IMG/VR virus record: IMGVR_UViG_3300043436_004224
Length of the DNA stretch: 64,000 nt
Strand: one strand, 5' to 3'
Source: an uncultured virus (IMG/VR IMGVR_UViG_3300043436_004224)
Lineage: Duplodnaviria; Heunggongvirae; Uroviricota; Caudoviricetes
Part shown: positions 1-64,000 of the stretch, piece by piece
Position numbering within the stretch: position 1 is the first letter of the stretch
Layout of the letters: every line of letters starts with the position of its first letter
Notes under the pieces: generated by a model
Seen by the model: the letters and a program-made list of their open reading frames with translations, nothing else
The model's database searches: none
What the model was told of the DNA's origin: nothing
Program-made: the position numbers and the translations under genes

Positions 1-224
1 CTCGTGTCCCATCCGAGTTGAGTCTTACAATGCGGTTTACCGTTGTACCGTTAAAAGTTGTAAAATTCCCGCCAAGCAGTATCTTTCCATCTGATTGAAT
101 GTCCCTTGAAAAAATAACATCATTTGCCCCCGTGCCGGTATTTGTGCTAAATGCTGTATCTCGTGTCCCATCCGAGTTGAGTCTTACAATGCGGTTTACC
201 GTTGTACCGTTAAAAGTTGTAAAA
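1..224. repeat. 65-bp exact direct repeat (1-65 and 160-224), period 159 bp, inside delta-60 repeat gene
   Basis: CTCGTGTCCCATCCGAGTTG...GTTGTAAAA is identical in both copies. Confidence 0.95.
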
Positions 225-505
225 GTCCCCCCTAAAACTATCTTTCCGTCTGATTGAATCGCTATTGAGTTAACTGATCCCACTTGACCCGTTGACGACC
301 CAAGGTTAGTATTGAAATTTGCTGGAAAAAAATTTTCTTCGTTACCCAGTGGAGCATCTAAAACACCGCCCTGCAAAAACCAATTTTTCCATTTTTCATC
401 TATCTTGGTCCATGCTGACTTAGCTATTCTCCAGCTTCCAGAGACTTTGACATAAGGAGCTGACATGTTTCTCCATGTCCCAGAAACTTTAGTTTGAGCC
501 CCCAT
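1..505 (-). CDS. Delta-60 repeat (DUF5122-like) beta-propeller protein, probably virion-associated; runs off window start
   Basis: Manual translation from ATG at 505 (overlaps upstream TAA): [13 protein letters not shown]... then two 53-aa repeats IQSDGKI(V/L)LGG(T/N)FTTFNGTTVNRIVRLNSDGTR; not in ORF track because truncated. Confidence 0.8.
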   Translation of the reverse strand, partial: MGAQTKVSGTWRNMSAPYVKVSGSWRIAKSAWTKIDEKWKNWFLQGGVLDAPLGNEENFFPANFNTNLGSSTGQVGSVNSIAIQSDGKIVLGGTFTTFNGTTVNRIVRLNSDGTRDTAFSTNTGTGANDVIFSRDIQSDGKILLGGNFTTFNGTTVNRIVRLNSDGTR

Positions 506-1230
506 TAGCTATAAACAATCCAAAGATCGCCATTGTTGCCATCTCCAGCAGTTGGGCCCGTTGTTGAAGCCTGTATGAAGGTACCGTTTTCTCCGGCCGA
601 TCCAGTAGCACCAGTAGCGCCAGTTGGACCTGTTGGACCAGTCGGACCTCCTGAAGGGCCGGTCGGTCCGGTATCGCCTGTTGCACCAGTAGCACCTGTA
701 GAACCTGTTGGTCCAGTTACTGTTGATGCGGCACCCGTTGCACCTGTAGCACCCGTAGGTCCAGTTGCTCCTGTAGGTCCAGTATCTCCTGCTGCACCAG
801 TCGCACCAGTCGGTCCTGTAGGTCCAGTTGCACCATCAGCTCCCGCAAGTCCACCCTCAACATAGATATTTGCAATTGCTTCATCTACATATGTTTCTGT
901 AGCCAATCCTTCAATATTTGCAGCAGGCCCAGTTGGGCCTGTCGGACCTTGCGGGCCAACATTGTTCTGGCCTGGCTCTATCCAAAAAGAATCGTAGTAA
1001 ACAAAAGTTTTACCGCTAACAGAGTTAAACCATATATCTCCACTGCTTGGGGATGATGGGGGAGTTTCAGAGACCGAGTAGGTATTGCCTTTAGTATTTA
1101 CCCAGGCGGAGCCATCGTGAACATAAACGGCATCTTCGTCTGCCTTAAAAAAGAGATCGCCAGCAGAACCTACCGACGGGAGAGTATTTCCCGACGGTAG
1201 GCCTACAGGGGTTAAAAACTTTTTAGACAT
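505..1230 (-). CDS. Collagen-like (Gly-X-Y) tail fibre or virion protein
   Basis: Long [12 protein letters not shown] triplet tract; lies in structural-gene cluster. Confidence 0.8.
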
Positions 1231-1257
1231 TACCTATCCTTATGTAGATATAGGTTA

Positions 1258-3348
1258 TTAGCCTACTATAACAACTTGGTAAGAATCGGCATCAACATCG
1301 TCTGCTGCTACCCAACTCAAAGTTGCGGTGTTGGTGTTAGTTCTGTCTACGTCAACTATTACTTCGTCAAAGCTGGCGATGTCGTAAACCTGGATTACTA
1401 CGTTCCTAGTTCCTAGGTTGTGAGTAACTGTCCAAGTAACGGATCCGCTTGTTTCGGTTAGTAGTGGGTTTGCTGCAGTGTACTTAGTTGTTGCACCAAG
1501 GTTTGTGCGAGCATCGGCTGCAGTAGTTGCACCAGTACCACCGTTTGCAATAGCAATGGTTGTACCGTTCCATGTACCAGTAGCAATTGTTCCTACTGTG
1601 GTAATGGATGACTGACCAGCGTAAGTAGACGCAATGTCAATCGCATCAGCAGCTACTGTAATTCTGTCAGCAGTGCCTACTGCGTTGAAGATGTTACCGT
1701 CTAGGGTTAGACCGTCGCCTGCAAGGAATGTTCCAGCACCAGAGAACTGTACCCAGGCAATGTTGTCAGTGCCTAGAGTTGCTATAACATTTGTCTGTAC
1801 AAAACCAGCGTTGCCGTATGTGGCACCCTGATCTACGAATACGAAGTCACCTGGATCAATTTCGCCAGCACTGTCATAGTCAAGTGCACGAGAAAGAGTA
1901 GTTCCGTTAGATACGTAGATACCGTTCTGAGCTGCGTTTGTCTGAGCTCTAACAAGAACTCGGTCTCCGCTATTGATGGTTACGCCATCAACAGCTGCAA
2001 CTCCAGAGCCTAGGTTAACGTTTCCAGTTGTTGCTGCCTTTACAGAAGCGTGGACGTGTAGCCCTTCAGCTACTGAATCAACGTAGCCCTTGGTTGCTGC
2101 ATCGGTAGCATCAACAGGAGCACCTAAATTGGTGATTTTGTAGGTGCCAGCACTTAGGTCAGCGCTAAGAGCAGAACCAGAGCCCAATGTTTTGTTAGTT
2201 AGGGTCTGAGTGTCAGTGGTTCCTACTACGTTTCCAGTAACTCCGTGAACGCCACTGGTGTCGTCTGCGTGATCTGCAAGTTCGAGATCAACGTAGTTCT
2301 TAGTAGCTGCATCCTGTGCGCTTGTTGGGTCAGCAAGATCAACAATCTTGTTCTGGTCTGCATCTACGTTTGCACTTAGTACAGTTCCTGAACCTAGGGT
2401 CTTGTTGGTTAGTGTCTGAGAGTCAGTGTCACCGACAACGTTTCCGGTTACTCCGTGAACGCCTGACTGAGCTGTGGTGTGGTCATCTAGGTTGTCCTGG
2501 ACGCCATCTACATAGTCCTTAGTGGCGATCTCATTGCCAGCAACAGCTGAACCAATGTAGGAATCACCGTCTGCACTAAGGATAATGTCGCCAGTAGTTG
2601 CTGTGATGTTAACATCGGCACCTGTAGCTACTGTCTTAAGGTCAAGATTTCCAAAGTTAGCCTTAACTTCAAACTCGTGAGTTGTTGGCTTAACCGCAAT
2701 TTCGCCTTCATTAGCAATTGTTACACCGTCTGTGAAGTGCAGTGTGTCAATAATTCTCTTGTTTGAGAGGTCTTGAGTGTCGGTAGTTCCTACAACAGAG
2801 CCAGTTACGCCGTGAACGCCAGAAGATGCTTCAGTGTGATCATCTAAGTTGTCCTGAACACCACTTGCAGCACCAGCTGCGTCGTATGCGGATGCGGTTG
2901 CATCCAATGCACGCTGGTTGGTGAAGTACCTGTTAGTGGTTCCTTCTGTTAGATCATCAGTATCTGAGTCAGCAACGCCGTTCTCAGCTGTGATGGTAAG
3001 ACCGCTACCGTTACCAGTAATGGTGATGTTAGTTAGGGTTGCACCTGTTAGAAGAGCAGCTGCATCGGTCTTAGCGCGTGCAGTAGTGTAATAAAGATTA
3101 CTGGAGCCCTCGTCGATGTCGTCTGTGTCAGCAGCAGCAATAGCAGCATTAATTGCTTCTTCAACGTTGCCACCGGCAGCAAGGGATACCCAGGCGGTGC
3201 CGTTCCAGATAGTTAGTTGCTTAGTGTCAGTGTCATAGTAGATCTGACCTTCAACAGGGCTAGATGGAGCGACGGATAAGTTTTGAATCTTTGCATTTAA
3301 AAGCTCATTCTTATTAAGATTGAGCCCAGTTAGAAATTGACGAGCCAT
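1258..3348 (-). CDS. Tail fibre or virion structural protein with internal repeats
   Basis: T/G/A/D-rich, 696 aa; three DDHT..SGVHGVTG.VVG.TD.Q.L.NK repeats, DAATKxYVD motifs, GDRVLVRAQT..QNGIY tail-fibre segment. Confidence 0.75.
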   Translation of the reverse strand: MARQFLTGLNLNKNELLNAKIQNLSVAPSSPVEGQIYYDTDTKQLTIWNGTAWVSLAAGGNVEEAINAAIAAADTDDIDEGSSNLYYTTARAKTDAAALLTGATLTNITITGNGSGLTITAENGVADSDTDDLTEGTTNRYFTNQRALDATASAYDAAGAASGVQDNLDDHTEASSGVHGVTGSVVGTTDTQDLSNKRIIDTLHFTDGVTIANEGEIAVKPTTHEFEVKANFGNLDLKTVATGADVNITATTGDIILSADGDSYIGSAVAGNEIATKDYVDGVQDNLDDHTTAQSGVHGVTGNVVGDTDSQTLTNKTLGSGTVLSANVDADQNKIVDLADPTSAQDAATKNYVDLELADHADDTSGVHGVTGNVVGTTDTQTLTNKTLGSGSALSADLSAGTYKITNLGAPVDATDAATKGYVDSVAEGLHVHASVKAATTGNVNLGSGVAAVDGVTINSGDRVLVRAQTNAAQNGIYVSNGTTLSRALDYDSAGEIDPGDFVFVDQGATYGNAGFVQTNVIATLGTDNIAWVQFSGAGTFLAGDGLTLDGNIFNAVGTADRITVAADAIDIASTYAGQSSITTVGTIATGTWNGTTIAIANGGTGATTAADARTNLGATTKYTAANPLLTETSGSVTWTVTHNLGTRNVVIQVYDIASFDEVIVDVDRTNTNTATLSWVAADDVDADSYQVVIVG

Positions 3349-3366
3349 TGTTAATGTTCTTCTTTC

Positions 3367-3684
3367 TTATGAGAGATGAGCTTTTCCAGAGATTGCCGCT
3401 GAAAAAGTAATGATTAGTGTTACTTGATTGGTGTGATTGACTGTGCCCTCTACCATTGAGTTAGCGCTATCGTAAACGGTAACGTTCGGGTAGAAGTTTA
3501 GGTTGTGGTTTACTGTCCACTCAGCTGATGCAGCCCCCTGGTTGTGTACGTATGAAACTAGATCTATTATTTCGTCAGACTGAAGACCAGAAACTCCTGC
3601 TTCACCCTGGGGTCCGGGCGCAGTGACTACTATCTGTCTTATGTTCCTACCAGAGCTAACGGTGCTTGGGACATCGCTTGGCAT
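3367..3684 (-). CDS. Virion structural protein (minor tail)
   Basis: WTVNHNLNFYPNVTVYD resembles the C-terminal WTVTHNLG motif of the adjacent fibre gene. Confidence 0.6.
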   Translation of the reverse strand: MPSDVPSTVSSGRNIRQIVVTAPGPQGEAGVSGLQSDEIIDLVSYVHNQGAASAEWTVNHNLNFYPNVTVYDSANSMVEGTVNHTNQVTLIITFSAAISGKAHLS

Positions 3685-4046
3685 TATCTGGTTACCTCCG
3701 GCCTAACTACAAAATTTCCGCGTAATATTTTGTATACGTACAAGTTGCTACTAGGGGCTACCATCTCTAGGTCGTATAAATACTTACCCTCTGAGATAGT
3801 CGCCATAGTCTCATCTGAAACGTACAAATTGATATGGCCGTTACTCTCGCCTAGAGTGATTCCGTCATTTTCTGTAGTAAGATTTAAAATCACTTCAGAG
3901 CTGTTGGAAGCGAGCCTAACTTTCATTCTGGCTGTATATCCCCGCAGAAGAATGGGCTTTTTAGCCGGATCTCTCCAAACAATTGTGCGTGCCAGGGTGG
4001 AACCTTGGTCAGCTACAATGTTATAAAGACCGGCAGGAGCACTCAT
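3684..4046 (-). CDS. Phage baseplate or tail-associated protein
   Basis: DQGSTL...GYTARMKVR...YLYDLEM...ILRGNFVVRPEVTR pattern typical of small phage virion proteins; coupled to downstream gene. Confidence 0.55.
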   Translation of the reverse strand: MSAPAGLYNIVADQGSTLARTIVWRDPAKKPILLRGYTARMKVRLASNSSEVILNLTTENDGITLGESNGHINLYVSDETMATISEGKYLYDLEMVAPSSNLYVYKILRGNFVVRPEVTR

Positions 4047-4125
4047 TTAACTCTTTCGGCAAGGGTACAGTCTCTATTATTTTACCTCATTTAGAGTTTG
4101 CCAATAAGGGCCGTATACTATCTAT

Positions 4126-4353
4126 ATGAGTACAAGCTTAGAAACTATAGAAGTCTCTGAACTAGAGACTGAAGACGTAAATAGGTTTGCTCATTACGCT
4201 GAAAAAGTGTCGGTAACTGAGGGTTATGTCTTAGGCACACCTGTCCTTGCCGTATGCGGTAAACTTTTTATTCCTTCTAGGGACCCCAAAAAATTTCCTC
4301 TTTGCCCGATTTGCAAAAAAATTTCTGAGGCGTTATTCTTTTCTGAAGAGTAA
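4126..4353 (+). CDS. DUF3039-family actinobacterial protein
   Basis: FAHY...GTPVLAVCGK.FIPSRDPKKFPLCPIC motif; leaderless (TATACT at 4114, 6 nt before ATG). Confidence 0.8.
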   Translation: MSTSLETIEVSELETEDVNRFAHYAEKVSVTEGYVLGTPVLAVCGKLFIPSRDPKKFPLCPICKKISEALFFSEE

Positions 4354-4465
4354 AAATCAACCTTTGTTTTTTGTTCTATACTGGTAACCCAGCCAGTCCT
4401 GACGTTGATCTTTAGATTAAAAACGTCAGGATTTCTCATCTCTCCCTTAGGAAGGTACCTAAAAA

Positions 4466-4687
4466 ATGGTAACTGTGTACACTTTGCCGTCGTGCGTTCA
4501 ATGCGAAAGCACAAAAAAATATTTAGCAAAGATGGACATACCATTTGAGACAGTAGATTTGGCAGAAGACGAGGTCGCTATGGATCTTGTTAGAAGTCTT
4601 GGATATCAAGCAGCTCCTGTAATTGTTTCTGGAGATAGCCACTGGAGCGGGTTCCGCCCAGACAAGCTAGACGCCCTAACTAACTGA
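4466..4687 (+). CDS. nrdH: Glutaredoxin-like NrdH
   Basis: CVQC active site, WSGFRPD motif, first gene of nrdHIEF. Confidence 0.95.
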   Translation: MVTVYTLPSCVQCESTKKYLAKMDIPFETVDLAEDEVAMDLVRSLGYQAAPVIVSGDSHWSGFRPDKLDALTN

Positions 4688-5082
4688 GGCATCGTGTTTG
4701 ACATCGTTTATTTTTCGAACGTGTCTGAAAACACTAAAAGGTTTGTAGAAAAACTTGAGCTAAACTCCATAAGAGTTCCAATCAAGTGGGATGACAATAA
4801 CCCCCTAATAGTGACCAAAGACTTTGTTTTAGTCACTCCCTCTTACGGGGGCGGGGCTGAAGGCAAGACTGTTCCTAGGCCTGTAGTTAAGTTTCTTAAC
4901 TTAGAGGTAAACAGAAAGTTTTTACGAGGTATTGTAGGAACCGGAAATACCAACTTTGGCGACCACTACTGTGGGGCAGCTGAAGTTATTGCAGCAAAGA
5001 CAGGTGTGCCTTTGCTGTATCGAGTAGAAGTTACTGGCACACCGGATGATGTGATTGAAGTTAAAGAGAGGCTAGACCAACT

Positions 5083-8160
<3,078 letters not shown>

Positions 8161-8161
<1 letters not shown>

Positions 8162-8346
8162 TGCCAACCTATGAATACAAATGTTCAGAAAATCCTGAAC
8201 ACCGATTTACAGAAATACGTGAAATGTCAGAAGAAGCAAGTAGATCAACTTGCGCTGAACCAAGCTGCGATGGTAGACTCATACGTATATTCGGAACTCC
8301 TTCTATTAGATTTAATGGGACGGGGTTTAACTCAAGTCGAGGTTGA
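8161..8346 (+). CDS. FmdB-family zinc ribbon protein
   Basis: MPTYEYKC...C..C...RIFG.PSIRFNGTGF. Confidence 0.8.
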
Positions 8347-8361
8347 AAGGTGCGCACTTAA

Positions 8362-8724
8362 ATGGCAGGTCTTTACCCGACGGAGGGGACTGGAATAGTT
8401 CCATGGTTTCTACTTAACACCGATGCTGTGCCGCTTTGTGCTGAAACAGACCCTGATGCTTTTTTCTCTAAAGACTATTTTGACGATGAAGACAAAAGAC
8501 CTCGTACATTGTCTTACGAAAACGAGCGTGCTACAAAAGCAATATGCGCTGAGTGCCCGATGAAACTCGACTGTCTAACATATGCAATTGAAACTGGTCA
8601 GCACGGGATCTGGGGAGGCACTACGGAAAACGAGCGCTTAGCTATTCGTAGGGGTAGAGGTATTAAGCTGCAACGAGCCCTAGGACTAACTCCTACTAAG
8701 AGAGTTCAAAACGCGGTAAAATAG
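8362..8724 (+). CDS. whiB: WhiB-family Fe-S transcription factor
   Basis: Four Cys (C..TDPDAFF, CAEC, DCL) plus GIWGG turn and TENER. Confidence 0.93.
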   Translation: MAGLYPTEGTGIVPWFLLNTDAVPLCAETDPDAFFSKDYFDDEDKRPRTLSYENERATKAICAECPMKLDCLTYAIETGQHGIWGGTTENERLAIRRGRGIKLQRALGLTPTKRVQNAVK

Positions 8725-8777
8725 AAGAGCCTGGGAGAGAGGCATTTAACCTATTAACTCTACCCAGGGAGATACCT

Positions 8778-9038
8778 TTGAATATCCTAAAAACAGTCAC
8801 TAAGAGGACTATAGCTCTTATCATCCTACGTGTCAGCGGAACCCTTGCTGGTGGTAGCATCGCTGGAGTTGAGCTCTGGCAAGCAGCAATGTTGGCAGCC
8901 TTTATTGGTGTAATGGACGTTGCTGAATCACTATCCAGATCATACGTAGTTGACGGAGATCTAAGTGAAGAAGAGATCCAGCGCGCTTTTGCAAGCTCAG
9001 CTGAAGCAGAACTTTCAAGTCAGAGCAAGAAAAAGTAA
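8778..9038 (+). CDS. Small membrane protein, holin-like; paralogue of 37097-37381
   Basis: Two hydrophobic segments; GVELW...DG.L...EI..AFA shared with 37097-37381. Confidence 0.55.
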   Translation: MNILKTVTKRTIALIILRVSGTLAGGSIAGVELWQAAMLAAFIGVMDVAESLSRSYVVDGDLSEEEIQRAFASSAEAELSSQSKKK

Positions 9039-9114
9039 AGTAATAGACTAAAAACCTCTAAAAAGAGGGCTACATCAATTTGGTGTGGCCCTCTTTTTCT
9101 GCTATGGTGTATAC

Positions 9115-9357
9115 ATGGATATGAATTTTGAAGACTGGCTAAAGCTAGGTATTGAAAATGGTTGGTGTGGTCCAGCTGTCTGCTACACTCACGATGGGCT
9201 GCCTACATCAGAACCTGAAGATGCTGAGTTTGAAGAGGGCAATGACCCCTGTCTTCACATCATTAGACTGTATGAAGATGACGACCACAAAGCTGCAATC
9301 GAGGCTGCCCACTCTCCTTCAACTTGGAGAGCATCTAACCGCGGTATTGACGTTTAA
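9115..9357 (+). CDS. Hypothetical phage protein
   Basis: ORF; start moved to ATG 9115, which lies 6 nt after TATGGT (leaderless). Confidence 0.65.
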   Translation: MDMNFEDWLKLGIENGWCGPAVCYTHDGLPTSEPEDAEFEEGNDPCLHIIRLYEDDDHKAAIEAAHSPSTWRASNRGIDV

Positions 9358-9368
9358 AAGGAGATAAA

Positions 9369-9503
9369 ATGGCAAAAGGAAAAGGTGGAGCTCCAGCTCC
9401 TGCAGCAAAGAACACTTCTGGCGAAGGCCGTAATAACGGTAAAGCCGTAAAGAAGCACCCTAAAGTATTTGACCCTGTCAAGCGTAGATTAGTTAATAAG
9501 TAA
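9369..9503 (+). CDS. Small basic protein (44 aa)
   Basis: AAGGAG RBS then MAKGKGGAPAPAAKNTSGEGRNNGKAVKKHPKVFDPVKRRLVNK; below ORF-track cutoff. Confidence 0.65.
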   Translation: MAKGKGGAPAPAAKNTSGEGRNNGKAVKKHPKVFDPVKRRLVNK

Positions 9504-9510
9504 CTAGTAA

Positions 9511-9582
9511 TCCTCTCTAGCTCAACGGCAGAGCGTTCGACTGTTAATCGGATGGTTCGTGGTTCGAATCCACGGAGGGGAG
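9511..9582 (+). tRNA. tRNA-Asn (GTT)
   Basis: Cloverleaf: TCCTCTC/GAGGGGA acceptor, TTCGA-CTGTTAA-TCGGA anticodon arm, GGTTCGAATCC T arm; CCA not encoded. Confidence 0.93.
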
Positions 9583-9678
9583 CGGAGACTCAAATCTCCA
9601 AGAAGCGGGCCCATCAGTAAACGAGCTATTCTCAAAAAATCTGAAACGGGTCCGCTTTTTATGTTTTATTTTTAACTA

Positions 9679-10308
9679 TTAAATTTCGTGAGCCAGTCTC
9701 TGGTGTTCAGGCGGTATGACTGCGTAGTTAGGCTTATACTCTATGCTTGTATCTACAACATCAAAGAAGTGGCTAAGAATATTTATTCTAGATCCGCTAG
9801 AGACTTTGTTTACTGCATGTCTAGTGTAGAATCCTGGGAAAAACACTAAGGTCCCGGCAGTTGGTTTTAGCGATATTTTTTGATGTTCAAAAACTAATTC
9901 TCCGCCCTCATAGTCATCGTTTAAAAACAAACCCATAACGTATGTCATGCTGTTTAACTCTTCTATTGGCTGATCTATTGGCCTATCATCCGTGTGTCCA
10001 TCTAGATAGGCCCCTTGGTGCATATAGTTAACATGAGATCTGTTTAGCTCGAAAGAGGTTCCTCGCATTTTATACTTATCAAGAAAAAATTGTTTGCCAA
10101 AAGCTACTGCTTCATAGAGCACATGCTCTGGATCAAATTTGTTAAAAGTATCTTTATTGGAAAAACTCTCTGGTCCGCCTAAGCTTAGGTTGCCATAAAA
10201 CTCTCTAGGGTCTTCATCCTCGTGAATTAAAAAATACTTTAAAAGGTCTGAACACTGCTTTTTAGTTATGTAGTTTTCAATAACATAGTATGGCTCTATG
10301 GTGTTCAA
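9679..10308 (-). CDS. 2OG-Fe(II) oxygenase (prolyl-4-hydroxylase-like)
   Basis: HTD...LNDDYEGGEL.F...H.V..V.SGSR. Confidence 0.88.
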   Translation of the reverse strand: MNTIEPYYVIENYITKKQCSDLLKYFLIHEDEDPREFYGNLSLGGPESFSNKDTFNKFDPEHVLYEAVAFGKQFFLDKYKMRGTSFELNRSHVNYMHQGAYLDGHTDDRPIDQPIEELNSMTYVMGLFLNDDYEGGELVFEHQKISLKPTAGTLVFFPGFYTRHAVNKVSSGSRINILSHFFDVVDTSIEYKPNYAVIPPEHQRLAHEI

Positions 10309-10396
10309 GTGGGCTCCTATACAAAGATTTAAACATAATTATACCTTAATTTAAAACTAAAGACTAAGCGCTAGTTTACGGTATTAGTATAGTCTT

Positions 10397-11833
10397 ATGA
10401 GAATTTTAGGTATAAATGAGACTACCCATGATGCCTCTGTTTGCGTGCTAGAAGATGACAATATACTCTTTGCCGGGCATGCTGAGCGCTACTCAAAAGT
10501 GAAAAATGATTGGTTTACTAATCCTGAAATATTAGACGAAGCACTGTCTTATGGTAAGCCAGATGCAATTGCATATTATGAGCGGCCGCTAATAAAAAAG
10601 CTTAGAATTGCAACTAAGGGTGGCTTTGGTGGGGGCAAACCTTTTTATAAAACCTATGCCCCATTAAAGGGCATTAAGTCCTACAACTTCTCCCATCACT
10701 ACTCTCATGCGGCCGCTGGGTACTATACTTCTAATTTTAAAGACGCGCTTATTGTAGTTTTAGATTCTATTGGAGAATTTGATACCGGATCAGTATGGAT
10801 TGGTAGTGGGTCGAACATAAAATCTCTAAAAAAATTAAAATATCCAATGAGCTTTGGTCTTTTTTATTCTGCATTTACAGATTTACTAGGGCTTAAAGCT
10901 AATGAAGAAGAGTACATAATGATGGGGATGGCAGCTTATGGGGATCCCGAGAGGTACTGGGAAAAAGTGAATAGCTACTTCCCGATGTCGGGGGTACAAA
11001 AGTACAACTTTCATCAAGGTATAACGGACTGGACTGAGCCCATCGGCGATCAGGATCGCTTTGATGTTGCAGCCGCTGTTCAAAAAGTTTATGAGGCCAG
11101 GCTCTGGGAACTTATGTGTATGTGGAAAGCAAGGACTGGAAAAGACAATTTAGTCTTTATGGGCGGATGTGCCCTGAATAGTAAAGCTAACACAATGCTT
11201 TGGAAAATATTTAAAAATGTTTGGATTATGCCTAATCCTGGTGATTCCGGGTCAGCGTTAGGTGCAGCTGCAGCTTTATATGGGGATCATGTTAGTTGGA
11301 GTGGTCCTTATTTAGGGACAAGTATTGGTGGCTCGTACCCAGCTGAAAAAATAATAAACGCTATTATCAAAGATGGAGTAGCTGCAGTGGCAAATGGTAG
11401 AGCTGAGTACGGGCCAAGGGCTCTGGGGAATAGGAGTATCTTGGCTGACCCTCGGGATCCCGACATAAAGGACAAAGTAAATTTAATAAAGCAACGGGAG
11501 TTGTTTAGGCCCTTTGCACCAGTAGTTATGGAAGAGCATGCTAGTGAATGGTTCGATATGGACTATGCCTCCCCTTATATGCAATATACCCCTAAATGTT
11601 TGAAGCCAGAATTAGTCCCTGCGGTTGTTCATATAGATGGCACGTCTAGGGTACAGACAGTTAGTAGGAAGCAAAATCCTGGTCTTTACAGTGTTTTAGA
11701 GAAGTGGTACAAGCTTACTGGAGTACCTATTCTCTTAAATACAAGTTTAAATGTAAAAGGTCAACCTATAATTAATGATAAAGTTGACATAAGCAACTGG
11801 GAAAAACACTACAAAAGGAAAATATTATTTTAA
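10397..11833 (+). CDS. Carbamoyltransferase (NodU/CmcH family)
   Basis: HDAS, HHYSHAA, GGCALN, GPRALGNRSIL, FRPFAP, HIDGTSRVQTV, LNTSLN. Confidence 0.93.
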   Translation: MRILGINETTHDASVCVLEDDNILFAGHAERYSKVKNDWFTNPEILDEALSYGKPDAIAYYERPLIKKLRIATKGGFGGGKPFYKTYAPLKGIKSYNFSHHYSHAAAGYYTSNFKDALIVVLDSIGEFDTGSVWIGSGSNIKSLKKLKYPMSFGLFYSAFTDLLGLKANEEEYIMMGMAAYGDPERYWEKVNSYFPMSGVQKYNFHQGITDWTEPIGDQDRFDVAAAVQKVYEARLWELMCMWKARTGKDNLVFMGGCALNSKANTMLWKIFKNVWIMPNPGDSGSALGAAAALYGDHVSWSGPYLGTSIGGSYPAEKIINAIIKDGVAAVANGRAEYGPRALGNRSILADPRDPDIKDKVNLIKQRELFRPFAPVVMEEHASEWFDMDYASPYMQYTPKCLKPELVPAVVHIDGTSRVQTVSRKQNPGLYSVLEKWYKLTGVPILLNTSLNVKGQPIINDKVDISNWEKHYKRKILF

Positions 11834-11946
11834 TAAAATTTTTGTACTATCTTGAAAATTTATACTTAAAAGTTAAACATTTTTTTTGTCCTCCAAAAAA
11901 AGACAAAACCAAGTACATTTATTAATATAGCATATAAGATACTCAC

Positions 11947-12477
11947 GTGGAAACAATAAAACATTACAGCCAAATTTGGGAAGTTCAAGGGTTTCTTTCA
12001 AAAGAAGAACTTCTATATTTTAATGAGCTTCCGAGTAAGGTTTTAGAGCTAGACTGGTTTTCTGTGGACGGGCCGGAGCACTGGAGGGGCAGAGATCTTG
12101 TTCTAGAAAAAACTTTAGAACTTGACAATTTAGAAAAAAAAGTTGCTTCTTTGTTTAAAAATTATGAGCGAATTCATGACATACAAAGCCTTCTTCGTTA
12201 TAGGTCCGGGGATATGCTGGGAGAGCACAGGGACAATAGCGAAGAGTCGGACTATAACAACATATACGGTCTAATAATTTACTTAAATGACGACTACGAG
12301 GGCGGGGAAATTTACTATCCAGATGTAAATATTAAGATAAAACCTAAGGCAGGATCTATTGTCATTCATGACGCGGGCATCCTTCACGGAGTAAAGCCTG
12401 TCGTTGGTACTAAGATAAGATATGTCTTAACTAGTTTTGTTAAAGGTGACAAAACAACATGTTTTTTAGGAGAATGA
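11947..12477 (+). CDS. 2OG-Fe(II) oxygenase
   Basis: HRD...YLNDDYEGGEI...HGV..V....RY. Confidence 0.88.
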   Translation: METIKHYSQIWEVQGFLSKEELLYFNELPSKVLELDWFSVDGPEHWRGRDLVLEKTLELDNLEKKVASLFKNYERIHDIQSLLRYRSGDMLGEHRDNSEESDYNNIYGLIIYLNDDYEGGEIYYPDVNIKIKPKAGSIVIHDAGILHGVKPVVGTKIRYVLTSFVKGDKTTCFLGE

Positions 12478-12478
12478 A

Positions 12479-13048
12479 ATGCTGTCTGATCAGTTTGTTT
12501 TAGATATTTTAGACAATAAAAAGAACGGCTATTATGTGGAGCTAGGTGGGGCTGATCCGATAGAGGGAAGCAACACTTATAGTCTAGAAACAAAATATGG
12601 TTGGAAAGGGGTCTCTTTTGATTGGAACGAAAAACACGCTGAGAATTTTAATCAGCTTAGAGAGAATCCGTGTCTTGCAGAAAATGCTTTAACTTTTGAC
12701 CATAGGAAGTACTTTGAAGAGAACAATTTTCCGGAGAGAATAGACTATCTACAAGTTGATGTAGACACCGGTTACACAGCGGGTGGTCGTCCAATAAGTA
12801 ATCCTGCAGCAAACCTACTTGGTTTAATTTCTCTTCCACTAAATTCATATAGGTTTTCAGTAATTACCTTCGAGCACGATGCTTTAATTCACTTTAAACT
12901 GGGGTCTGTTAGGGATGCCGCCCGTGAGATTCTTGATGGCTTGGGCTATTCTCTAGTTCAACGTCACACTTGGGAAGACTGGTGGGTTGATCCAGAAATA
13001 TCTCACTATATGACATACAGAAAACATTTTATTGCTTTAGCCCCATAG
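12479..13048 (+). CDS. FkbM-like SAM-dependent methyltransferase
   Basis: GYYVELGGAD..GSNT..LE..YGWKG, IDYLQVDVD, ITFEHD, WEDWWV. Confidence 0.75.
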   Translation: MLSDQFVLDILDNKKNGYYVELGGADPIEGSNTYSLETKYGWKGVSFDWNEKHAENFNQLRENPCLAENALTFDHRKYFEENNFPERIDYLQVDVDTGYTAGGRPISNPAANLLGLISLPLNSYRFSVITFEHDALIHFKLGSVRDAAREILDGLGYSLVQRHTWEDWWVDPEISHYMTYRKHFIALAP

Positions 13049-13131
13049 CTAGCTAAAAACCTGCGCTGGGCCCCCTTTTTACTGTTTTTGTGTTAGGATT
13101 TCATTAATAGCACTATACAGGGAGAAATTTA

Positions 13132-15327
13132 ATGACAAGCTATGAAACAAATGATAATGAAGCTAAGTGCCCAGTCCCTCATGGGACTGCTGGGGGTGCC
13201 AGTAGTTCACGAGGAACTGCAAATAATGATTGGTGGCCTAATCAGCTGTCACTAGAGCCACTGCTTCACGGTAACCCAAAGTCTGACCCTATGGGCGAGT
13301 ACTTCGACTATGTCGAAGAATTTAATAACCTAGACCTTGCTGCAGTTAAAGCAGACATTGTTGAAGTTATGCATACATCTCAGTCGTGGTGGCCGGCAGA
13401 CTACGGACATTACGGTCCGCTATTTATTCGCATGGCTTGGCACTCTGCTGGAACCTACCGAACTACTGATGGTCGTGGAGGCGGTGGACAGGGTCTACAG
13501 AGATTTGCTCCACTCAACTCATGGCCTGACAACGTAAACCTCGATAAGGCTCGTCGTCTTCTTTGGCCAGTTAAAAAGAAGTACGGACGTTCGATCAGCT
13601 GGGCTGACCTAATGATTCTTGCAGGTAACGTTGCGCTAGAGGATATGGGATTCCCTACTTTTGGTTTTGCTGGTGGACGTGCAGATGTTTGGGAGCCAGA
13701 CAACACCTACTGGGGTAACGAAACTGAGTGGCTAGCAAGCAAGCGCTACGACAGTTTACGCGAAGCAGAAACTCTAGAAGATCCGCTAGCCGCTGTACAA
13801 ATGGGTTTGATCTATGTAAACCCAGAAGGTCCGGACGGTAATCCAGATTTCAAGTTAGCTGCTGCAGATATTAGAACTACTTTTGCTCGTATGGCTATGA
13901 ACGACGAAGAAACAGTTGCGCTTATTGCTGGTGGTCACGCATTTGGTAAGACTCATGGCGCTGGTGATCCTTCTCAAGTTGGCGTTGAGCCAGAAGGAGA
14001 TGACATCTCGAGCGCAGGGCTTGGGTGGAAAAACTCTCAGGGTAAAGGCCACTCGGAAGATACCATCGGTTCTGGTCTAGAAATAACATGGACTCCTAAC
14101 CCGACCCGCTGGGATAATGACTACCTACGCCTAATCTACAAGTACGAGTGGGAGATGGAATTATCTCCCGCAGGTGCAAAGCAGTGGGTACCTATTAATT
14201 GCGAAGAATCGGATATGGCACCTCATGCTCACCTTGAAGGCGAAATGGTAGTTCCTAGGATGGCAACAACTGATTTAGCTCTTCGATTTGGTGACGAGAA
14301 GTACGCAGAGATCAGTAAGAAGTTCTTAGATGATTTTGACTACTTTACAGATGCATTTGCCCGTGCCTGGTTTAAGCTAACCCATCGTGACATGGGACCT
14401 GTGTCGCGCTACTTCGGTCCAGAAGTTCCTAAAGAACTATTGATATGGCAAGACCCAATTCCAAAGGGTCCTGAAAACACAGCTGAAGGACTGGAAAAAA
14501 TCACAGAAGCAATTGACGCTTCAGATTTGACAATCACTGAGCTTGTCAAGCTTGCGTGGGCTTCTGCAAGTTCTTTCCGCAACACCGACAAGCGCGGTGG
14601 CGCAAACGGATCTCGCATTCGTCTTGAGCCGCAGATTAGCTGGGAAGTCAATGAGCCAGATCAAATTAAAGAGACACTAAAGAAATTGGAAGACCTGCGC
14701 AGCAGTGTGGGTGTAGATATTTCTATGGCTGATCTGATTGTCTTTGCTGGTAGCTATGCAGTGAAACTAGCTGTAGATGGAGTAGGCGAAGGACTATACA
14801 TCGACTACATAGGCGGTCGTGGAGATGCTACCCAGGAATATACTGACGTAGAGTCTTTCGAGTATCTACGACCGATTGCTGATGGGTTCCGTAACTGGAC
14901 TCCGGGCAATGAGGAGATTGCAGAGCGTCTACTGATTGATAAGGCAGCGCTTCTTGGGCTAACTCCAACCGAGATGACAGCTCTTGTTGGCGGCCTACGT
15001 GTAATGGGTGTCACGCATGGCGGCTCATCTCATGGTGTTCTCACTGAGCGTGTAGGTGTACTGTCTACAGACTTTTTTGTCAACTTGCTAAGCAACGACA
15101 TTGCGTGGGCACCTAAAGCTGGACAGCCTGGCATCTACGGTTCACATGCTTACAAAGATGGAGAGCGTAAGTGGACAGCAACTCGTGCAGACTTAGTGTT
15201 TGCTTCAAATTCAGTCCTACGTGCTATCGCTGAGGTCTTTGCATCAGATGACGGATTGCCGCATTTTGTTCAGGCTTTTGCTAGTGCATGGTCAAAGGTT
15301 ATGAACGCAGACAGGTTTACCATTTAA
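13132..15327 (+). CDS. katG: Catalase-peroxidase
   Basis: RMAWHSAGTYR (distal R/W/H), MGLIYVNPEG (adduct Tyr), ARMAMNDEET (adduct Met), GGHAFGKTHG (proximal His); both domains present. Confidence 0.97.
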   Translation: MTSYETNDNEAKCPVPHGTAGGASSSRGTANNDWWPNQLSLEPLLHGNPKSDPMGEYFDYVEEFNNLDLAAVKADIVEVMHTSQSWWPADYGHYGPLFIRMAWHSAGTYRTTDGRGGGGQGLQRFAPLNSWPDNVNLDKARRLLWPVKKKYGRSISWADLMILAGNVALEDMGFPTFGFAGGRADVWEPDNTYWGNETEWLASKRYDSLREAETLEDPLAAVQMGLIYVNPEGPDGNPDFKLAAADIRTTFARMAMNDEETVALIAGGHAFGKTHGAGDPSQVGVEPEGDDISSAGLGWKNSQGKGHSEDTIGSGLEITWTPNPTRWDNDYLRLIYKYEWEMELSPAGAKQWVPINCEESDMAPHAHLEGEMVVPRMATTDLALRFGDEKYAEISKKFLDDFDYFTDAFARAWFKLTHRDMGPVSRYFGPEVPKELLIWQDPIPKGPENTAEGLEKITEAIDASDLTITELVKLAWASASSFRNTDKRGGANGSRIRLEPQISWEVNEPDQIKETLKKLEDLRSSVGVDISMADLIVFAGSYAVKLAVDGVGEGLYIDYIGGRGDATQEYTDVESFEYLRPIADGFRNWTPGNEEIAERLLIDKAALLGLTPTEMTALVGGLRVMGVTHGGSSHGVLTERVGVLSTDFFVNLLSNDIAWAPKAGQPGIYGSHAYKDGERKWTATRADLVFASNSVLRAIAEVFASDDGLPHFVQAFASAWSKVMNADRFTI

Positions 15328-15340
15328 GTTAATAGAAAGA

Positions 15341-15370
15341 TCCCCCCGTTAAAGCGGGGGGTTTCTTTTT
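15341..15370 (+). terminator. Intrinsic terminator after katG
   Basis: CCCCCCG-TTAAAG-CGGGGGG followed by T-rich run. Confidence 0.85.
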
Positions 15371-15388
15371 ATTCTGTATACTCTAGTT

Positions 15389-16009
15389 ATGAAAATTAGC
15401 TTAAAATCACTTAAAGTAGCCTACATTAACTTAAAAATGTATCCCAATCGAAATACCACTATGGCCAACATGCTCACTCACTATGGGCTTGACTTCATTC
15501 GAGTTGAGGGCGTCAACCACAACAAGTTTGACCCAATAGCCTCTGCTCACATCGATGCCCTTAATACTGGGGCAGATCTTATTCTAGAAGACGACTGTAT
15601 TCCTTTTAACTATAGGGATACCCTTGAGGTCCCTGACGACGCAGACGTTGTTTTTTTGGGTGTCTCTACTGGAACCACTCATACCACAAAGCCTAAGTAC
15701 AAAAAAGTGTCCGAAGAGATTTATAGGCTGTATGACATGACAACTATCCATGCTGTCCTATATATAACTGAAGCTGGAAGGCAGTGGCTTCGTAATGCCT
15801 ACGATATGACGGCTAAAGAAAATGTGGGCTTTGATATCTCCACTGCTAGACTAATGTCCACAATTAACGCCTATGGATTGAATAGCCCGGTGTGGTATCA
15901 ATTTGATCTTGAAAGCCAAACTAAGTTAACCCTAGATGAGGCCCTATTGAGTGATGACTACTTTGGTGGGGGCTACCCGGACTACCCTGCGCCTATTACA
16001 GTATTTTAA
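15389..16009 (+). CDS. Glycosyltransferase-like protein (GT25-like)
   Basis: YINL....R, RVEGV, SAHIDAL, LILEDD, HAVLY. Confidence 0.65.
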   Translation: MKISLKSLKVAYINLKMYPNRNTTMANMLTHYGLDFIRVEGVNHNKFDPIASAHIDALNTGADLILEDDCIPFNYRDTLEVPDDADVVFLGVSTGTTHTTKPKYKKVSEEIYRLYDMTTIHAVLYITEAGRQWLRNAYDMTAKENVGFDISTARLMSTINAYGLNSPVWYQFDLESQTKLTLDEALLSDDYFGGGYPDYPAPITVF

Positions 16010-16111
16010 AAAGAGTTAGCTATTTAGTAGCTTTTGTTGCGTTAACTTAAAAAGTATGCTACACTTATAATCTTATTTGAATTATTTAACTTATAGTGCT
16101 AATCTGTTCTC

Positions 16112-16792
16112 ATGATAAAGAGATTTAGTGCTAGAAAAGCTTTTGGGCTGGCTGCCCTAGCCATCGGGCTTTCTGCTGTCATTGTTGCTCCTGCCTTAGG
16201 TGTGCAGAACTCTTTTGTCTTTGTTAGCTCTAATACTTCTGTATCCGAGGATTCTAGCCCTAAGAATGTAGATAAGTCTTTACCACAGCCTGCAGTAGAA
16301 GTAAGTCCGTCTCCTCTAAACCAGTCTGTACCTAGTGATACAGCTGAAACTTCTACGGCCCCAAGCCCAGCGGCAGTTGTTAAATCTACTCCGACCCCTA
16401 CAGCTACTTCTACCCCTGCGCCCGTAGCAACAGCTGCCCCCGCTCCGCAAGAGACTTCAGCGCCTGCTCCTACCCCTACACAGGCTCCAGTAATTCAACA
16501 GCTCCCCGCAGCGCCTGTAGTTGGGACAGTAGCCGTATCTCAAGTTACTCCAGGAAGTGGGATTGGAGAGGCTGTATTACAGTGGTCTTCCATCCCTGGT
16601 GCTACAGAGTATCGAATCTTCAAGACTGGAACAATTAGACCTAGCTGGAGACTCTTCTACATCTATCCTTCTTCTATAACTAGCATCACTATATTTGATC
16701 AGCCGGGCTCTATTGCCATTTATAAAATCATGGCTGTAATCAACTCTCAAGAGACTTTATTGGGCGAAGTTACTTATCGACCAACTAACTAA
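16112..16792 (+). CDS. Exported Pro/Thr/Ser-rich protein with C-terminal Fn3-like domain
   Basis: N-terminal signal peptide, PT-rich linker, LQWSSIPGATEYRIF. Confidence 0.6.
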   Translation: MIKRFSARKAFGLAALAIGLSAVIVAPALGVQNSFVFVSSNTSVSEDSSPKNVDKSLPQPAVEVSPSPLNQSVPSDTAETSTAPSPAAVVKSTPTPTATSTPAPVATAAPAPQETSAPAPTPTQAPVIQQLPAAPVVGTVAVSQVTPGSGIGEAVLQWSSIPGATEYRIFKTGTIRPSWRLFYIYPSSITSITIFDQPGSIAIYKIMAVINSQETLLGEVTYRPTN

Positions 16793-16975
16793 GGTACTAA
16801 ATATAGCATATTGGTTGCCAGTGTTTTAAAGGTTAATGTACAAAAGGTACTGTACAAAAAGTCCGTATAAACTTAATCCTAAGGTTATACAAAACACCCC
16901 TTAACTAGCGCTGTTTTAGGTCTGTCATAATATTCTAGGGAGCTCTTCCCGCCCACATTTTTAGGATAAAACGCT

Positions 16976-19141
<2,166 letters not shown>

Positions 19142-19150
19142 TTTTAACTG

Positions 19151-19183
19151 AAAAAGCCCCTCCTGTAATGGGAGGGGTTTTTT
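19151..19183 (+). terminator. Intrinsic terminator
   Basis: AAAAAGCCCCTCC-TGTAATG-GGAGGGGTTTTTT. Confidence 0.85.
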
Positions 19184-19199
19184 GTTATAAACTGGAGTA

Positions 19200-19784
19200 A
19201 TGGACGCCCCTATCAAAGTCATTAAAAACTTCATTAAAAAGCCAGAAGTCAAGCTACTGATTGATTACATAGACTACCTAGAGACAAACCACTTAGATGA
19301 GTTTGCAAGTGATCACGGGGGTAAACGCTTAGCCTTACAGTTTGGCAAAGAGCTTAATGACTACTACGACCGCTGGACGCACTTAAACCTAGACTTAGTC
19401 GCGGATAAGCGAGAAGTATTACAGCGCTACTTTAGCCAGATTATTGAAGAAATCCAAGCAAACTTCACTGTGACAGATGGGCTATATCCCTGCGTTCTTT
19501 GGATTGCAAAGCAGTACCCGGGTGCCATCGTAGAGGTCCATCAGGACACAGACTACGGAAAAAGCATGCACATTAAGTACACTGGCAGCCTCTATCTAAA
19601 CACCATGACAAATGGCGGGGAACTTTACTTCGAAGACTTTGACTACACATACAAACCAGAAGCTGGAGACTTAGTCATATTCCCGTCTCATGAAGCGGGC
19701 ATGCACGGAGTCCGCGAGATAAACGAAGTTAGATACTCTATCTTGCTGTGGATGACCGACTTAGATCATTTGGCCCTATCGTGA
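19200..19784 (+). CDS. 2OG-Fe(II) oxygenase
   Basis: HQD...YLN....GGELYF...HGV.EI...RY. Confidence 0.88.
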   Translation: MDAPIKVIKNFIKKPEVKLLIDYIDYLETNHLDEFASDHGGKRLALQFGKELNDYYDRWTHLNLDLVADKREVLQRYFSQIIEEIQANFTVTDGLYPCVLWIAKQYPGAIVEVHQDTDYGKSMHIKYTGSLYLNTMTNGGELYFEDFDYTYKPEAGDLVIFPSHEAGMHGVREINEVRYSILLWMTDLDHLALS

Positions 19785-19791
19785 GGAAGTA

Positions 19792-20487
19792 ATGGACGCC
19801 CCTATTAAATCTGGCAAAGCTCTTCTCTATGCCCGAGTATCTACTCAGTTGCAGGTTAATGATGGAGTGTCGCTGGACGTGCAGGAACGCACGATGGTGA
19901 ACGCTGCTGAGTTTCATGGCTTTGAGTCGTGGGAGCTGGTGCGTGAGGAGGGCAAGTCCGGTAAGTCGATTACTGGTAGGCCGGCCCTAACCGATGCGCT
20001 GGGGCGACTAAAGCGCAAAGAAGTAGACGCCCTTATTGTTACAAGAATAGACAGACTGGCAAGGAGTACTACAGACTTTTTGGATATCGTGGATAGGGCC
20101 AACAAGGAGGGGTGGAGGTTGATCATGTTGGACCTAAACCTAGACACCTCGACCTACCAGGGGCGCTTCGTTGTGACGGTGATGTCGGCGCTCGCTGAGA
20201 TGGAAAGAGGCATAATAGCCGCGCGGCAAAAGGACGTCCATAAGGACCGTCGAGATCGTGGTATCGTATGGGGTGTAGACATGGGTCCGAAAAATAAGAC
20301 GCCTCTTGACATTAAGGAGCGGATTATGCTACAAAGAAACAGTGGACGCGCCTATGGAAAGATTGCTGATGAGCTGAACGCTGATGGCATTCCTACGCAG
20401 AATGGTAGAAAATGGTACGCGTCAACTGTAAAGAATATAGTAGACGCCGCAACTGAGACAGGCGATAAGAGTGGCAGTCCCGAGTAA
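19792..20487 (+). CDS. Serine recombinase (resolvase catalytic domain plus short DNA-binding domain)
   Basis: YARVST catalytic Ser, SGKS...RPAL, RIDRLARS, AEMER, IADELNADGIPT..G.KW..STV. Confidence 0.92.
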   Translation: MDAPIKSGKALLYARVSTQLQVNDGVSLDVQERTMVNAAEFHGFESWELVREEGKSGKSITGRPALTDALGRLKRKEVDALIVTRIDRLARSTTDFLDIVDRANKEGWRLIMLDLNLDTSTYQGRFVVTVMSALAEMERGIIAARQKDVHKDRRDRGIVWGVDMGPKNKTPLDIKERIMLQRNSGRAYGKIADELNADGIPTQNGRKWYASTVKNIVDAATETGDKSGSPE

Positions 20488-20872
20488 AGTAAAAATTGGT
20501 GCGCAGATCTTTAAGGTCGAAGAGCGTAGCGTAAAGCAAGACGGCACCCTTAACGATAACTCTTATGGTTACACTTTGGACCAGGGGAACCTAATAGTAA
20601 TAGACGCCTCTATCGCCTTCAACAAGAAACAGCAAACGCTCCTACATGAAGTAATTCATGCAATAGGTATGGTACATGCTGCAGGAATGAAGCAACCAGA
20701 CAGTAAAGACGGGTATGAAGTTTGGGAGCATCATTTTATTGGCATTTGGGAGTCCCCTATGCTACTGTTCATCAAAGACAATCCTGAAGTTATCGCATGG
20801 TTGCAACTAGAAGAGGAGCCTGCAAGTGGCCAAAAGAAAGAGTCAAGAGCCGTCAGGCCCAAGACCAAATAG
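20471..20872 (+). CDS. HEXXH metallopeptidase-like phage protein
   Basis: TLLHEVIHAI motif. Confidence 0.6.
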   Translation: MAVPSKVKIGAQIFKVEERSVKQDGTLNDNSYGYTLDQGNLIVIDASIAFNKKQQTLLHEVIHAIGMVHAAGMKQPDSKDGYEVWEHHFIGIWESPMLLFIKDNPEVIAWLQLEEEPASGQKKESRAVRPKTK

Positions 20873-21158
20873 CGCTTGGATTTGCGAGACCGAGATTCAG
20901 GTCAATGGCAGAAACGTTTCTTTTGGGACTGAACTAAAGATTCGTGGCGTCCGGGGAAGATTTAGGTTTGTAAAGAAAGTCACCACTCCTACCACCGAAT
21001 GGATAGATGTTTGGGGCGGCCCTAAGGGTTCAGAGTCTATGAGAAGTTTTAGACTGGGGCAGATAAAAACGGTGCATTATAAGAATCAGACCGTCGGCAA
21101 TCTTGCAGTAGAGTACAAAGAGAAGAAAGCCGCAAAGAAAGCAGACCGCGATGGGTAG
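20826..21158 (+). CDS. Hypothetical phage protein
   Basis: ORF within tight operon. Confidence 0.6.
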   Translation: MAKRKSQEPSGPRPNSAWICETEIQVNGRNVSFGTELKIRGVRGRFRFVKKVTTPTTEWIDVWGGPKGSESMRSFRLGQIKTVHYKNQTVGNLAVEYKEKKAAKKADRDG

Positions 21159-22104
21159 CAGCGGTGAAGAGTTTTCTCTAAATAATCTACCTAAGTTCAA
21201 TATCTTCTCGGATCCTGAAATAGATAAATCTCGTTTTTTTAAAGAACTTTCTAAATTAGAAGTTGATGAAGACGCTCAAAGTTTGTTTTTAAGTAAGCAT
21301 GACGACCCTCTTGTGAGAAACTATAGAGACTCAATCAACGAGTACAAACTAAATACTTTGGGGTATAGGTCGAAAGAGTTTAAGCATGTTCCTCTTGTTA
21401 CAGCTGGATGTTCTGTAACTTTTGGAGTAGGTGTCCCATATAGTGGTATTTGGTCTACCCTTCTAGCAGAAACATTAAATTTAGAGCACGTAAACTTAGC
21501 TACTCCCGGGTGGGCTGCAGAGTCTATTGTTGACAACTTATTCAGATACTTCTATCAGTATGGAAATCCTAAAATAGCTGTAGTGCTTTTTCCTGATACC
21601 CAACGGGTGACCATGATTTCTGACAGGGACTACTCTGTAGTTAGCCCAGACATGGGGGACCCCCCCATAAAAATCGTTGAGTCTAGTCTGTATACTACGC
21701 CAACAAAAACTAGACCTAATTATTCAAAAAAGCCTCATGATCTTTTGCAGTTTATCCCTCCCGAGTATGGGGTGTATTCAGCATTTAAAGCAATAAACTC
21801 TTTAATAATCTATTGCAAATCAGCTGGGATAGAGTTATTTTGGTCAACTTGGGATCCCGAAATGGATTTGCTGGTCTTAGCTGCGAAAGAAGATTGGGCT
21901 GCAGATGCATACTCCAACTATGTGTCTTATTCTAAAGACCCCCCTACTACTTGTCATCAAGAGTTACTAGACCTATTTGGAGAGAATTTCTACTCTGGGT
22001 ATGATGGAATGCTTGACAAAGAGAGTGTCAATAAGTCTCATCCTGGAGTTCACTATCATGTACATGTTTGTGAAACTTTTTATGAGAAAATAAAGCAAAA
22101 ATAA
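21151..22104 (+). CDS. SGNH/GDSL-hydrolase-like protein
   Basis: AGCSVTFG, NLATPG, C-terminal HPG..YH; paralogous to C-terminal half of 27117-28739. Confidence 0.6.
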   Translation: MGSSGEEFSLNNLPKFNIFSDPEIDKSRFFKELSKLEVDEDAQSLFLSKHDDPLVRNYRDSINEYKLNTLGYRSKEFKHVPLVTAGCSVTFGVGVPYSGIWSTLLAETLNLEHVNLATPGWAAESIVDNLFRYFYQYGNPKIAVVLFPDTQRVTMISDRDYSVVSPDMGDPPIKIVESSLYTTPTKTRPNYSKKPHDLLQFIPPEYGVYSAFKAINSLIIYCKSAGIELFWSTWDPEMDLLVLAAKEDWAADAYSNYVSYSKDPPTTCHQELLDLFGENFYSGYDGMLDKESVNKSHPGVHYHVHVCETFYEKIKQK

Positions 22105-22142
22105 GCTAAGCTTATTTAATAAAGCAACTGAGGAGATTAAAA

Positions 22143-22580
22143 ATGACAGACGCCCCTATTGTTAACATCGAAGTACTAGAAGGCGGATACGTTCCTATTT
22201 ATGCAAGGGATGGAGATGCTGGTTCAGACCTACATGCAAGTGAGGGTGGGTATGTTCCTGCTGGTGGTCATGTGCTTATGAAGACCGGCATCAAGATTGC
22301 GCTTCCTTATGGCTACGTTGGTCTGGTGCACCCTAGGAGTGGATTGGCAATGAAGCAAGGAGTGACCGTTCTTAATGCTCCTGGAACTATAGACTCGGGC
22401 TACAGGGGTGAGGTTGGAGTACTTCTACACAACACATCAACCGTAGACGTCTACATTGCTCCTGGAGATAGAATTGCTCAGCTGGTTGTGCAGAAAGTTG
22501 AGACGGTAGAGTTTAATAGGGTAGACGCCCTTACTGAGTCTGACAGAGGCGAATGCGGATTTGGCTCTACAGGAGTTTAG
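22143..22580 (+). CDS. dut: dUTPase (trimeric)
   Basis: AGSDL, PRSGLA, GTIDSGYRGE, GDRIAQL, RGECGFGSTG. Confidence 0.95.
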   Translation: MTDAPIVNIEVLEGGYVPIYARDGDAGSDLHASEGGYVPAGGHVLMKTGIKIALPYGYVGLVHPRSGLAMKQGVTVLNAPGTIDSGYRGEVGVLLHNTSTVDVYIAPGDRIAQLVVQKVETVEFNRVDALTESDRGECGFGSTGV

Positions 22581-23267
22581 ATGTTTTATTGTAAGGACGC
22601 TGCAGAGAGGTTTCTTGAGAAAGAGTCCGTAGATCTATTTATTGGGCATCCTCCGTACTACATGTCGGAGCTGGTGTTTAATGGTGGTGACCCGTCTAAG
22701 CAAATGCAAAATGTTGAAAGCTTAGAGGCATACTGGAACAACGTGGCTACGTCTGTGGCTCACATGGAGTACGCCTTAAAACCAGATGGTCACATCTTTA
22801 TTGCTTTAGAAAACACGTATTTAGGTCTTGGTGTCATATCTAAAATAGCCTCTAAAACATCTTTAGAGCTTCAAAGTATCCGAATGTGGGACTACTCTAC
22901 ATCTCCAAATATGCACGCTGTCAGTACCATAATTTTTGCTCATTATGCTAAAAACGTTTGGGGTCCGGGAGATGACCCATCCGGTCCGTACATTTTAACT
23001 AATTCCTGGGAAGAAGCTGAGCAGGAACTAAAAAAGTATCGAGATGACTATATGACTACTGGATCCGCTCCAGCCGGTTTATATCGAGAAATGATAGAAA
23101 ACTTCTCTAGAGAAGGGGATACAGTTTGCGATTTATTCGCTGGATCTGGTACTGTACCTTTAGTAGCTATAGAGCTTGGTCGTAAGTTTATTTTTAATGA
23201 TGTATCTGAAGATAAATTAATTTTAGCTAAAAAGCGTATAAAAGACTTTATGTCGGAGAGGCAGTAA
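22581..23267 (+). CDS. DNA N4/N6 methyltransferase-like protein (beta order)
   Basis: Motif IV-like HPPY near N-terminus, motif I DLFAGSGT near C-terminus. Confidence 0.75.
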   Translation: MFYCKDAAERFLEKESVDLFIGHPPYYMSELVFNGGDPSKQMQNVESLEAYWNNVATSVAHMEYALKPDGHIFIALENTYLGLGVISKIASKTSLELQSIRMWDYSTSPNMHAVSTIIFAHYAKNVWGPGDDPSGPYILTNSWEEAEQELKKYRDDYMTTGSAPAGLYREMIENFSREGDTVCDLFAGSGTVPLVAIELGRKFIFNDVSEDKLILAKKRIKDFMSERQ

Positions 23268-23482
23268 TGGAGCTATGGTCATGGGTACTTGCTGTCATTG
23301 GTGTAGCCGGAATCTACTTTGTTGGTAGGAAAACCCTATGGGGATGGTTTGTCCTCTTATTTGGTGAAACCATTTGGATAGCTTATGCTATAGCTACAGA
23401 GCAATATGGGTTTATAGTTTCTGCTATTGCCTATGGAGCGGTATATATTAGGTCTTACCTTCATTGGAAGGCAGATGCTTAA
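23267..23482 (+). CDS. Small membrane protein (PnuC-like half transporter)
   Basis: Three TM segments, GRKTLWGW...EQYGF. Confidence 0.5.
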   Translation: MELWSWVLAVIGVAGIYFVGRKTLWGWFVLLFGETIWIAYAIATEQYGFIVSAIAYGAVYIRSYLHWKADA

Positions 23483-23487
23483 ACAAA

Positions 23488-23561
23488 CGAGACTTAGCTC
23501 AGCTGGTTAGAGCAAACGGCTCATAACCGTTCGGTCGCGGGTTCAAGTCCCGCAGTCTCGA
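23488..23561 (+). tRNA. tRNA with CAT anticodon (elongator Met or Ile2)
   Basis: CGAGACT/AGTCTCG acceptor (C1-G72 paired, so not initiator), AACGG-CTCATAA-CCGTT, GGTTCAAGTCC. Confidence 0.92.
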
Positions 23562-23583
23562 CAGAAGAAAGGTTTTGAGATAC

Positions 23584-23850
23584 ATGATTGAAAAAGGCAA
23601 CATACGTCAGGTTGCTGAAGCTATAGGTATGTCTCCCCATACCTTATATTCGTGGAGACGAATTGGGTTTCTAGAGATGGATGCTGACGGCCAAGTCGAG
23701 GTTGCTCATGCCCTAAAGATTAGAGCTTTTATAAAGAAGTGGAAGCGAAGCAACAATCAAAAAGGCAGGATGCCAGCTTTGTTTAGGGGCGGAATTAATA
23801 AGTACCCTGAGACAGCTCTAGTAAAAATTAAAAAAGACTTAAGGCCTTAA
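23584..23850 (+). CDS. MerR/excisionase-like HTH protein
   Basis: IRQVAEAIGMSPHTLYSW; similar to 42869-43123. Confidence 0.6.
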   Translation: MIEKGNIRQVAEAIGMSPHTLYSWRRIGFLEMDADGQVEVAHALKIRAFIKKWKRSNNQKGRMPALFRGGINKYPETALVKIKKDLRP

Positions 23851-23851
23851 A

Positions 23852-23924
23852 CCCCGTGTACTCCAATGGCAGAGAGAGCCGACTTAAAATCGGTACAGTA
23901 TCGGTTCGAGTCCGATGGCGGGGA
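23852..23924 (+). tRNA. tRNA-Leu (TAA), short variable loop
   Basis: GCCGA-CTTAAAA-TCGGT anticodon arm, ACAGT variable loop, ATCGG-TTCGAGT-CCGAT T arm; one acceptor mismatch (G7:G66). Confidence 0.85.
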
Positions 23925-23925
23925 C

Positions 23926-24126
23926 ATGGTAAGTAAAAGAAGATCCTTAGCTAAGTCATTGACTTGGCGCGTGATTGCAATTGTCAGCACTCTATTGATT
24001 GGCTATGCCATGACAGGGAGCTGGGCTTTTGCGCTCTCATTAACTGTGGTGTCTAACCTAATTAACTTTGTTTTGTATTACGTGCATGAGCGTGTATGGC
24101 TTGGTGTGCGTTGGGGTAGGTCTTGA
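23926..24126 (+). CDS. DUF2061-family membrane protein
   Basis: RSLAKSLTWR...LYYVHERVW..VRWG; start moved to ATG 23926 because the ORF-track start lies in the tRNA. Confidence 0.8.
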   Translation: MVSKRRSLAKSLTWRVIAIVSTLLIGYAMTGSWAFALSLTVVSNLINFVLYYVHERVWLGVRWGRS

Positions 24127-25010
24127 AAGCCATATCTGGTTTAGCTCCAGACAGCCCGTCCTTAACTGATTTAGGTGGCTCGGTTTGGCGCATAAATACT
24201 GACAGCCTTCCTATGGCATTTAACCCAGCTGTAGCTAGGGGTGCTAATGGCAGACTAGCAATAGTAGCTAGACGCACCAACTATACGCTTGATACAAAGT
24301 TTGGATCTTTGAACATTCCTTCAGGAGATCGCTCAGTAGTTAATGCTACATACTTCAGCTTTCTTGATGATGACCTTAATCCAACAGAGTGGAAAAAGCT
24401 TTCTTTCTCTAAGGAGCCAAAGCTAACTAGAGGTGCAGAGGACGCAAGGCTTTTAGTCAGGGATAGTGAGTGGTTTTTAAGCGTAGTTATTCTAGAGGAC
24501 CACACGCCTAGAGCTAGAATAGCTATCTACTCTTTAAATAAAGACTTACATGCAACCCACGTAAAGACATACCCAGGTGAGGTCGTAGCAACGCCGGAAA
24601 AGAATTGGATGACTAAGTTAGAGTCGGAAGCAAATGATTTTGTTTTTGTGTCTGAGCTTCCAGATAACATTCGTGGTGGTAGTAGCTTAATCCCTTGGGG
24701 TGACGGCTACTTAGCTCTGTGCCACAAGACCTATCTAAAAAAGAACTCGTACTATAACCCTATGACTTTTGGTATTCATGAGGGGATAGAAAGGACTTAC
24801 TCTCATTTGTTTGTAGAGTTTGACTCGGATCTAGAAATTAAAGCTGTTTCTAGAGAGTTTTTTCTTGTTGAAAGGGGCATCGAGTTTGGCACCGGACTTT
24901 TGGGGGTAGGAGATGATTTACTGCTAAGTTTTGGCAGAGAAGACAAAGAGGCTTGGTTTGGTAGGGTACCTAAAGCTGTAGTAGAGGGTCTACTTGGGGA
25001 TAAAAAATAG
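24123..25010 (+). CDS. Beta-propeller glycoside hydrolase-like protein
   Basis: FNPAV, GAEDARL, EKNW, RGGS, IEFGTGL, LSFG..D. Confidence 0.6.
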   Translation: MKAISGLAPDSPSLTDLGGSVWRINTDSLPMAFNPAVARGANGRLAIVARRTNYTLDTKFGSLNIPSGDRSVVNATYFSFLDDDLNPTEWKKLSFSKEPKLTRGAEDARLLVRDSEWFLSVVILEDHTPRARIAIYSLNKDLHATHVKTYPGEVVATPEKNWMTKLESEANDFVFVSELPDNIRGGSSLIPWGDGYLALCHKTYLKKNSYYNPMTFGIHEGIERTYSHLFVEFDSDLEIKAVSREFFLVERGIEFGTGLLGVGDDLLLSFGREDKEAWFGRVPKAVVEGLLGDKK

Positions 25011-25080
25011 TAGACGCAAATATTGACAAACCACTAAAAGTACTGTACGTTGTATCTACAAAGCTAAAGAAAGGCAACAA

Positions 25081-25458
25081 ATGAGTGAAGTACTTTGGAT
25101 GTGTAACCACTGCAACAAGATTGCTAGCGAAGGCTGGGTATGGCTGCGTGGTGCTGAAATGAATAAAGCATATGATGCTCTGCTGGCTGGAGCTGAGTTG
25201 GATAAAAGATCCAATGGTGTCTACAGCATGGCTGATCTTATGAGTCTGCCTGAAGGCGGAGAATGGTCTATTACATGCTCTAAATGCTACAAAGAAGACA
25301 TGGAACGTATGAATGACTATGACATCTCTATTGATCGAATCTCTACTGTTCACGATGTTTTAGATTGGACATTGCACTTAATGAAGAAAAACTGGTTTGA
25401 ATATACGAACTGGGAAGAGCTTGTTCGTGGAGCTATTCCAGCTAAGTTAGATGCCTAG
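25081..25458 (+). CDS. Hypothetical Cys-motif protein
   Basis: Two CxxC; upstream TTGACA at 25023 and AAAGG RBS. Confidence 0.65.
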   Translation: MSEVLWMCNHCNKIASEGWVWLRGAEMNKAYDALLAGAELDKRSNGVYSMADLMSLPEGGEWSITCSKCYKEDMERMNDYDISIDRISTVHDVLDWTLHLMKKNWFEYTNWEELVRGAIPAKLDA

Positions 25459-25460
25459 TA

Positions 25461-25622
25461 ATGAACGCCCCTATTGTTGAAGAATCAGCATCGGAAAAAA
25501 CGGTCCTATTTGGATGGTGTATGGATGGGAACGATGAAGAGTGTATAAGGGAGTTTCCTAGGCACAGATGTAGTTGTGAGTGCCACTCGGCTGACATTCA
25601 GAAAAAAGAAGTTGATGTCTAA
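25461..25622 (+). CDS. Small Cys-rich protein (53 aa)
   Basis: MNAPIVEE...GWCMDG...C...CSCECH; fills gap and overlaps next start. Confidence 0.6.
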   Translation: MNAPIVEESASEKTVLFGWCMDGNDEECIREFPRHRCSCECHSADIQKKEVDV

Positions 25623-26211
25623 TATTCAATCTGTATACACTTTAGTTAAGAATGTCATATCTAAAGAGCGCTGTAGGCAGATCGCTAAGGAGATGGTAGC
25701 TGGCGCTGATCCGGATTTTGATCCTCGTGATGGCTATAGTCACTTTGGTATAGAGTCTAGAGACCTTAGGGAGACTCCAGAGAACCTGCCTCATCCGGAG
25801 CTAGTAGACGCCATCTCCATTGCTTATAAGCACTTTTTAGAGAACTACGAAATGAACTACAACACCTTTGAACTAAAAAGAGCTTTTGGAAATGTAATGG
25901 CAACTGGTTCTGAGAATCTTGCTCATGATGATGATGGTGATGTCTACCCGGATAAACCTGATGTAGAAGAGCATTACTCATGTATCCTTATGATCAACAG
26001 TGACTATGAAGGTGGGGAGTTGTTCTTTGAGCATCACGGGTTAGAGGTGAAGCTGGAAGCAGGGGACCTAATAATGTTTAGAGGCAATGCTGCCAATCTT
26101 CATGGAGTTAGGAAGATAGCCGCTGGAAATAGAGTAAACTATATACTGTTCTTTAGGAATTACCATCGAGAACACCCCATGGACCGCGAGGGTTCTATAT
26201 ACCCTTGGTAG
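25615..26211 (+). CDS. 2OG-Fe(II) oxygenase
   Basis: HDD...INSDYEGGELFF...HGV..I..GNR; start taken at ATG 25615. Confidence 0.87.
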   Translation: MSNIQSVYTLVKNVISKERCRQIAKEMVAGADPDFDPRDGYSHFGIESRDLRETPENLPHPELVDAISIAYKHFLENYEMNYNTFELKRAFGNVMATGSENLAHDDDGDVYPDKPDVEEHYSCILMINSDYEGGELFFEHHGLEVKLEAGDLIMFRGNAANLHGVRKIAAGNRVNYILFFRNYHREHPMDREGSIYPW

Positions 26212-26226
26212 ACAATCAGGAGAGAA

Positions 26227-26490
26227 ATGAAACTAATAATCAACAAATGCCCTAACGGCTTTACGCTGTCAGAAGATCAGGAAAAGAACTTGTTTCCTGG
26301 AGTTGCTCTTCAAGATATTCCTCGTCATGATCAGCGGTTGGTGGAGTCTTTTGAAGCTGGAGATCGCCGAGGTAATGGCGGCTCTTCATTGATATTGGTT
26401 GAGATCCCAGACGGTGCCACCTATAAGGTTGTGAATCAGCAGGGCTACGAGACTCTTTATTGGTCTGAGTCAAACATAGAAACTGTGTAG
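26227..26490 (+). CDS. Hypothetical phage protein
   Basis: AGGAG RBS; MKLIINKC..GF.LS...PRHD..LV. Confidence 0.65.
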   Translation: MKLIINKCPNGFTLSEDQEKNLFPGVALQDIPRHDQRLVESFEAGDRRGNGGSSLILVEIPDGATYKVVNQQGYETLYWSESNIETV

Positions 26491-26496
26491 GTTAGC

Positions 26497-27117
26497 ATGC
26501 CTGTAATTATTACTAAGAACTTCATAAGTCAAGCGGATTGTAAGAGATACGCCGCGTTTCTTGACGAGCATACGTCTGTTGGTCGCTTTGATGAAATCTT
26601 AACTGCTCTTGGCTACGAGAGCTCTATGCAAGCTTCTACTGTATCTAAAGAGACTGGAGTGCTGTTTGGCAATGAAAGCCCAATAAACAAGGAGTTGGGC
26701 GCTGTTTTTGATGAAGCTAAAAGCACTGCGCAGCAAAACTTTAATATGGAACTAGATTTATGTAATGCTAACTACGCTGTTATGCTTCCTGGTGGAAGTA
26801 TTCCCCTACACTCTGACACTACAAAATTAGATGGAAGTCCTATTCAAAAAGACGGATCTCCTGAGGAGATAGAACGAAGCGGTATTTTATATCTAAATAC
26901 TCAGGGTGTAGATTTCGAGGGAGGAACTTTATCTTTCCCGGAACTTGAAATAGAGTACACCCCTGAAGCCGGAGACTTAGTTATCTTTGAGTCAGATCTA
27001 AAACATAGACATGATGTAGCGGAAGTGCTTTCTGGTCGCAGGGAGACTATTGTGTTTTTCTGGGGAAGAAAAGGCAACATCTCTGATAGAAACTTTATGG
27101 ACGTGGACTACAACTAA
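26497..27117 (+). CDS. 2OG-Fe(II) oxygenase
   Basis: HSD...YLN....DFEGG.L.F...H.V.EV.SGRR. Confidence 0.88.
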   Translation: MPVIITKNFISQADCKRYAAFLDEHTSVGRFDEILTALGYESSMQASTVSKETGVLFGNESPINKELGAVFDEAKSTAQQNFNMELDLCNANYAVMLPGGSIPLHSDTTKLDGSPIQKDGSPEEIERSGILYLNTQGVDFEGGTLSFPELEIEYTPEAGDLVIFESDLKHRHDVAEVLSGRRETIVFFWGRKGNISDRNFMDVDYN

Positions 27118-28739
27118 TGCTGATCAGTATTGCCCTACTAGGCTATGGTGCTGTAGGGAAAGAAGTCCACAGGCAACTTAAAGATATTGCTGGCTATGGT
27201 GTTGACTTTCAGATACACATAATACAAGTTACAGATCTAGCTAAACATCAAGTAGATAAAACAGAAAATTATTGGAACGTAGTTGGCGATGGAACCATTG
27301 GGACCATCAAACAGACAACCATAGGTGATGATGCTCCCTGGCTTAGGGAGTCGGATGGTCATGACACTATTGTCGACTGCACTAGCTATAGTGAAGAGTC
27401 TAAGCAACTTGTTTTTGACCTATTAAAAAGAGGACTATGGCTACATACAAGTAGCAAAGAACTTGTATTAAAACATTGGCAAGAGCTACTTAAAATTTGT
27501 AGATCTACACCTAGGGCAGAAATAACTTTTAATTCAATAGTTGCTTCTAAAAATATGCAAAAGTTTATGAATATTGATTTAAATAATCAAAATATTAAAG
27601 AGCATATCGAAAAAGTTAAGTTACATGAATCTAAAAATGTAACTGCTAAAACTGTTGCAGATTATATTGTTAGAGATATAGTTACTGAGTTAGAGTCTAG
27701 AAGAGCTAGATTTGATAAGAAATTAATTAATACGACTATTGAGGGTAGACACTACACTCCTACCTATTTTCAAGGTTTATTTGGTGGCAAGAAATTAAGA
27801 GACCTTGGAAGAGAAAAAACTATAGTCGATTCGGTTCCGGGAGATATTACTAATGAATACCTGGCAAATAGGCATGAACATAGGTTTTTTGGCGGGCTAG
27901 CTGGTTCTGAGTTAGTTGCTGCTGGGTGTTCATATACTTATGGAAACGGTGTCCCTCAGGAGGCTGCATGGGCAAGTGTAGTTGGAGAGAGACTTGGTAT
28001 ACTTCCTTATGTAGTTGCCTTCCCTGGGCTTTCAACATTTTATATTGTAGAAGAGCTCTTTAGGTATTTTAAAGCCTATGGGAATCCTAAAATTCTTCTT
28101 TGCCTATTTCCAGATTTAAATAGATTTACTACTCCTTTAGATGGAGACATACTTTCTAATGTAGGGGAGACAAAAAAAATAGAAGAAGTAGCAACAATAA
28201 ATACACTAGATAAATTTGATCCCCAAAGAGTTAGGTATTTAAAACGTCCTTACAATGCAAATCAGGTATTTTCTCAAGACTTAGCCACATACTATTCAAT
28301 AAGAAGCATAAGAATGTTGGAGCAATATTGTAGTTCCGCTGGGATAAAGTTTCTGTGGAGCACTTGGGATGATGATTTTACTAGTGTCTGTAAGAATCTT
28401 AGCCAAGATAGTTATTATGCTTTTGACAATTATTTTGATCATACGGACTATCACAATTCTTTTCTGTATCTGACCCATGATTCTATTCCTGGTATTCCTG
28501 TTCCTGTAGAAAACTATGACTACTGTCGACTAAACCATAGTGACACTAAATGTGGTTGCGGCATATATTGTAATGGAAGTCAAATAGAGGAAGACTTAAT
28601 AGAAAAATATGGAATAGATCAGTTCGTTAGTGGAGTAGACTACACTGAAGAAAATTCAACACACCCAGGGGTACACTACCACTATCACATGGGCGAAGCC
28701 TTTATTGCCGAAATAGAAAAACTGGCACCTAGGGATTAA
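27117..28739 (+). CDS. Fusion of homoserine-dehydrogenase-like NAD-binding domain and SGNH-like domain
   Basis: IALLGYGAVG...IVDCT...HTSSKE, then AGCSYTYG...HPG..YH. Confidence 0.6.
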   Translation: MLISIALLGYGAVGKEVHRQLKDIAGYGVDFQIHIIQVTDLAKHQVDKTENYWNVVGDGTIGTIKQTTIGDDAPWLRESDGHDTIVDCTSYSEESKQLVFDLLKRGLWLHTSSKELVLKHWQELLKICRSTPRAEITFNSIVASKNMQKFMNIDLNNQNIKEHIEKVKLHESKNVTAKTVADYIVRDIVTELESRRARFDKKLINTTIEGRHYTPTYFQGLFGGKKLRDLGREKTIVDSVPGDITNEYLANRHEHRFFGGLAGSELVAAGCSYTYGNGVPQEAAWASVVGERLGILPYVVAFPGLSTFYIVEELFRYFKAYGNPKILLCLFPDLNRFTTPLDGDILSNVGETKKIEEVATINTLDKFDPQRVRYLKRPYNANQVFSQDLATYYSIRSIRMLEQYCSSAGIKFLWSTWDDDFTSVCKNLSQDSYYAFDNYFDHTDYHNSFLYLTHDSIPGIPVPVENYDYCRLNHSDTKCGCGIYCNGSQIEEDLIEKYGIDQFVSGVDYTEENSTHPGVHYHYHMGEAFIAEIEKLAPRD

Positions 28740-28779
28740 CCTAGATGCCAGCTCTGTTTGTAGCTACCTTGTCGGGCTA

Positions 28780-29445
28780 TTACTTTCCTGCTTTTGGTTT
28801 GGCTGGTTTAGCGGCACCAAATCCTGGGACCGGGTTTACTAGTTTTCCGGTTGGCTTCTTCTTTGCTTTTAACTCAGTTGCATCAAAGCTTGGAGGAGTA
28901 CTATCAATCACACCGTCGTCTGGGGTCATGTCTTTAGCAGAGTCCTTTAGCTTTTCCCATGACATAACTGCTTCAACAAAAGCGATAGGGCTAACAAAGC
29001 CTTTACCATTTAGATCCCAGCGGTGGACCTTACCTTCTACAATCTCGAAGTGAAGGTGGCGACCGGCGGAAGCACCGGTGTTTCCCATAATTCCAAGAAT
29101 GGTTCCAGCTTCGATCTTCTGACCAGTCTTTACTTTTAAAGAACCTTCAGCCATGTGGCCATAACGAGTGACATACCAAATGCCATTAATCTTGCACTTC
29201 AGGTCTACGTAGTAACCGACGCCACCTAGGGACCCGTCAGCATTCTTTAGCTTTGAAGTGCCAGCGTAGACGACTGTGCCGTCATGCCATGCTTCGCAGT
29301 AAATCTTTGCGTCCGGTCCCCAGATGTCATCGCCGTTATGATGCTTCTTGATTTTCTCGATAGGATGCACCCTCCATCCGAAGGGACTTGTAATTTTCCA
29401 AGCCTTACCCTTTTTTCCATCGATAGGGTATTGTGTTTTTGCCAT
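28780..29445 (-). CDS. M23 peptidase (endolysin-like)
   Basis: ITSPFGWR.HP...HNGDD, YGHM, GNTGASAGRHLHFE. Confidence 0.9.
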   Translation of the reverse strand: MAKTQYPIDGKKGKAWKITSPFGWRVHPIEKIKKHHNGDDIWGPDAKIYCEAWHDGTVVYAGTSKLKNADGSLGGVGYYVDLKCKINGIWYVTRYGHMAEGSLKVKTGQKIEAGTILGIMGNTGASAGRHLHFEIVEGKVHRWDLNGKGFVSPIAFVEAVMSWEKLKDSAKDMTPDDGVIDSTPPSFDATELKAKKKPTGKLVNPVPGFGAAKPAKPKAGK

Positions 29446-29556
29446 TTATTCTTTCTCCTTGTGTTTTGGATTTTGTTCCAAGTGTAGGAACAAATAACGC
29501 CGTCTTCGACAAGCCCCCTTGATTTTTTAAATAAACGTCAAGCCACATACTTTAAA

Positions 29557-30231
29557 CTAACCTAGAAGTCCCCAAGTCTTAGGTCCGACAATTCCATCAG
29601 CAGTTAGACCTTTTGAAGCTTGGAATGCAACAACAGCTGCGTGAGTCTTAGGACCGAATGGACCAGTAGGGTTTACGCCTAGTTTGTTCTGAAGGTAGAG
29701 AACGTCTGCGTTAGCAGGTTCGCCTTGCTTTAGCATTCTTCCTGGGTACGCTCTTGTTCCAGCTTTAGCAGGTGCAACTGGTGCTGCTGGTGCAGGTGCA
29801 GCACTTGTAGGTGCGCCACGGAAAACTTCGTAGTCAATGTTTCCCGCTCCCATAGTTGGCTTTCCACCGACTCTGAATGAGAAATGAAGATGTGCGCCGT
29901 AGCCGTTTTCTTTGCCAAGACCTGAGCCACCAACTAAGCCAATAACTTGACCTTGCTTCACTGCTTGTCCTGGCTGTACATCAATACGCGAAAGATGTAG
30001 GTAATCTGCGTTGTGACCGGATGGGAAACTTAGGAAGATCATACGTCCTCCCGAACCAGTGAAGGTCGTAACGGTGCCGGCTACAGTTCCATCGGCTACT
30101 GCTTTTACTGGTGTTCCAGTAGCAACCGCATAGTCTACTCCAGGGTTTAGCGAAGGCTTTGCCCTATTCTTGTGCCCGTTAAAGCTATCTGAAATTGATC
30201 CGCCATCTACTGGCCTTATCCATGTTGACAT
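29557..30231 (-). CDS. M23 peptidase with C-terminal peptidoglycan-binding domain
   Basis: GVDY, YLHL, HLHF; FGPKT..AV.AFQ..KGL.ADGIVGPKTW. Confidence 0.88.
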   Translation of the reverse strand: MSTWIRPVDGGSISDSFNGHKNRAKPSLNPGVDYAVATGTPVKAVADGTVAGTVTTFTGSGGRMIFLSFPSGHNADYLHLSRIDVQPGQAVKQGQVIGLVGGSGLGKENGYGAHLHFSFRVGGKPTMGAGNIDYEVFRGAPTSAAPAPAAPVAPAKAGTRAYPGRMLKQGEPANADVLYLQNKLGVNPTGPFGPKTHAAVVAFQASKGLTADGIVGPKTWGLLG

Positions 30232-30335
30232 TGTATGTCTCCTTATTAGTATTTAAAATGTAGGGTATTCCCTAATATCAATTGTACCAAGCGGGGTAGG
30301 ATGCGAATTAGGTTGGATTGGTGTAGGCTGTTGAT

Positions 30336-30605
30336 ATGAATTATGAAGAGCGTAGTACGCGTCTAAGTGACTACATGTCAAAAGCAATAGAAACAAAGTC
30401 CCTAGCTGAAAAAGCCTACAATGATGCGATGGATACCTCCGCTGAGTTCGGCTACGAAATGGGAGTTATGTCTGAGAAAGCCCGTATTGAGGGTGAAATA
30501 AACGCACTTACTGAGTCATTGACAGATGAAGAAGAAGATGCTAAGTTGACGTTAGAGATAGTCAAACAGATTGTCGCTAGGACGGATATTGAAGAAGATG
30601 AATGA
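30336..30605 (+). CDS. Hypothetical protein
   Basis: Leaderless (TAGGCT 6 nt before ATG); first gene of a small-ORF operon. Confidence 0.6.
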   Translation: MNYEERSTRLSDYMSKAIETKSLAEKAYNDAMDTSAEFGYEMGVMSEKARIEGEINALTESLTDEEEDAKLTLEIVKQIVARTDIEEDE

Positions 30606-30807
30606 AGATAACAAAGATTTTGATTTTGACCTGTCCAGATACGCTGGCTCTTTAGATCAGGAAAAACTTTCTGATCTTTGGGCAAAGGTAGAAGTTGCAA
30701 AAATTATGATGGACCAGGCTAACAAACTAACTAGACAAGTTTTTGCTGACCTTGAATTTTATCAAATGACATCTGAATTTAATACCTCTAGTAGTGATGA
30801 TGACTAA
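30598..30807 (+). CDS. Hypothetical protein
   Basis: ATG 30598 overlaps previous stop region. Confidence 0.55.
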   Translation: MNEDNKDFDFDLSRYAGSLDQEKLSDLWAKVEVAKIMMDQANKLTRQVFADLEFYQMTSEFNTSSSDDD

Positions 30808-30809
30808 AA

Positions 30810-31079
30810 ATGGTTGAGTGCTTTTGGTGTGACACTTTTTATAATGAAACTGTAGAAGACAAATGCCCCAACTGCTCATCAAAAATAGGTAGTCCAGTGA
30901 CTGAGCCCGCTCCTAGGGACTTCCCATTAAGTGACGCACCTAGATCATGGCGACGTGATATTAAAGTTATGGAGCGAATTTGTGTGCACGGTCTCGGGCA
31001 TCCGGATCCAGAACTTGAGTATGAGGGAGAAGATGCAGTCCACAACTGTGATGGTTGTTGTTGGAGTGAGGCACCTTAA
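30810..31079 (+). CDS. Cys/His-rich hypothetical protein
   Basis: Two CxxC; ERICVHGLGHPDP...HNCDGCC. Confidence 0.65.
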   Translation: MVECFWCDTFYNETVEDKCPNCSSKIGSPVTEPAPRDFPLSDAPRSWRRDIKVMERICVHGLGHPDPELEYEGEDAVHNCDGCCWSEAP

Positions 31080-31267
31080 TGCAAACATGGATTGACATAC
31101 TCACGGACCCGCACCATCTACTAGCAGACTTCCTGATGAATGTTGGATTTGAAATAGCATTTGCTTGGGTTACATATTTAATTCTAGTTAAAGCTCTTAG
31201 ACAGAGTAGAAGAAAAAAGCCTAGGGGAAGAAGAGCTAAAAGAAGGTCTGATACAATTAGAAGATGA
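31079..31267 (+). CDS. Small membrane protein
   Basis: One TM segment plus basic tail; TAATG coupling. Confidence 0.55.
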   Translation: MQTWIDILTDPHHLLADFLMNVGFEIAFAWVTYLILVKALRQSRRKKPRGRRAKRRSDTIRR

Positions 31268-31584
31268 ACAGCTTAGATGGTAAGACTTCTGGTGTGTATA
31301 AGGTTTATACAGAAACCAGCTCTTACCTAATTAATCTCAACAGAGGTATGGCTAAGCGCGTGCCTGGGGATGGAATGGGCAGAGCTCCCGAGGAAGAGCT
31401 AGAGATTGAAGTAGTAATGCTTCGTGGGGATAATATGTGGTTTAATCTTCGGGCAGTGAATGCTACTGTTGGTCAGATAATGCACCTAGATTGTGAAGGA
31501 ATTGATGCCACAAGCGGCTATACTTGGCGTAGGACAACAATCGTACGAAAGATTGAAAAGATAGATGGACGCAAAAAAGTATGA
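31264..31584 (+). CDS. Hypothetical protein
   Basis: ATGA coupling. Confidence 0.6.
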   Translation: MNSLDGKTSGVYKVYTETSSYLINLNRGMAKRVPGDGMGRAPEEELEIEVVMLRGDNMWFNLRAVNATVGQIMHLDCEGIDATSGYTWRRTTIVRKIEKIDGRKKV

Positions 31585-31750
31585 TCGGCAGATTGAACTT
31601 GTCGACATGGGTGAGGCCGAAGAGCTCACTGTAAAAATGATCATGCAAGAGGGAGCCTTACGGTTCCAGGACTTGGTGGTTGCTGAACTTACAAAGCATG
31701 GTATGTTCGACGCCATTACTGTTATAGAAAAAGTCGAGCTTGACTCTTAA
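31565..31750 (+). CDS. Hypothetical protein
   Basis: ORF in operon. Confidence 0.5.
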   Translation: MDAKKYDRQIELVDMGEAEELTVKMIMQEGALRFQDLVVAELTKHGMFDAITVIEKVELDS

Positions 31751-32012
31751 ACAAAGAGTTAAGGATGCTGCAAAACCACATCTTGCCCAGTATGGGAGAG
31801 CTCCTGTATTAGTTAAAGGCGCAACTTGGATTCTTGTTGCGTTGATTATTATTCCGGATCCTTTTGACTGGATTCCTGGACTTGCTCTAATGGACGAACT
31901 TTTGTATGCTTCTGTACTATTATGGTTACTACACAAGTATGGTGCAGCTGCTGGTGAGGACAAAAGAAGTGCAAGAGATCTAGTTAACGAAATTCTAGGG
32001 AGAAAAAAGTAA
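31740..32012 (+). CDS. DUF1232/YkvA-like membrane protein
   Basis: IIPDPFDWIPGLALMDE. Confidence 0.6.
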   Translation: MTLKQRVKDAAKPHLAQYGRAPVLVKGATWILVALIIIPDPFDWIPGLALMDELLYASVLLWLLHKYGAAAGEDKRSARDLVNEILGRKK

Positions 32013-32299
32013 TGGACATTGAACAATTTAAAGAAGTATCTAAACCGTTTTACAGCGAGACCTATCAAGTTCTAGTTAAGAAGCAGGCTGACTATGGGCC
32101 ACTTAATATCTCTAGAGCTCCGGGGGGTCCTTTAAATGGTCTTAGGGTCCGTATGCATGACAAGCTATCTCGTATTAATCATTTAGTTGACAACGGTGCA
32201 ACACCAGAGAACGAAAGTTTGCGCGACTCTTTCCTAGACCTTGCAAACTATAGCGTTATTGCGATGATGGTTTTAGATGGTAAATGGCCAAGTGAGTAA
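32012..32299 (+). CDS. Nucleotide-modification-associated domain 1 (DUF1599-like)
   Basis: KKQADYG...RMHDKLSRI...ESLRDSFLDLANYSVI. Confidence 0.8.
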   Translation: MDIEQFKEVSKPFYSETYQVLVKKQADYGPLNISRAPGGPLNGLRVRMHDKLSRINHLVDNGATPENESLRDSFLDLANYSVIAMMVLDGKWPSE

Positions 32300-32736
32300 T
32301 GAAGAAGCTGAAAAGCTTCGTCAAGAGGGCCGCGAGGAAGTCTTGGACTGGCTTGTAACTAAGGAGTTCCTTGGCTACAGTAGGCCAGAAAACCTATACT
32401 TTAGGTGGGACTGGTACAAGGGAATCCTGACCCAGATGCCTTGGGCCAAATCAGATAAAAACCAGACTGATAAAATTGCCTTATCTTGATTGATAGGAAA
32501 TATTATGACCCCAACACCTCCATACTTTCAGAGCCAAATGGAAGAGCAAAAGAAATGGGACTCTGGATTTAAAGCTGGAGTTGCTGAAGTTGTGGCTGCT
32601 CTAGAGGAAAGCGTATCAGCTGAAGACCTAGAGGGGCCGACCAAAGACTGGGTTAAAGACTTTAGCGCCAAGGTTTCAAAAAAGTACTTGTAGACTATAT
32701 ACTTTAAATAACATAAATCCTAGGAGAAGACAAGCT

Positions 32737-33033
32737 TTGAGAATTAACGAAAGCAGCCTGCGTCGTCTCCAGAAGCAGCGCCACTTGTATGACATCCAGC
32801 GGATGATTCTGGCCAATCCTTTGTTTAAGAACTTGGGAGCAAAAGACCAAAAGACTTTGCAAAAGCTTATATACAAGGCCGAGCTAGCTGAGATGTTTAT
32901 GCGCGACCGCAACGTGGTCAGGATTAATCAGTCTTTTGATGAGCTTGTAAATACCGTATTGGATATGATAGACGGTCCATATGATGAAGAAGAACTTGAA
33001 GAAAAAAGACGTCGCGAAGAGGACGATTTCTAG
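32737..33033 (+). CDS. Hypothetical protein
   Basis: AGGAG upstream of TTG start. Confidence 0.55.
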   Translation: MRINESSLRRLQKQRHLYDIQRMILANPLFKNLGAKDQKTLQKLIYKAELAEMFMRDRNVVRINQSFDELVNTVLDMIDGPYDEEELEEKRRREEDDF

Positions 33034-33110
33034 ACTTTTGTGTGTATAATAAAACTGTACTTGTCAAAGGGTACTGTTCATTGTTGTTATCTCTTTTAGT
33101 GATTGATGAA

Positions 33111-33143
33111 AAAAGCCCCCGGTGTAAAAGCCGGGGGTTTTTT
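33111..33143. terminator. Bidirectional intrinsic terminator
   Basis: AAAAGCCCCCGG-TGTAAAAG-CCGGGGGTTTTTT between convergent units. Confidence 0.85.
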
Positions 33144-33161
33144 GTTTTTAAGATCTATGTG

Positions 33162-34151
33162 CTATGGAAGTCTTGACCAAGTTATTGGGCCGACAATCCC
33201 ATCGACAACCAACCCCTGAGACTGTTGAAACTCTTTGACTTTTCTTTCTGTAATTGGACCAAACTGACCGTCTGGCTTTATTCCAAAAACTCTTTGAAGG
33301 TAGGCAACATTCACTCCAGTTGAACCGCGCTTTAGTGCTCTACCTAATCTTGGTTTACTACTTGTCGGAGCTGGTGGAGTGGGGACTGGAATGGTAGGTG
33401 TGGTGGTTCCTAATCTTCCGTAAGTTATTGGGCCAACTATTCCATCAACCTTTAGTTCATTTGCTGATTGGAATGCTCTTACTGCTCTGTCAGTGATTGG
33501 ACCAAACTGACCGTCTACTGTAATACCAAGAACAGATTGAATATATCTAACAACTTCGCCAGTTGATCCTATTTTTAACGAGCCAGATAGGGCTGGTTTA
33601 CCAGAAGAATTAGCCGGTACTGGGGCTGTAGGTGCAACACCTGAAGCCCTGTTGTTGCACTCATTGACTATGTAGTCAAGCTGAGACATTATGAATGGTC
33701 CAGGACAAGCAGTTGATTTGTATTGTGAGTGCCATGCAATAAAAAACTCAGACTGAGCTACAGATGGTTGATTCTTAGCAAAGCCTCTACCTGCTCTAGG
33801 TGATTGACTTGCGTGAAAAACAATAACGTCAATAAGTGATTCTAGAGATTCAGAAGATATTGGCCAATCTCCTCCAGTAGAAGAGTTATCTATCTCAAAC
33901 GAAACAGCGTTTGGATCTGGGGCTCCACCAGTTGAGTGGGGTCTGCGTTCAGGGTTTACAATCCCTGTTACAGCTCCGCTTCTGGCGATGTGATATGTAG
34001 GGTGTGAGTTTCTAGTGTTGGCATTGGCTACATAAGATAGTCCGTTGGTGCCTGCAACGTGGTGAATTACTACACCATTTATTGGCTGTCCGTTACGACT
34101 GCCTCCGAAACCGTTGTCTTGTATCCCTGAGATTTTTGGGTACCACGTCAT
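33162..34151 (-). CDS. N-acetylmuramoyl-L-alanine amidase with two PG-binding domains (endolysin)
   Basis: VVIHH, SFEIDN, WH....TACPG; two DGQFGPIT...FQ....VDGIVGPIT repeats. Confidence 0.88.
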   Translation of the reverse strand: MTWYPKISGIQDNGFGGSRNGQPINGVVIHHVAGTNGLSYVANANTRNSHPTYHIARSGAVTGIVNPERRPHSTGGAPDPNAVSFEIDNSSTGGDWPISSESLESLIDVIVFHASQSPRAGRGFAKNQPSVAQSEFFIAWHSQYKSTACPGPFIMSQLDYIVNECNNRASGVAPTAPVPANSSGKPALSGSLKIGSTGEVVRYIQSVLGITVDGQFGPITDRAVRAFQSANELKVDGIVGPITYGRLGTTTPTIPVPTPPAPTSSKPRLGRALKRGSTGVNVAYLQRVFGIKPDGQFGPITERKVKEFQQSQGLVVDGIVGPITWSRLP

Positions 34152-34489
34152 ACTGTTCTCCTTAGTTTTCCATAATTATTTGGAATGTGTATTGTTACTG
34201 CTTTTCAGCATCAAGATATAGTATACAGGAAAGAGTTTTCACCCTTTTATTTATATAAGATTTAGCCTGTCTCGCGCAGCTTTACTGCAACGAACGTTCC
34301 TAAATCCTCGCTTGAAGGAGGAAACGTTATCTATGGTGCGTAGGTGTGGACGCTGGCTGTAGTAAAGATTGGCAGCATCTGACGCTTCCTTGCGAAGCTC
34401 GGGGGTGTCTGCTTGCGCGAAGTACACAAGGTACTGAAAAGCCCTGGCAATCAATCTCATAGAGAAAGTTTACCAGGGCCTAAAAGTTA

Positions 34490-34696
34490 CTACTTGGTCT
34501 TCTTTTTTGTTTCTTTTTCTTCCTTTTCATATCGGAAGAATGGGAATGTTACTACCCATAGGAGGAGGGTTAAAGCAATTAGGTTTCCTGTTAGGTCCTT
34601 AGCAGATCCTTCTAGTACTAGCCATGCAACGGCCATACCAAGAAGAGTCCACGACTGCTCGATTACGTCTTTTACTAGTGCTTTGATGAAATGCAT
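34490..34696 (-). CDS. Small two-TM membrane protein
   Basis: Hydrophobic segments, basic C-terminus. Confidence 0.6.
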   Translation of the reverse strand: MHFIKALVKDVIEQSWTLLGMAVAWLVLEGSAKDLTGNLIALTLLLWVVTFPFFRYEKEEKETKKKTK

Positions 34697-35104
34697 TTAC
34701 TTGCTTCCTTTTTCTCTTCTTTGTTTTAATAGCTCGAAGTCTTTTACTTTTGTTTCTCCCATGTAGTCCCACGCGTATCCTCCTGCAATTAGTGCAGTGT
34801 TGACGGATTCGCTTGAGCCATCTAGGAAAATCCAACCAAGGATGCGACCATACTTTTCAGTAGAGTCTGGCTTTTCGGTACGAATAACAATTTGGGTCGA
34901 AGACTTAAGTAGCTCAGCTAAGTGCTTCTTTACTTCTAGTCCTAAGACCTTTTCTGCCTTGTCGGTGGTGCGTGATTCTGGTGTATCTATTCCAGCTAAA
35001 CGAACTCGCTGGGTGTAGGAGATGTTGAAGCCTAGATCTAGATCGACGTCAATAGTGTCGCCGTCAACTACTCTTAGGACTTGCTTTACTCGGTATTCGT
35101 ACAT
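34697..35104 (-). CDS. Thermonuclease (SNase-like)
   Basis: VVDGDTIDV, RVRLAGIDTPE, EKYGRILG. Confidence 0.9.
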   Translation of the reverse strand: MYEYRVKQVLRVVDGDTIDVDLDLGFNISYTQRVRLAGIDTPESRTTDKAEKVLGLEVKKHLAELLKSSTQIVIRTEKPDSTEKYGRILGWIFLDGSSESVNTALIAGGYAWDYMGETKVKDFELLKQRREKGSK

Positions 35105-37093
35105 TTATGCTCCGCTTCTTATGTTTACGGTGGTTGCTATGCCGGCCATTGAAACGGCGGATAGGGCTATCTGGGTCACGATGACAGACGCGATTACTGT
35201 CTTTTCTGATTGCTCTCGGACCTGAGGGCTCATGTCAGCTCCTGCGTTTCCTAGGAAGTTAAGGGTTTCTAGGGCACCACCAAGGACGTCACCAAGAAGT
35301 GGGATGGCTGCTAGAGATTCGTCTAGAACAATGTCGTCTGCCTGGGCTGCCACAAATAGGGCCTCAAGAGCCTGCACGTACTCCTCGGAGCCCTGCTCGG
35401 CTGTTTCGAAGGTCTCAAGAGCTGCCTCAATAAGAGCCTCTACCTGGGCCTCTGAGAGGTCTGTAGGGACTATTTCTTCTAGGTCAATAGCCATAAGGAC
35501 TTCAGGGGTAATCTCCTCTGGCAAATCCTCTACAGAAGTGATAGTCTCTTCTTCAGAAGGAGTTGGTTCAGGTGAAGGTTCAGGTTCAGGTTCAGGTTCG
35601 ACAGGTTCTGGAGAAGGCTCTACAGGTTCTGTGGTTGGCTCTTCTGGTTCTACTGGTTCCTCTGGCTGTGGTGTGGTCGGTTCTTCTGGCTCTGGCTCCA
35701 GCGATGGTTCTGGTTCTGGGACTACTGGTGTGGTCGGCGGTACGGTTGGTTCGACGCTCGGTTCTGGGGATGGAGTCGGAATCGGCTCATAAGTAATTAG
35801 AAGGATTAGCACCTTAGGTGTTCCAGGGGCTGGATCATTCTGGAAAGTATCGTTTGATACTTCTACTGTTGCTGAAGTCTCTCCAGCTAATAGTTCAAAC
35901 AAAATAGAAGAGACGTCTTGTCCTCTAGTGCCATTGTTTGGATCTCCGTAGTATCCAGTAGCACTTGCAATTCTTTGACCTTCAGGGGCAACTATTTCTA
36001 CAAATGAATTTTCCCATGTAGTTGTTGCACCTTCTGGAACTGTAGGTGCAGGAGGTGGAGGAGACGCCACTACTGTCGAAGCAGTGTCTGAGTAAGAAGA
36101 ATAGATGGCAGCTGTGTCGTTATCAGAACGTATTCTGAATTGATAGGTCTGATCTAGTCCACCTGTAGTTGCAAACGAATCTCTAGGTATGATGATGCTG
36201 TTTGTAGTAGACGCAATTCCCCAACCAGTGACAAAGTTATCTGTCGACCAACTGACTGCGTAGCGCTCTACTGAAGTGCTGGTAGGTGTTGGAGCATCCC
36301 AGGTGAGCTGAACGGTTCCATCTTGAAGCTGGGTGGCAGTAACGTTTGTTGGAGCGTTAAGAGATGGTGCTGGCTCTGGAGTTGGTTCTGGGGTAGGTTC
36401 TGGAGTAGGAGGATTGAAAGGTGCCTCTTCAGTTGGCTCAGGAGCTAGAACTGGTGGCTCTTCTGCTTCTTCAATTCCGTAGGTTTCGAAGTCAACGATG
36501 CTTCCGTCGTTTAGACGCACTCCAGTTCGTGGATTGTTTTGTGGGTACTCTGGGCCACTTAGGGTGTAAGCCATTGCAACTGTGCCGTCTGAAAGAATGG
36601 CAGCAGTGATGATGATTCTTGTTGGTTCTGGTGTGCCCTGTAGCCAGATTGGTCTAGCTGAAATGTCTACTTGGAATCCACCATCTGATGAACGAATGAT
36701 GAGATGTTCATCTGCTCTGTTGTTTGGGTAGACGACCCAGTCGAAGGAGTAAAGGGAGATAGAAGGAGTAGACGGATAGGTCCAGTAAGTTCCGTCTGGA
36801 GCACCAAACGTAATTACTGAGTTAGTAGTTGCATAGATGTTGTTGTAGACAACTCCGTCAAAAGTCACAGTAGTTGTGAGGGGGATCTGGTACGAGACGT
36901 CGTCTCCACCACAGGTATTGATTTCGGTGATGACTGGTTCGGTTGAGGCATTCTGCTGGGCAGCAGCGACTGCAGCGACTTGTCCAGGGTTTACACAGTT
37001 AGCGTGTGCAAAATCTACTGCTAGGAAGACTGGAGCAAACGCTAGTAAAAAGGCTAGAAGGATTCTGCTTCTAGTTAGTTTAAATTTAGGCAT
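35105..37093 (-). CDS. Exported or membrane-anchored Fn3-domain, Pro/Glu-rich protein
   Basis: Signal peptide, APTNVTA...LTWDAP...YQFRIRS (Fn3), (EP)n linker, C-terminal hydrophobic segment. Confidence 0.75.
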   Translation of the reverse strand: MPKFKLTRSRILLAFLLAFAPVFLAVDFAHANCVNPGQVAAVAAAQQNASTEPVITEINTCGGDDVSYQIPLTTTVTFDGVVYNNIYATTNSVITFGAPDGTYWTYPSTPSISLYSFDWVVYPNNRADEHLIIRSSDGGFQVDISARPIWLQGTPEPTRIIITAAILSDGTVAMAYTLSGPEYPQNNPRTGVRLNDGSIVDFETYGIEEAEEPPVLAPEPTEEAPFNPPTPEPTPEPTPEPAPSLNAPTNVTATQLQDGTVQLTWDAPTPTSTSVERYAVSWSTDNFVTGWGIASTTNSIIIPRDSFATTGGLDQTYQFRIRSDNDTAAIYSSYSDTASTVVASPPPPAPTVPEGATTTWENSFVEIVAPEGQRIASATGYYGDPNNGTRGQDVSSILFELLAGETSATVEVSNDTFQNDPAPGTPKVLILLITYEPIPTPSPEPSVEPTVPPTTPVVPEPEPSLEPEPEEPTTPQPEEPVEPEEPTTEPVEPSPEPVEPEPEPEPSPEPTPSEEETITSVEDLPEEITPEVLMAIDLEEIVPTDLSEAQVEALIEAALETFETAEQGSEEYVQALEALFVAAQADDIVLDESLAAIPLLGDVLGGALETLNFLGNAGADMSPQVREQSEKTVIASVIVTQIALSAVSMAGIATTVNIRSGA

Positions 37094-37096
37094 ACT

Positions 37097-37381
37097 CTAC
37101 TTCTTGGCCTTAGCCTTAGTGGTGGAATTGCCGTCCTGATCGACGCCCTTAAGGGACATAGCAGGGGCAAAGGCAGCGTTGATTTCTGCGCGGGTAAGTT
37201 TGCCATCTTCTAAGAAGGCAACGGCTAGACGTTCAATAACTTTGGCAACTGCCAGGATTCCGCCCATAGCCATAGCTAGCCATAGGTCTACACCCATGAC
37301 AGCTCCAGCGCCAATGACACCTAGGGCAGATGCTACGAAGGTTGCTAGGATACGTAAAAATACGTTGAAAGTTGTGGACAT
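37097..37381 (-). CDS. Small membrane protein, holin-like; paralogue of 8778-9038
   Basis: GVDLW...DGKLT..EINAAFA. Confidence 0.55.
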   Translation of the reverse strand: MSTTFNVFLRILATFVASALGVIGAGAVMGVDLWLAMAMGGILAVAKVIERLAVAFLEDGKLTRAEINAAFAPAMSLKGVDQDGNSTTKAKAKK

Positions 37382-37521
37382 TTGGAGGCTCCTGATTGGA
37401 TGCCTCTCCCCAGAGTGTTACTACAATTTTAACAGAAAATTTTTTATATAAGATGGAATTATTAACTTGACAAACCGATTAATGTACTGTAATTTAAGAC
37501 TCAAGAACGAAAGGATTAGAA

Positions 37522-38031
37522 ATGGCACGAGGTAAAAACAAAGCCGTAGCTGAGCGAAGAAAAGCTGCTTTAGTAGAGATTGGATCTATTGATTCGCTAC
37601 GCCTTGAGATTAAAAACTTAAAAGAAGAATTAGAAAAAACTAAGCGCAATGCGGCGTTTAATGAAGGTCTAAAGTTAGACAACATCGTCGAGTTAAATAG
37701 AAGATTAAAAGAAAACACTTCTATTGAAGTTGAAGAGCTTAAAGCAACAGTTGATGACTTAAAGAAACAGCTAGGTGAATCAAGAAAAAAGGAGGACCAA
37801 TCCTCGAAGAGATGGTCAAAAGCAATTGACTATATGGTTGGCCACTTTGAAAAAGAACATAACATGCCACGCCATGAGGCAGCTGGGATGATGTTCCCTG
37901 CTACCGAAGAAGACTGGAGCGATGGGATTCCTGTAATTGCAGACACTGATTTAGTTAATAAAGCAAGAGCTGGGAAACTAACTGACGCACAGGTCAAACT
38001 ACTACAGAGAAAGCGTATGGGCTACCGATGA
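37522..38031 (+). CDS. Coiled-coil hypothetical protein
   Basis: TTGACA promoter at 37467, AAAGGA RBS. Confidence 0.65.
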   Translation: MARGKNKAVAERRKAALVEIGSIDSLRLEIKNLKEELEKTKRNAAFNEGLKLDNIVELNRRLKENTSIEVEELKATVDDLKKQLGESRKKEDQSSKRWSKAIDYMVGHFEKEHNMPRHEAAGMMFPATEEDWSDGIPVIADTDLVNKARAGKLTDAQVKLLQRKRMGYR

Positions 38032-38414
38032 AAATGCAGCATAGGGTTCCTATAAATAATATCTCTTACAACATGACTGGAAAGCTTGACCCTACCTATG
38101 AAGCTGAAGTCGAGCGCTCCACTAAAAAGTTGGAGAAAGAGTGGGAGAAGGCCCAGAAAAGATTAGAGTCTGCCAAGGCTGCTGCAGAAAGTGCTAGGCT
38201 CCGAGCTGCCTATGTCGAAGAACAAAAAGCTGAAAGATTAGAGCGCAAAACTGCTGAAAAAGAGTATAGACTAGCTTTATCGCTTTTGGCAGAGCGTGAA
38301 GAAGAACTGCGCGAGATAGAGATTATGATGACATCATCTCCCGCTGGTTCGCAAAATAGAGGCAATAAGTCATACAGACCGGTTCCTGTTAAGAGTCGGG
38401 GAAAGAAGAAGTAA
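38028..38414 (+). CDS. Coiled-coil hypothetical protein
   Basis: ATGA coupling. Confidence 0.6.
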   Translation: MKMQHRVPINNISYNMTGKLDPTYEAEVERSTKKLEKEWEKAQKRLESAKAAAESARLRAAYVEEQKAERLERKTAEKEYRLALSLLAEREEELREIEIMMTSSPAGSQNRGNKSYRPVPVKSRGKKK

Positions 38415-38416
38415 TA

Positions 38417-38584
38417 ATGGAAATCACATTCGTTTGGAGCTGGCTATCCTTTTGGATTGGCGTTGCTTCTGTATTCGTAAGCCTGTTTGCTATAGCTGTA
38501 GTAATGGCTGTAGCTAACGCTGGTAAAGCAAAGAAGAAGACTTCTGAGCTTATGGATATGCAGTGGGGCTCAAGCTTTAAGTAG
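38417..38584 (+). CDS. Small membrane protein (55 aa)
   Basis: Manual translation MEITFVWSWLSFWIGVASVFVSLFAIAVV... Confidence 0.55.
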   Translation: MEITFVWSWLSFWIGVASVFVSLFAIAVVMAVANAGKAKKKTSELMDMQWGSSFK

Positions 38585-38612
38585 TCATCCAATTGCTGGT
38601 AGAATAGGTGTC

Positions 38613-38762
38613 ATGGAGATACTTATCTGGCTGGGCGTATTAGCCTGGATCATTGGTGCTGTTGGTGCTTACTTTGTCGTATCTATTAAACTATCTAAAG
38701 AGATAAAAGAGATGACTCCTAGCCAACGTGTAGAGTTCTTTAAGACTCGTAGGCAGCGTTAG
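38613..38762 (+). CDS. Small membrane protein (49 aa), leaderless
   Basis: TAGAAT 7 nt before ATG; MEILIWLGVLAWIIGAVG... Confidence 0.55.
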   Translation: MEILIWLGVLAWIIGAVGAYFVVSIKLSKEIKEMTPSQRVEFFKTRRQR

Positions 38763-39342
38763 GCTCCGTACCAAAAAGCATTGCTATCCCGTATCGATGA
38801 CCGGATAGCACTTTACAGACTTCATGAATATGATCTGTGTCTCCCGGAAATAAGACAAGCATTCCAGCTTTAGGTTCAACTTTCATGTCTTGTTTGGGGA
38901 ATACTATCTCCCCTCCTGTAAAATCTTCCCCGTGATTGCATAAGTAGAGTAAGGCTGAATACTCTAAATGGTTAGCTCCGTCTGGAGCTCCTTCGAATGG
39001 GGATCCGTCTACGTTACATATGTCTGCATGGAGTCCGTTGCTAGCACCCTGATCCATCCTGACTAGCCCTGCTTCAAAAGCTGTGAGGTTGGCGTCAAAA
39101 ACTTTTTCTAATTTATCTTTGATTAAAAGTATGACGTCAGACACTAGCTTTGAGTTCTGGATATCTCCCTCTACATTGAATAAAGGGTAACCTTCTTTAG
39201 TTTCGTCTGGGTGTCTTACCCATAGGTTCCATAGCCAAACCGGCTTTACTGTTTCTTGATCGGGGGCTGGATCCGAGTAGCCATCAACGATACTCTGGGC
39301 AAGTTGAGGGGGTATAAAGTTCTTTATAATTTGGACGGTCAT
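38740..39342 (-). CDS. 2OG-Fe(II) oxygenase
   Basis: HAD...YLCN.GEDFTGGEI.F...HEV..V.SGHRY. Confidence 0.88.
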   Translation of the reverse strand: MTVQIIKNFIPPQLAQSIVDGYSDPAPDQETVKPVWLWNLWVRHPDETKEGYPLFNVEGDIQNSKLVSDVILLIKDKLEKVFDANLTAFEAGLVRMDQGASNGLHADICNVDGSPFEGAPDGANHLEYSALLYLCNHGEDFTGGEIVFPKQDMKVEPKAGMLVLFPGDTDHIHEVCKVLSGHRYGIAMLFGTEPNAAYES

Positions 39343-39356
39343 ATTTGAGCTAAGCT

Positions 39357-39608
39357 TTAGAGCTCTTCGTCTTCTCGAAACTCTAGCTCTTTTTCGTGAT
39401 CCGGTCCCCAGGCGTAATACTTAACGGTCTTGAGAAGGTCTAGGACTTCGTAGGTTAGGTTCTCTGTAGCCAAGAGAAGGTCTGCCTTGTGCTCAGGATC
39501 TATAGGTTCTTCGACCTCTGCGTGTACTTCCTGGACGGCATAAGCGCATAGTTGTAAGCGCCTTAGAGCTACGTCTATAGGCGTTGCTAGAGGATTTTGT
39601 CCTGCCAT
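39357..39608 (-). CDS. Hypothetical protein, leaderless
   Basis: TAAAAT 6 nt before ATG on minus strand. Confidence 0.6.
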   Translation of the reverse strand: MAGQNPLATPIDVALRRLQLCAYAVQEVHAEVEEPIDPEHKADLLLATENLTYEVLDLLKTVKYYAWGPDHEKELEFREDEEL

Positions 39609-39660
39609 GCTTATATTTTAAGGGATAGGCGGTTGGGGCATTGTGTGGTTGCCCCTTAGC

Positions 39661-39689
39661 TTGACATAATTAGTTTATTTAGCTATTAT
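39661..39689 (+). promoter_or_regulatory. Sigma70/SigA-type promoter for leaderless deacetylase gene
   Basis: TTGACA-N17-TATTAT, 7 nt before ATG 39697. Confidence 0.8.
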
Positions 39690-39696
39690 TACAGAT

Positions 39697-40650
39697 ATGA
39701 CAAAGCTATTAATCTCCTACAGCGACTCCTACCTTAACTGGAAACTAGGTAGCGGGAATGGGTCGCACCCTACTAATCCCGTGAGAGCTAAGCTGGCAGT
39801 CGAGTATCTAGAAGCCGAACTACCTGAAATTGGTGTGAGCTACGAGATTATTGAGCCTACCTTTAATGAAGAGGATAGAGATCGCCTGTTAGAAGTTCAC
39901 TCGGAACAGCACGTTTCTAGGGTCTTAGACACTGGAACTAGCGCTGAATGGTTTGGGGTTAGCAGAAGTAACGCTGAGACGGCTGGCTTAATGTTTGGTG
40001 GAACCGTAAGACTTGTAGAGCGAATTCTTTCTGGAGAGACTAGAGTTGCCTTTAACCCTCAGGGGGCGAAGCACCACGCTCATTACAATAAGTCCTCTGG
40101 CTTTTGCGTGTTTAACGACATGGCTTGGGCGGCCCTAGAGTTTAAGAAGGCTGGCCTAAAGGTGGCCTATATAGACTGGGATGTACATGCTGGAGATGGC
40201 GTACAGGCTTTATTGGCTGAGACAGACATTCCTACTTTTAGCATACATGGCCATGGAATCTTCCCTAATTTGCACTACACTTCTATAGCTGATGAGGAAG
40301 GTGACTATCTATATATGGACGAAGATAGCCACTGGTATAACTACAACCTAGAGCAGGGTGCCGGTGACGAGTCTTTTGCTTGGGCTATTGACGACACTGT
40401 TAAAAGGATTGAGGAGTACGCTCCTGATGTAATTCTTATAGCAATTGGAGCAGATGGTCATGAAGGTGAGCACTGGGGACTTAAATATACCCTAGATGGC
40501 TACATCTATGCCGCCGATAAAGTAGCTGAACTTGCTAATAAGTTTGGTTCGAAGGTTCTTATTGGTGGAGCTGGAGGCTATCAACCACTTACTTGGACTC
40601 CTAGAATCTGGGCTGAGGTAGTTAAGAGTATTGGCAGTAAGTTAGTTTAA
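39697..40650 (+). CDS. Histone-deacetylase-family (AcuC-like) Zn-dependent deacylase
   Basis: HPTNPVR, GAKHHA...SGFCVFND, IDWDVHAGDG, GADGH, GAGGY. Confidence 0.92.
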   Translation: MTKLLISYSDSYLNWKLGSGNGSHPTNPVRAKLAVEYLEAELPEIGVSYEIIEPTFNEEDRDRLLEVHSEQHVSRVLDTGTSAEWFGVSRSNAETAGLMFGGTVRLVERILSGETRVAFNPQGAKHHAHYNKSSGFCVFNDMAWAALEFKKAGLKVAYIDWDVHAGDGVQALLAETDIPTFSIHGHGIFPNLHYTSIADEEGDYLYMDEDSHWYNYNLEQGAGDESFAWAIDDTVKRIEEYAPDVILIAIGADGHEGEHWGLKYTLDGYIYAADKVAELANKFGSKVLIGGAGGYQPLTWTPRIWAEVVKSIGSKLV

Positions 40651-40764
40651 AAATAGGTTACTTGCGCTATCTTGCTCGACTGATATACTACGGAGAAACC
40701 CTGCCTACTGTAGATAAATACCTACTTGACGGATTAGAAGGATAGTATATAGTTAGGAAGGGGC

Positions 40765-40926
40765 TTATTCGCCTTCTTTACTGTCCTTGATGGCAGTATC
40801 TTTGTTATCTTTTCTGGATCCTTTTAGCTTCTTAGGGGTCTGAACTAGGTGCGGAGCCTTCAGCATAGACTGAAATAACGCTTGGCTTTCTGCCTTGCGT
40901 CTGGCTTCATTTGATCTGTCTAGCAT
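40765..40926 (-). CDS. Small basic protein (53 aa), leaderless
   Basis: TGCTATACT 6 nt before ATG; MLDRSNEARRKAESQALFQSMLKAPH... Confidence 0.55.
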   Translation of the reverse strand: MLDRSNEARRKAESQALFQSMLKAPHLVQTPKKLKGSRKDNKDTAIKDSKEGE

Positions 40927-41029
40927 GGTTCTAGTATAGCATAGTGGTCTCTGGGAAGTCTTGTTTAGATGGTAGTGTAGTCGAATGCTCTAGAAAAAAT
41001 TAGGGGACAAAATAGCCGATTAGTCCTCG

Positions 41030-41196
41030 TTTTTTGATAATACCTTTGGCCTAATCTTATTATAGTTTTTTAAGAAAGTCAAGATAATTTTTTGATAATA
41101 CCCCTCTAAAATATAACTTAACTACTTATTGAACTTATAAGACTACCCATGCGTAGGTGATCCTACGGGGCTTACCCTATTATAAGTCCAATAAGT
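41030..41196. repeat. AT-rich intergenic element with 15-bp direct repeat and 17-bp inverted repeat (origin-like)
   Basis: TTTTTTGATAATACC at 41030 and 41088; ACTTATTGAACTTATAA (41124) and TTATAAGTCCAATAAGT (41180) enclose CGTAGG-TGAT-CCTACG. Confidence 0.8.
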
Positions 41197-41509
41197 TAAT
41201 AAGTCTATAAGAGTGTTTTTTCTGTGCTAGACTACTTTTTAGAGAGTTTCGACTTGACATTTGGTTTTCGATTTCTTAAGGTAGAAGCAGGAGATGTGAT
41301 GATAGATAAAGACAATATTGAAGAACTTGGATACGAACTTGAGACCATCTTAGCAGACAGAAAAAAGGAAGTAATGACGGGTTTAGATATTCCAGCAGGT
41401 TGGTACCAAAACATTAAGGGTTCCCTATATCACTATGACGGTGTCGTTTGGGATGAAGTCCCCGACTGGGATATTAAACAACTAGAGTACTTAGGATAGG
41501 AGAAAGAAA

Positions 41510-41806
41510 ATGATTAAACCTTACGCAGGAAAACTTCGTGGAGTTAGGGTGATGCCTGACCCACTAGGGATACTACTCAACCCTTTCGAGGAGAACGGAT
41601 CCACTTTCGGATACGTCATAGTTCAGAATGAAGACTCCCCCGCTGTGTTCGATGGCTCTGAGTGGCATTCAATTCTGGAGGATTGGACCGACTGGGAAGC
41701 CAACAAAGGCGACATGTTCACCAGCCAACTGAGCAAGATATCAGAGTCAGTTGAGCTTGACCCAGCTTATGAAAGAATCTCTAGTCTATTCTCAGTCGGT
41801 GCCTAA
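41510..41806 (+). CDS. Hypothetical protein
   Basis: AGGAG RBS. Confidence 0.6.
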   Translation: MIKPYAGKLRGVRVMPDPLGILLNPFEENGSTFGYVIVQNEDSPAVFDGSEWHSILEDWTDWEANKGDMFTSQLSKISESVELDPAYERISSLFSVGA

Positions 41807-42396
41807 TGGCTTCCGAATTGGAAGAGAACATAGACTTTACTGTCGAGCCGATTAAGGAAGAAGCGGCTACTGTTCACGCTAATCCATTGGAGTTCTTTGG
41901 CTTTGATTCAGATGAGATTGACGAAGTCTTCAAAGAAAATGAGATAGAAGCTGTTATCCGTAGGGATAAGAGAGTCTGCTCATGTGGCCACCCAATCAAG
42001 AAACATGAAAACATAGAGCATGTCGGATGGCTCTGTAAGCCCGGGAGGCAGCAGTGTAGATGCTCCGAACCTTACGCAGTCATCTCTGTTTGGGATACCA
42101 GATACTTCATGAGAAAGAGCGTTGGCAATGGTGGGCGACACGCCCTAGCTCTAGGAATTAGAGCTTCCATGGATGCTGACCCAACTAAGAATGACCTTCT
42201 CCAATGGCTAATCCCAACAACCTGCCAAGCCTGCGGTACTGAGAATGTGAAGCTTTACCCTATGAACATGACAGATCAAGGAGTAATCAAAGAGGAGTCT
42301 GCCTACAAGACCAAGCTCCTTTGTGATGGCTGTGCTTACGGACAGGCCACTGTCTTGAGGGAGTTTCCAGCAAATAGGCCAGAGCTCAACCAATAG
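41806..42396 (+). CDS. Cys/His-rich (zinc-binding) hypothetical protein
   Basis: CSCGH...H...C....CRC, CQAC, CDGC. Confidence 0.7.
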   Translation: MASELEENIDFTVEPIKEEAATVHANPLEFFGFDSDEIDEVFKENEIEAVIRRDKRVCSCGHPIKKHENIEHVGWLCKPGRQQCRCSEPYAVISVWDTRYFMRKSVGNGGRHALALGIRASMDADPTKNDLLQWLIPTTCQACGTENVKLYPMNMTDQGVIKEESAYKTKLLCDGCAYGQATVLREFPANRPELNQ

Positions 42397-42442
42397 AAAA
42401 AAATGATACTATGAGGACTAACGAACATTTCAGGAGATAAAG

Positions 42443-42712
42443 ATGAAGTTTACATGGTGGGATCAGCTGGTCCTAAACCTGACCGGCAGACTCCCAAAGA
42501 AGACTCAGGAAGAAGTCGATGAACTTGTTCGGCTTAAGGAGTTTATAGCTAGAGCGACCGAGGCAGACCACAGAGCCAGACTCGCGGCAGAGGAAAAGAA
42601 AAAATCACCTAAGCCAAAAGGTAGTACATTAGATTTGGTGAAGGACAAGTCAGACTTGGCCCCATCAAAAAAGAAGGCAGACTCTACAAAGAAGAAGCCT
42701 TCAAAGGGTTAA
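42443..42712 (+). CDS. Hypothetical protein
   Basis: AGGAG RBS. Confidence 0.6.
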   Translation: MKFTWWDQLVLNLTGRLPKKTQEEVDELVRLKEFIARATEADHRARLAAEEKKKSPKPKGSTLDLVKDKSDLAPSKKKADSTKKKPSKG

Positions 42713-42868
42713 CCACTTTCCTTGGGAGAGGGGAGATGTGGTTGACTGTGCCCACAACTGAATATCGCTTAAACCCTAGCGGGATTTTAAGGAGCTAGAG
42801 TTTTGGCAAAAAGTAACCGTCCTGTCTGTTAGAGTGATAGGGCGGTTTACTTTTATCTGGAAAGACTT

Positions 42869-43123
42869 ATGGACTCTAAAGACTTATCAAAGATTGGGCC
42901 ACTCGCCGACGAGTTGGGCATCACTCCAAAAACTATCTACAACTGGATTAGCGACGGCCGCCTTGAGATAAAGAAGCCAGGGTTCGTTAGCAAGTCCGAA
43001 GCTTGGGAAGTATTCAACTTCATGCAAGAGAAGCGCGTTGAGATTTCTTACTTCATGTCTGCTTATGGTATCAACCGTGATGCTTATGGTCGATTCATTT
43101 CAGAGTCAGAGAAGTCGGCTTAA
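42869..43123 (+). CDS. Excisionase/MerR-like HTH DNA-binding protein
   Basis: LADELGITPKTIYNWISDGRL. Confidence 0.7.
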   Translation: MDSKDLSKIGPLADELGITPKTIYNWISDGRLEIKKPGFVSKSEAWEVFNFMQEKRVEISYFMSAYGINRDAYGRFISESEKSA

Positions 43124-43303
43124 TCCAAATGTTGTTTATGAGGGGCAAAAAGGTAGCGCTCTCCCTCTCCGCACTCAAAATATTCTTTCAAACTAATCAC
43201 CAACTTTTAACGAATGTACAATTGTTAGTTAGGGCGGCCAGGATTTCCGTCCTCTCCCCAGTAGATCCTGGTCGTCCGTCTTCTAACGATTGGAACGTTT
43301 AAC

Positions 43304-44374
43304 ATGAGCAAGGACTTAGTCCCTGAATATCAGATCGATGACCCCATCGACCTTAGGGCTGACCTCTCCACCCTCGGCATCGAAGAAGTCGATAAGGGCA
43401 TCTGCGAAGATAACTACGAGAACCGTGGTATATTACGGCGCGCTAAACTCAACTGGGATCCAGTCTTTTCAACCAACGGAGTTCCTACTGGATTAATAAG
43501 GGCCCGATCAAAAGAAACCACCAAGGAACGTCGCCTCTTATCATTAGCGGAGAAACGTCCATTACTTGTTGTCCCAACGGATAACAACTCAGACTTCCTA
43601 ACCGGCCTGGATCTCTTAGCGGAGTCGGCGAGCGATTACTTAGTACCGCCTTGGGTTGTTCATTCTACCAGGTTATACTTAAAAGAGCAAGAGGACGGTG
43701 GACCAAAATCCGCTAAACGCCAGCCGCTCTGCCAACCCCACCGCTGCCGCCAGATCAAGGATGACGGTATCCGCTGTATGCTATGGTCCAGTGGACGTCC
43801 AAAGGATGACGGGTTGTGCCGGATACATTTGAGGAGTATTAAAAAGCTAACCTCAGATGATATTGAACGGGCGCGCACTAAGTTGATGCAAGCCGCCCCA
43901 TATGCCGTTGACAAACTTGAAGAGCTGATGGAGTACGCCGAGAGCGAACCGGTTATGCTTAAGGCTGCCACCGAAATCCTCGACCGAGCTGGAGTTCGAG
44001 GCGGCGTGGAGATCGATACGAATGTCAATATTGACGTCCGCCCCGCAGCAGAAGTTATTAACGAAAGATTAAACCGGCTTGCTGCAGGAGCCATTCATAC
44101 TGCGGCCCGCCTATCTCAAGAGGGCGCGGATGTTGTAGACGCCGAGATTGTTGAAGAGACCGCGAGCGCCACCGGATCTGGATCTGAAACTTTTAACGAA
44201 GAATTAAAAGACGGACCGGTCGATCTGACGGGGAACATTAAAGATCAAGCTGAAGATGCAGCCGCCGGATCCGGAACTTCTGACGGTTCATTAAAAGTTG
44301 GCCATGGCCAGAAAAATGGCCAAAACGGCCAGGATGGCCAAGACCGGCCCGCGCTACCTAAGGAAGAGAAATAA
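43304..44374 (+). CDS. Phage protein with C-C-C-H finger and helical domain; possibly terminase-small-subunit-like
   Basis: RCRQIKDDGIRC...LCRIH; AVDKLEELM..AESE.V.LKAATEILDRAG. Confidence 0.45.
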   Translation: MSKDLVPEYQIDDPIDLRADLSTLGIEEVDKGICEDNYENRGILRRAKLNWDPVFSTNGVPTGLIRARSKETTKERRLLSLAEKRPLLVVPTDNNSDFLTGLDLLAESASDYLVPPWVVHSTRLYLKEQEDGGPKSAKRQPLCQPHRCRQIKDDGIRCMLWSSGRPKDDGLCRIHLRSIKKLTSDDIERARTKLMQAAPYAVDKLEELMEYAESEPVMLKAATEILDRAGVRGGVEIDTNVNIDVRPAAEVINERLNRLAAGAIHTAARLSQEGADVVDAEIVEETASATGSGSETFNEELKDGPVDLTGNIKDQAEDAAAGSGTSDGSLKVGHGQKNGQNGQDGQDRPALPKEEK

Positions 44375-44721
44375 TGGAGAACAACTACTCAACGGGTAAC
44401 GAGGATCTGACCTTTTCACAGATTATCGAAACGGCCCGCGCTCACTATGAGAACCTAAAAGCGGACATCCCAAACGCCTCTAACCGTATCGAGCACATCA
44501 GGTTGACGACGCTAGCTCAGGAAGCATATAGTCTTTTAACGGATCTTGAGTTGTTCGAACTAGGTCTCGTCTATGCACGGGTATCAAATCTAGACGCTGC
44601 GTCTATGGAGCGTTACATGCAAATAATCGCGTCTCGTAAAAACAACGGATCAGACACTGACATCCCACTGGACTTACCAGAATTTAAGTCTCCGTTTACT
44701 CCGCCGCCAGCAATGCAGTAG
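44374..44721 (+). CDS. Hypothetical protein
   Basis: TAATG coupling. Confidence 0.6.
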   Translation: MENNYSTGNEDLTFSQIIETARAHYENLKADIPNASNRIEHIRLTTLAQEAYSLLTDLELFELGLVYARVSNLDAASMERYMQIIASRKNNGSDTDIPLDLPEFKSPFTPPPAMQ

Positions 44722-44730
44722 ACTTCTCTC

Positions 44731-45600
44731 ATGAGGTTTAAAAAGACGCCAGGACCCGGTCCGCATGTAGAGCTGTTCATAACTAACGCTCAGAAATATT
44801 TGGGGTATACTTCAGATCTTGGCGGCCGTAACATCTTTGGTCAAAAGGTTGGTTACGACGCCGGCCCATGGAGCGGCGCGTTCATTGATGTGGTGGCCCG
44901 GGAGTCGGATCTAAACTTTCCATCATTCGTTTATTCTGCGGCCGGCCTGGCTGAATGCATTCGCACGGGTTCCATCTCGCGAGCGCCTAAACCAGGCGAC
45001 GTTGTACTCTTCAACTTTTCATCAAACGTTGGACCGGCTGCTGCAGCATTCGGCATGCCACACTGTGGGATCGTAACGGACGTCCAAGAATTCACGAAGA
45101 CCGGCCGGTTCATCACGGTTGAGGGAAACACTGAAGGCGCGTCTACGTTCACAAAGAAAGACGGCGTGCATCAGAAGATCCGACATGTAACGGAAGTTTT
45201 AATCTTTTGCCGGCCCGCGTTCAGTAACGGGAAGGTCGGATCCAGGAAGACTTTTTACGAACGGTTAATGGTTCTGTTCGACGCGGCCCGCACACGTATG
45301 ACGGTCGCTGAAATGGAAGAGCTCAAAGGAGCGGCGAGCGCGCCTAGTATTCTCCGCCTGAACGGAGACATCCGCTATGGGGATAAGAACAAAAGGATCG
45401 AGCTAATCCAGCTAGCGCTCGCGACGGTGACGGACCTCAGGGGATGTGAGCCAGGTAGATGGGATGCAGCAACCGCCGCTGCGTGCAGCAGGTTTCAACG
45501 GAACATTGGAAGAACCGGATCTGACGTAACGGGTCTCCCGGATCCAGGTACTTTGAATCGTTTGTCAAAAGTTAGCGGCGTCTTCAAATTTGACAGCTGA
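44731..45600 (+). CDS. CHAP-like cell-wall hydrolase with PG-binding domain (catalytic Cys appears replaced)
   Basis: PWSGAF (canonical PWCA.F), PKPGDVVLF, HCGIV, TVEGNT; C-terminal PG-binding-like region; next to holin. Confidence 0.7.
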   Translation: MRFKKTPGPGPHVELFITNAQKYLGYTSDLGGRNIFGQKVGYDAGPWSGAFIDVVARESDLNFPSFVYSAAGLAECIRTGSISRAPKPGDVVLFNFSSNVGPAAAAFGMPHCGIVTDVQEFTKTGRFITVEGNTEGASTFTKKDGVHQKIRHVTEVLIFCRPAFSNGKVGSRKTFYERLMVLFDAARTRMTVAEMEELKGAASAPSILRLNGDIRYGDKNKRIELIQLALATVTDLRGCEPGRWDAATAAACSRFQRNIGRTGSDVTGLPDPGTLNRLSKVSGVFKFDS

Positions 45601-45647
45601 GCTCCTTAGTGCTAGACTTCCATCGTCTATAGAAAGGACAGCTAAAC

Positions 45648-45977
45648 ATGAACAAAGCAGCAATTGATTCCTACGTAAGGAACCTCTTCGGCCAGGTTGT
45701 TGGAGCAATCATGATTGTTATGCAAACCTCAGGTATTGCATCACCAATTGACTTCGGCACCAGTGAGTGGCTCCTCGTGGCCAACGCCTTGTGGGCGTCC
45801 CTTATCCCAGTGATTCTTCGTTGGGTCAACAAGAAGGACCCAGCATTCGGTGTGGTTGCAGAAGCTGCGGCCAAGGAAGTTTCAAAGAAGCTTTCCACTG
45901 CAGCGGCGAGCGCTAAGAAAAAGCCAGCTGCAAAGAAGGCTGTTGCTAAGAAGAAGCCGGCGGCCCGGAAGAAGTAA
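45648..45977 (+). CDS. Holin-like membrane protein with Lys/Ala-rich tail
   Basis: SYVRN, two TM segments, PVILRWVN.KDPAFG; follows lysin. Confidence 0.7.
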   Translation: MNKAAIDSYVRNLFGQVVGAIMIVMQTSGIASPIDFGTSEWLLVANALWASLIPVILRWVNKKDPAFGVVAEAAAKEVSKKLSTAAASAKKKPAAKKAVAKKKPAARKK

Positions 45978-46084
45978 CTTTTAACGAATCATAAGAAGCC
46001 GGCCCGGTTCAATGTAACCGCGGTCGGTTTTCTTTTTTCTAGAATGAACTTGACAAATCAAAACCGGCATGCTACCGTGCAAGA

Positions 46085-46489
46085 ATGAATCTTTATACAT
46101 ACAGAGTTATACGGGAAGTCGCTTTAGATTTCTATAGAGAGAACGGCATGGAAGTCCACTTTGACCCAGAGCTGTTCAACGGCGTGCTTGTAGTACAAGC
46201 GCCGGACGAGGAAACCTCGGACCGCATACGTAGCACATTCACGGACATAAGGATGTGGGAAAAAGTAGAAGATGAAGAAGATGAACTCGAGTCTCTAACG
46301 GAGGAAGAGTTTGCTGACAAATTAATTGCGTCTAGTATTTTGAGCGAAACCGCTAAAGAAGATTTGCAAGAAATTAATCCAGACATTAGAACGGCAATTG
46401 AAAGACTTATAGCCGACGGCGAGCTTATGGAAGAAAACGGAAGGTATCGCCTCACGGAAAAAGGAAAGAATTCCCTAAGAGATAAGTAA
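46085..46489 (+). CDS. Hypothetical protein with C-terminal winged-helix-like motif, leaderless
   Basis: TTGACA at 46050 and TACCGT 6 nt before ATG; LIADGEL....YRLTEKG. Confidence 0.6.
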   Translation: MNLYTYRVIREVALDFYRENGMEVHFDPELFNGVLVVQAPDEETSDRIRSTFTDIRMWEKVEDEEDELESLTEEEFADKLIASSILSETAKEDLQEINPDIRTAIERLIADGELMEENGRYRLTEKGKNSLRDK

Positions 46490-46775
46490 CTTGACAAATG
46501 CCGGCGTGCGCGCTATAGTAACTCTTATGAATGAAACATGCGAGCTCTGCGGAGCAACGGGTAAGGGAACAACGGCGTGGGGTGGCTGGTGCCACGACTG
46601 CGATAATCAAATGTCGGAAGCAGGTAACTAATGAACAACAACATGGAGCTAGAGCTCACCAGAAGCCAAACGGAGAGCTTGATGTTTACTCTCATGAGGA
46701 TTCTTTTTGACAAGAAAACCGAGCTAACCGAAGCGGCTCGCGCAGACCTAAACTCTATTTACGGAAGACTGGTCA

Positions 46776-47138
46776 ATGAGCTTGAGCTTACAAAAGACTA
46801 ACGGCGCGCCTAAGGCGTGGCTGTGTTCACGCGCTAACGGTTCGGATGACGGCGTGCGCCGTTTGTCGCACGCTAGTTGCGTCTGCGATGCGTACTACAT
46901 GTTCAAGTGCTCCGACTGTGGAGACTGCACCCAGTGCACGGATGAGTACTACATGGTTGAAGACGAGGTCTGGTACTCAGCGATAACCGCTAGAAGCAAA
47001 CCAGCAATACTTTGCATTGGTTGCCTGGAGTCGCGCCTGGGCAGACTTTTGACGAAAGATGATTTCTCAGACGCGCCACTGAATTCCATGCCATTCTGGC
47101 CAAGGTCCGAAAGATTGTCGGCGCGCCTAAATCAATAG
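46776..47138 (+). CDS. Cys-rich hypothetical phage protein
   Basis: CSDC...YMV.DEVW...LCIGCLESRLGR.L...DF. Confidence 0.65.
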   Translation: MSLSLQKTNGAPKAWLCSRANGSDDGVRRLSHASCVCDAYYMFKCSDCGDCTQCTDEYYMVEDEVWYSAITARSKPAILCIGCLESRLGRLLTKDDFSDAPLNSMPFWPRSERLSARLNQ

Positions 47139-47369
47139 TTGCGTTTGTCAGTTACATGTGCTATAGTCCAAGTACTAAATAGGAAAGGACACAATGACAG
47201 AGAAATCTTTCAATGTCAGTTTTATAACAGACAGAGTAATAGTTAGCACAACAGTCGAAGCTGATAACGATACAGACGCCCATAACAAAGCCCTAGAGGA
47301 AGTTAGGTATTACTTAGGGCTAGACCTAGTCCCTGTTCGTTATCAGATAGAAGTAGAGAAGGTCTAACA

Positions 47370-47699
47370 ATGATTAGATACCAAACAACAGCTAGTTTTA
47401 GTTTTTCAACCAACATTAGACCCGAGCTGGGATTAGAAAAAGAAACCCGCGAAGTCATAAGATACCTCATAGAAGAAGAGGGTATTGATTCCTTTTTGGA
47501 TAAATTAGAGTATGGAGATGTTGAGCAGATAGAAGTCAGTGAAGAGGACATGGACGCTACCCAAGATAGCGACTTACTAATTCCAATGGACAAAGTCAAA
47601 GAGATGTTCACAGCTGTGTCCCTAGGAATCCTTGAGGTAGAAGGACTGACCAAGGAAGAAGCAGAAGAGGCACTAAAAAGATTTCCAAAGGAACAGTAA
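47370..47699 (+). CDS. Acidic hypothetical protein
   Basis: ORF in operon driven by promoter at 47139-47167. Confidence 0.55.
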   Translation: MIRYQTTASFSFSTNIRPELGLEKETREVIRYLIEEEGIDSFLDKLEYGDVEQIEVSEEDMDATQDSDLLIPMDKVKEMFTAVSLGILEVEGLTKEEAEEALKRFPKEQ

Positions 47700-48257
47700 A
47701 CACGCCCATAGATTGCTTGACAAATTTTTAGAATTATGCTACGTTTGTCCTATCAAACAGAAAGGGGAAGCCACATGGACTTCTATGGAAACCCAGAAAT
47801 CAAAAAGGCCTATCAGGCCGGCTTCAATGATGGACTCCAATGCGGAGTAGATAATGCACGAGAGTTCGAATACATTACTGAAGAGCAGGCAGAAGATTTG
47901 CTGACTGAACTAGTGAAAGAGGAAAACTAATTATGACAATGGACGAACTGATGGAATACGTTTTGAGGGAACTACCTGACGCCGTTTTTGGTGAGGACAA
48001 TGCATCAGGCGAGATTGTTATCGCGACAGGTCTCATAGAAAAATCTGATGGCGAGCCACTAGAAAGAATTGAGGACTAGTCATGGCGCTTAGTCACAAAG
48101 AGTTCACCCAGATAATGGAAGAACTAGAACGAATTGAAAACGAGCCAGCCACAGAGTGCGCGTGCCGTAACTGCGCCGAGGTCGAGCTTTACAGCAGACT
48201 TTATTGCAGAGACTGCTATGACATGGCTTGCTCAAAAACAGACGAGGACATGCACTA

Positions 48258-48731
48258 ATGGGACTAGACATGTATCTAGAAGCTAGACGTTTTGTCAGCG
48301 GATGGAGTCACACCAAGGAAGAAGAGAAAGCAATCTTTGATTCTCTAGTGAAGGCAATCAACATGGACGGCCTGCATGATGAGAGATTTGCCACGGTAAA
48401 CGTGAACGTCGCTTATTGGCGTAAGGCTAACCACATCCACAACTGGTTCGTGCAGAACGTGCAAGACGGCGAGGATGACTGTAAGCAATACCACGTCACT
48501 CGTGAAAAGTTGTTAGAGCTTGAGCAACTTTGTAGAGACGTTTGTCAGGCCGGCACGGCTGATGTGGCGAGCGCGAAGTTGCCTCTTGCAACGGGGTTCT
48601 TCTTTGGGTCAGACCAGTATGACGAATACTATTTCGAGCAGACCGACTGGACAGCCAAACGGATTGCCGAGCTAATGATAGCTATCCCAGATGACGGCAT
48701 GCTGGACTTCTACTACCAGTCAAGCTGGTAG
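48258..48731 (+). CDS. Hypothetical phage protein (MGLDMY...YWRKAN family)
   Basis: Start ATG 48258; YWRKANHIHNWF, GFFFGS, YQSSW; related to 49212-49730. Confidence 0.7.
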   Translation: MGLDMYLEARRFVSGWSHTKEEEKAIFDSLVKAINMDGLHDERFATVNVNVAYWRKANHIHNWFVQNVQDGEDDCKQYHVTREKLLELEQLCRDVCQAGTADVASAKLPLATGFFFGSDQYDEYYFEQTDWTAKRIAELMIAIPDDGMLDFYYQSSW

Positions 48732-48795
48732 GCCTGCGTAGCTAACGGCGAGCGCATCCCAAATCAACGGCGTGCGCTCGCTGTATGCTATACTC

Positions 48796-49095
48796 ATGCG
48801 CTCAATAGAACTGCACCACTTTCAGACCGATAGGGACGTAGAGCTTGCTCTAACCTCTGGACTAGCACTGCCAGAACAGCTAGCCATGACGGACTGCACT
48901 GAGTGCGACGCAAGACTGTGTTACTCAGTCTCAGACTCGAACTTTGTACCATTTGTACTAGTGATTGATGAAAGCGACCAAGATTGGGTTCTATGCGAAG
49001 ATTGCGCAAGCCCAATACTTACGCTGACAGACACCTTTTTCCCCCCAGCAGTGGGTAGCCACTTTTCTGATTACGAGGATTTTGAGCCTTTTTGA
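48796..49095 (+). CDS. Cys-motif hypothetical protein, leaderless
   Basis: TATGCT 6 nt before ATG; two CxxC. Confidence 0.55.
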   Translation: MRSIELHHFQTDRDVELALTSGLALPEQLAMTDCTECDARLCYSVSDSNFVPFVLVIDESDQDWVLCEDCASPILTLTDTFFPPAVGSHFSDYEDFEPF

Positions 49096-49211
49096 TGTAT
49101 CCACTTTTTACGACAAGGTAGACACGCCCTAAAAATACTCGTCAAAAGAACTTGCGAAATGTCAGTAGACCCCTGTATAGTTGGACTTACCAATGAAAGG
49201 GGAAATACCAA

Positions 49212-49730
49212 ATGGGTATGGATGTTTATGGCAAGAAACCAACCAACGAGGTTGGCGAGTATTTTCGCAGAAATGTTTGGGGTTGGCATCCTCTATGGGA
49301 TTATGTAGAGAACAATCACCCAGAGATTGCGGAGTTAGTTGAACACGCTCACAGTAATTCTGGAGATGGCTTGGATGAGGAGAACTCAAAAAAGTTGGCA
49401 CAACTTTTGATGAACGACTACAACTCATCTAAAGTTATTGACTATGTTGATGAGCGTAATCGTCAGCTTTCAGAGCTTCCTTTTGAGGATTGTCAAATCT
49501 GTAAGGGAACAGGAATTAGAAGTGATGAACTCGGCGTTGAAAGTGGCTGGACAACTAGAGAACTAGCACCAGACATAGCAATCATTGTTGGTCGCACTCA
49601 TGGTTCTTGTAATGCTTGCCAAGGAGTAGGCAAGCGAGAGAACTGGGCTACCAACTATTTCCTAGAGCCTGACGACATAAAAGAGTTTGCCGAGTTCCTT
49701 GAGAACTGCGGTGGCTTTGAGATTTGCTAA
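49212..49730 (+). CDS. Hypothetical phage protein with CxxCxGxG motifs
   Basis: AAAGGGGAA RBS; YFRRNVWGWHPLW, CQICKGTG, CNACQGVG. Confidence 0.7.
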   Translation: MGMDVYGKKPTNEVGEYFRRNVWGWHPLWDYVENNHPEIAELVEHAHSNSGDGLDEENSKKLAQLLMNDYNSSKVIDYVDERNRQLSELPFEDCQICKGTGIRSDELGVESGWTTRELAPDIAIIVGRTHGSCNACQGVGKRENWATNYFLEPDDIKEFAEFLENCGGFEIC

Positions 49731-49743
49731 GGGGGTTTAGAAA

Positions 49744-49935
49744 ATGGAAAAACTTTTTTGCTTTAGTTGCGAGGACGAACTTACTGCGAAAAACACTTCG
49801 TCTTACGAGGGGTTTGACAGTTCGGGCTATCTAGTAGCTAACAGGATTGCGAAAATTGGTAAGGACATGTTTATCAAGTGTGACCCATGCTTTGATGCGG
49901 ACATTGACAATTACCTAGACAATCTCCAAAGCTAA
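49744..49935 (+). CDS. Small Cys-motif protein
   Basis: CFSC...CDPC; AAGGGGG RBS. Confidence 0.55.
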   Translation: MEKLFCFSCEDELTAKNTSSYEGFDSSGYLVANRIAKIGKDMFIKCDPCFDADIDNYLDNLQS

Positions 49936-50155
49936 GACCTAGGGAAAGACCCCTGCCTAGCAGGTTCAACGCCCGAAGCAACCTGAGCCAAGTTGTAAAA
50001 CTGGCTCACTAAATCTTTCAGGGGCGTGTATCCACTTTTTACCTGGGACCCCCCGAAAAAACTTTTTACGAAATAAGTTTGACAAAAGATGAAAAGTATG
50101 GTTTACTTCTTACATGGCAAAAAGCCATAGACACAACAAGGAAAGGGGGAAGTCA

Positions 50156-50761
50156 ATGACTTCCACAGCTACACCAAAGATTGTAGGCAAGGCACTCTAC
50201 CTAGAGCTAATTGCCGACAACACCATAGACGCAGACAAGCTAAGAAAAGTCTTGGGTTGGCAACACGCAGGCACAAGACAGATAATTATTTTCCCAGAGT
50301 ATCAAGACGATACAGGGAAAGTTTGGGGTTCAGTAGTTATGAATCGCATTATCTCTAGTCACTCACCTAGAAGCCAATGGGACATTACTTTTATTGACAG
50401 GTATAGACCAAACATAGGTGCGTTGAGGGTGGACGACAGTTATCACAACTACCCAGAATACGAGCGTCCAGTTTGGGACACACTAACAAATAAAGAGAAG
50501 TTTGATTCTCACAAGTTGGCGTTGGATTCAACCTTGAGAAAAATTATTTTGTCAAGTGATTCCGAAATAGATTCAACTGGCAATAGAAAATTGACAGCCC
50601 TACAAGCCTTGAGGGTTAGAGATAACAAGCCAATCGCAGTAGAGATTACTGACGAGGACATGGTTGAACTTCACATGAAGTCAAAAACTCCACAGGCAGT
50701 AATTCGCAGAATCAACAAGGTTCGTGAATCCATTTCTAGTTTCCCAGCGAAACTCGCATAA
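50156..50761 (+). CDS. Hypothetical protein, first gene of AAA/VWA unit
   Basis: Start moved to ATG 50156 after AAAGGGGGAAG RBS; TTGACA at 50079. Confidence 0.65.
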   Translation: MTSTATPKIVGKALYLELIADNTIDADKLRKVLGWQHAGTRQIIIFPEYQDDTGKVWGSVVMNRIISSHSPRSQWDITFIDRYRPNIGALRVDDSYHNYPEYERPVWDTLTNKEKFDSHKLALDSTLRKIILSSDSEIDSTGNRKLTALQALRVRDNKPIAVEITDEDMVELHMKSKTPQAVIRRINKVRESISSFPAKLA

Positions 50762-50803
50762 CCTAAAAATAGATACAGACACAACAAAGAAAGGGCGGAA
50801 GCC

Positions 50804-51865
50804 ATGTATCAACAAAAAGTAATAGCAGAACACACAGCACCAGACCTAGCAGGAATCAACTATGACCAACTGTTAGAACAACTTGTCGGGGCAGTAAGGG
50901 GTTCAAGTTTCGGAGTGACAACTTCAATTCTTGACGAACACCTAACACCAGCAGGTAGAGCAACACTACGCACTAAAGGTAAAGCAGGTTCAACACTTTC
51001 AACTCCAGCTAAACTAGATGAAGCAGAGCCAGCGAAGCTAGAGGAAGTTATGGAATCAGTTGCGAACTTAGAGGGAGAGGAATCTTACTCACGACCTAAT
51101 GGCGACCTTTACTATGGTCGCAAGTGGGGCGACAATGTAGATGTTGAAGTTCTACGCAAAGCCAGAGAAGCAGGACAGTATGTAATGCTCTATGGAGTTC
51201 CTGGAACTGGAAAGACAGCGTGCGTTGAAGCTGCTTTTCCAGATGAACTTTACACAGTTCTTGGTTCTGGCGACACCGAAGTTTCTGACTTGGTAGGTGG
51301 CTATGTCCAAACTCCAAGTGGCGGTTTTGAGTGGGTGGACGGAAGTTTAGTAAAAGCAGCTTCCGAGGGTAAAGTTCTACTGATTGACGAAATTGGTTTG
51401 ATTGACCCGAAAGTTCTTTCGGTTGTCTATGGACTAATGGACGGCAGAAAAGAAATTACAATCACACAGAATCCAGAGCGAGGCACAGTAAAAGCTAAGG
51501 AAGGATTTTTTGTAGTTTCGGCAACTAACCCTAATGTCGCAGGAGTTCGTTTGTCAGAGGCACTTCTATCTCGTTTCGCTATTCAGGTTGAAATGACTAC
51601 TGATTGGAACTTGGCTAGGAAACTTGGAGTTCCGCAGAGTGCGGTTGTTGCTTCACAGAATCTAGCAAAGAAACTAGAAAATGGTGAAACTTCTTGGTCG
51701 CCACAAATGCGAGAGTTGCTTGCGTTCCGTGACTTGTCCAAAATGTTTGGAACAAAGTGGGCAGTCCAAAACTTGCTTGCTTCCGCACCAGAGATTGACA
51801 GACCAATCGCTAGTGATGTATTCACCAGAGTATTCGGAGAGGCAATCCTGCCAGCAAAGATTTAG
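50804..51865 (+). CDS. MoxR/CbbQ/CobS-like AAA+ ATPase
   Basis: Walker A GVPGTGKT, Walker B LLIDE, ATNP, EALLSRF. Confidence 0.9.
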   Translation: MYQQKVIAEHTAPDLAGINYDQLLEQLVGAVRGSSFGVTTSILDEHLTPAGRATLRTKGKAGSTLSTPAKLDEAEPAKLEEVMESVANLEGEESYSRPNGDLYYGRKWGDNVDVEVLRKAREAGQYVMLYGVPGTGKTACVEAAFPDELYTVLGSGDTEVSDLVGGYVQTPSGGFEWVDGSLVKAASEGKVLLIDEIGLIDPKVLSVVYGLMDGRKEITITQNPERGTVKAKEGFFVVSATNPNVAGVRLSEALLSRFAIQVEMTTDWNLARKLGVPQSAVVASQNLAKKLENGETSWSPQMRELLAFRDLSKMFGTKWAVQNLLASAPEIDRPIASDVFTRVFGEAILPAKI

Positions 51866-51996
51866 TGAGTGGGTTGTGTCCTCACTAAAGGGTGGGGAAA
51901 CGCAAGGTTTTTTCTTGTTTGATTTGACTTGCGTTTCTCCCCCAACTACTATACAATTTAGACATAACAAAAAAACGCCAAATGAAAGGGAAGCAA

Positions 51997-53850
51997 ATGG
52001 CACACTACAAAGTAAAAGGTAAGTCAAGACTTACAACACGAACAACTACAACCAACCCAGAGTGGCTAAGAGTTTGTTCACAGATTGGTCGCTTGGTCAA
52101 TGATTGGTCATGGCGTTCAGATTTAGTTGTCTATGGTGGAGAGGATTCTGCCGAGGGCAAAGCTATCGCTGCTTTTTATTCAGACATAGCAGAGATTGAA
52201 GTGAACTTGCCGAAAGCGTTTGGAGAACTTACGCCAGCAGATTTTGTCGGCGACTTGACTAAAAAAGAAACGCAGTATGAGTATCCAATGGTGACAGGCG
52301 TTCTGTATCACGAAGCACTACACGCACGCCACACGAATTGGGACACTTCAATTTTGTCAGAGGCACTAGACCCTAATGAGCAAAGAGCTTTTATGTTGCT
52401 AGAGGAATCACGAATTGAAGCAAAGGGAATCAAAGAGCGACCAGAGCTTAGAAACTTCTTGCGTGCTTCTGCTTTAGACATGGCACTAGACGAAGTGACT
52501 ACAGACACACTCGCAGGTTTGGCTAGTGATGTTTGGAATACAGCACGCCTAGCAGGACTTTCAGTTTCAAGAGTGGATTCAGGAGTTCTTGAAGTTTCTG
52601 ACATTACTGACATTTACAGAGAAGTAGTTTCAGTTCTTGGTCAGGACTTGTTTGACGAACTAAGAAAAGTTTGGATTGAGTTTCAGGCACTAGGCGTTCC
52701 ACAGATTGAGCGAGCTATTGAACTTGCTAAGAAGTGGGTTGAACTATTGCGTGAATCAGACCCAGAGGGCGAGCCAGATTCAGGTTCGGCAGGTGACATT
52801 TTCGGCGAGCCAGATGAATCAGAGGGCGACAGCGAGGGTGGAAGCGGAAGTGAACTGTCTGACACCATGAAAGACATGATTGAAAAACTTTCCGAATCTG
52901 CTAGTCACTCGGAGATAGAAGCGAGAGAGGCACTTGCCCAACAAGAGCAACAAGACAAGTGGGGCGAGGAATCAAAAGCAAGGCAAGAGCAAGCAAAGAA
53001 TAACAACCAACGCAAAAACATAGCCAAGCAAATCTTTCACAAGCCACACTCCCAAGAGGGTTCGGGTTCTAACTCGTCTGTATCCTCTCGCAGACAGCCG
53101 ACAGGGACAGAGCGAGCAAGTGCGGTAGAGATTGCTAAGTCATTAGACAAGGCAAAGTATCGTGAGCGTTCGGTTCATGTTCGCAAAAGTCAGACACCAC
53201 AGGGCAAGCTGATTATGAGAAACGCCGTCCAGAATAGGGCAGTTGAATCTATTGGCAAGCGTGGAGAGTTGCCAGCGTGGAAGTCAAAGACACGCAAGCA
53301 CACAGACGACCCAACGCTAAGGCTTGGAATCATGGTGGACATTTCAGGTTCTATGGGTTCTGCTATGGAAGCTATGGGACAGACAGCGTGGATTATGTCC
53401 GAGGCAGGTCGCAGGATTCAAGCTGAAACGGCTATGGTGTATTACGGCTCTGGCGTGTTCCCAACTCTAAAGCGTGGACAGCGTTTGAGCGAGGTGACGA
53501 TTTACACAGCACCAGACGGAACTGAAAAGTTTACCGAAGCGTTTGAAGCGATTGACGGCGAGCTTGGACTAACTTTTGGGGACGGCGTGCGTATGTTAGT
53601 TGTTGTGTCGGACGGAAACTACACAGGCACAGAACTACAGAGAGCAACCGAACTACTAAGAGAGTGTAAACAAAACGGCGTGGCGGTTCTTTGGATTACA
53701 CCGAGAGGTTGTAATGGCATGGGGGCGAGGTCAATAATTTCTGGTTCGGCGTGGGGAGTTCACTTGGACGACCTAGACACAACGGAGATTGCGAGGCAAG
53801 TCGGCAAGTCGGCAAGCGAAGCATTGGGTCGGGTGGGTTCACTCACCTAG
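51997..53850 (+). CDS. VWA-domain partner protein (CobT-like) with HEXXH motif
   Basis: HEALH..H, LEESRIE, acidic linker, MIDAS DISGSM, VVSDG; start ATG 51997 after GGGAAG; promoter TTGCGT-N17-TACAAT. Confidence 0.85.
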   Translation: MAHYKVKGKSRLTTRTTTTNPEWLRVCSQIGRLVNDWSWRSDLVVYGGEDSAEGKAIAAFYSDIAEIEVNLPKAFGELTPADFVGDLTKKETQYEYPMVTGVLYHEALHARHTNWDTSILSEALDPNEQRAFMLLEESRIEAKGIKERPELRNFLRASALDMALDEVTTDTLAGLASDVWNTARLAGLSVSRVDSGVLEVSDITDIYREVVSVLGQDLFDELRKVWIEFQALGVPQIERAIELAKKWVELLRESDPEGEPDSGSAGDIFGEPDESEGDSEGGSGSELSDTMKDMIEKLSESASHSEIEAREALAQQEQQDKWGEESKARQEQAKNNNQRKNIAKQIFHKPHSQEGSGSNSSVSSRRQPTGTERASAVEIAKSLDKAKYRERSVHVRKSQTPQGKLIMRNAVQNRAVESIGKRGELPAWKSKTRKHTDDPTLRLGIMVDISGSMGSAMEAMGQTAWIMSEAGRRIQAETAMVYYGSGVFPTLKRGQRLSEVTIYTAPDGTEKFTEAFEAIDGELGLTFGDGVRMLVVVSDGNYTGTELQRATELLRECKQNGVAVLWITPRGCNGMGARSIISGSAWGVHLDDLDTTEIARQVGKSASEALGRVGSLT

Positions 53851-53939
53851 ACCTAAACGGAGTGCTTGCCCAGCGGTTGAGCGAAAGTCAGGACTTCCCC
53901 CCTTTGACCTGATAATAGTTCCCAACGGACAAGACACTA

Positions 53940-53990
53940 GAAACCCCTATCAAGTGCTTCCCCCAAGTCTTGGTAGGGGTTTCGCCTTTC
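53940..53990 (+). terminator. Long hairpin or terminator after VWA gene with C-rich loop
   Basis: GAAACCCCTATCAAG-TGCTTCCCCCAAGT-CTTGGTAGGGGTTTC. Confidence 0.7.
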
Positions 53991-54206
53991 TCGGTTTGAC
54001 GGACGAGATTGGGTGGAATCTGAATCCCTGGCACAGACTTTTTACGAAAGATGAAAAGTCACCAGCAGAAAAAGCTGACGAAGGCGTATCCACTTTTTAT
54101 CTGGCTAAAAACTTTTTTGACAAAACACTTGCTTTTTCTGTAAACCCTGTTAGGATTGGAACTATCCAATCGGAACGAAACAGAAGTAGTTCCAGAGGGG
54201 GGATTT

Positions 54207-54557
54207 ATGGCTAAGGTCATTTCCCGAACAGCCCCAGAGGTTGCGAAAGCAACTCCAAAGGTTGTCAAAGTTTCACGAAAAGTCGTGGAACTAATCAGCG
54301 AACTTTCCGAAGTTCGTGCTACATACAACTCGGCGAAAGCCAGAGTTGAGGAACTTCGTGACGAAGTTCTTTCCCAAGTTGGGCGTTCCAATTTGACCCT
54401 TGTCCACAACAGCATTGAGGTCGCTCGTATCGTTGAGAGTTCTCCTGTGCGTGTAGATGAGGAGTTCTTGAAAGAGAACTATCCAGAGGCTTACCAAGCT
54501 TCTCTAAGGGCAAAGCCCCAACACACGATTCGCTCTGTCACACGCAAAGCGAACTAA
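54207..54557 (+). CDS. Hypothetical coiled-coil protein; paralogue of 61953-62294
   Basis: EVRA...TL.HN.IE.ARI...D.E.L...(Y/F)PEA shared; start ATG 54207. Confidence 0.7.
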   Translation: MAKVISRTAPEVAKATPKVVKVSRKVVELISELSEVRATYNSAKARVEELRDEVLSQVGRSNLTLVHNSIEVARIVESSPVRVDEEFLKENYPEAYQASLRAKPQHTIRSVTRKAN

Positions 54558-54719
54558 AGAACTGGGCGGGCAGGGCGAAAGCCCTGTCCCCCATTTCATT
54601 TTTTATTTGACCTGACAATGTATCCACTTTTTACCAAAGGAAATGGACACGGAAAAAAGATACCGAAAATGTCAGGGACTATGCTAAGATTGGAACTACC
54701 ACAAAGAAAGGGGAACACC

Positions 54720-55070
54720 ATGAGAGGCGAGCCATTAGAGCTTGACGAAGTTGCTGGATTATCTCTAACAGTATTGGGCGTGCTTGTTGAGGCATACATC
54801 AAAGAGGGATACAGCGACCCGACAATGTATAGAGCAATACGGGCTTCAACCGAACTGGCTAAAAACTTCAAGGCACGGCTAGAACTAGACGGACGGGACA
54901 CGGACGGCGTGGACGACTTGATTACTAACCTAGAGCTAACGGCTATGGAATCTGGCGAGGTAGTAAACCGAATCATAGAGCAGAACGGCTGGCAAGAAAC
55001 GGCTGGCGAGTGGAGTAGCCCTGCTAGTATGACTTGTGATAACGACTGCGAACATGACGGCAAGGAGTAG
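54720..55070 (+). CDS. Hypothetical protein
   Basis: AAAGGGGAA RBS before ATG 54720. Confidence 0.6.
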   Translation: MRGEPLELDEVAGLSLTVLGVLVEAYIKEGYSDPTMYRAIRASTELAKNFKARLELDGRDTDGVDDLITNLELTAMESGEVVNRIIEQNGWQETAGEWSSPASMTCDNDCEHDGKE

Positions 55071-55077
55071 GGACGGC

Positions 55078-55377
55078 ATGGACTTTCAGACTGCGTTCGG
55101 CGAGGTTGTGCGTGAGCAACGGCGTGCTAATGAGATTACAATGCGAAGCGTGACGGATAGGGGACACCTAGCGTTGGGATACCTGTCCGAAGTGGAACGG
55201 GGACACAAAATGCCCTCTAGCCTAATAATTGCGTCCATAGCAGACGGACTGGGTATAGACGCAAGCGAGCTGATTATTCAGACGGGTATGCGTATGTCCA
55301 ATGTTCCTGAAAGCCCTGAAAGCCTGTTCAAGCTAAGGGACAGAGATTGGGCTAATCAGTATTCAGATTTGAGATAG
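55078..55377 (+). CDS. XRE-family HTH regulator, ClgR-like
   Basis: FGEVVREQR...LALGYLSEVERGHKMPSS.IIASIADGLG resembles actinobacterial ClgR (SLGYLSEVERG.KE.SS). Confidence 0.8.
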   Translation: MDFQTAFGEVVREQRRANEITMRSVTDRGHLALGYLSEVERGHKMPSSLIIASIADGLGIDASELIIQTGMRMSNVPESPESLFKLRDRDWANQYSDLR

Positions 55378-55524
55378 AGAAAGCCCCCCTGACAAAAGTT
55401 AGGGGGATTTTTTCTTGGCTGGTAGTGTATCCACTTTTTGCTGAACATTTTTTGTTTGGTTTTTGTCGGGGGTAGGGTATAGGATTTGATTGTTATAAAA
55501 ACTCCAACAGGAAAGTAGGGGAAA

Positions 55525-55761
55525 TTGAGTTATTATCCAGAGGGTTCTATGGCTGGTTCTGGCATAGATTCCGTAGAAGTTCCGTATGACGAGTTTGTCT
55601 GCGAAGCTGACGATTGTGGCAAGGTGAACGAAGCTAGTGAAGCTATGACAGACGACTATGGCAATTACGAAGTTGAGTGCCAGTTCTGCGGTAGCTTTTA
55701 CTTTAGAAGTTCTATTGCCGAGGACAAGGCAGATTGGGCAGCGAATAATTATGATTACTAA
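55525..55761 (+). CDS. Small acidic zinc-ribbon protein
   Basis: CEADDC...CQFC; TTG start after GGGGAA. Confidence 0.6.
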   Translation: MSYYPEGSMAGSGIDSVEVPYDEFVCEADDCGKVNEASEAMTDDYGNYEVECQFCGSFYFRSSIAEDKADWAANNYDY

Positions 55762-55918
55762 TCCAAAACAGGGGACACCAATAAAAAACAGCAAGGGCGA
55801 ATTACGATACGAATACACTTGCCCGAAGTGTTTTGACGAATACAGGGTGGACGAAAAGACACACGCTTGGATTCAGACCTTAGACAGACTGCCTAAGTGT
55901 TCGCCTTGCTACTTGTAG
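55751..55918 (+). CDS. Small zinc-finger protein
   Basis: CPKC...CSPC; ATG 55751. Confidence 0.55.
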   Translation: MITNPKQGTPIKNSKGELRYEYTCPKCFDEYRVDEKTHAWIQTLDRLPKCSPCYL

Positions 55919-56101
55919 CCTAAAAAGTTTCCCCCGAATAATCAGGAACAGCGATTCCGATTCGGGGGATTTTTTTATGCCGTCAATGTGTATCCACTTT
56001 TGCTGCGGCAGGGTAAAACTTTTTATGTGCGGTGAAAAGTCGTAGGTAGGTGATAGTATTCAAGTATCAAGCAACACTAACCACGAACAAAGGGGAACAA
56101 G

Positions 56102-56413
56102 TTGAAAAGATTGCCTAACTACAAGATTGGCGCGGAGATTAGTGCGCTAAACACTTTCACGAACTACAATGGCACAATTAGCGCCGTTCGGGACGAGAAT
56201 AATTACAGGATTACACACTGGAACACTGTAATTCTTGATTACAACACTGACACCAACGAGATTATTTCGCTACAAGATAGCTACATTAGCCAGACAACCA
56301 GCGCGCTAGTTGGGCGAATCTTGAGGGCGTTGCCATACGCTTCGGTTGAAAGATACTTGGGCTACATGACGCCGTCAAAAGATAAGCGCCGTTTGGTCGG
56401 TATGCTTCGATAA
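56102..56413 (+). CDS. Hypothetical protein
   Basis: Single-gene unit with AAAGGGGAA RBS and terminator. Confidence 0.65.
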   Translation: MKRLPNYKIGAEISALNTFTNYNGTISAVRDENNYRITHWNTVILDYNTDTNEIISLQDSYISQTTSALVGRILRALPYASVERYLGYMTPSKDKRRLVGMLR

Positions 56414-56554
56414 AAAGCCAAAAAGTTAGCCCCGCTTCGGCGGGGTTTTCTTTTTCCGTGAAAAGTTGCGCCGGTCGCGGCGTGTATCCACTTTTTGATG
56501 AAAGCTTTTTGCGGATCCTTGATCTGTATAATTGTTGATGAAGGGGGAACACCA

Positions 56555-56869
56555 TTGAATAATTTCTCAGAGCGAATCATTGCCAATACCGAAGATGGAC
56601 GCCGTGAAGTGCGCGTCCTGCGTCTTGCGGTAAGTCTTGGCGACGACTTGGCATACATTGATTGGGAGCCAAGCGGGGAGCTTTACTTTATCAAAGTCCC
56701 CGTCGAGTATCGCCGTCAAGGAATCGCTACAAAGCTATGGCAGGACGCTCAGGAACACGCGAGAAGCTTGAACTTGCCCGCGCTAACCCATAGCGAATAC
56801 AGAACTGACGCGGGCGATTCTTGGGCTAAGTCCCTAGGCGAAAAACTTCCACCAAGAATCCGCGCTTAG
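56555..56869 (+). CDS. GNAT-family acetyltransferase
   Basis: IKVPVEYRRQGIATKL (motif A); TTG 56555 after AAGGGGGAA. Confidence 0.75.
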   Translation: MNNFSERIIANTEDGRREVRVLRLAVSLGDDLAYIDWEPSGELYFIKVPVEYRRQGIATKLWQDAQEHARSLNLPALTHSEYRTDAGDSWAKSLGEKLPPRIRA

Positions 56870-56988
56870 TTTTTTGTAGCCAGGTGTATCCACTTTTTGA
56901 CGAGGCGACACGCTTGCTTGCGGGTTCTTGCTTTTGTCGGTGGGTTGGGGTAAAGTCAAACTAACCAAGCAAGAGGGAAGGAAACAAA

Positions 56989-57204
56989 ATGATTGGTAGA
57001 AACAAAGATGCGGAAACAGCTTTTGATATGGCAATGAAGTTGCTGAACAACCCAAGTGAGGAAGTTCAACAGCAAGTCTGGGACAAGTGCCACGCTGACG
57101 AAGTAATCCAAAGGTCGGTAAGGCTTTACCTTTACAGCGAGCCAAGCTACACACCAAAGGCTCTATACAACCTTCACCAAAAACTCGCCGAGTTGGTGTC
57201 CTAA
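56989..57204 (+). CDS. Hypothetical protein
   Basis: GAGGGAAGG RBS. Confidence 0.6.
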   Translation: MIGRNKDAETAFDMAMKLLNNPSEEVQQQVWDKCHADEVIQRSVRLYLYSEPSYTPKALYNLHQKLAELVS

Positions 57205-57345
57205 TGGTTGTTCGCCCGCTGGAGAATACAGTTTGCTATCAATGCCCTAAGAAGATTATGGCAATGGTTGGTGCGGTTCACCCGCTATGCGTTGAGTGTC
57301 AAGAAAGTTTTGACGATTGGTTTGAACACGAGCTAGGAGTTTTCA

Positions 57346-57549
57346 ATGGCTAAGCAAGTTTATTTTGTTGTTGCGGTGGACTTAGATGAGTGCGTGCCGT
57401 TTATAGATGATGACACCTTTACAGCAAGGTTCAGTTCGGCAGAGCAAGTTTGGGACACCGAACTACAAGAGTGGCAAGAAGACCCTGACCAAGAGTTTTA
57501 CGATAAAGCGTTGAAGATTTTGAACACCATACCTTTAGCGAAAGACTAG
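57346..57549 (+). CDS. Hypothetical acidic protein
   Basis: AGGAG RBS. Confidence 0.6.
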   Translation: MAKQVYFVVAVDLDECVPFIDDDTFTARFSSAEQVWDTELQEWQEDPDQEFYDKALKILNTIPLAKD

Positions 57550-57552
57550 TCA

Positions 57553-57864
57553 ATGAAACACAAAAAGAGTAAAGTTCAAGGCAAGTCTAGGCACGCCGAG
57601 TATCTTCGCCGAGTAGATAACGCCGATAGAGTTGCGGTAATGCTAAGGGGCATAACTTTATTTTGCGCTTTTATTTTTGTAATGAGGATAGTCGCTGGCG
57701 TTGATTCAGTTTCAGAATACCTAATCCTTTATGCGGTTGTGTTTGTGGGCGGGGTTAGTGCTTCGCTTGCCGAATACTTTTTGTTTAGGGCTTACCAAAG
57801 TCGCTACTCAAAAAGTCGCCGACAAAGTTTTTGGGATTTGTTCAACACCGAACTTTCCAAATAA
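57553..57864 (+). CDS. Two-TM membrane protein
   Basis: Two hydrophobic segments. Confidence 0.6.
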   Translation: MKHKKSKVQGKSRHAEYLRRVDNADRVAVMLRGITLFCAFIFVMRIVAGVDSVSEYLILYAVVFVGGVSASLAEYFLFRAYQSRYSKSRRQSFWDLFNTELSK

Positions 57865-58002
57865 AACTTCCCGCTAGGACTTCCCCCCTAGCGGGATTTT
57901 CTCTTTCCAGCTGCGTATCCACTTTTTGATAGAGATTTTTTTGTGTGCGTTTTGTCGGTGGACTATGCTATGGTTGAAGTATCCAAACAAAGGGGAAGTA
58001 AA

Positions 58003-58194
58003 TTGAAGACAGATTCAAGAATAGCAATAGTTTCAGAGCTACCAAACTGCGACTTCTGCGGTGAACACGCTCGCTATGACGGAGCAACCAAACTTGGACC
58101 TTGGGCTTTTATGTGCCAGAAGGACTGGGTATCTCACGGAGTAGGGCTTGGGCTTGGCAAAGGTCAAGTTCTAATGAAGGAAGGAACTAAGTAA
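58003..58194 (+). CDS. Small Cys-motif phage protein
   Basis: CDFC...YDGATK.GPWAFMC; TTG 58003 after AAAGGGGAAG. Confidence 0.65.
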   Translation: MKTDSRIAIVSELPNCDFCGEHARYDGATKLGPWAFMCQKDWVSHGVGLGLGKGQVLMKEGTK

Positions 58195-58395
58195 ATGGCG
58201 ACAACAGTTGGAGAGCTGATTGAACAGCTAAAGACGCTGGACCCCGACACAACAGTTGTGTTTCAGTATTTGACACACGAACACACCGACTTTTCAATTG
58301 ACGATTTTGAGTCAAAAGCCGAGGCACTTGACTACACCAACTTCGCTGATGAAATGTCTATCACGATGAACGAGTGGCTCGCCGAAATGGAGTAG
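58195..58395 (+). CDS. Hypothetical protein
   Basis: TVGELIEQL..LDPD. Confidence 0.6.
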   Translation: MATTVGELIEQLKTLDPDTTVVFQYLTHEHTDFSIDDFESKAEALDYTNFADEMSITMNEWLAEME

Positions 58396-58566
58396 CCACG
58401 CGACACCAAAGATTCCCCCGCGACCCCCGCGGGGGTTTTCTTTTTTGCCGGAAGGTAGCCAGGTGTATCCACTTTTTGATTCGGCTGCCGAAAGGGTTTT
58501 GTAAAAGTATTTGCTTTTTTCTTTTTGTGTAGTAAGATGAAACTCTAACGAAAGGGAGGTTCCTAA

Positions 58567-58959
58567 ATGGGAGCAAGAACAACTTGGAAAATAAAGACTA
58601 ATGATTCGGGAGCTATTACTTGGCTTTACAGTCATTGGGGAGGCGACAGTAAGTTTGACACCACTAAAGAGGCGTTGGACTTGGCTATGCCTCGCTGGGA
58701 GGATAGGACTTATGGAGCTAGGATTTTTATCAGTAGCGTAATTGGTAATTCTTGGAGTTCACAGACAGGGTTTGGAATTACTTCAACCCTTGACACAGAT
58801 TCCAACCCGTTTGAGGAAAGCTACACGCCTTACACAATTGACTTTGTGCGGAAAGTAGTGATTCTTGAAGGTGTTCTCGGAGAGGACTGGGAGTTAGGCT
58901 TTGACGAGTTCACTAGACTAAACAGCGAAGCCGACTTGCTACTTCAAGGGACAAGGTAA
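58567..58959 (+). CDS. Hypothetical phage protein (LYSHWGG motif)
   Basis: GGGAGGT RBS. Confidence 0.65.
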   Translation: MGARTTWKIKTNDSGAITWLYSHWGGDSKFDTTKEALDLAMPRWEDRTYGARIFISSVIGNSWSSQTGFGITSTLDTDSNPFEESYTPYTIDFVRKVVILEGVLGEDWELGFDEFTRLNSEADLLLQGTR

Positions 58960-59241
58960 ATGGGAAACTTACAAGCTCAAGAAATTGCGAGCAACACCGA
59001 AATTACACTTGAACAGCAACTAACTTGGCACTTACAAGGTAATCACTATCCACCGATTCCAGTTAGTATGGTTCAGCCTTGTGTTGAAGCAATTCAGGCT
59101 TATTGGGAAGATGAGCTAGACACGGAGATTCAGTTGCCCGAAGGTGTTTTGTATCGGGGGAAGGAAACAGCCCCCGCTAGAGAAATAATCATCAATCATC
59201 ACTTAGACGCTTGGTGTCAAGATGACGAAGATGAGTTTTAG
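58960..59241 (+). CDS. Hypothetical phage protein
   Basis: WHLQGNHYPP...HHLDAW. Confidence 0.65.
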   Translation: MGNLQAQEIASNTEITLEQQLTWHLQGNHYPPIPVSMVQPCVEAIQAYWEDELDTEIQLPEGVLYRGKETAPAREIIINHHLDAWCQDDEDEF

Positions 59242-59444
59242 GATTAGCCCCAACTAACCCCCCAAATGCGGGCAATAGAGAGATTCCCCCTTTCTATTGC
59301 CCGTTTTCTTTGCGTGCCGGTAAGGTATCCACTTTTTACTGGGCTTGATTTTCTTTTTATGAAATACTTGTTTTTCTTTGTTAGTGTGTTATTGTTTATC
59401 TGTTGGGAAGTTCCCGACAAGAAACAAGAAAGTTGGGCAGAGAA

Positions 59445-59672
59445 GTGAAGTTTGTAATTAGGAGAGCAGTCTTAGGGTTGGTGGCTTTGCCAGTAATCGC
59501 TGGGACTTATGTTTTTATGTTTGTATTGCTAGGTTCGCTAAACAATACTTTATGGGGACTAACCCTAGATGAAGTTTGGAATAACGGACTTTTGATTGGT
59601 TCGGTTAGTGCGGTTGCTTTCGCTTTCGCAACTCAGATTGACAAGCTAATTGCTAGATTGGTTGGTGAATAA
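59445..59672 (+). CDS. Membrane protein
   Basis: Two TM segments; GTG 59445 start assumed. Confidence 0.55.
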   Translation: MKFVIRRAVLGLVALPVIAGTYVFMFVLLGSLNNTLWGLTLDEVWNNGLLIGSVSAVAFAFATQIDKLIARLVGE

Positions 59673-60297
59673 TGACTATCATTGTAATCAACCTAGACGG
59701 CTCAAGAACGCCTTACGGCTATTCGGCTCACTCATCAGACATCACCGATTACTATGACCGCCTAGTTGCGGAAAATAGAATCACCGCCTATGAGGTGATT
59801 TCCTAATGGGAGATTTTATTCTATTAGCGTTTGCTATCGGACTTATCTTTGGTGGCTTTACTCTTATGTTTTACAGTTTACTAACTGTAAAAAGAGATAA
59901 CTACCGACCGAAGCATACACGCTCAACATACCTGCCCAACAGGAAAAGATAGTTCCCCCAACTATCGGAAAGCCCTCGCCTTTGTGCGGGGGTTTTCTTT
60001 TTTCTGTTTTTTTTTTCTGACGAGAGCTGGTATCCACTTTTTGATGGAAGTTTTTTCGGCTTCCGTTTTGTCGGGCATTTATGCTAGTGTTAGAGCTACC
60101 AATTAGAAAGGTTATCAAATGGGAAAGTTAGTTGCAGAGCTAGGAACAAAAAAAGTCTTATCTCTAGTTGAAGGCGAAACAACAGTTTCGGCTTACTTAC
60201 TCACGGAGAGTGAAGAGTTTCTTGCTGTCCTAAAGAGTGCCGACAGTCTAGAGCAGGTTCTAGATTGGGTAGAAGAAAACTACTAGGAAGGTAGAAA

Positions 60298-60648
60298 ATG
60301 AAATTAGCTCTAAAGATAACGCCAGATGGCGTAGCAACTGAAATTGACATAGCCACGGACGAATTGAAGAAACTACAAGACGCGGTTGATGGTCTAATTC
60401 AACCCGTTGATTTTGAGTTCGGCTCTAGGTATTTGACAATGTGGGTGAATGAAGAAGGACTACTTAGAAACGATTTGGAAATGAATCCTGTCGCCTTTCT
60501 GTTTTACTCTTCACCGATAATGGGAAACATTATCATAACTGGCGCGCCAGATGAAGATGGCGAAACAACAAGCCTAGACAGCGCGACAGAGTTAGATGTT
60601 CTAAAAAGGATTTGTGAAAAGTTCCTAAGTTCTGTTGAACAAGTCTAA
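60298..60648 (+). CDS. DUF3846-like protein
   Basis: LQDAVDGLIQ...MWVNEEG.....N..A...I.GNIIITG..DEDGETTSL. Confidence 0.75.
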   Translation: MKLALKITPDGVATEIDIATDELKKLQDAVDGLIQPVDFEFGSRYLTMWVNEEGLLRNDLEMNPVAFLFYSSPIMGNIIITGAPDEDGETTSLDSATELDVLKRICEKFLSSVEQV

Positions 60649-60820
60649 ATAAAAAACTAAAGCAACCCCGCCTTTGCGCGGGGTTTCTTTTTATCTTCCG
60701 TAAAAAGTCTGCCGTCAACTGGTATCCACTTTTTGATGCCTCTCTTAGTTGCGGTTGCTTTTTTCTTGCGTTTGTGTTATCTTGATTTGGCTTATAGCAA
60801 CACTTAGTAGAAAGAGAAAA

Positions 60821-61759
60821 ATGAAAAGACAAATTAGTATCGCGCTCGCGGTGGCATTGCTTGCCGTTGGGACTACCCCCGCTAGCGCTGGAGTTCAAGG
60901 TGAAGTTAGTTCTTGGGGTCTAGATAGAGTAGACCAAACAGCGGGAACAGCAACACTAGATAGAAGCTACAAATACCCCGACAGCGCTGGCGCTGGAGTT
61001 CGCGTGTATGTTTTAGACACGGGAGTTCTTGGAACGCTACCTGGTTTCGGCGGGAGAGTTCTTACAGGGTTTGACACTCTCGCGGGACTTAGAACGCCAC
61101 ATCAGGCTAATCTTGACTGTAATGGTCATGGAACAGCCGTAGCTGGAATCATTGCTAGCGCGACTTATGGAGTAGCTAAGAGCGCAACCATTGTGCCAGT
61201 TCGCGTTGCGGACTGTAAAGGTGGAATAGTTCCTGCCAACATTGTCAAGGGAATTGACTGGATAATCAAGAATCACCCGCGCGGTACCCCTGCCGTTGTG
61301 AATCTAAGTATCGCGGTTGGTAAGACTAAGTTGGTTGATGACGCGATTACAAAACTCTACGGGATTGGTATAGTTTCAGTAGTTTCCGCTGGTAATCAAA
61401 ACATAGACGCTTGTCGTCTAAGCCCCGCGGGAGCAACATACGCCCTTACCGTTGGGTCTATAAACATGAACGACCAAAGAACAAATACTTCTAACTTTGG
61501 CGAGTGTGTTTCTATGTACGCCCCTGGTGGTTTGATTACTACCGAGGGAACAAATGGTTTGCCCTCAACAAGAAGCGGAACATCTTTTTCCGCGCCTCAT
61601 GTTGCTGGAGCAATAGCCTTGTATCTTTCAAGCAACCCTAAGGCAGACGCCCCCGCGACTGTTTGGGAGATTACAAGAAATGGTTTGAGTGGAGCTGTTG
61701 CTGACGCTAAGAGCGTTAGAGGCAATGTTCTACTCAACACCGCCTTTCTAAACAAGTAA
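60821..61759 (+). CDS. Secreted S8 subtilisin-like serine protease (aqualysin/proteinase-K-like)
   Basis: Signal peptide, SWGLDRVDQ, catalytic D (VLDTG), H (GHGT), S (GTSFSAPHVAG); start ATG 60821. Confidence 0.92.
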   Translation: MKRQISIALAVALLAVGTTPASAGVQGEVSSWGLDRVDQTAGTATLDRSYKYPDSAGAGVRVYVLDTGVLGTLPGFGGRVLTGFDTLAGLRTPHQANLDCNGHGTAVAGIIASATYGVAKSATIVPVRVADCKGGIVPANIVKGIDWIIKNHPRGTPAVVNLSIAVGKTKLVDDAITKLYGIGIVSVVSAGNQNIDACRLSPAGATYALTVGSINMNDQRTNTSNFGECVSMYAPGGLITTEGTNGLPSTRSGTSFSAPHVAGAIALYLSSNPKADAPATVWEITRNGLSGAVADAKSVRGNVLLNTAFLNK

Positions 61760-61952
61760 GCAATAAGCAAAGACCCCCTGCCGTAATTGGCGGGGGGTTT
61801 TTTGCTAGCTGAAGGCGTGTATCCACTTTTTGACCTGTTGAAAAAACTTTTGCGGAATTGCTTGTTTTATCGGATTAGTATGCTATGATGATTACATCAT
61901 CAAAAGATGATAATCCAAGCAACAAAAGCAACACCTAACAAAGGGGAATAAG

Positions 61953-62294
61953 TTGACAACATCAACAACAACCGCAACAACAACCGCAACCAAGGCAACA
62001 AAAGTTGTTCTAGGACAAGTTCGGGAATTGACTGAGGTTAGGGCAGAAATTGCCAGACTGGAAAAACTAAAGTTGGCTCTCACCGCTGAAATTGAAAAGG
62101 CTTTTGAGGTTGACAAAGAAGCAAAGACCTCACGCTTTTCAACCCTTACTCACAATGCCATAGAGTTCGCAAGAATTGACTGGAGAAGCCGTAAGGGTAT
62201 TGACTCAGAGAAGTTAGCCCTAGAGTTTCCTGAAGCGTTTGAGGCTTGCCAGAAGCCAACTGTTTACTCAGTAATAGTTTCCTTGTTCAAGTAA
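61953..62294 (+). CDS. Hypothetical coiled-coil protein; paralogue of 54207-54557
   Basis: Shared motifs; TTG start after AAAGGGGAA. Confidence 0.7.
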   Translation: MTTSTTTATTTATKATKVVLGQVRELTEVRAEIARLEKLKLALTAEIEKAFEVDKEAKTSRFSTLTHNAIEFARIDWRSRKGIDSEKLALEFPEAFEACQKPTVYSVIVSLFK

Positions 62295-62497
62295 AAGGGA
62301 GAGAGAAGCCCCCGCCGAAAGGTTGGGGGCTTTTCTTTTGCCAAAAAGTTTTACGGCGACTCGCGGGCTGTATCCACTTTTTGATTAGTCTTCCAGGTGT
62401 ATCACGGGCTTAGGCTTTTTGTCTGTGGCAAATAGTATGCTAATGATTACTAGCCAATTGGTTAGTAGTTGGGCAACAATTATTAGTTTGGAGAATC

Positions 62498-62701
62498 ATG
62501 AACATTAGTTCAGATACAAGGTCAACGCAAGAGTTGACTGTTGCGCTTATGGCACTAAACACTACAACCCTTATTCCAACTGGATACGGGGTATCTCAGG
62601 ACTGTGCAACAGCTATTGAGTTCTTGAAGCAACGCTCAGAACAGATGGCTAATGTTGCTAAGGAAATTGAGAAGCTACTAGGGGGAGTTCACCGTGGCTA
62701 A
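62498..62701 (+). CDS. Hypothetical protein
   Basis: GGAG RBS. Confidence 0.55.
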   Translation: MNISSDTRSTQELTVALMALNTTTLIPTGYGVSQDCATAIEFLKQRSEQMANVAKEIEKLLGGVHRG

Positions 62702-62933
62702 GTTTGTAATCACTAATGGCAGAGTTGGTAATGACAACGGTAATCAGCAATTTGTAGAACACGCCTATTATCACCCTATGGGCAGGAAAGCCCTATTGAA
62801 CAAGATTCAAGACCTAGCTAATAGAAGCGGATTAGAGTCTTGGGCAGAGCTATACACGGAATGGAAAGATGAGAATAGGACTGGCAAAACACCGAATCGA
62901 ATCTTCCCTAGAAAGCCGTATTCAACTTACTAA
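62694..62933 (+). CDS. Hypothetical protein
   Basis: GGGGAG RBS; followed by terminator at 62956-62985. Confidence 0.55.
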   Translation: MAKFVITNGRVGNDNGNQQFVEHAYYHPMGRKALLNKIQDLANRSGLESWAELYTEWKDENRTGKTPNRIFPRKPYSTY

Positions 62934-63684
62934 CTAGATACCTCAGTAAGTAATGACCCCCTAGCTATACGGTTGGGGGGTCTTTGCTATGCGGTATGCG
63001 GTTGAATAGTTTGGATTCATGAATGCTTGATCATGCGGATAGCAAAAACAATTATTGAATTAGTTTTTTGATAGATCAGGTTGACCCCCCCATGAAATAA
63101 GCCAAAAATAATTAGCGGGCGGGCGGGCATACCCCCCTCAGAAACTTATAGTTAGTAATAAACTTACTTAGGTCTTTTCTAGTTCTTTCAGCTAGCCCTC
63201 ATAGACGCCCCCCTGTAAGCCTCACTAGAAAGACACCCAACTTGGACAGCTAATGCTAGACGCCCCCTCAGAGTAGTAGTCATAGATTCTAAAGTCATGA
63301 CCCCCTAAGAAAGACAACCTTGTCTTGTAAAGTTCTTAGTAATCTAGTATCCTTGACAATAGATAGTAATTTTTATTTTTCTAGCTTGAAGCAAGGACTA
63401 ATTTTTATAAAGAACAATTTTGTATGGCGTATTCAACAAGAATTGTTTTTGGAAGACCCCTTCACTTTTAGGAAACAATTTTGAAGTCCTTCAATTTCAT
63501 ACGGCTACCCTCTCACCCGTCAAAAGCAGTAGACGCTAAGGTACTAATTCTTCCGTTACGGACACCCCCCTCTTTTTAAAAAACGCAATTACCCCCTGCC
63601 CCAAAACGACAAAAAATCCGGAAAAAATTTTTCAAAAAAATTCGTCCAATAGCCCGATATCTACATAGTGCTAAAATGTACCTT

Positions 63685-64000
63685 ATGCCCCGTAGAACAG
63701 CGCGAAGTCAGCCGCTACCCCCAGCCGAAGTTGAGTACCTAAACTCGCTTACAATAAACGCCCTTATCCCGAGAGTCAACGCACTGTATAACGCAGGGTG
63801 GGCGCTTCAAGCCATCGGGGAATGCCTATCCCCTAGACGCCCTAGATCCACGGTTCGCAGCTGGGTAGTTAAGTCTGCTGAGCTTGGGGCCCAAGAAGCA
63901 GTAGACGCCCCTACCCTCCCATCTCCTGTACATAAAACAGCAGCCGATGGGTATCAGAAACGCCGCCCTACATCTCCAGGTATCCCTGAGGACACTTTTG
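63685..64000 (+). CDS. HTH DNA-binding protein, leaderless; runs off window end
   Basis: TGCTAAAAT 7 nt before ATG; MPRRTARSQPL...LYNAGWALQAIGECL...RSTVRSWV. Confidence 0.65.
   Translation, partial: MPRRTARSQPLPPAEVEYLNSLTINALIPRVNALYNAGWALQAIGECLSPRRPRSTVRSWVVKSAELGAQEAVDAPTLPSPVHKTAADGYQKRRPTSPGIPEDTF

Follow-up and report, generated by a model that had tools for sequence, protein, structure and literature searches.

In a freshwater (lake) phage of Actinobacteria, a short sequence box stands upstream of predicted promoters at distances set by the helical turn of DNA. Most likely a regulator docks at the box, which would also be the place where gene units are exchanged. The box occurs in the window, as we call the whole stretch of 64,000 nt that was analyzed, where it heads the 15 units of an array (Table 1). 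The phage genome measures ~147 kb, its circle being closed by record G001, which overlaps the window at both ends.

An exact scan found the 12-mer GTATCCACTTTT at 15 sites on the + strand of the window, from 49097 to 62370, with no further exact copy on either strand, as the first-pass annotation had reported. G001 agrees: it holds only four copies, all corresponding to the last four of the window, and the rest of the ~147-kb genome has none, confining the box to one block. With up to 2 mismatches allowed, the window contains 23 matches, against a mean of 6.8 and a maximum of 12 in shuffled sequences. The sole near-invariant base outside the 12-mer is a T at position +12 (14/15 copies); a longer extension, described earlier as frequent, was overstated, with GGCGTG complete in only 3/15. 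All 15 exact copies lie between genes and, as had been noticed, most follow a terminator hairpin, which is found no more than 80 bp upstream in 9/15 cases by a strict script and in ~12 by eye; boxes 49097 and 56886 follow a stop codon without a hairpin. Successive copies are 402 to 1097 bp apart, except for a single gap of 4058 bp. Promoter and hairpin sequences vary from unit to unit, the box alone being identical. It is asymmetric and not palindromic, and in the window all 15 copies are oriented with transcription. Domain matches in the cargo are GNAT, XRE HTH_3, subtilase S8, AAA_5, a weak VWA and DUF3846, the regulator described earlier as ClgR-like being matched as far as HTH_3. The proposed likeness to a DnaA box was not borne out, as the window has no exact TTATCCACA and five of the six box classes bear no resemblance to it.

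Table 1. Features of the array and its surroundings (window coordinates; promoter positions are predicted and counted from the box start to the −10 hexamer)
Feature	Coordinates	Strand	Remarks
Putative ~20-kb direct terminal repeat, approximate ends	43240..63600	.	Homology to Microbacterium phage Pumpernickel
Homolog of gene 1, which stands first in the Pumpernickel terminal repeat	43304..44374	+	35%, E 2e-46
Acidic Cys-motif ORF, conserved	48796..49095	+	Left array edge in relatives; box 1 begins one base past stop
Restriction-site desert	48956..63028	.	
1-mismatch box copy	49055..49066	+	42 bp before box 1, within preceding ORF
Array of 15 box-headed units	49097..62985	+	Terminator, box, predicted sigmaA-type promoter, RBS, 1 to 4 genes
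Box 1	49097..49109	+	−10 at +79
Box 2	50028..50040	+	Heads 4-kb ORF201-AAA-VWA unit; −10 at +74
201-aa ORF	50156..50761	+	Universal in arrays; no family match; box class not tracked
AAA_5 (MoxR/CbbQ-type) ATPase	50804..51865	+	
VWA-domain partner (weak VWA match)	51997..53850	+	Own box-free promoter at ~51924
Box 3	54086..54098	+	−10 at +65 or +55, model-dependent
Box 4	54620..54632	+	−10 at +65, weak score
XRE-family HTH (HTH_3)	55078..55377	+	Found in box-less relatives too
Box 5	55427..55439	+	Terminator 55385-55406 precedes
Box 6	55990..56001	+	Sole copy with four T; preceding hairpin ends near 55967
Box 7	56484..56496	+	Heads GNAT unit; terminator 56428-56447 precedes
GNAT acetyltransferase	56555..56869	+	
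Box 8	56886..56898	+	No preceding hairpin; −10 at +65
Box 9	57915..57927	+	Terminator 57869-57896 precedes
Box 10	58465..58477	+	Terminator 58415-58435 precedes; −10 at +68
Box 11	59325..59337	+	Terminator 59268-59304 precedes; −10 at +57
Box 12	60030..60042	+	Terminator 59967-59998 precedes; −10 at +55
Box 13	60722..60734	+	Terminator 60664-60685 precedes; −10 at +56
Subtilase S8	60821..61759	+	Signal-like stretch at N-terminus
Box 14	61819..61831	+	−10 at +65
Box 15, last	62370..62382	+	
Final array terminator	62955..62982	+	Followed by ~700 bp without clear gene
Two-HTH protein start (169-172 aa)	63685..64000	+	Terminase and portal follow outside window

The spacing between box and promoter was analyzed for 257 box copies in 16 genomes or loci, the promoters being predicted, not mapped, throughout. 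A promoter was called for 213 copies, and the distance from box to −10 peaked at 45-46, 55-58, 63-69, 74-79 and 86-89. This distance is quantized in 10.5-bp steps, with box centers near −51, −62, −72, −83 and −93 in the 16 genomes and a modal position of −72. An independent promoter model, trained solely on box-less relatives, called 173 of the 257 and placed 59/72 in phase outside the main peak (R 0.48 at 10.5 bp). Phasing survived the restriction to one site per downstream gene family (off-peak R 0.53, n ~30), and its observed value was reached by jittered anchors in 0/2000 cases. Neither the distance from box to start codon (R 0.05, n = 172) nor that from terminator to −10 (R 0.10, n = 96) was phased. 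The window by itself is weak in this respect, only 6/15 copies passing the independent model; box class A gives R 0.45 (n = 26).

A helically phased box upstream of the −35 element resembles an activator site or a site contacted by alphaCTD, rather than a promoter-overlapping operator or stoperator. The optima given for CRP class I promoters are −61.5, −71.5, −82.5 and −92.5 (PMC4132738). Predicted promoters behind the box also have statistically weaker −35 elements: 33% of 117 start with TTGAC, whereas the share is 59% among 32 box-free promoters of these phages (P = 0.013) and 52% among 40 promoters of phages that lack the box (P = 0.039). Our tentative reading, to which we give somewhat less than an even chance, is that the box is the site of a phage-encoded activator with class I geometry. 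Copies in reversed orientation, found in relatives, are awkward for an asymmetric activator site.

It is unlikely, in our judgment, that regulation has the opposite sign, with a phage protein made later binding the box, contacting alphaCTD and holding the polymerase so as to shut the early block off. Early host-takeover genes usually need shut-off, as established for T5 and SPO1, but trapping of the p4 type needs a near-consensus −35, and the −35 elements behind the box are weaker, not stronger. The gene of the best co-varying protein (see below) lies in the head region, in keeping with delivery at infection, although late synthesis would fit shut-off too. The position does fit this reading: p4 of phi29 represses the early A2c promoter via alphaCTD from a site at −71.5 (PMC3445967), and −72 is the modal position of the box.

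Relatives carry the same array with a box of their own, in six sequence classes, or without any box, the box-less ones including close relatives. Copies are near-identical inside each genome and the class differs between genomes, so that the box turns over in concert. The box is 13-16 bases long across lineages, its sequence being invariant within a genome, and all classes end in A-Y-T5/6. Reversed copies occupy the same slot in G004, G023, G014 and L006, and 3/7 box sites are reversed in G043. First copies in tandem, as in the window, occur in L003, G013 and G023 too.

These features bear on the view that there is no phage binder, and that the box is an UP-like A/T-tract for host alphaCTD or the site of a host transcription factor; unit exchange would then need identical boundaries, hence the uniformity within genomes, and the class would follow the host. 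We consider this rather unlikely. Minor-groove sites of alphaCTD lie near −53, −63, −73, −83 and −93, and in optimized distal subsites a T-tract comes after an A-tract (PMC3326320), in keeping with the shared end of every class. Reversed copies are tolerated, DNA that enters first requires factors already inside the cell, class A is tracked by tail genes, and no array gene tracks the box. However, 13-16 invariant bases, G and C included, exceed what a minor-groove tract should need, the commonest box position lies two turns past the distal subsite, close relatives have the same array without any box, and a phage protein follows the classes across backbones.

The box had also been proposed as the operator of a single regulator. 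Its upstream, helically phased position agrees with this, but those named candidates that were compared fail. A box-less relative has HTH 63685 at 86% identity, versus 57-58% in same-box relatives, and versions of XRE 55078 are not grouped according to box class. In box-less G005 the identities are 73% for HTH 42869, 79% for WhiB and 91% for the serine recombinase. A second downstream HTH does not track box class, nor does any array gene or nearby HTH protein, and no CRP-like or p4-like protein was found.

The leading binder candidate, judged from sequence comparisons, is a 1,036-aa ORF in the head-gene region, ~9 kb past the window end. Its tree implies 6 changes of box class (minimum 5; P = 0.02, 14 taxa; P = 0.004 with the two look-alike classes B and F treated as one), values not corrected for the screen of ~120 genes after which the protein was chosen post hoc. 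All 11 neighboring genes gave P values of at least 0.28 in the same test. The C-terminal domains of G004 and G008, which share a class on different backbones, match at 42%, versus 23-35% across classes, and in a blind test the G006 version was placed in the predicted clade. The protein is found in 16/16 long-box records covering the head region, 15 of which were not discovered through it, and is absent from box-less G031/G052 and G037, where both flanks are covered; records of the closest box-less relatives (G005, G009, G010 and G016) stop short of the locus. Some other lineages (L060) have short, phased-looking boxes without a clear homolog of it. Classes B and F each fall in two of its clades, and tail proteins track class A too, so the host could be a common cause. 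Its structure models contain SH3/KOW-like barrels and a helical bundle, along with a domain that matched nothing; none of these parts is a known DNA-binding fold. In a more specific version of the activator reading, which we regard as doubtful but worth stating, the phage would package this ~1,000-aa protein, with its domain of unmatched fold, and deliver it with the first DNA as the private activator of a lineage-specific box in front of every early promoter, the box itself being a plug by which new units join the regulon. Only DNA with the cognate box would be switched on, and protein and box would change together between lineages.

The box is also a crossover point for units. Three close genome pairs differ by 9 indels of at least 80 bp, 3 of which run exactly from box to box (528 and 437 bp in G022 versus G021; 956 bp, or two units, in L098 versus L095), and in each case the sequence to the left of one copy continues into that to the right of another. 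Gene adjacency recurs for 71/115 pairs within units versus 85/211 pairs across boxes. The earlier suggestion of an integron-like site for cassette gain, loss and shuffling thus stands for a secondary role; as the primary function of the box we find it very unlikely. The other 6 indels lie away from boxes, some overlapping other repeats of 67-85 bp, box-less relatives show shuffled units as well, and sequence neighboring reversed copies is not inverted. No recombinase lies in the array, no tyrosine or integron-type enzyme is encoded among the scanned ORFs of the array and its flanks, and promoter phasing would be left unexplained. Excised mini-circles were not seen in assembled contigs of 4 runs, such contigs dropping rare forms.

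The boxes and a restriction-site desert occupy the same range. In 49097-62985 there are 13 sites in total for nine 4-bp palindromes, versus ~400 expected. The last sites before it are ACGT 48836, GTAC 48955, TCGA 48937, TGCA 48895 and GGCC 48731, while GATC, ATAT and TTAA are gone already from ~46 kb; the remaining genome keeps its sites. Six of the 13 residual palindromes surround the GNAT gene (56407-57026), which is therefore probably a recent arrival; no homolog of it was found in 15 related records searched. Homology to Pumpernickel, whose repeat spans ~19,963 bp as read from gene coordinates, makes it probable that the array, in the manner of T5 first-step DNA, lies within a terminal repeat of ~20 kb. 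The product of the gene 1 homolog weakly matches a terminase small subunit (phrog_2538, E 0.006). By analogy, the array genes are probably the first to enter, and the right end would lead, since it is the right 14 kb that the desert takes up.

The first-pass annotation, which suggested an entry signal, had not noticed this likeness to first-entering DNA, but nothing connects the box itself to entry. We hold it highly improbable that the box serves as a nick site in virion DNA or as an entry or packaging signal of the first-transferred segment. The coincidence of desert and boxes would fit, as would other A-tract words that in distant relatives span the whole putative repeat, genes included, and the pattern in phage tf, where 14 nicks at an asymmetric consensus are confined to a single strand and cluster in half of the genome (PMC3517423). 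Yet such a signal gives no reason for phasing to −10 but not to terminators, and the T5 stop signal is described as a single cluster instead of a site at each promoter (10.1101/866236).

Returning to the box as docking site and swap point, we propose that the array is that segment of a long terminal repeat which has to act while host restriction is still intact, the probable reason being that it is the first to enter. Every unit would bring its own promoter and terminator, and the 13-21 identical bases at each boundary would allow recombination between copies to add or remove entire units. Any unit landing at a box would come under the same control, and the 1,036-aa candidate may be packaged and delivered along with the DNA. 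If this is true, a large lytic phage holds fast-changing host-takeover genes under one control, its expression element being the swap point. The proposal also offers a reading, open to testing, of one class of actinophage repeats that have lacked an explanation, and names a candidate regulator without a known fold. Were that protein virion-delivered, this would be a rare example of a tailed phage that supplies host RNA polymerase with a sequence-specific activator.

Taken singly, class I geometry, PeSL shuffling and T5-type site avoidance all have precedents. Like the box, E. coli CRP class I promoters and phi29 p4 use a single site upstream of −35 at whole turns (~−62, −72, −83 and −93), and class I promoters have weaker core promoters behind the site, to which the weaker predicted −35 elements here may correspond. 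The box differs in being asymmetric, 13-16 bp long, genome-invariant, replaced between lineages and repeated at ~15-25 promoters per block. Integrons have IntI beside palindromic attC, whereas the array has no tyrosine recombinase, a non-palindromic box and units with their own promoters. The nick consensus of tf, phiKMV and T5 is one-strand, as are the window boxes, but reversed copies exist in G004, G023, G014 and G043. T5 is not known to have a box per promoter, and, unlike in T5, neither an A1/A2/dmp homolog nor a cluster of DnaA boxes was found here. First-step DNA of T5/BF23 is described as a long terminal repeat with early genes, within which alone restriction sites matter (PMC10644984; 10.1101/866236); this predicts the desert seen in the array, for which repeat and entry order are inferred.

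Stoperators of cluster A mycobacteriophages are likewise asymmetric (13-14 bp), present in many copies and transcription-oriented, and their consensus diverges between lineages together with the binder (PMC6550527), as box classes diverge too. They number 20-30 genome-wide, mostly off promoters, and their cognate HTH repressor co-varies (PMC6550527), whereas boxes are promoter-phased within one 13-kb block and no repressor tracks them. Microbacterium phages of clusters EC, EF, EG and EI have same-orientation intergenic motifs before non-structural genes, but 14-30 bp from start codons, in promoter/RBS position (PMC7302621), as opposed to ~70-140 bp upstream and phased to −10. The PeSL elements of T4-type RB49 and phi1 place a terminator and a host-sigma early promoter before small genes of unassigned function, as in the array, itself a variable region, and recombination between elements shuffles modules (PMC2839356), as do the three box-to-box indels, which come from relatives, with none among copies of the exact phage. 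In PeSL, homology is provided by promoter and stem-loop themselves (PMC2839356), whereas here crossover takes place exactly at a separate, invariant and phased box that has the terminator on one side and the promoter on the other.

The 13-base box is a genuine cis-element under strong selection. Two of its properties were demonstrated: it is phased with predicted promoters, and in some indels it forms the exact boundary of the array units gained or lost. All 15 exact copies claimed in the first-pass annotation were found on the + strand at the stated positions. Their confinement to the array was upheld, as the window holds no further exact copy and G001, a record that overlaps both window ends at 99.98% and gives a circle of about 147 kb, adds none outside the array. 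With up to two mismatches, 23 sites were counted in the window against a shuffle mean of 6.8. The copies are intergenic, and each lies upstream of a predicted promoter of the host-sigma type, as proposed. A hairpin terminator was said to precede most boxes; a strict script found one before 9 of the 15 and inspection by eye before about 12. The named cargo was borne out at the family level, the GGCGTG extension proved weak, and identity with the DnaA box was rejected, the likeness being weak. Terminase, portal and head genes start 4 kb past the array.

Among named records, those closest to the window phage are DSL-LC01, an actinophage assembled from metagenomic data (terminase 73%), and large Microbacterium phages, Pumpernickel among them (61-64%). 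All 20 runs containing the stretch are labelled lake water. Related loci were collected through the AAA gene (71) and the downstream HTH gene (35); L001 is identical to the window phage and L002 differs by one base. When viral contigs were scanned for the box, 24 of 27 records taken from the matches listed could be searched, and every one contained a single chance copy. A literature search covering the DSL-LC01 main text and few subscription papers yielded no account of the box or of a clade-wide array; the words "repeat" and "motif" are absent from that main text. The sole Rfam match was sub-threshold and fell on a terminator.

Box classes and features of the window phage and its relatives (coordinates are those of the window unless a record is named)
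Feature	Position	Sequence	Occurrence
Class A box	49097-62985	GTATCCACTTTTT	window, L003, G003, G021, G022
Class B box		GTATTTATTTTTT	
Class C box		GTATTCATTTTTT	
Class D box		ATTTTTCATTTTTTCC	
Class E box		TTATGTATTTTTTCCT	
Class F box		TAGTTATTTTTTCT	
Repeated words of distant relatives	across inferred terminal repeat	GGGGTAAAAA, AGGTAAAAAA, AGTAAAAAGTAAAAA	G028, G030, G032, G034
Second repeated word	19196, 19788, 20596, 25457, 63204-63265, 63900	(A/G)GACGCCCC(T)	top repeat in G003 and G016 too
Cys-rich ORF, 196 aa	41806-42396		nearly all relatives
Palindrome-rich region	43200-46000	repeats of ACTTTTAACGAA	same peak in relatives
Homolog of Pumpernickel gene 1	43304		
Restriction-site desert	49097-62985		all long-box relatives examined
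Short non-coding element before box 2	49935-50026		G005 (91% identical), L003, L005; duplicated in some
Non-coding stretch 3' of VWA gene	53851-53990		conserved in five genomes
Coiled-coil paralogs (113/116 aa)	54207-54557, 61953-62294		1-3 copies in 20/21 arrays
AAA-type and exonuclease-like ORFs	G001 81792-83269		highly conserved (80-93%)
Block of large proteins	L075 10137-17566		
Candidate box binder, 1,036 aa	L075 11499-14609		

Several other elements were recorded in and around the array. The element before box 2 is a candidate small RNA or protein site. The stretch behind the VWA gene ends in a hairpin with compensatory changes and has no match in Rfam. The coiled-coil paralogs show weak similarity to C-terminal sequence in a family of RecE-like exonucleases. 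The second repeated word, a possible middle or late promoter element, occurs within genes outside the array, ahead of such genes, and in the gap that follows the array.

Relatives carry an array at the same place, with common cargo families in a different order. Copies of the box are near-identical within each genome, and six box classes are distinguished among genomes; G004, G008 and G015, three genomes that are complete, have their box in the array only. Four records (G005, G009, G010, G016) have an array and lack the long box, and GGATC often fills the box slot in the first three. GGATC or GATC words were also often seen in the terminator-promoter slot, the place of the box, in the box-less loci L065, L009 and L010. 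Protein identity between G005 and the window phage is mostly 73-98% on both flanks and mostly 28-76% inside the array; because the flanks are so similar and the array is not, the whole array module has been exchanged. Reversed boxes occupy the normal slot in G004, G023, G014, L006 and at three of seven sites in G043, and the genes next to them keep their direction.

Across 16 genomes or loci, a promoter was called for 213 of 257 box copies, with distances from the box start to the -10 hexamer peaking at 45-46, 55-58, 63-69, 74-79 and 86-89. As a guard against circularity, a second promoter model was trained solely on box-less relatives, with 115 of their intergenic regions. This model called promoters for 173 of the 257 copies; with the main peak (62-71) excluded, 59 of 72 copies kept to the phase (R 0.48 for a 10.5-bp period), and these off-peak copies share the phase of the main peak. 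R stays near 0.5 when a single site is sampled from each of the 69 downstream gene families, and none of 2000 jittered anchors reached the observed value. Class A boxes gave R 0.45 (n=26); the window alone, where the independent model accepts 6 of 15 copies, is too small for proof. No phasing was found for box-to-start-codon or terminator-to -10 distances, and the terminator-to-box distance is weakly phased (R 0.21).

If the predicted -10 hexamer is taken to start at -12, box centres lie near -51, -62, -72, -83 and -93. Published class I optima for CRP are -61.5, -71.5, -82.5 and -92.5 (PMC4132738), and alphaCTD sites are spaced at ten-base intervals from about -53 to about -93 (PMC3326320). 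From -71.5, phi29 p4 represses A2c (PMC3445967). The -35 element TTGAC is present in 33% of 117 predicted promoters behind a box, compared with 59% of 32 promoters that lack a box in these phages and 52% of 40 in phages that have no box at all. This poorer -35 element behind the box favours a role in activation over one in repression.

The box had also been proposed as a crossover site, and this held in part. Indels were compared in three close genome pairs. G022 holds box-to-box units of 528 and 437 bp that are missing from G021, and L098 holds 956 bp (two units), again box to box, missing from L095. Each time, the shorter genome carries a junction between the left flank of one box and the right flank of a second; 16-21 bases are shared there, and one of the boxes has a mismatch. 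Six of the nine indels of at least 80 bp in these pairs (169, 397, 348, 134, 292 and 195 bp) lie elsewhere, two of them overlapping longer repeats. We read the box-to-box indels as probable short-homology recombination on a ready-made repeat rather than the work of a dedicated site-specific system, a process also described for PeSL elements (PMC2839356). Assembled contigs from 4 of 23 runs, a form of data that drops rare variants, contained no joint at a box, and no box-to-box event was seen among copies of the window phage itself (L001, L002, run contigs). Judged by eye, the AAA-type ORF and adjoining exonuclease-like ORF of G001, outside the window, resemble a Sak4-type annealing system, which could act on short repeats.

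The box stands within DNA purged of restriction sites. Across the desert, nine 4-bp palindromes total 13 occurrences against about 400 expected, and observed/expected is near 1 outside it. Most palindromes give out no more than 550 bp before box 1 and reappear from about 63,030 to 64,240. Of the 13 residual occurrences, six fall at the GNAT unit, which had no homolog in 15 records tested. The desert is almost absolute in G014 and weaker in box-less relatives, and Pumpernickel's repeat has none. By gene coordinates, Pumpernickel genes 1-52 recur as genes 302-353 (offset 166,132), which puts the length of its terminal repeat at about 19,963 bp, with the terminase beyond its end. Three distant relatives have different repeated words that start 70-110 bp before the homolog of Pumpernickel gene 1; in these and a fourth, such words keep to the interval up to the HTH gene, bar scattered chance copies. 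From the homology with Pumpernickel, we infer that the window phage has a terminal repeat of about 43.2-63.6 kb. As the desert makes up the right 14 kb of this putative repeat, the right end is the one that would go in first; every gene would then arrive with its 3' end leading and need its own promoter. In T5-like phages, restriction acts solely on sites that lie in the first-step DNA (PMC10644984). Contig depth was 16.6 for the array and 15.3 and 16.3 for neighbouring contigs, all three lying mostly inside the putative repeat.

The words of the distant relatives also occur inside genes, mostly without a promoter link, and their orientation flips near the right end in G030; they may represent a separate signal at the level of DNA. 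The palindrome-rich region (GATC 25, GGCC 28 and CCGG 23 per 4 kb) adjoins the desert on its left, has many GGATC in coding sequence and may serve for stopping, as a pac region or as a decoy. GATC is absent throughout the DNA examined of G004, G020, L047, L062 and L012, whereas the window phage avoids it in the array only, a difference that reflects host-specific restriction pressure. The Cys-rich ORF is everywhere only 30-38% identical, even in G005, where most neighbours reach 65-89%; this marks it as a hypervariable core gene, and it lies immediately left of the putative genome end.

None of the box binders named earlier tracks box class, nor does any universal array gene. HTH 63685, the two-HTH protein after the array, was rejected on this ground, and XRE 55078, the coiled-coil paralogs (a family that occurs in box-less phages too), ORF 48796, ORF 50156, AAA and VWA do not group by box class. 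Screening about 120 shared genes across the genome led to the 1,036-aa ORF, located between portal/Dps/ParB-like genes and capsid genes. Over its C-terminal 570 aa, class B genomes that differ in backbone share 42% and 39% identity; comparisons across classes give 23-35%, the B-F pair being highest. With 14 taxa, its tree requires 6 changes of class, where the minimum is 5 and the shuffle mean 7.7 (p 0.02), or 4 with B and F merged (minimum 4, p 0.004); these p values apply after a post hoc choice from about 120 genes. Eleven neighbouring genes, including the candidate's own N-terminal part, gave p of at least 0.28. In a blind test, the candidate of G006 (class B) grouped with class B.

The candidate was found in 16 of 16 long-box records covering the head region. 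With both flanks found, it was not detected in G031/G052 and G037 (no box), in G029, G048 and DSL-LC01 (promoter-type repeats), or in six records with gene-internal A-tract words; several of the box-less head regions were checked by marker searches, and the nearest box-less relatives stop short of the locus. Counter to co-variation, G043 (B-like) clusters with G018/G019 (F) and away from the remaining B and F genomes, and G042 groups with D yet shows just a loose T-tract word. Tail genes, moreover, track class A as well. Structural models (pLDDT 74 and 87) contain a helical bundle, barrels of SH3/KOW-like type and a 234-aa alpha/beta domain at residues about 517-750. Neither model had a Foldseek PDB match at E 0.001, and ESM Atlas gave no usable match for two proteins. 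The best structural match of the long model was of SH3/KOW type (Z 8.1, rmsd 2.2, 61 residues); the 234-aa domain had none (best Z 4.3). All 39 homologs are unnamed or hypothetical. The head-region position is the sole hint that the protein may be packaged. The hypervariable block between portal and capsid genes, which includes the ParB-like protein, the 1,036-aa protein and a 630-aa protein with a weak metallopeptidase-type match, encodes large proteins (up to 3,556 aa in G014) that are probably packaged polyvalent proteins.

Compared with known systems, the box fails at least one tested feature of the stoperator and DnaA-box families, and the box array at least one of the integron family. 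The array resembles a PeSL array but likewise departs from it in at least one tested feature. At its predicted promoters, the box would work like a class I activator site, and the array DNA is likened to the first-step DNA of T5-like phages.

What the first reader, a model, noticed from the sequence alone, without database searches (positions are those of the whole stretch)
50130..53983. 3' hairpin loops complementary to the leaders and RBSs of the same operon (AAA/VWA unit)
Seen, three cognate matches in one unit. (1) The hairpin after the AAA gene, TTTAGTGAG-[TGGGTTGTGTC]-CTCACTAAA (51861-51889), has loop GTTGTGTC. This is the reverse complement of GACACAAC, found in the leaders of both upstream genes (50130 and 50778). 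(2) A hairpin after the VWA gene (53888-53912) displays GACTTCCCCCCTTT, complementary with one bulge to AAAGGGGGAAGTC (50142-50154), the RBS of the first gene. (3) The next hairpin (53940-53983) displays TGCTTCCC, the exact complement of GGGAAGCA (51988-51995), the RBS of the VWA gene itself. The matches extend beyond the generic SD into gene-specific bases. Known: C-rich loops of S. aureus RNAIII block SD sequences. Inference: a built-in RNA-level translational shut-off, by 5'-3' mRNA looping or 3'UTR-derived sRNAs, may time early gene expression.
Basis: partly seen in the sequence, partly recalled or inferred. Interest (0 to 1): 0.8.

Follow-up and report, generated by a model that had tools for sequence, protein, structure and literature searches.

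The report
Phage mRNA tail loops matching own start sites
In an uncultured lake phage and about 35 relatives, the hairpins that end two early transcripts carry loops complementary to the ribosome-binding regions of those same transcripts, and loop and target change together across the family, which points to a built-in RNA-RNA control of translation.

Summary
The unit is g1 (no family), a CobS-like AAA ATPase and a CobT-like VWA protein.

Claim 1 holds. The loop of the hairpin after AAA (HP1) tracks a leader motif of AAA and g1 through six complementary versions. The longest complement averages 7.94 nt for cognate pairs and 6.14 nt for non-cognate pairs (0 of 5000 permutations).

Claim 3 holds. 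The loop of the last hairpin after VWA (HP3) tracks the VWA ribosome-binding site (7.66 against 5.79 nt, 0 of 5000). In two distant relatives both sides have switched to an unrelated, non-C-rich sequence.

Claim 2 holds only in its generic part. The HP2 stem covaries and its loop is a conserved C6T3 anti-SD-like run, but it shows no cognate partner.

Within genomes, each loop fits its own gene's leader better than the other gene's (27 of 28 and 24 of 28, never worse).

Best reading: cis 3'-to-5' pairing of the icaR type, one hairpin per transcript. Physical pairing, its sign and any timing role are untested. Fully supported independent contrasts are few (3 of 3; 7 of 7 on the best tree).

The parts
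50079..50107 (+). Promoter-like site for the g1-AAA transcript: TTGACA, 17 nt, TTTACT
   Evidence: Read. The hexamers and 17-nt spacing are kept, with a different spacer, in L002 and L003. Inferred promoter, not mapped.
50114..50128 (+). 5' leader hairpin ATGGC-AAAAA-GCCAT
   Evidence: Folded. Relatives carry compensated stems (GTAGC/GCTAC, CGAAC/GTTCG, TCGCC/GGTGA and others).
50130..50137 (+). g1 leader motif GACACAAC, target of the HP1 loop
   Evidence: It covaries with the HP1 loop: the loop T/C matches the leader A/G in 28 of 28 loci.
50142..50164 (+). g1 ribosome-binding site AAAGGGGGAAGTC, start codon at 50156, and local hairpin GGAAGTC-AAT-GACTTCC (50148-50164)
   Evidence: The hairpin arms covary in relatives (TAGTC/GACTA, GGTC/GACC). 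Opening the site costs about 9 kcal/mol.
50156..50761 (+). g1, 201 aa, no family match
   Evidence: No Pfam or PHROG match. Syntenic in every relative that holds enough DNA.
50778..50785 (+). AAA leader motif GACACAAC, target of the HP1 loop
   Evidence: Cognate against non-cognate longest complement 7.94 against 6.14 nt, 0 of 5000 permutations, n=31.
50804..51865 (+). AAA ATPase, CobS-like, 353 aa
   Evidence: Pfam AAA_5 at 1.3e-20. phrog_16448 (ATPase) at 4.7e-52 and phrog_249 (porphyrin biosynthesis) at 1.5e-25.
51861..51889 (+). HP1: a 9-bp stem that holds the AAA stop codon TAG (51863-51865), with a loop carrying GTTGTGTC (51873-51880)
   Evidence: Fold. AGATTTAG is invariant in 29 of 29 aligned sequences. 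By my reading there are at least 8 stem variants, all paired. The loop covaries with the leaders.
51890..51943 (+). Long hairpin between AAA and VWA. Its 3' arm and the following bases carry a promoter-like site for VWA (TTGACT 51924-51929, 17 nt, TACTAT 51947-51952)
   Evidence: With HP1, the fold is -39.6 kcal/mol, z -3.66. The arms are rewritten with compensation in relatives (GGGGAGTGTCAA/TTGACACTCCCC). The -35 CTTG core and a TAxxxT -10 keep their positions in alignment A3.
51961..51968 (+). VWA leader motif GACATAAC, a weak relative of the HP1 target
   Evidence: No significant cognate match to HP1 in the first set (5.29 against 5.08 nt, 644 of 5000). A slight one in the larger set (4.89 against 4.56 nt, 17 of 5000).
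51988..51995 (+). VWA ribosome-binding site GGGAAGCA, target of the HP3 loop; start codon at 51997
   Evidence: It covaries with the HP3 loop. The site is accessible, with an opening cost of 1.1 kcal/mol.
51997..53850 (+). VWA protein, CobT-like, 617 aa
   Evidence: Weak Pfam VWA_CoxE match, below the curated cut-off (8.9e-4). The homologous stretch in Actinomycetia phage DSL-LC01 is annotated 'cobalamin biosynthesis protein | AAA family ATPase'.
53851..53995 (+). Conserved structured 3' region of the VWA transcript: outer stems P1 and P2 enclosing HP2, then HP3
   Evidence: RNAalifold on 26 sequences: 28 predicted pairs, 12 with compensatory changes. No Rfam family.
53888..53912 (+). HP2: TCAGG-ACTTCCCCCCTTTGA-CCTGA, with a generic anti-SD-like loop
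   Evidence: The stem is fully compensated in relatives and the loop core CCCCCCTTT is conserved. No cognate partner among four ribosome-binding sites. Loop replaced by TTACCGTTTTT in L010/L038, L012 and L036/L037.
53940..53983 (+). HP3: a 15-bp stem with loop TGCTTCCCCCAAGT, possibly the transcript's terminator
   Evidence: -28.6 kcal/mol, z -4.3. The stem covaries. The loop is complementary to the VWA site and covaries with it. The tail TTTCGCCTTTCT is not a clean U tract.
57869..57896 (+). A further terminator-like hairpin with loop ACTTCCCC and a T-rich tail. Same loop core as HP2; complementary to GGGGAAGT (57992-57999), the site of the next ORF
   Evidence: z -6.0. Net predicted pairing energy -11.9 kcal/mol. 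Covariation was not tested.

Best explanation
The three genes appear to be read as two transcripts: g1-AAA from a promoter at about 50079, and VWA from a promoter inside the long hairpin at about 51924.

Each transcript ends in a hairpin whose loop is complementary to the translation-initiation region or regions of that same transcript. The HP1 loop GUUGUGUC matches GACACAAC just 5' of the Shine-Dalgarno sequences of g1 and AAA. The HP3 loop UGCUUCCC matches the VWA site GGGAAGCA.

Once the 3' hairpin has been transcribed, its loop docks on the initiation region of the same molecule. This competes with 30S binding, so it limits further initiation and may expose the mRNA to decay. That is the logic of the icaR 5'-3' UTR interaction.

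The AAA stop codon lies in the 5' arm of HP1, so terminating ribosomes must melt HP1. This could couple the switch to ribosome traffic.

HP2 is a generic anti-SD-like loop without a dedicated partner.

Shown here: the complementarity, its conservation, its covariation and its own-gene specificity. Inferred: the transcript boundaries, cis rather than trans action, and a repressive sign.
For: (1) HP1 loop and AAA leader occur in six complementary versions:
- GTTGTGTC/GACACAAC
- TTCGTGTC/GACACGAA
- (A)GTCGTGTC/GACACGAC(T)
- TTCGTCC/GGACGAA
- CCGTCC/GGACGG
- GTGTCCT/AGGACAC
Cognate longest complement is 7.94 nt against 6.14 nt non-cognate, 0 of 5000 permutations, n=31 unique loci. For the g1 leader it is 7.86 against 6.91 nt, 0 of 5000, n=22.

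(2) On a 39-row AAA protein tree, my hand-assigned loop and leader type labels agree in 36 of 39 rows, and each needs 12 changes on the best tree. The T/C loop base against the A/G leader base changes 7 times each. Independent pairs go the same way in 7 of 7 on the best tree and 3 of 3 on starred branches.

(3) By my comparison of the sequences, L008 differs from its close relative L014 by A-to-G in both leaders and T-to-C in the loop. Its AAA protein, encoded between those sites, groups with L014-type rows. This argues against transfer of the whole block.

(4) HP3 and the VWA site. The number of A after GGG in the site against the number of T before the C-run in the loop is (3,3) in 10 rows, (2,2) in 8, (1,1) in 6, (1,0) in 3, (4,5) in 2 and (3,4) in 1, out of 30 rows. 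L017 and L023 pair CCCTTTCGTT with AACGAAAGGG. L064 and L099 pair TTGTCCTTTC and TGTCCTTTCG with GAAAGGACAA and CGAAAGGACA, so the loop is no longer C-rich. Cognate 7.66 against 5.79 nt, 0 of 5000, n=32.

(5) Own-gene specificity within genomes. HP1 fits the AAA leader better than the VWA leader in 27 of 28 loci (1 tie, 0 worse). HP3 fits the VWA leader better than the AAA leader in 24 of 28 (4 ties, 0 worse).

(6) Both hairpin stems covary.

(7) Accessibility-corrected pairing energies are -7.2 kcal/mol for HP1 with the leaders and -8.8 for HP3 with the VWA site. HP3 with the g1 site gives only -2.5, because that site sits in its own hairpin.

(8) Precedent from abstracts read. A 3'UTR UCCCCUG motif pairs with the icaR SD, blocks initiation and creates an RNase III substrate (PMC3868564). 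Anti-SD-like 8-mers hundreds of nucleotides downstream pair with the ribosome-binding site, inhibit initiation and are depleted from genes (PMC12697547).
Against: - There are no RNA data. Transcript ends, the promoters and termination at HP3 are all inferred. HP1 has no U tract, and the HP3 tail UUUCGCCUUUCU is atypical.
- The duplexes are short (6-10 nt).
- Independent contrasts on well-supported branches are only 3 for each pair (sign test p = 0.25). The permutation tests ignore relatedness.
- Type labels were assigned by hand from printed sequences.
- Exceptions exist. L036/L037 and L017 have loop TTCGTGCC; in L036/L037 (leader GACACGAA) this is an uncompensated A.C mismatch, and no L017 leader is held. 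The L099 leader reads GGACAAA against loop TTCGTCC. For L072, L079 and L122, HP3 matches the VWA site by only 5 contiguous nt.
- L010-type AAA leaders hold three GACAC motifs, one of which has A at the variable position.
- HP3 in the window also matches the g1 site by 8 nt.
- The sign of the effect (repression or protection) is open.
Confidence: 0.6

Rival explanations
1. The pairing exists but acts in trans. The stable 3' hairpins survive as decay-resistant fragments (3'-end-derived small RNAs), accumulate during infection and titrate the ribosome-binding sites of other copies of these and other early mRNAs.
For: - The region after VWA is a conserved structured RNA of about 145 nt with two C-rich loops and a strong terminal hairpin, which is small-RNA-like architecture.
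- The HP2 loop complements many GAAAGGGG-type sites in each locus.
- Other hairpins in the window's 43-60 kb stretch also carry C-rich loops: 43232-43277, 57869-57896, 59268-59304 and 59948-59966.
- Genes in 49-64 kb use AAAGGGG-type SDs, while most genes before about 46 kb (the 5-38 kb block included) use AGGAG-type SDs (my reading).
Against: - Each covarying loop matches the leader of its own gene and not the neighbour's (27 of 28 and 24 of 28). This is what cis action predicts and trans action does not require.
- 7-10 nt seeds in trans usually need a chaperone (established knowledge).
- No RNA data are available.
Confidence: 0.15
2. The pairing acts in cis but protects rather than represses. 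Tying the 3' hairpin to the 5' leader shields the leader from endonuclease or 5'-end-dependent decay, as in B. subtilis hbs, and stabilises the mRNA.
For: - In the hbs mRNA a 14-bp 5'/3'-UTR interaction modulates RNase Y cleavage in the leader (abstract of PMC5737220).
- In the window's lineage the HP1 target lies just upstream of the SD rather than on it.
- The g1 leader also begins with a covarying 5' hairpin, a classical stabiliser.
Against: - HP3 pairs with the SD core itself.
- In many relatives the HP1 target overlaps the AAA SD (AAGGACGAA, AAGGACACGAA), which should compete with the ribosome.
- Anti-SD-like sequences placed downstream were repressive in the B. subtilis screen (abstract of PMC12697547).
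Confidence: 0.15
3. The hairpins are ordinary terminators or 3' stabilisers, and their loop complementarity to the leaders is incidental: G-rich SDs meeting C-rich loops.
For: - Loop composition alone gives non-cognate matches of about 6 nt.
- HP2 behaves exactly this way, with no cognate signal.
- The window's HP3 loop fits two different ribosome-binding sites equally well.
Against: - Cognate matches exceed non-cognate ones in 0 of 5000 permutations for both HP1 and HP3.
- Loop and target switch together to unrelated sequences (TTGTCCTTTC/GAAAGGACAA, TTCGTCC/GGACGAA).
- The HP1 loop is not C-rich at all.
Confidence: 0.05
4. For HP1 only: GACACAAC is a double-stranded DNA site for a phage regulator, present twice in one orientation and once inverted. 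All copies drift together with the regulator's specificity.
For: - Three copies per genome change in concert.
- The early region does hold a strongly repeated DNA motif, GTATCCAC, in 15 copies all on the + strand, so DNA-level regulons exist in this phage.
Against: - The inverted copy always sits in the loop of a hairpin whose stem is maintained by compensatory changes.
- The direct copies always lie in 5' leaders next to or on the SD.
- No analogous explanation fits HP3, where the pairing follows length changes in the ribosome-binding site.
Confidence: 0.05

Closest known systems
icaR mRNA 5'-3' UTR interaction, Staphylococcus aureus (PMC3868564; abstract read)
   Same: A pyrimidine-rich motif in the 3' UTR pairs with the SD region of the same mRNA. 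The mechanism proposed here is the same: it blocks the initiation complex and may create a nuclease substrate.
   Different: - No sequence relation.
- Here it is in a phage operon, with one hairpin per transcript and two cognate pairs.
- The motif sits in hairpin loops next to or overlapping the stop codon rather than in a long 3' UTR.
- The support is covariation across about 35 genomes, not experiments.
Long-range anti-SD-like folding in B. subtilis mRNAs (preprint PMC12697547; abstract read)
   Same: Pyrimidine-rich 8-mers far downstream pair with the ribosome-binding site, promote decay and block initiation.
   Different: In that work such sequences are accidental, deleterious and depleted. 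Here they are conserved, placed in 3' hairpin loops and tuned to the cognate site. In the window, 24 of 28 C5 runs on the + strand of 47.3-64 kb lie outside my approximate gene list.
hbs mRNA 5'/3'-UTR interaction, B. subtilis (PMC5737220; abstract read)
   Same: A cis pairing between the two ends of one mRNA.
   Different: That one is 14 bp long and modulates RNase Y cleavage, so it is protective. Here the pairs are 7-10 nt and lie on or beside the SD.
C-rich loops of S. aureus RNAIII and RsaE-type small RNAs
   Same: Hairpin loops with C-runs that target SD sequences. This fits HP2, HP3 and the 57869 hairpin.
   Different: Those are independently transcribed, trans-acting RNAs. Here the loops are the 3' ends of the target mRNAs, and the HP1 loop is not C-rich.
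Phage precedents: T7 gene 1.1/1.2 mRNA, whose unprocessed 3' end pairs with its ribosome-binding site unless RNase III cuts; lambda int retroregulation by sib; hok mRNA fold-back inhibition (all recalled; T7 search found nothing relevant; for sib only a search listing was seen)
   Same: 3' sequences of an mRNA control the expression of an upstream cistron.
   Different: sib works by RNase III-triggered decay without pairing to the ribosome-binding site. The T7 and hok cases are single loci. None is described as a family-wide, covarying pair of loop and own ribosome-binding site.

Membership tests
icaR-type 5'-3' UTR anti-SD interaction (a functional class, not a sequence family) | A motif downstream of the stop codon on the same mRNA is complementary to that mRNA's SD region | tested here: met
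   HP3 with the VWA site: 8 nt in the window and 7-10 nt in 27 of 32 unique loci. HP1 with the AAA leader: 8 nt in the window and 7-9 nt in 28 of 31. That both lie on one mRNA is inferred from gene order and promoter-like sites.
icaR-type 5'-3' UTR anti-SD interaction (a functional class, not a sequence family) | The pairing is real, classically shown by gel shift and compensatory mutants | tested here: inconclusive
   Natural compensatory changes are seen: six versions for HP1 and at least six for HP3. Only 3 contrasts lie on well-supported branches. No physical test was possible.
icaR-type 5'-3' UTR anti-SD interaction (a functional class, not a sequence family) | The pairing blocks 30S initiation and/or creates an RNase III substrate | not testable with these tools
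   Needs toeprinting, reporter or nuclease assays.
Intrinsic (Rho-independent) terminator | A G+C-rich stem followed directly by a U tract | tested here: inconclusive
   The scan flagged neither HP1 nor HP3. HP1 is followed by AAAGGG. HP3 has a strong stem but the tail UUUCGCCUUUCU. The 57869-57896 hairpin does meet the criteria.
Any Rfam family | A match to a curated covariance model | tested here: not met
   cmscan of 49000-64000 at E up to 1 returned five sub-threshold hits, at 55907-55976 and 62260-62341. None falls within 50100-54000.
3'-UTR-derived trans-acting small RNA | A stable 3' fragment that accumulates and regulates other transcripts | not testable with these tools
   No RNA holder was listed for this sequence.
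CobS/CobT-like AAA plus VWA pair of phages | An AAA_5-type ATPase next to a VWA-domain protein | tested here: met
   AAA_5 at 1.3e-20; phrog_249 at 1.5e-25; a weak VWA_CoxE match at 8.9e-4, below the cut-off. Synteny holds in all relatives with enough DNA.

The most novel reading that the evidence does not exclude
These lake phages run a transcript-intrinsic translation programme.

Their early-class genes share several features: the GTATCCAC promoter-associated motif, extended AAAGGGG-type SDs, and C-runs that are rare inside coding sequence. The mRNAs of this class end in hairpins that display anti-SD loops, and each transcript's terminal loop is tuned to its own ribosome-binding site.

An mRNA would then be translated mainly while it is being made, and would silence itself once its 3' end exists. 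That gives a fixed protein quota per transcript, and HP1 would additionally sense ribosome traffic through the stop codon buried in its stem.

Nuclease-resistant 3' hairpin fragments would later accumulate and shut off the whole GGGG-SD class in trans. Genes with AGGAG-type SDs, which mismatch C-runs, would escape.
Probability: 0.15. Interest if true: 0.85.

Novelty: new variant of a known kind. Interest (0 to 1): 0.7.

Why it matters
Pairing between the 3' and 5' ends of bacterial mRNAs is known from a handful of experimentally dissected single genes, such as icaR and hbs. A recent screen suggests that anti-SD-like sequences far from the ribosome-binding site are generally harmful.

Here the same physical principle appears as a conserved design in a phage family. 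There are two transcripts, each with a terminal loop matched to its own initiation region, and the match has been kept through repeated rewriting of both partners.

If confirmed, this would be a rare case where natural covariation, not mutagenesis, documents an mRNA end-to-end contact. It would add self-limiting mRNAs to the ways phages set the dosage or timing of early proteins. It would also give an easily portable pair of parts (a loop and a leader of 8-10 nt) for testing how such contacts work.

Tried and rejected
- Similarity search in the phage collection: megablast found nothing. blastn found one distant hit, Actinomycetia phage DSL-LC01, at 66% identity over 22% of the query; I did not follow it up.
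- No whole genome is held for this window.
- Earlier findings: none.
- Sequencing runs: no RNA holder listed. 20 lake-water or metagenome DNA runs hold the stretch.
- Rfam: no family in the region.
- HP2 against the ribosome-binding sites of g1, AAA, VWA and the downstream gene g5: cognate about equals non-cognate (6.25/6.15, 5.74/5.60, 5.70/5.58, 7.78/7.54 nt; 1470, 1220, 1088 and 1461 of 5000 permutations). I rejected a dedicated partner for HP2.
- HP1 against the VWA leader and HP3 against the g1 and AAA leaders: no signal or marginal signal.
- My first HP2 finder picked wrong stems. I replaced it with anchored extraction. The loop extracted for L032-L035 is still off.
- RNAalifold on the MAFFT alignment of the AAA-VWA spacer did not recover HP1, because the short arms are out of register.
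- In the 1.2-kb alignment A4, the leader motif is out of register in roughly 10 of 25 rows. I therefore did not run the count of structure pairs on the intermolecular pairs, and used motif tables and longest-complement tests instead.
- Automatic extraction failed for several distant loci. L075 HP3: wrong hairpin. L076 and L121 HP3: none found. L071 VWA start and L099 AAA start: placed too far upstream. These errors lower the cognate means. The L075 pair ATTCGTCC/GGACGAA was read by eye.
- Of the 116 loci returned by the 14-base pattern scan, 21 gave a tblastn match to the query proteins. Four of these were 615-nt fragments (L126, L132, L138, L150) and three were ~30% AAA-only matches (L081, L092, L120). 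I kept 9 new ones; the other hits were left out.
- Literature searches for this element, or for T7 gene 1.2, in the held library found nothing relevant. A search on lambda sib retroregulation was also run; only its listing was seen.

Full report
WHAT IS THERE

The window (44.8% G+C, three tRNAs, collagen-like repeats) reads as a large phage genome from lake water. Two IMG/VR contigs are identical to it over 9.8 kb.

The finding lies in a + strand block of three genes:
- g1, 50156-50761, with no family match.
- A CobS-like AAA ATPase, 50804-51865 (AAA_5 at 1.3e-20).
- A CobT-like VWA protein, 51997-53850.

HP1 (51861-51889) folds well. With the long hairpin that follows it (51890-51943) the fold is -39.6 kcal/mol, z -3.66. 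HP3 (53940-53983) gives -28.6 kcal/mol, z -4.3. HP2 alone is no better than shuffles (z 0.07).

In the window's fold of HP3 only CCCCC is unpaired. By my reading, the extra GCUU/AAGU pairing cannot form in most relatives.

Composition-matched shuffles of each loop reach the observed match length in 0.1-2.1% of 1000 trials. But HP3 fits the g1 site as well as the VWA site. The window alone therefore cannot decide specificity.

RELATIVES

Protein-guided scans gave 9 viral and 31 metagenome loci. A 14-base pattern scan added 9 more distant relatives out of 116 loci returned.

The order g1-AAA-VWA is kept wherever enough DNA is held. AAA identity to the window runs from 61% to 87% in full-length copies (up to about 92% in partial ones) and VWA identity from 45% to 77%.

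HP1 AND THE LEADERS

The AAA stop codon lies in the 5' arm of HP1 in all 29 aligned sequences; AGATTTAG is invariant. By my reading, the rest of the stem takes at least eight forms, all still paired.

The loop and a motif in the AAA leader occur as six complementary pairs:
- GTTGTGTC/GACACAAC, the window's type. In this lineage the motif is also in the g1 leader.
- TTCGTGTC/GACACGAA.
- (A)GTCGTGTC/GACACGAC(T).
- TTCGTCC/GGACGAA.
- CCGTCC/GGACGG.
- GTGTCCT/AGGACAC.

In several lineages the target overlaps the AAA Shine-Dalgarno itself (AAGGACGAA).

The longest Watson-Crick complement between the 22 nt after the stop codon and the 40-nt AAA leader averages 7.94 nt in cognate pairs and 6.14 nt in non-cognate pairs. 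This is for 31 unique loci, and 0 of 5000 label permutations reach the observed value. For the g1 leader the figures are 7.86 against 6.91 nt (n=22, 0 of 5000). One of the 22 values is an extraction artefact.

On the AAA tree of 30 rows, the T/C loop base matches the A/G leader base in 28 of 28 g1 leaders and 30 of 30 AAA leaders. L010-type AAA leaders hold three motifs, one of which has A.

With the distant loci added (39 rows), my hand-assigned loop and leader types carry the same label in 36 of 39 rows. Each needs 12 changes on the best tree.

Independent contrasts go the same way in 7 of 7 on the best tree. Only 3 of 3 lie on well-supported branches, which cannot reach significance.

By my comparison of the sequences, L008 differs from its close relative L014 by point changes in both leaders and in the loop. 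The AAA gene that lies between those sites keeps it among L014-type rows. Transfer of the whole block does not explain that co-change.

HP3 AND THE VWA SITE

The 145 nt after VWA form a conserved structure: outer stems, then HP2, then HP3. Of 28 predicted pairs, 12 show compensatory changes across 26 sequences.

The HP3 loop follows the VWA ribosome-binding site through these versions:
- GCTTCCC with GGGAAGC.
- GCTTTCCC with GGGAAAGC.
- TTTTTCCC with GGGAAAAC.
- CCCTTTCGTT with AACGAAAGGG.
- CCCCTTTT with AAAAGGG.
- In two distant loci, TTGTCCTTTC and TGTCCTTTCG with GAAAGGACAA and CGAAAGGACA. There the loop is no longer C-rich.

The A-count in the site and the T-count in the loop are equal in 24 of 30 rows and within one in all 30.

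Cognate against non-cognate is 7.66 against 5.79 nt (n=32, 0 of 5000). This holds despite five extraction failures that lower the cognate mean.

OWN-GENE SPECIFICITY

Within genomes, HP1 fits the AAA leader better than the VWA leader in 27 of 28 loci (1 tie). HP3 fits the VWA leader better than the AAA leader in 24 of 28 (4 ties). Neither is ever worse.

The cross tests are null or marginal:
- HP1 with the VWA leader: 4.89 against 4.56 nt, 17 of 5000.
- HP3 with the AAA leader: 5.59 against 5.33 nt, 431 of 5000.

Accessibility-corrected energies agree. HP3 with the VWA site gives -8.8 kcal/mol. HP3 with the g1 site gives -2.5, because that site is locked in its own covarying hairpin. HP1 with the leaders gives -7.2.

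HP2

Its stem is fully compensated and its loop core CCCCCCTTT is conserved. However, it complements many GAAAGGGG-type sites in every locus. It shows no cognate partner among four candidates. L010/L038, L012 and L036/L037 have replaced the C-run.

A generic anti-SD-like loop remains.

MODEL

A promoter-like site with kept hexamers and spacing precedes g1. Another sits in the 3' arm of the long hairpin before VWA.

I read this as two transcripts, g1-AAA and VWA. Each ends in a hairpin whose loop matches the initiation region or regions on that same transcript.

The most likely action is cis docking that competes with the 30S subunit, as shown for icaR (abstract). This also agrees with the repressive effect of distant anti-SD-like 8-mers (abstract).

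What is open:
- The sign of the effect. A protective role as in hbs is possible (abstract).
- Cis against trans action.
- The transcript ends.
- Any timing role.

No RNA data could be found.

KNOWN OR NEW

No Rfam family matches. Four literature searches found no description of this element (of which 50 and 71 were for the T7 and lambda precedents).

The principle is known; the arrangement is new to my searches. It is in a phage, with two cognate pairs, loops at transcript ends, and deep natural covariation. I rate it a new variant of a known kind.

CAVEATS

- The duplexes are short.
- Few contrasts lie on well-supported branches.
- The permutation tests ignore relatedness.
- Type labels were assigned by hand.
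- There are exceptions: L036/L037, L017 and L099, and for HP3 also L072, L079 and L122.
- The data are metagenomic contigs with an unknown host.

Noticed in passing
window 49097-62384, + strand: GTATCCAC (usually GTATCCACTTTTT) occurs 15 times, all on the + strand and in intergenic positions, some tens of bases upstream of TTGACA-like hexamers. It also appears in relative L031. It is probably a promoter-associated element or regulator site that defines one temporal gene class.
   Followed up: partly
window 50148-50164: The g1 ribosome-binding site and start codon sit in a hairpin, GGAAGTC-AAT-GACTTCC, formed with codons 2-3. The arms covary in relatives (TAGTC/GACTA, GGTC/GACC), and opening the site costs about 9 kcal/mol. 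A similar arrangement occurs at 47767-47783.
   Followed up: partly
window 50114-50128: A small hairpin at the 5' end of the g1 leader keeps its pairing through many compensatory changes in relatives. It is a likely 5' stabiliser.
   Followed up: partly
window 51890-51943: A long hairpin between AAA and VWA has both arms rewritten with compensation in relatives. Its 3' arm carries the -35 of a conserved promoter-like site. The 3' arm of HP1 (CCTCAC) can alternatively pair with GTGGGG at its 5' end, which allows mutually exclusive folds.
   Followed up: partly
window 49-64 kb against the genes before about 46 kb: There are two Shine-Dalgarno classes. Genes in 49-64 kb mostly use AAAGGGG(A)A; 9 of 25 starts have a G4 run within 21 nt. 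Most genes before about 46 kb (the 5-38 kb block included) use AGGAG-type sites.
   Followed up: partly
window 47300-64000, + strand: C5 runs are concentrated outside genes: 24 of 28 runs lie outside my approximate gene list, which covers 65% of the DNA.
   Followed up: no
window 62950-63600: A non-coding stretch holds at least eight copies of a (G)AC(G)CCCCC-type motif. It could be an origin, a packaging site or protein-binding repeats. It warns that C-runs in this phage may also have DNA-level roles.
   Followed up: no
window 43232-43277, 57869-57896, 59268-59304, 59948-59966: Further strong + strand hairpins have C-rich loops. Two of them have T-rich tails and are followed by GTATCCAC. Relatives carry similar terminators (for example GCGGCAGTAGATT-CCCCCC-AATCTACTGCCGC plus a T tail) and a C-loop hairpin just upstream of g1.
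   Followed up: partly
window 50061 and 54037: ACTTTTTACGAAA occurs twice, each time upstream of a promoter-like site. Near-identical copies stand at the same place in L002 and L003.
   Followed up: no
window 586-861 (- strand ORF) and 17120-18700: Long 9-nt periodic repeats encode collagen-like Gly-X-Y tracts in large ORFs, probably tail fibre proteins.
   Followed up: no
window 15335-15367, 19151-19183, 33110-33142, 61769-61801: A family of classical terminators of the form AAAAAGCCCC...GTAA...GGGGCTTTTT with small GTAA-type loops. They contrast with the C-loop hairpins of the early region (family D13).
   Followed up: no
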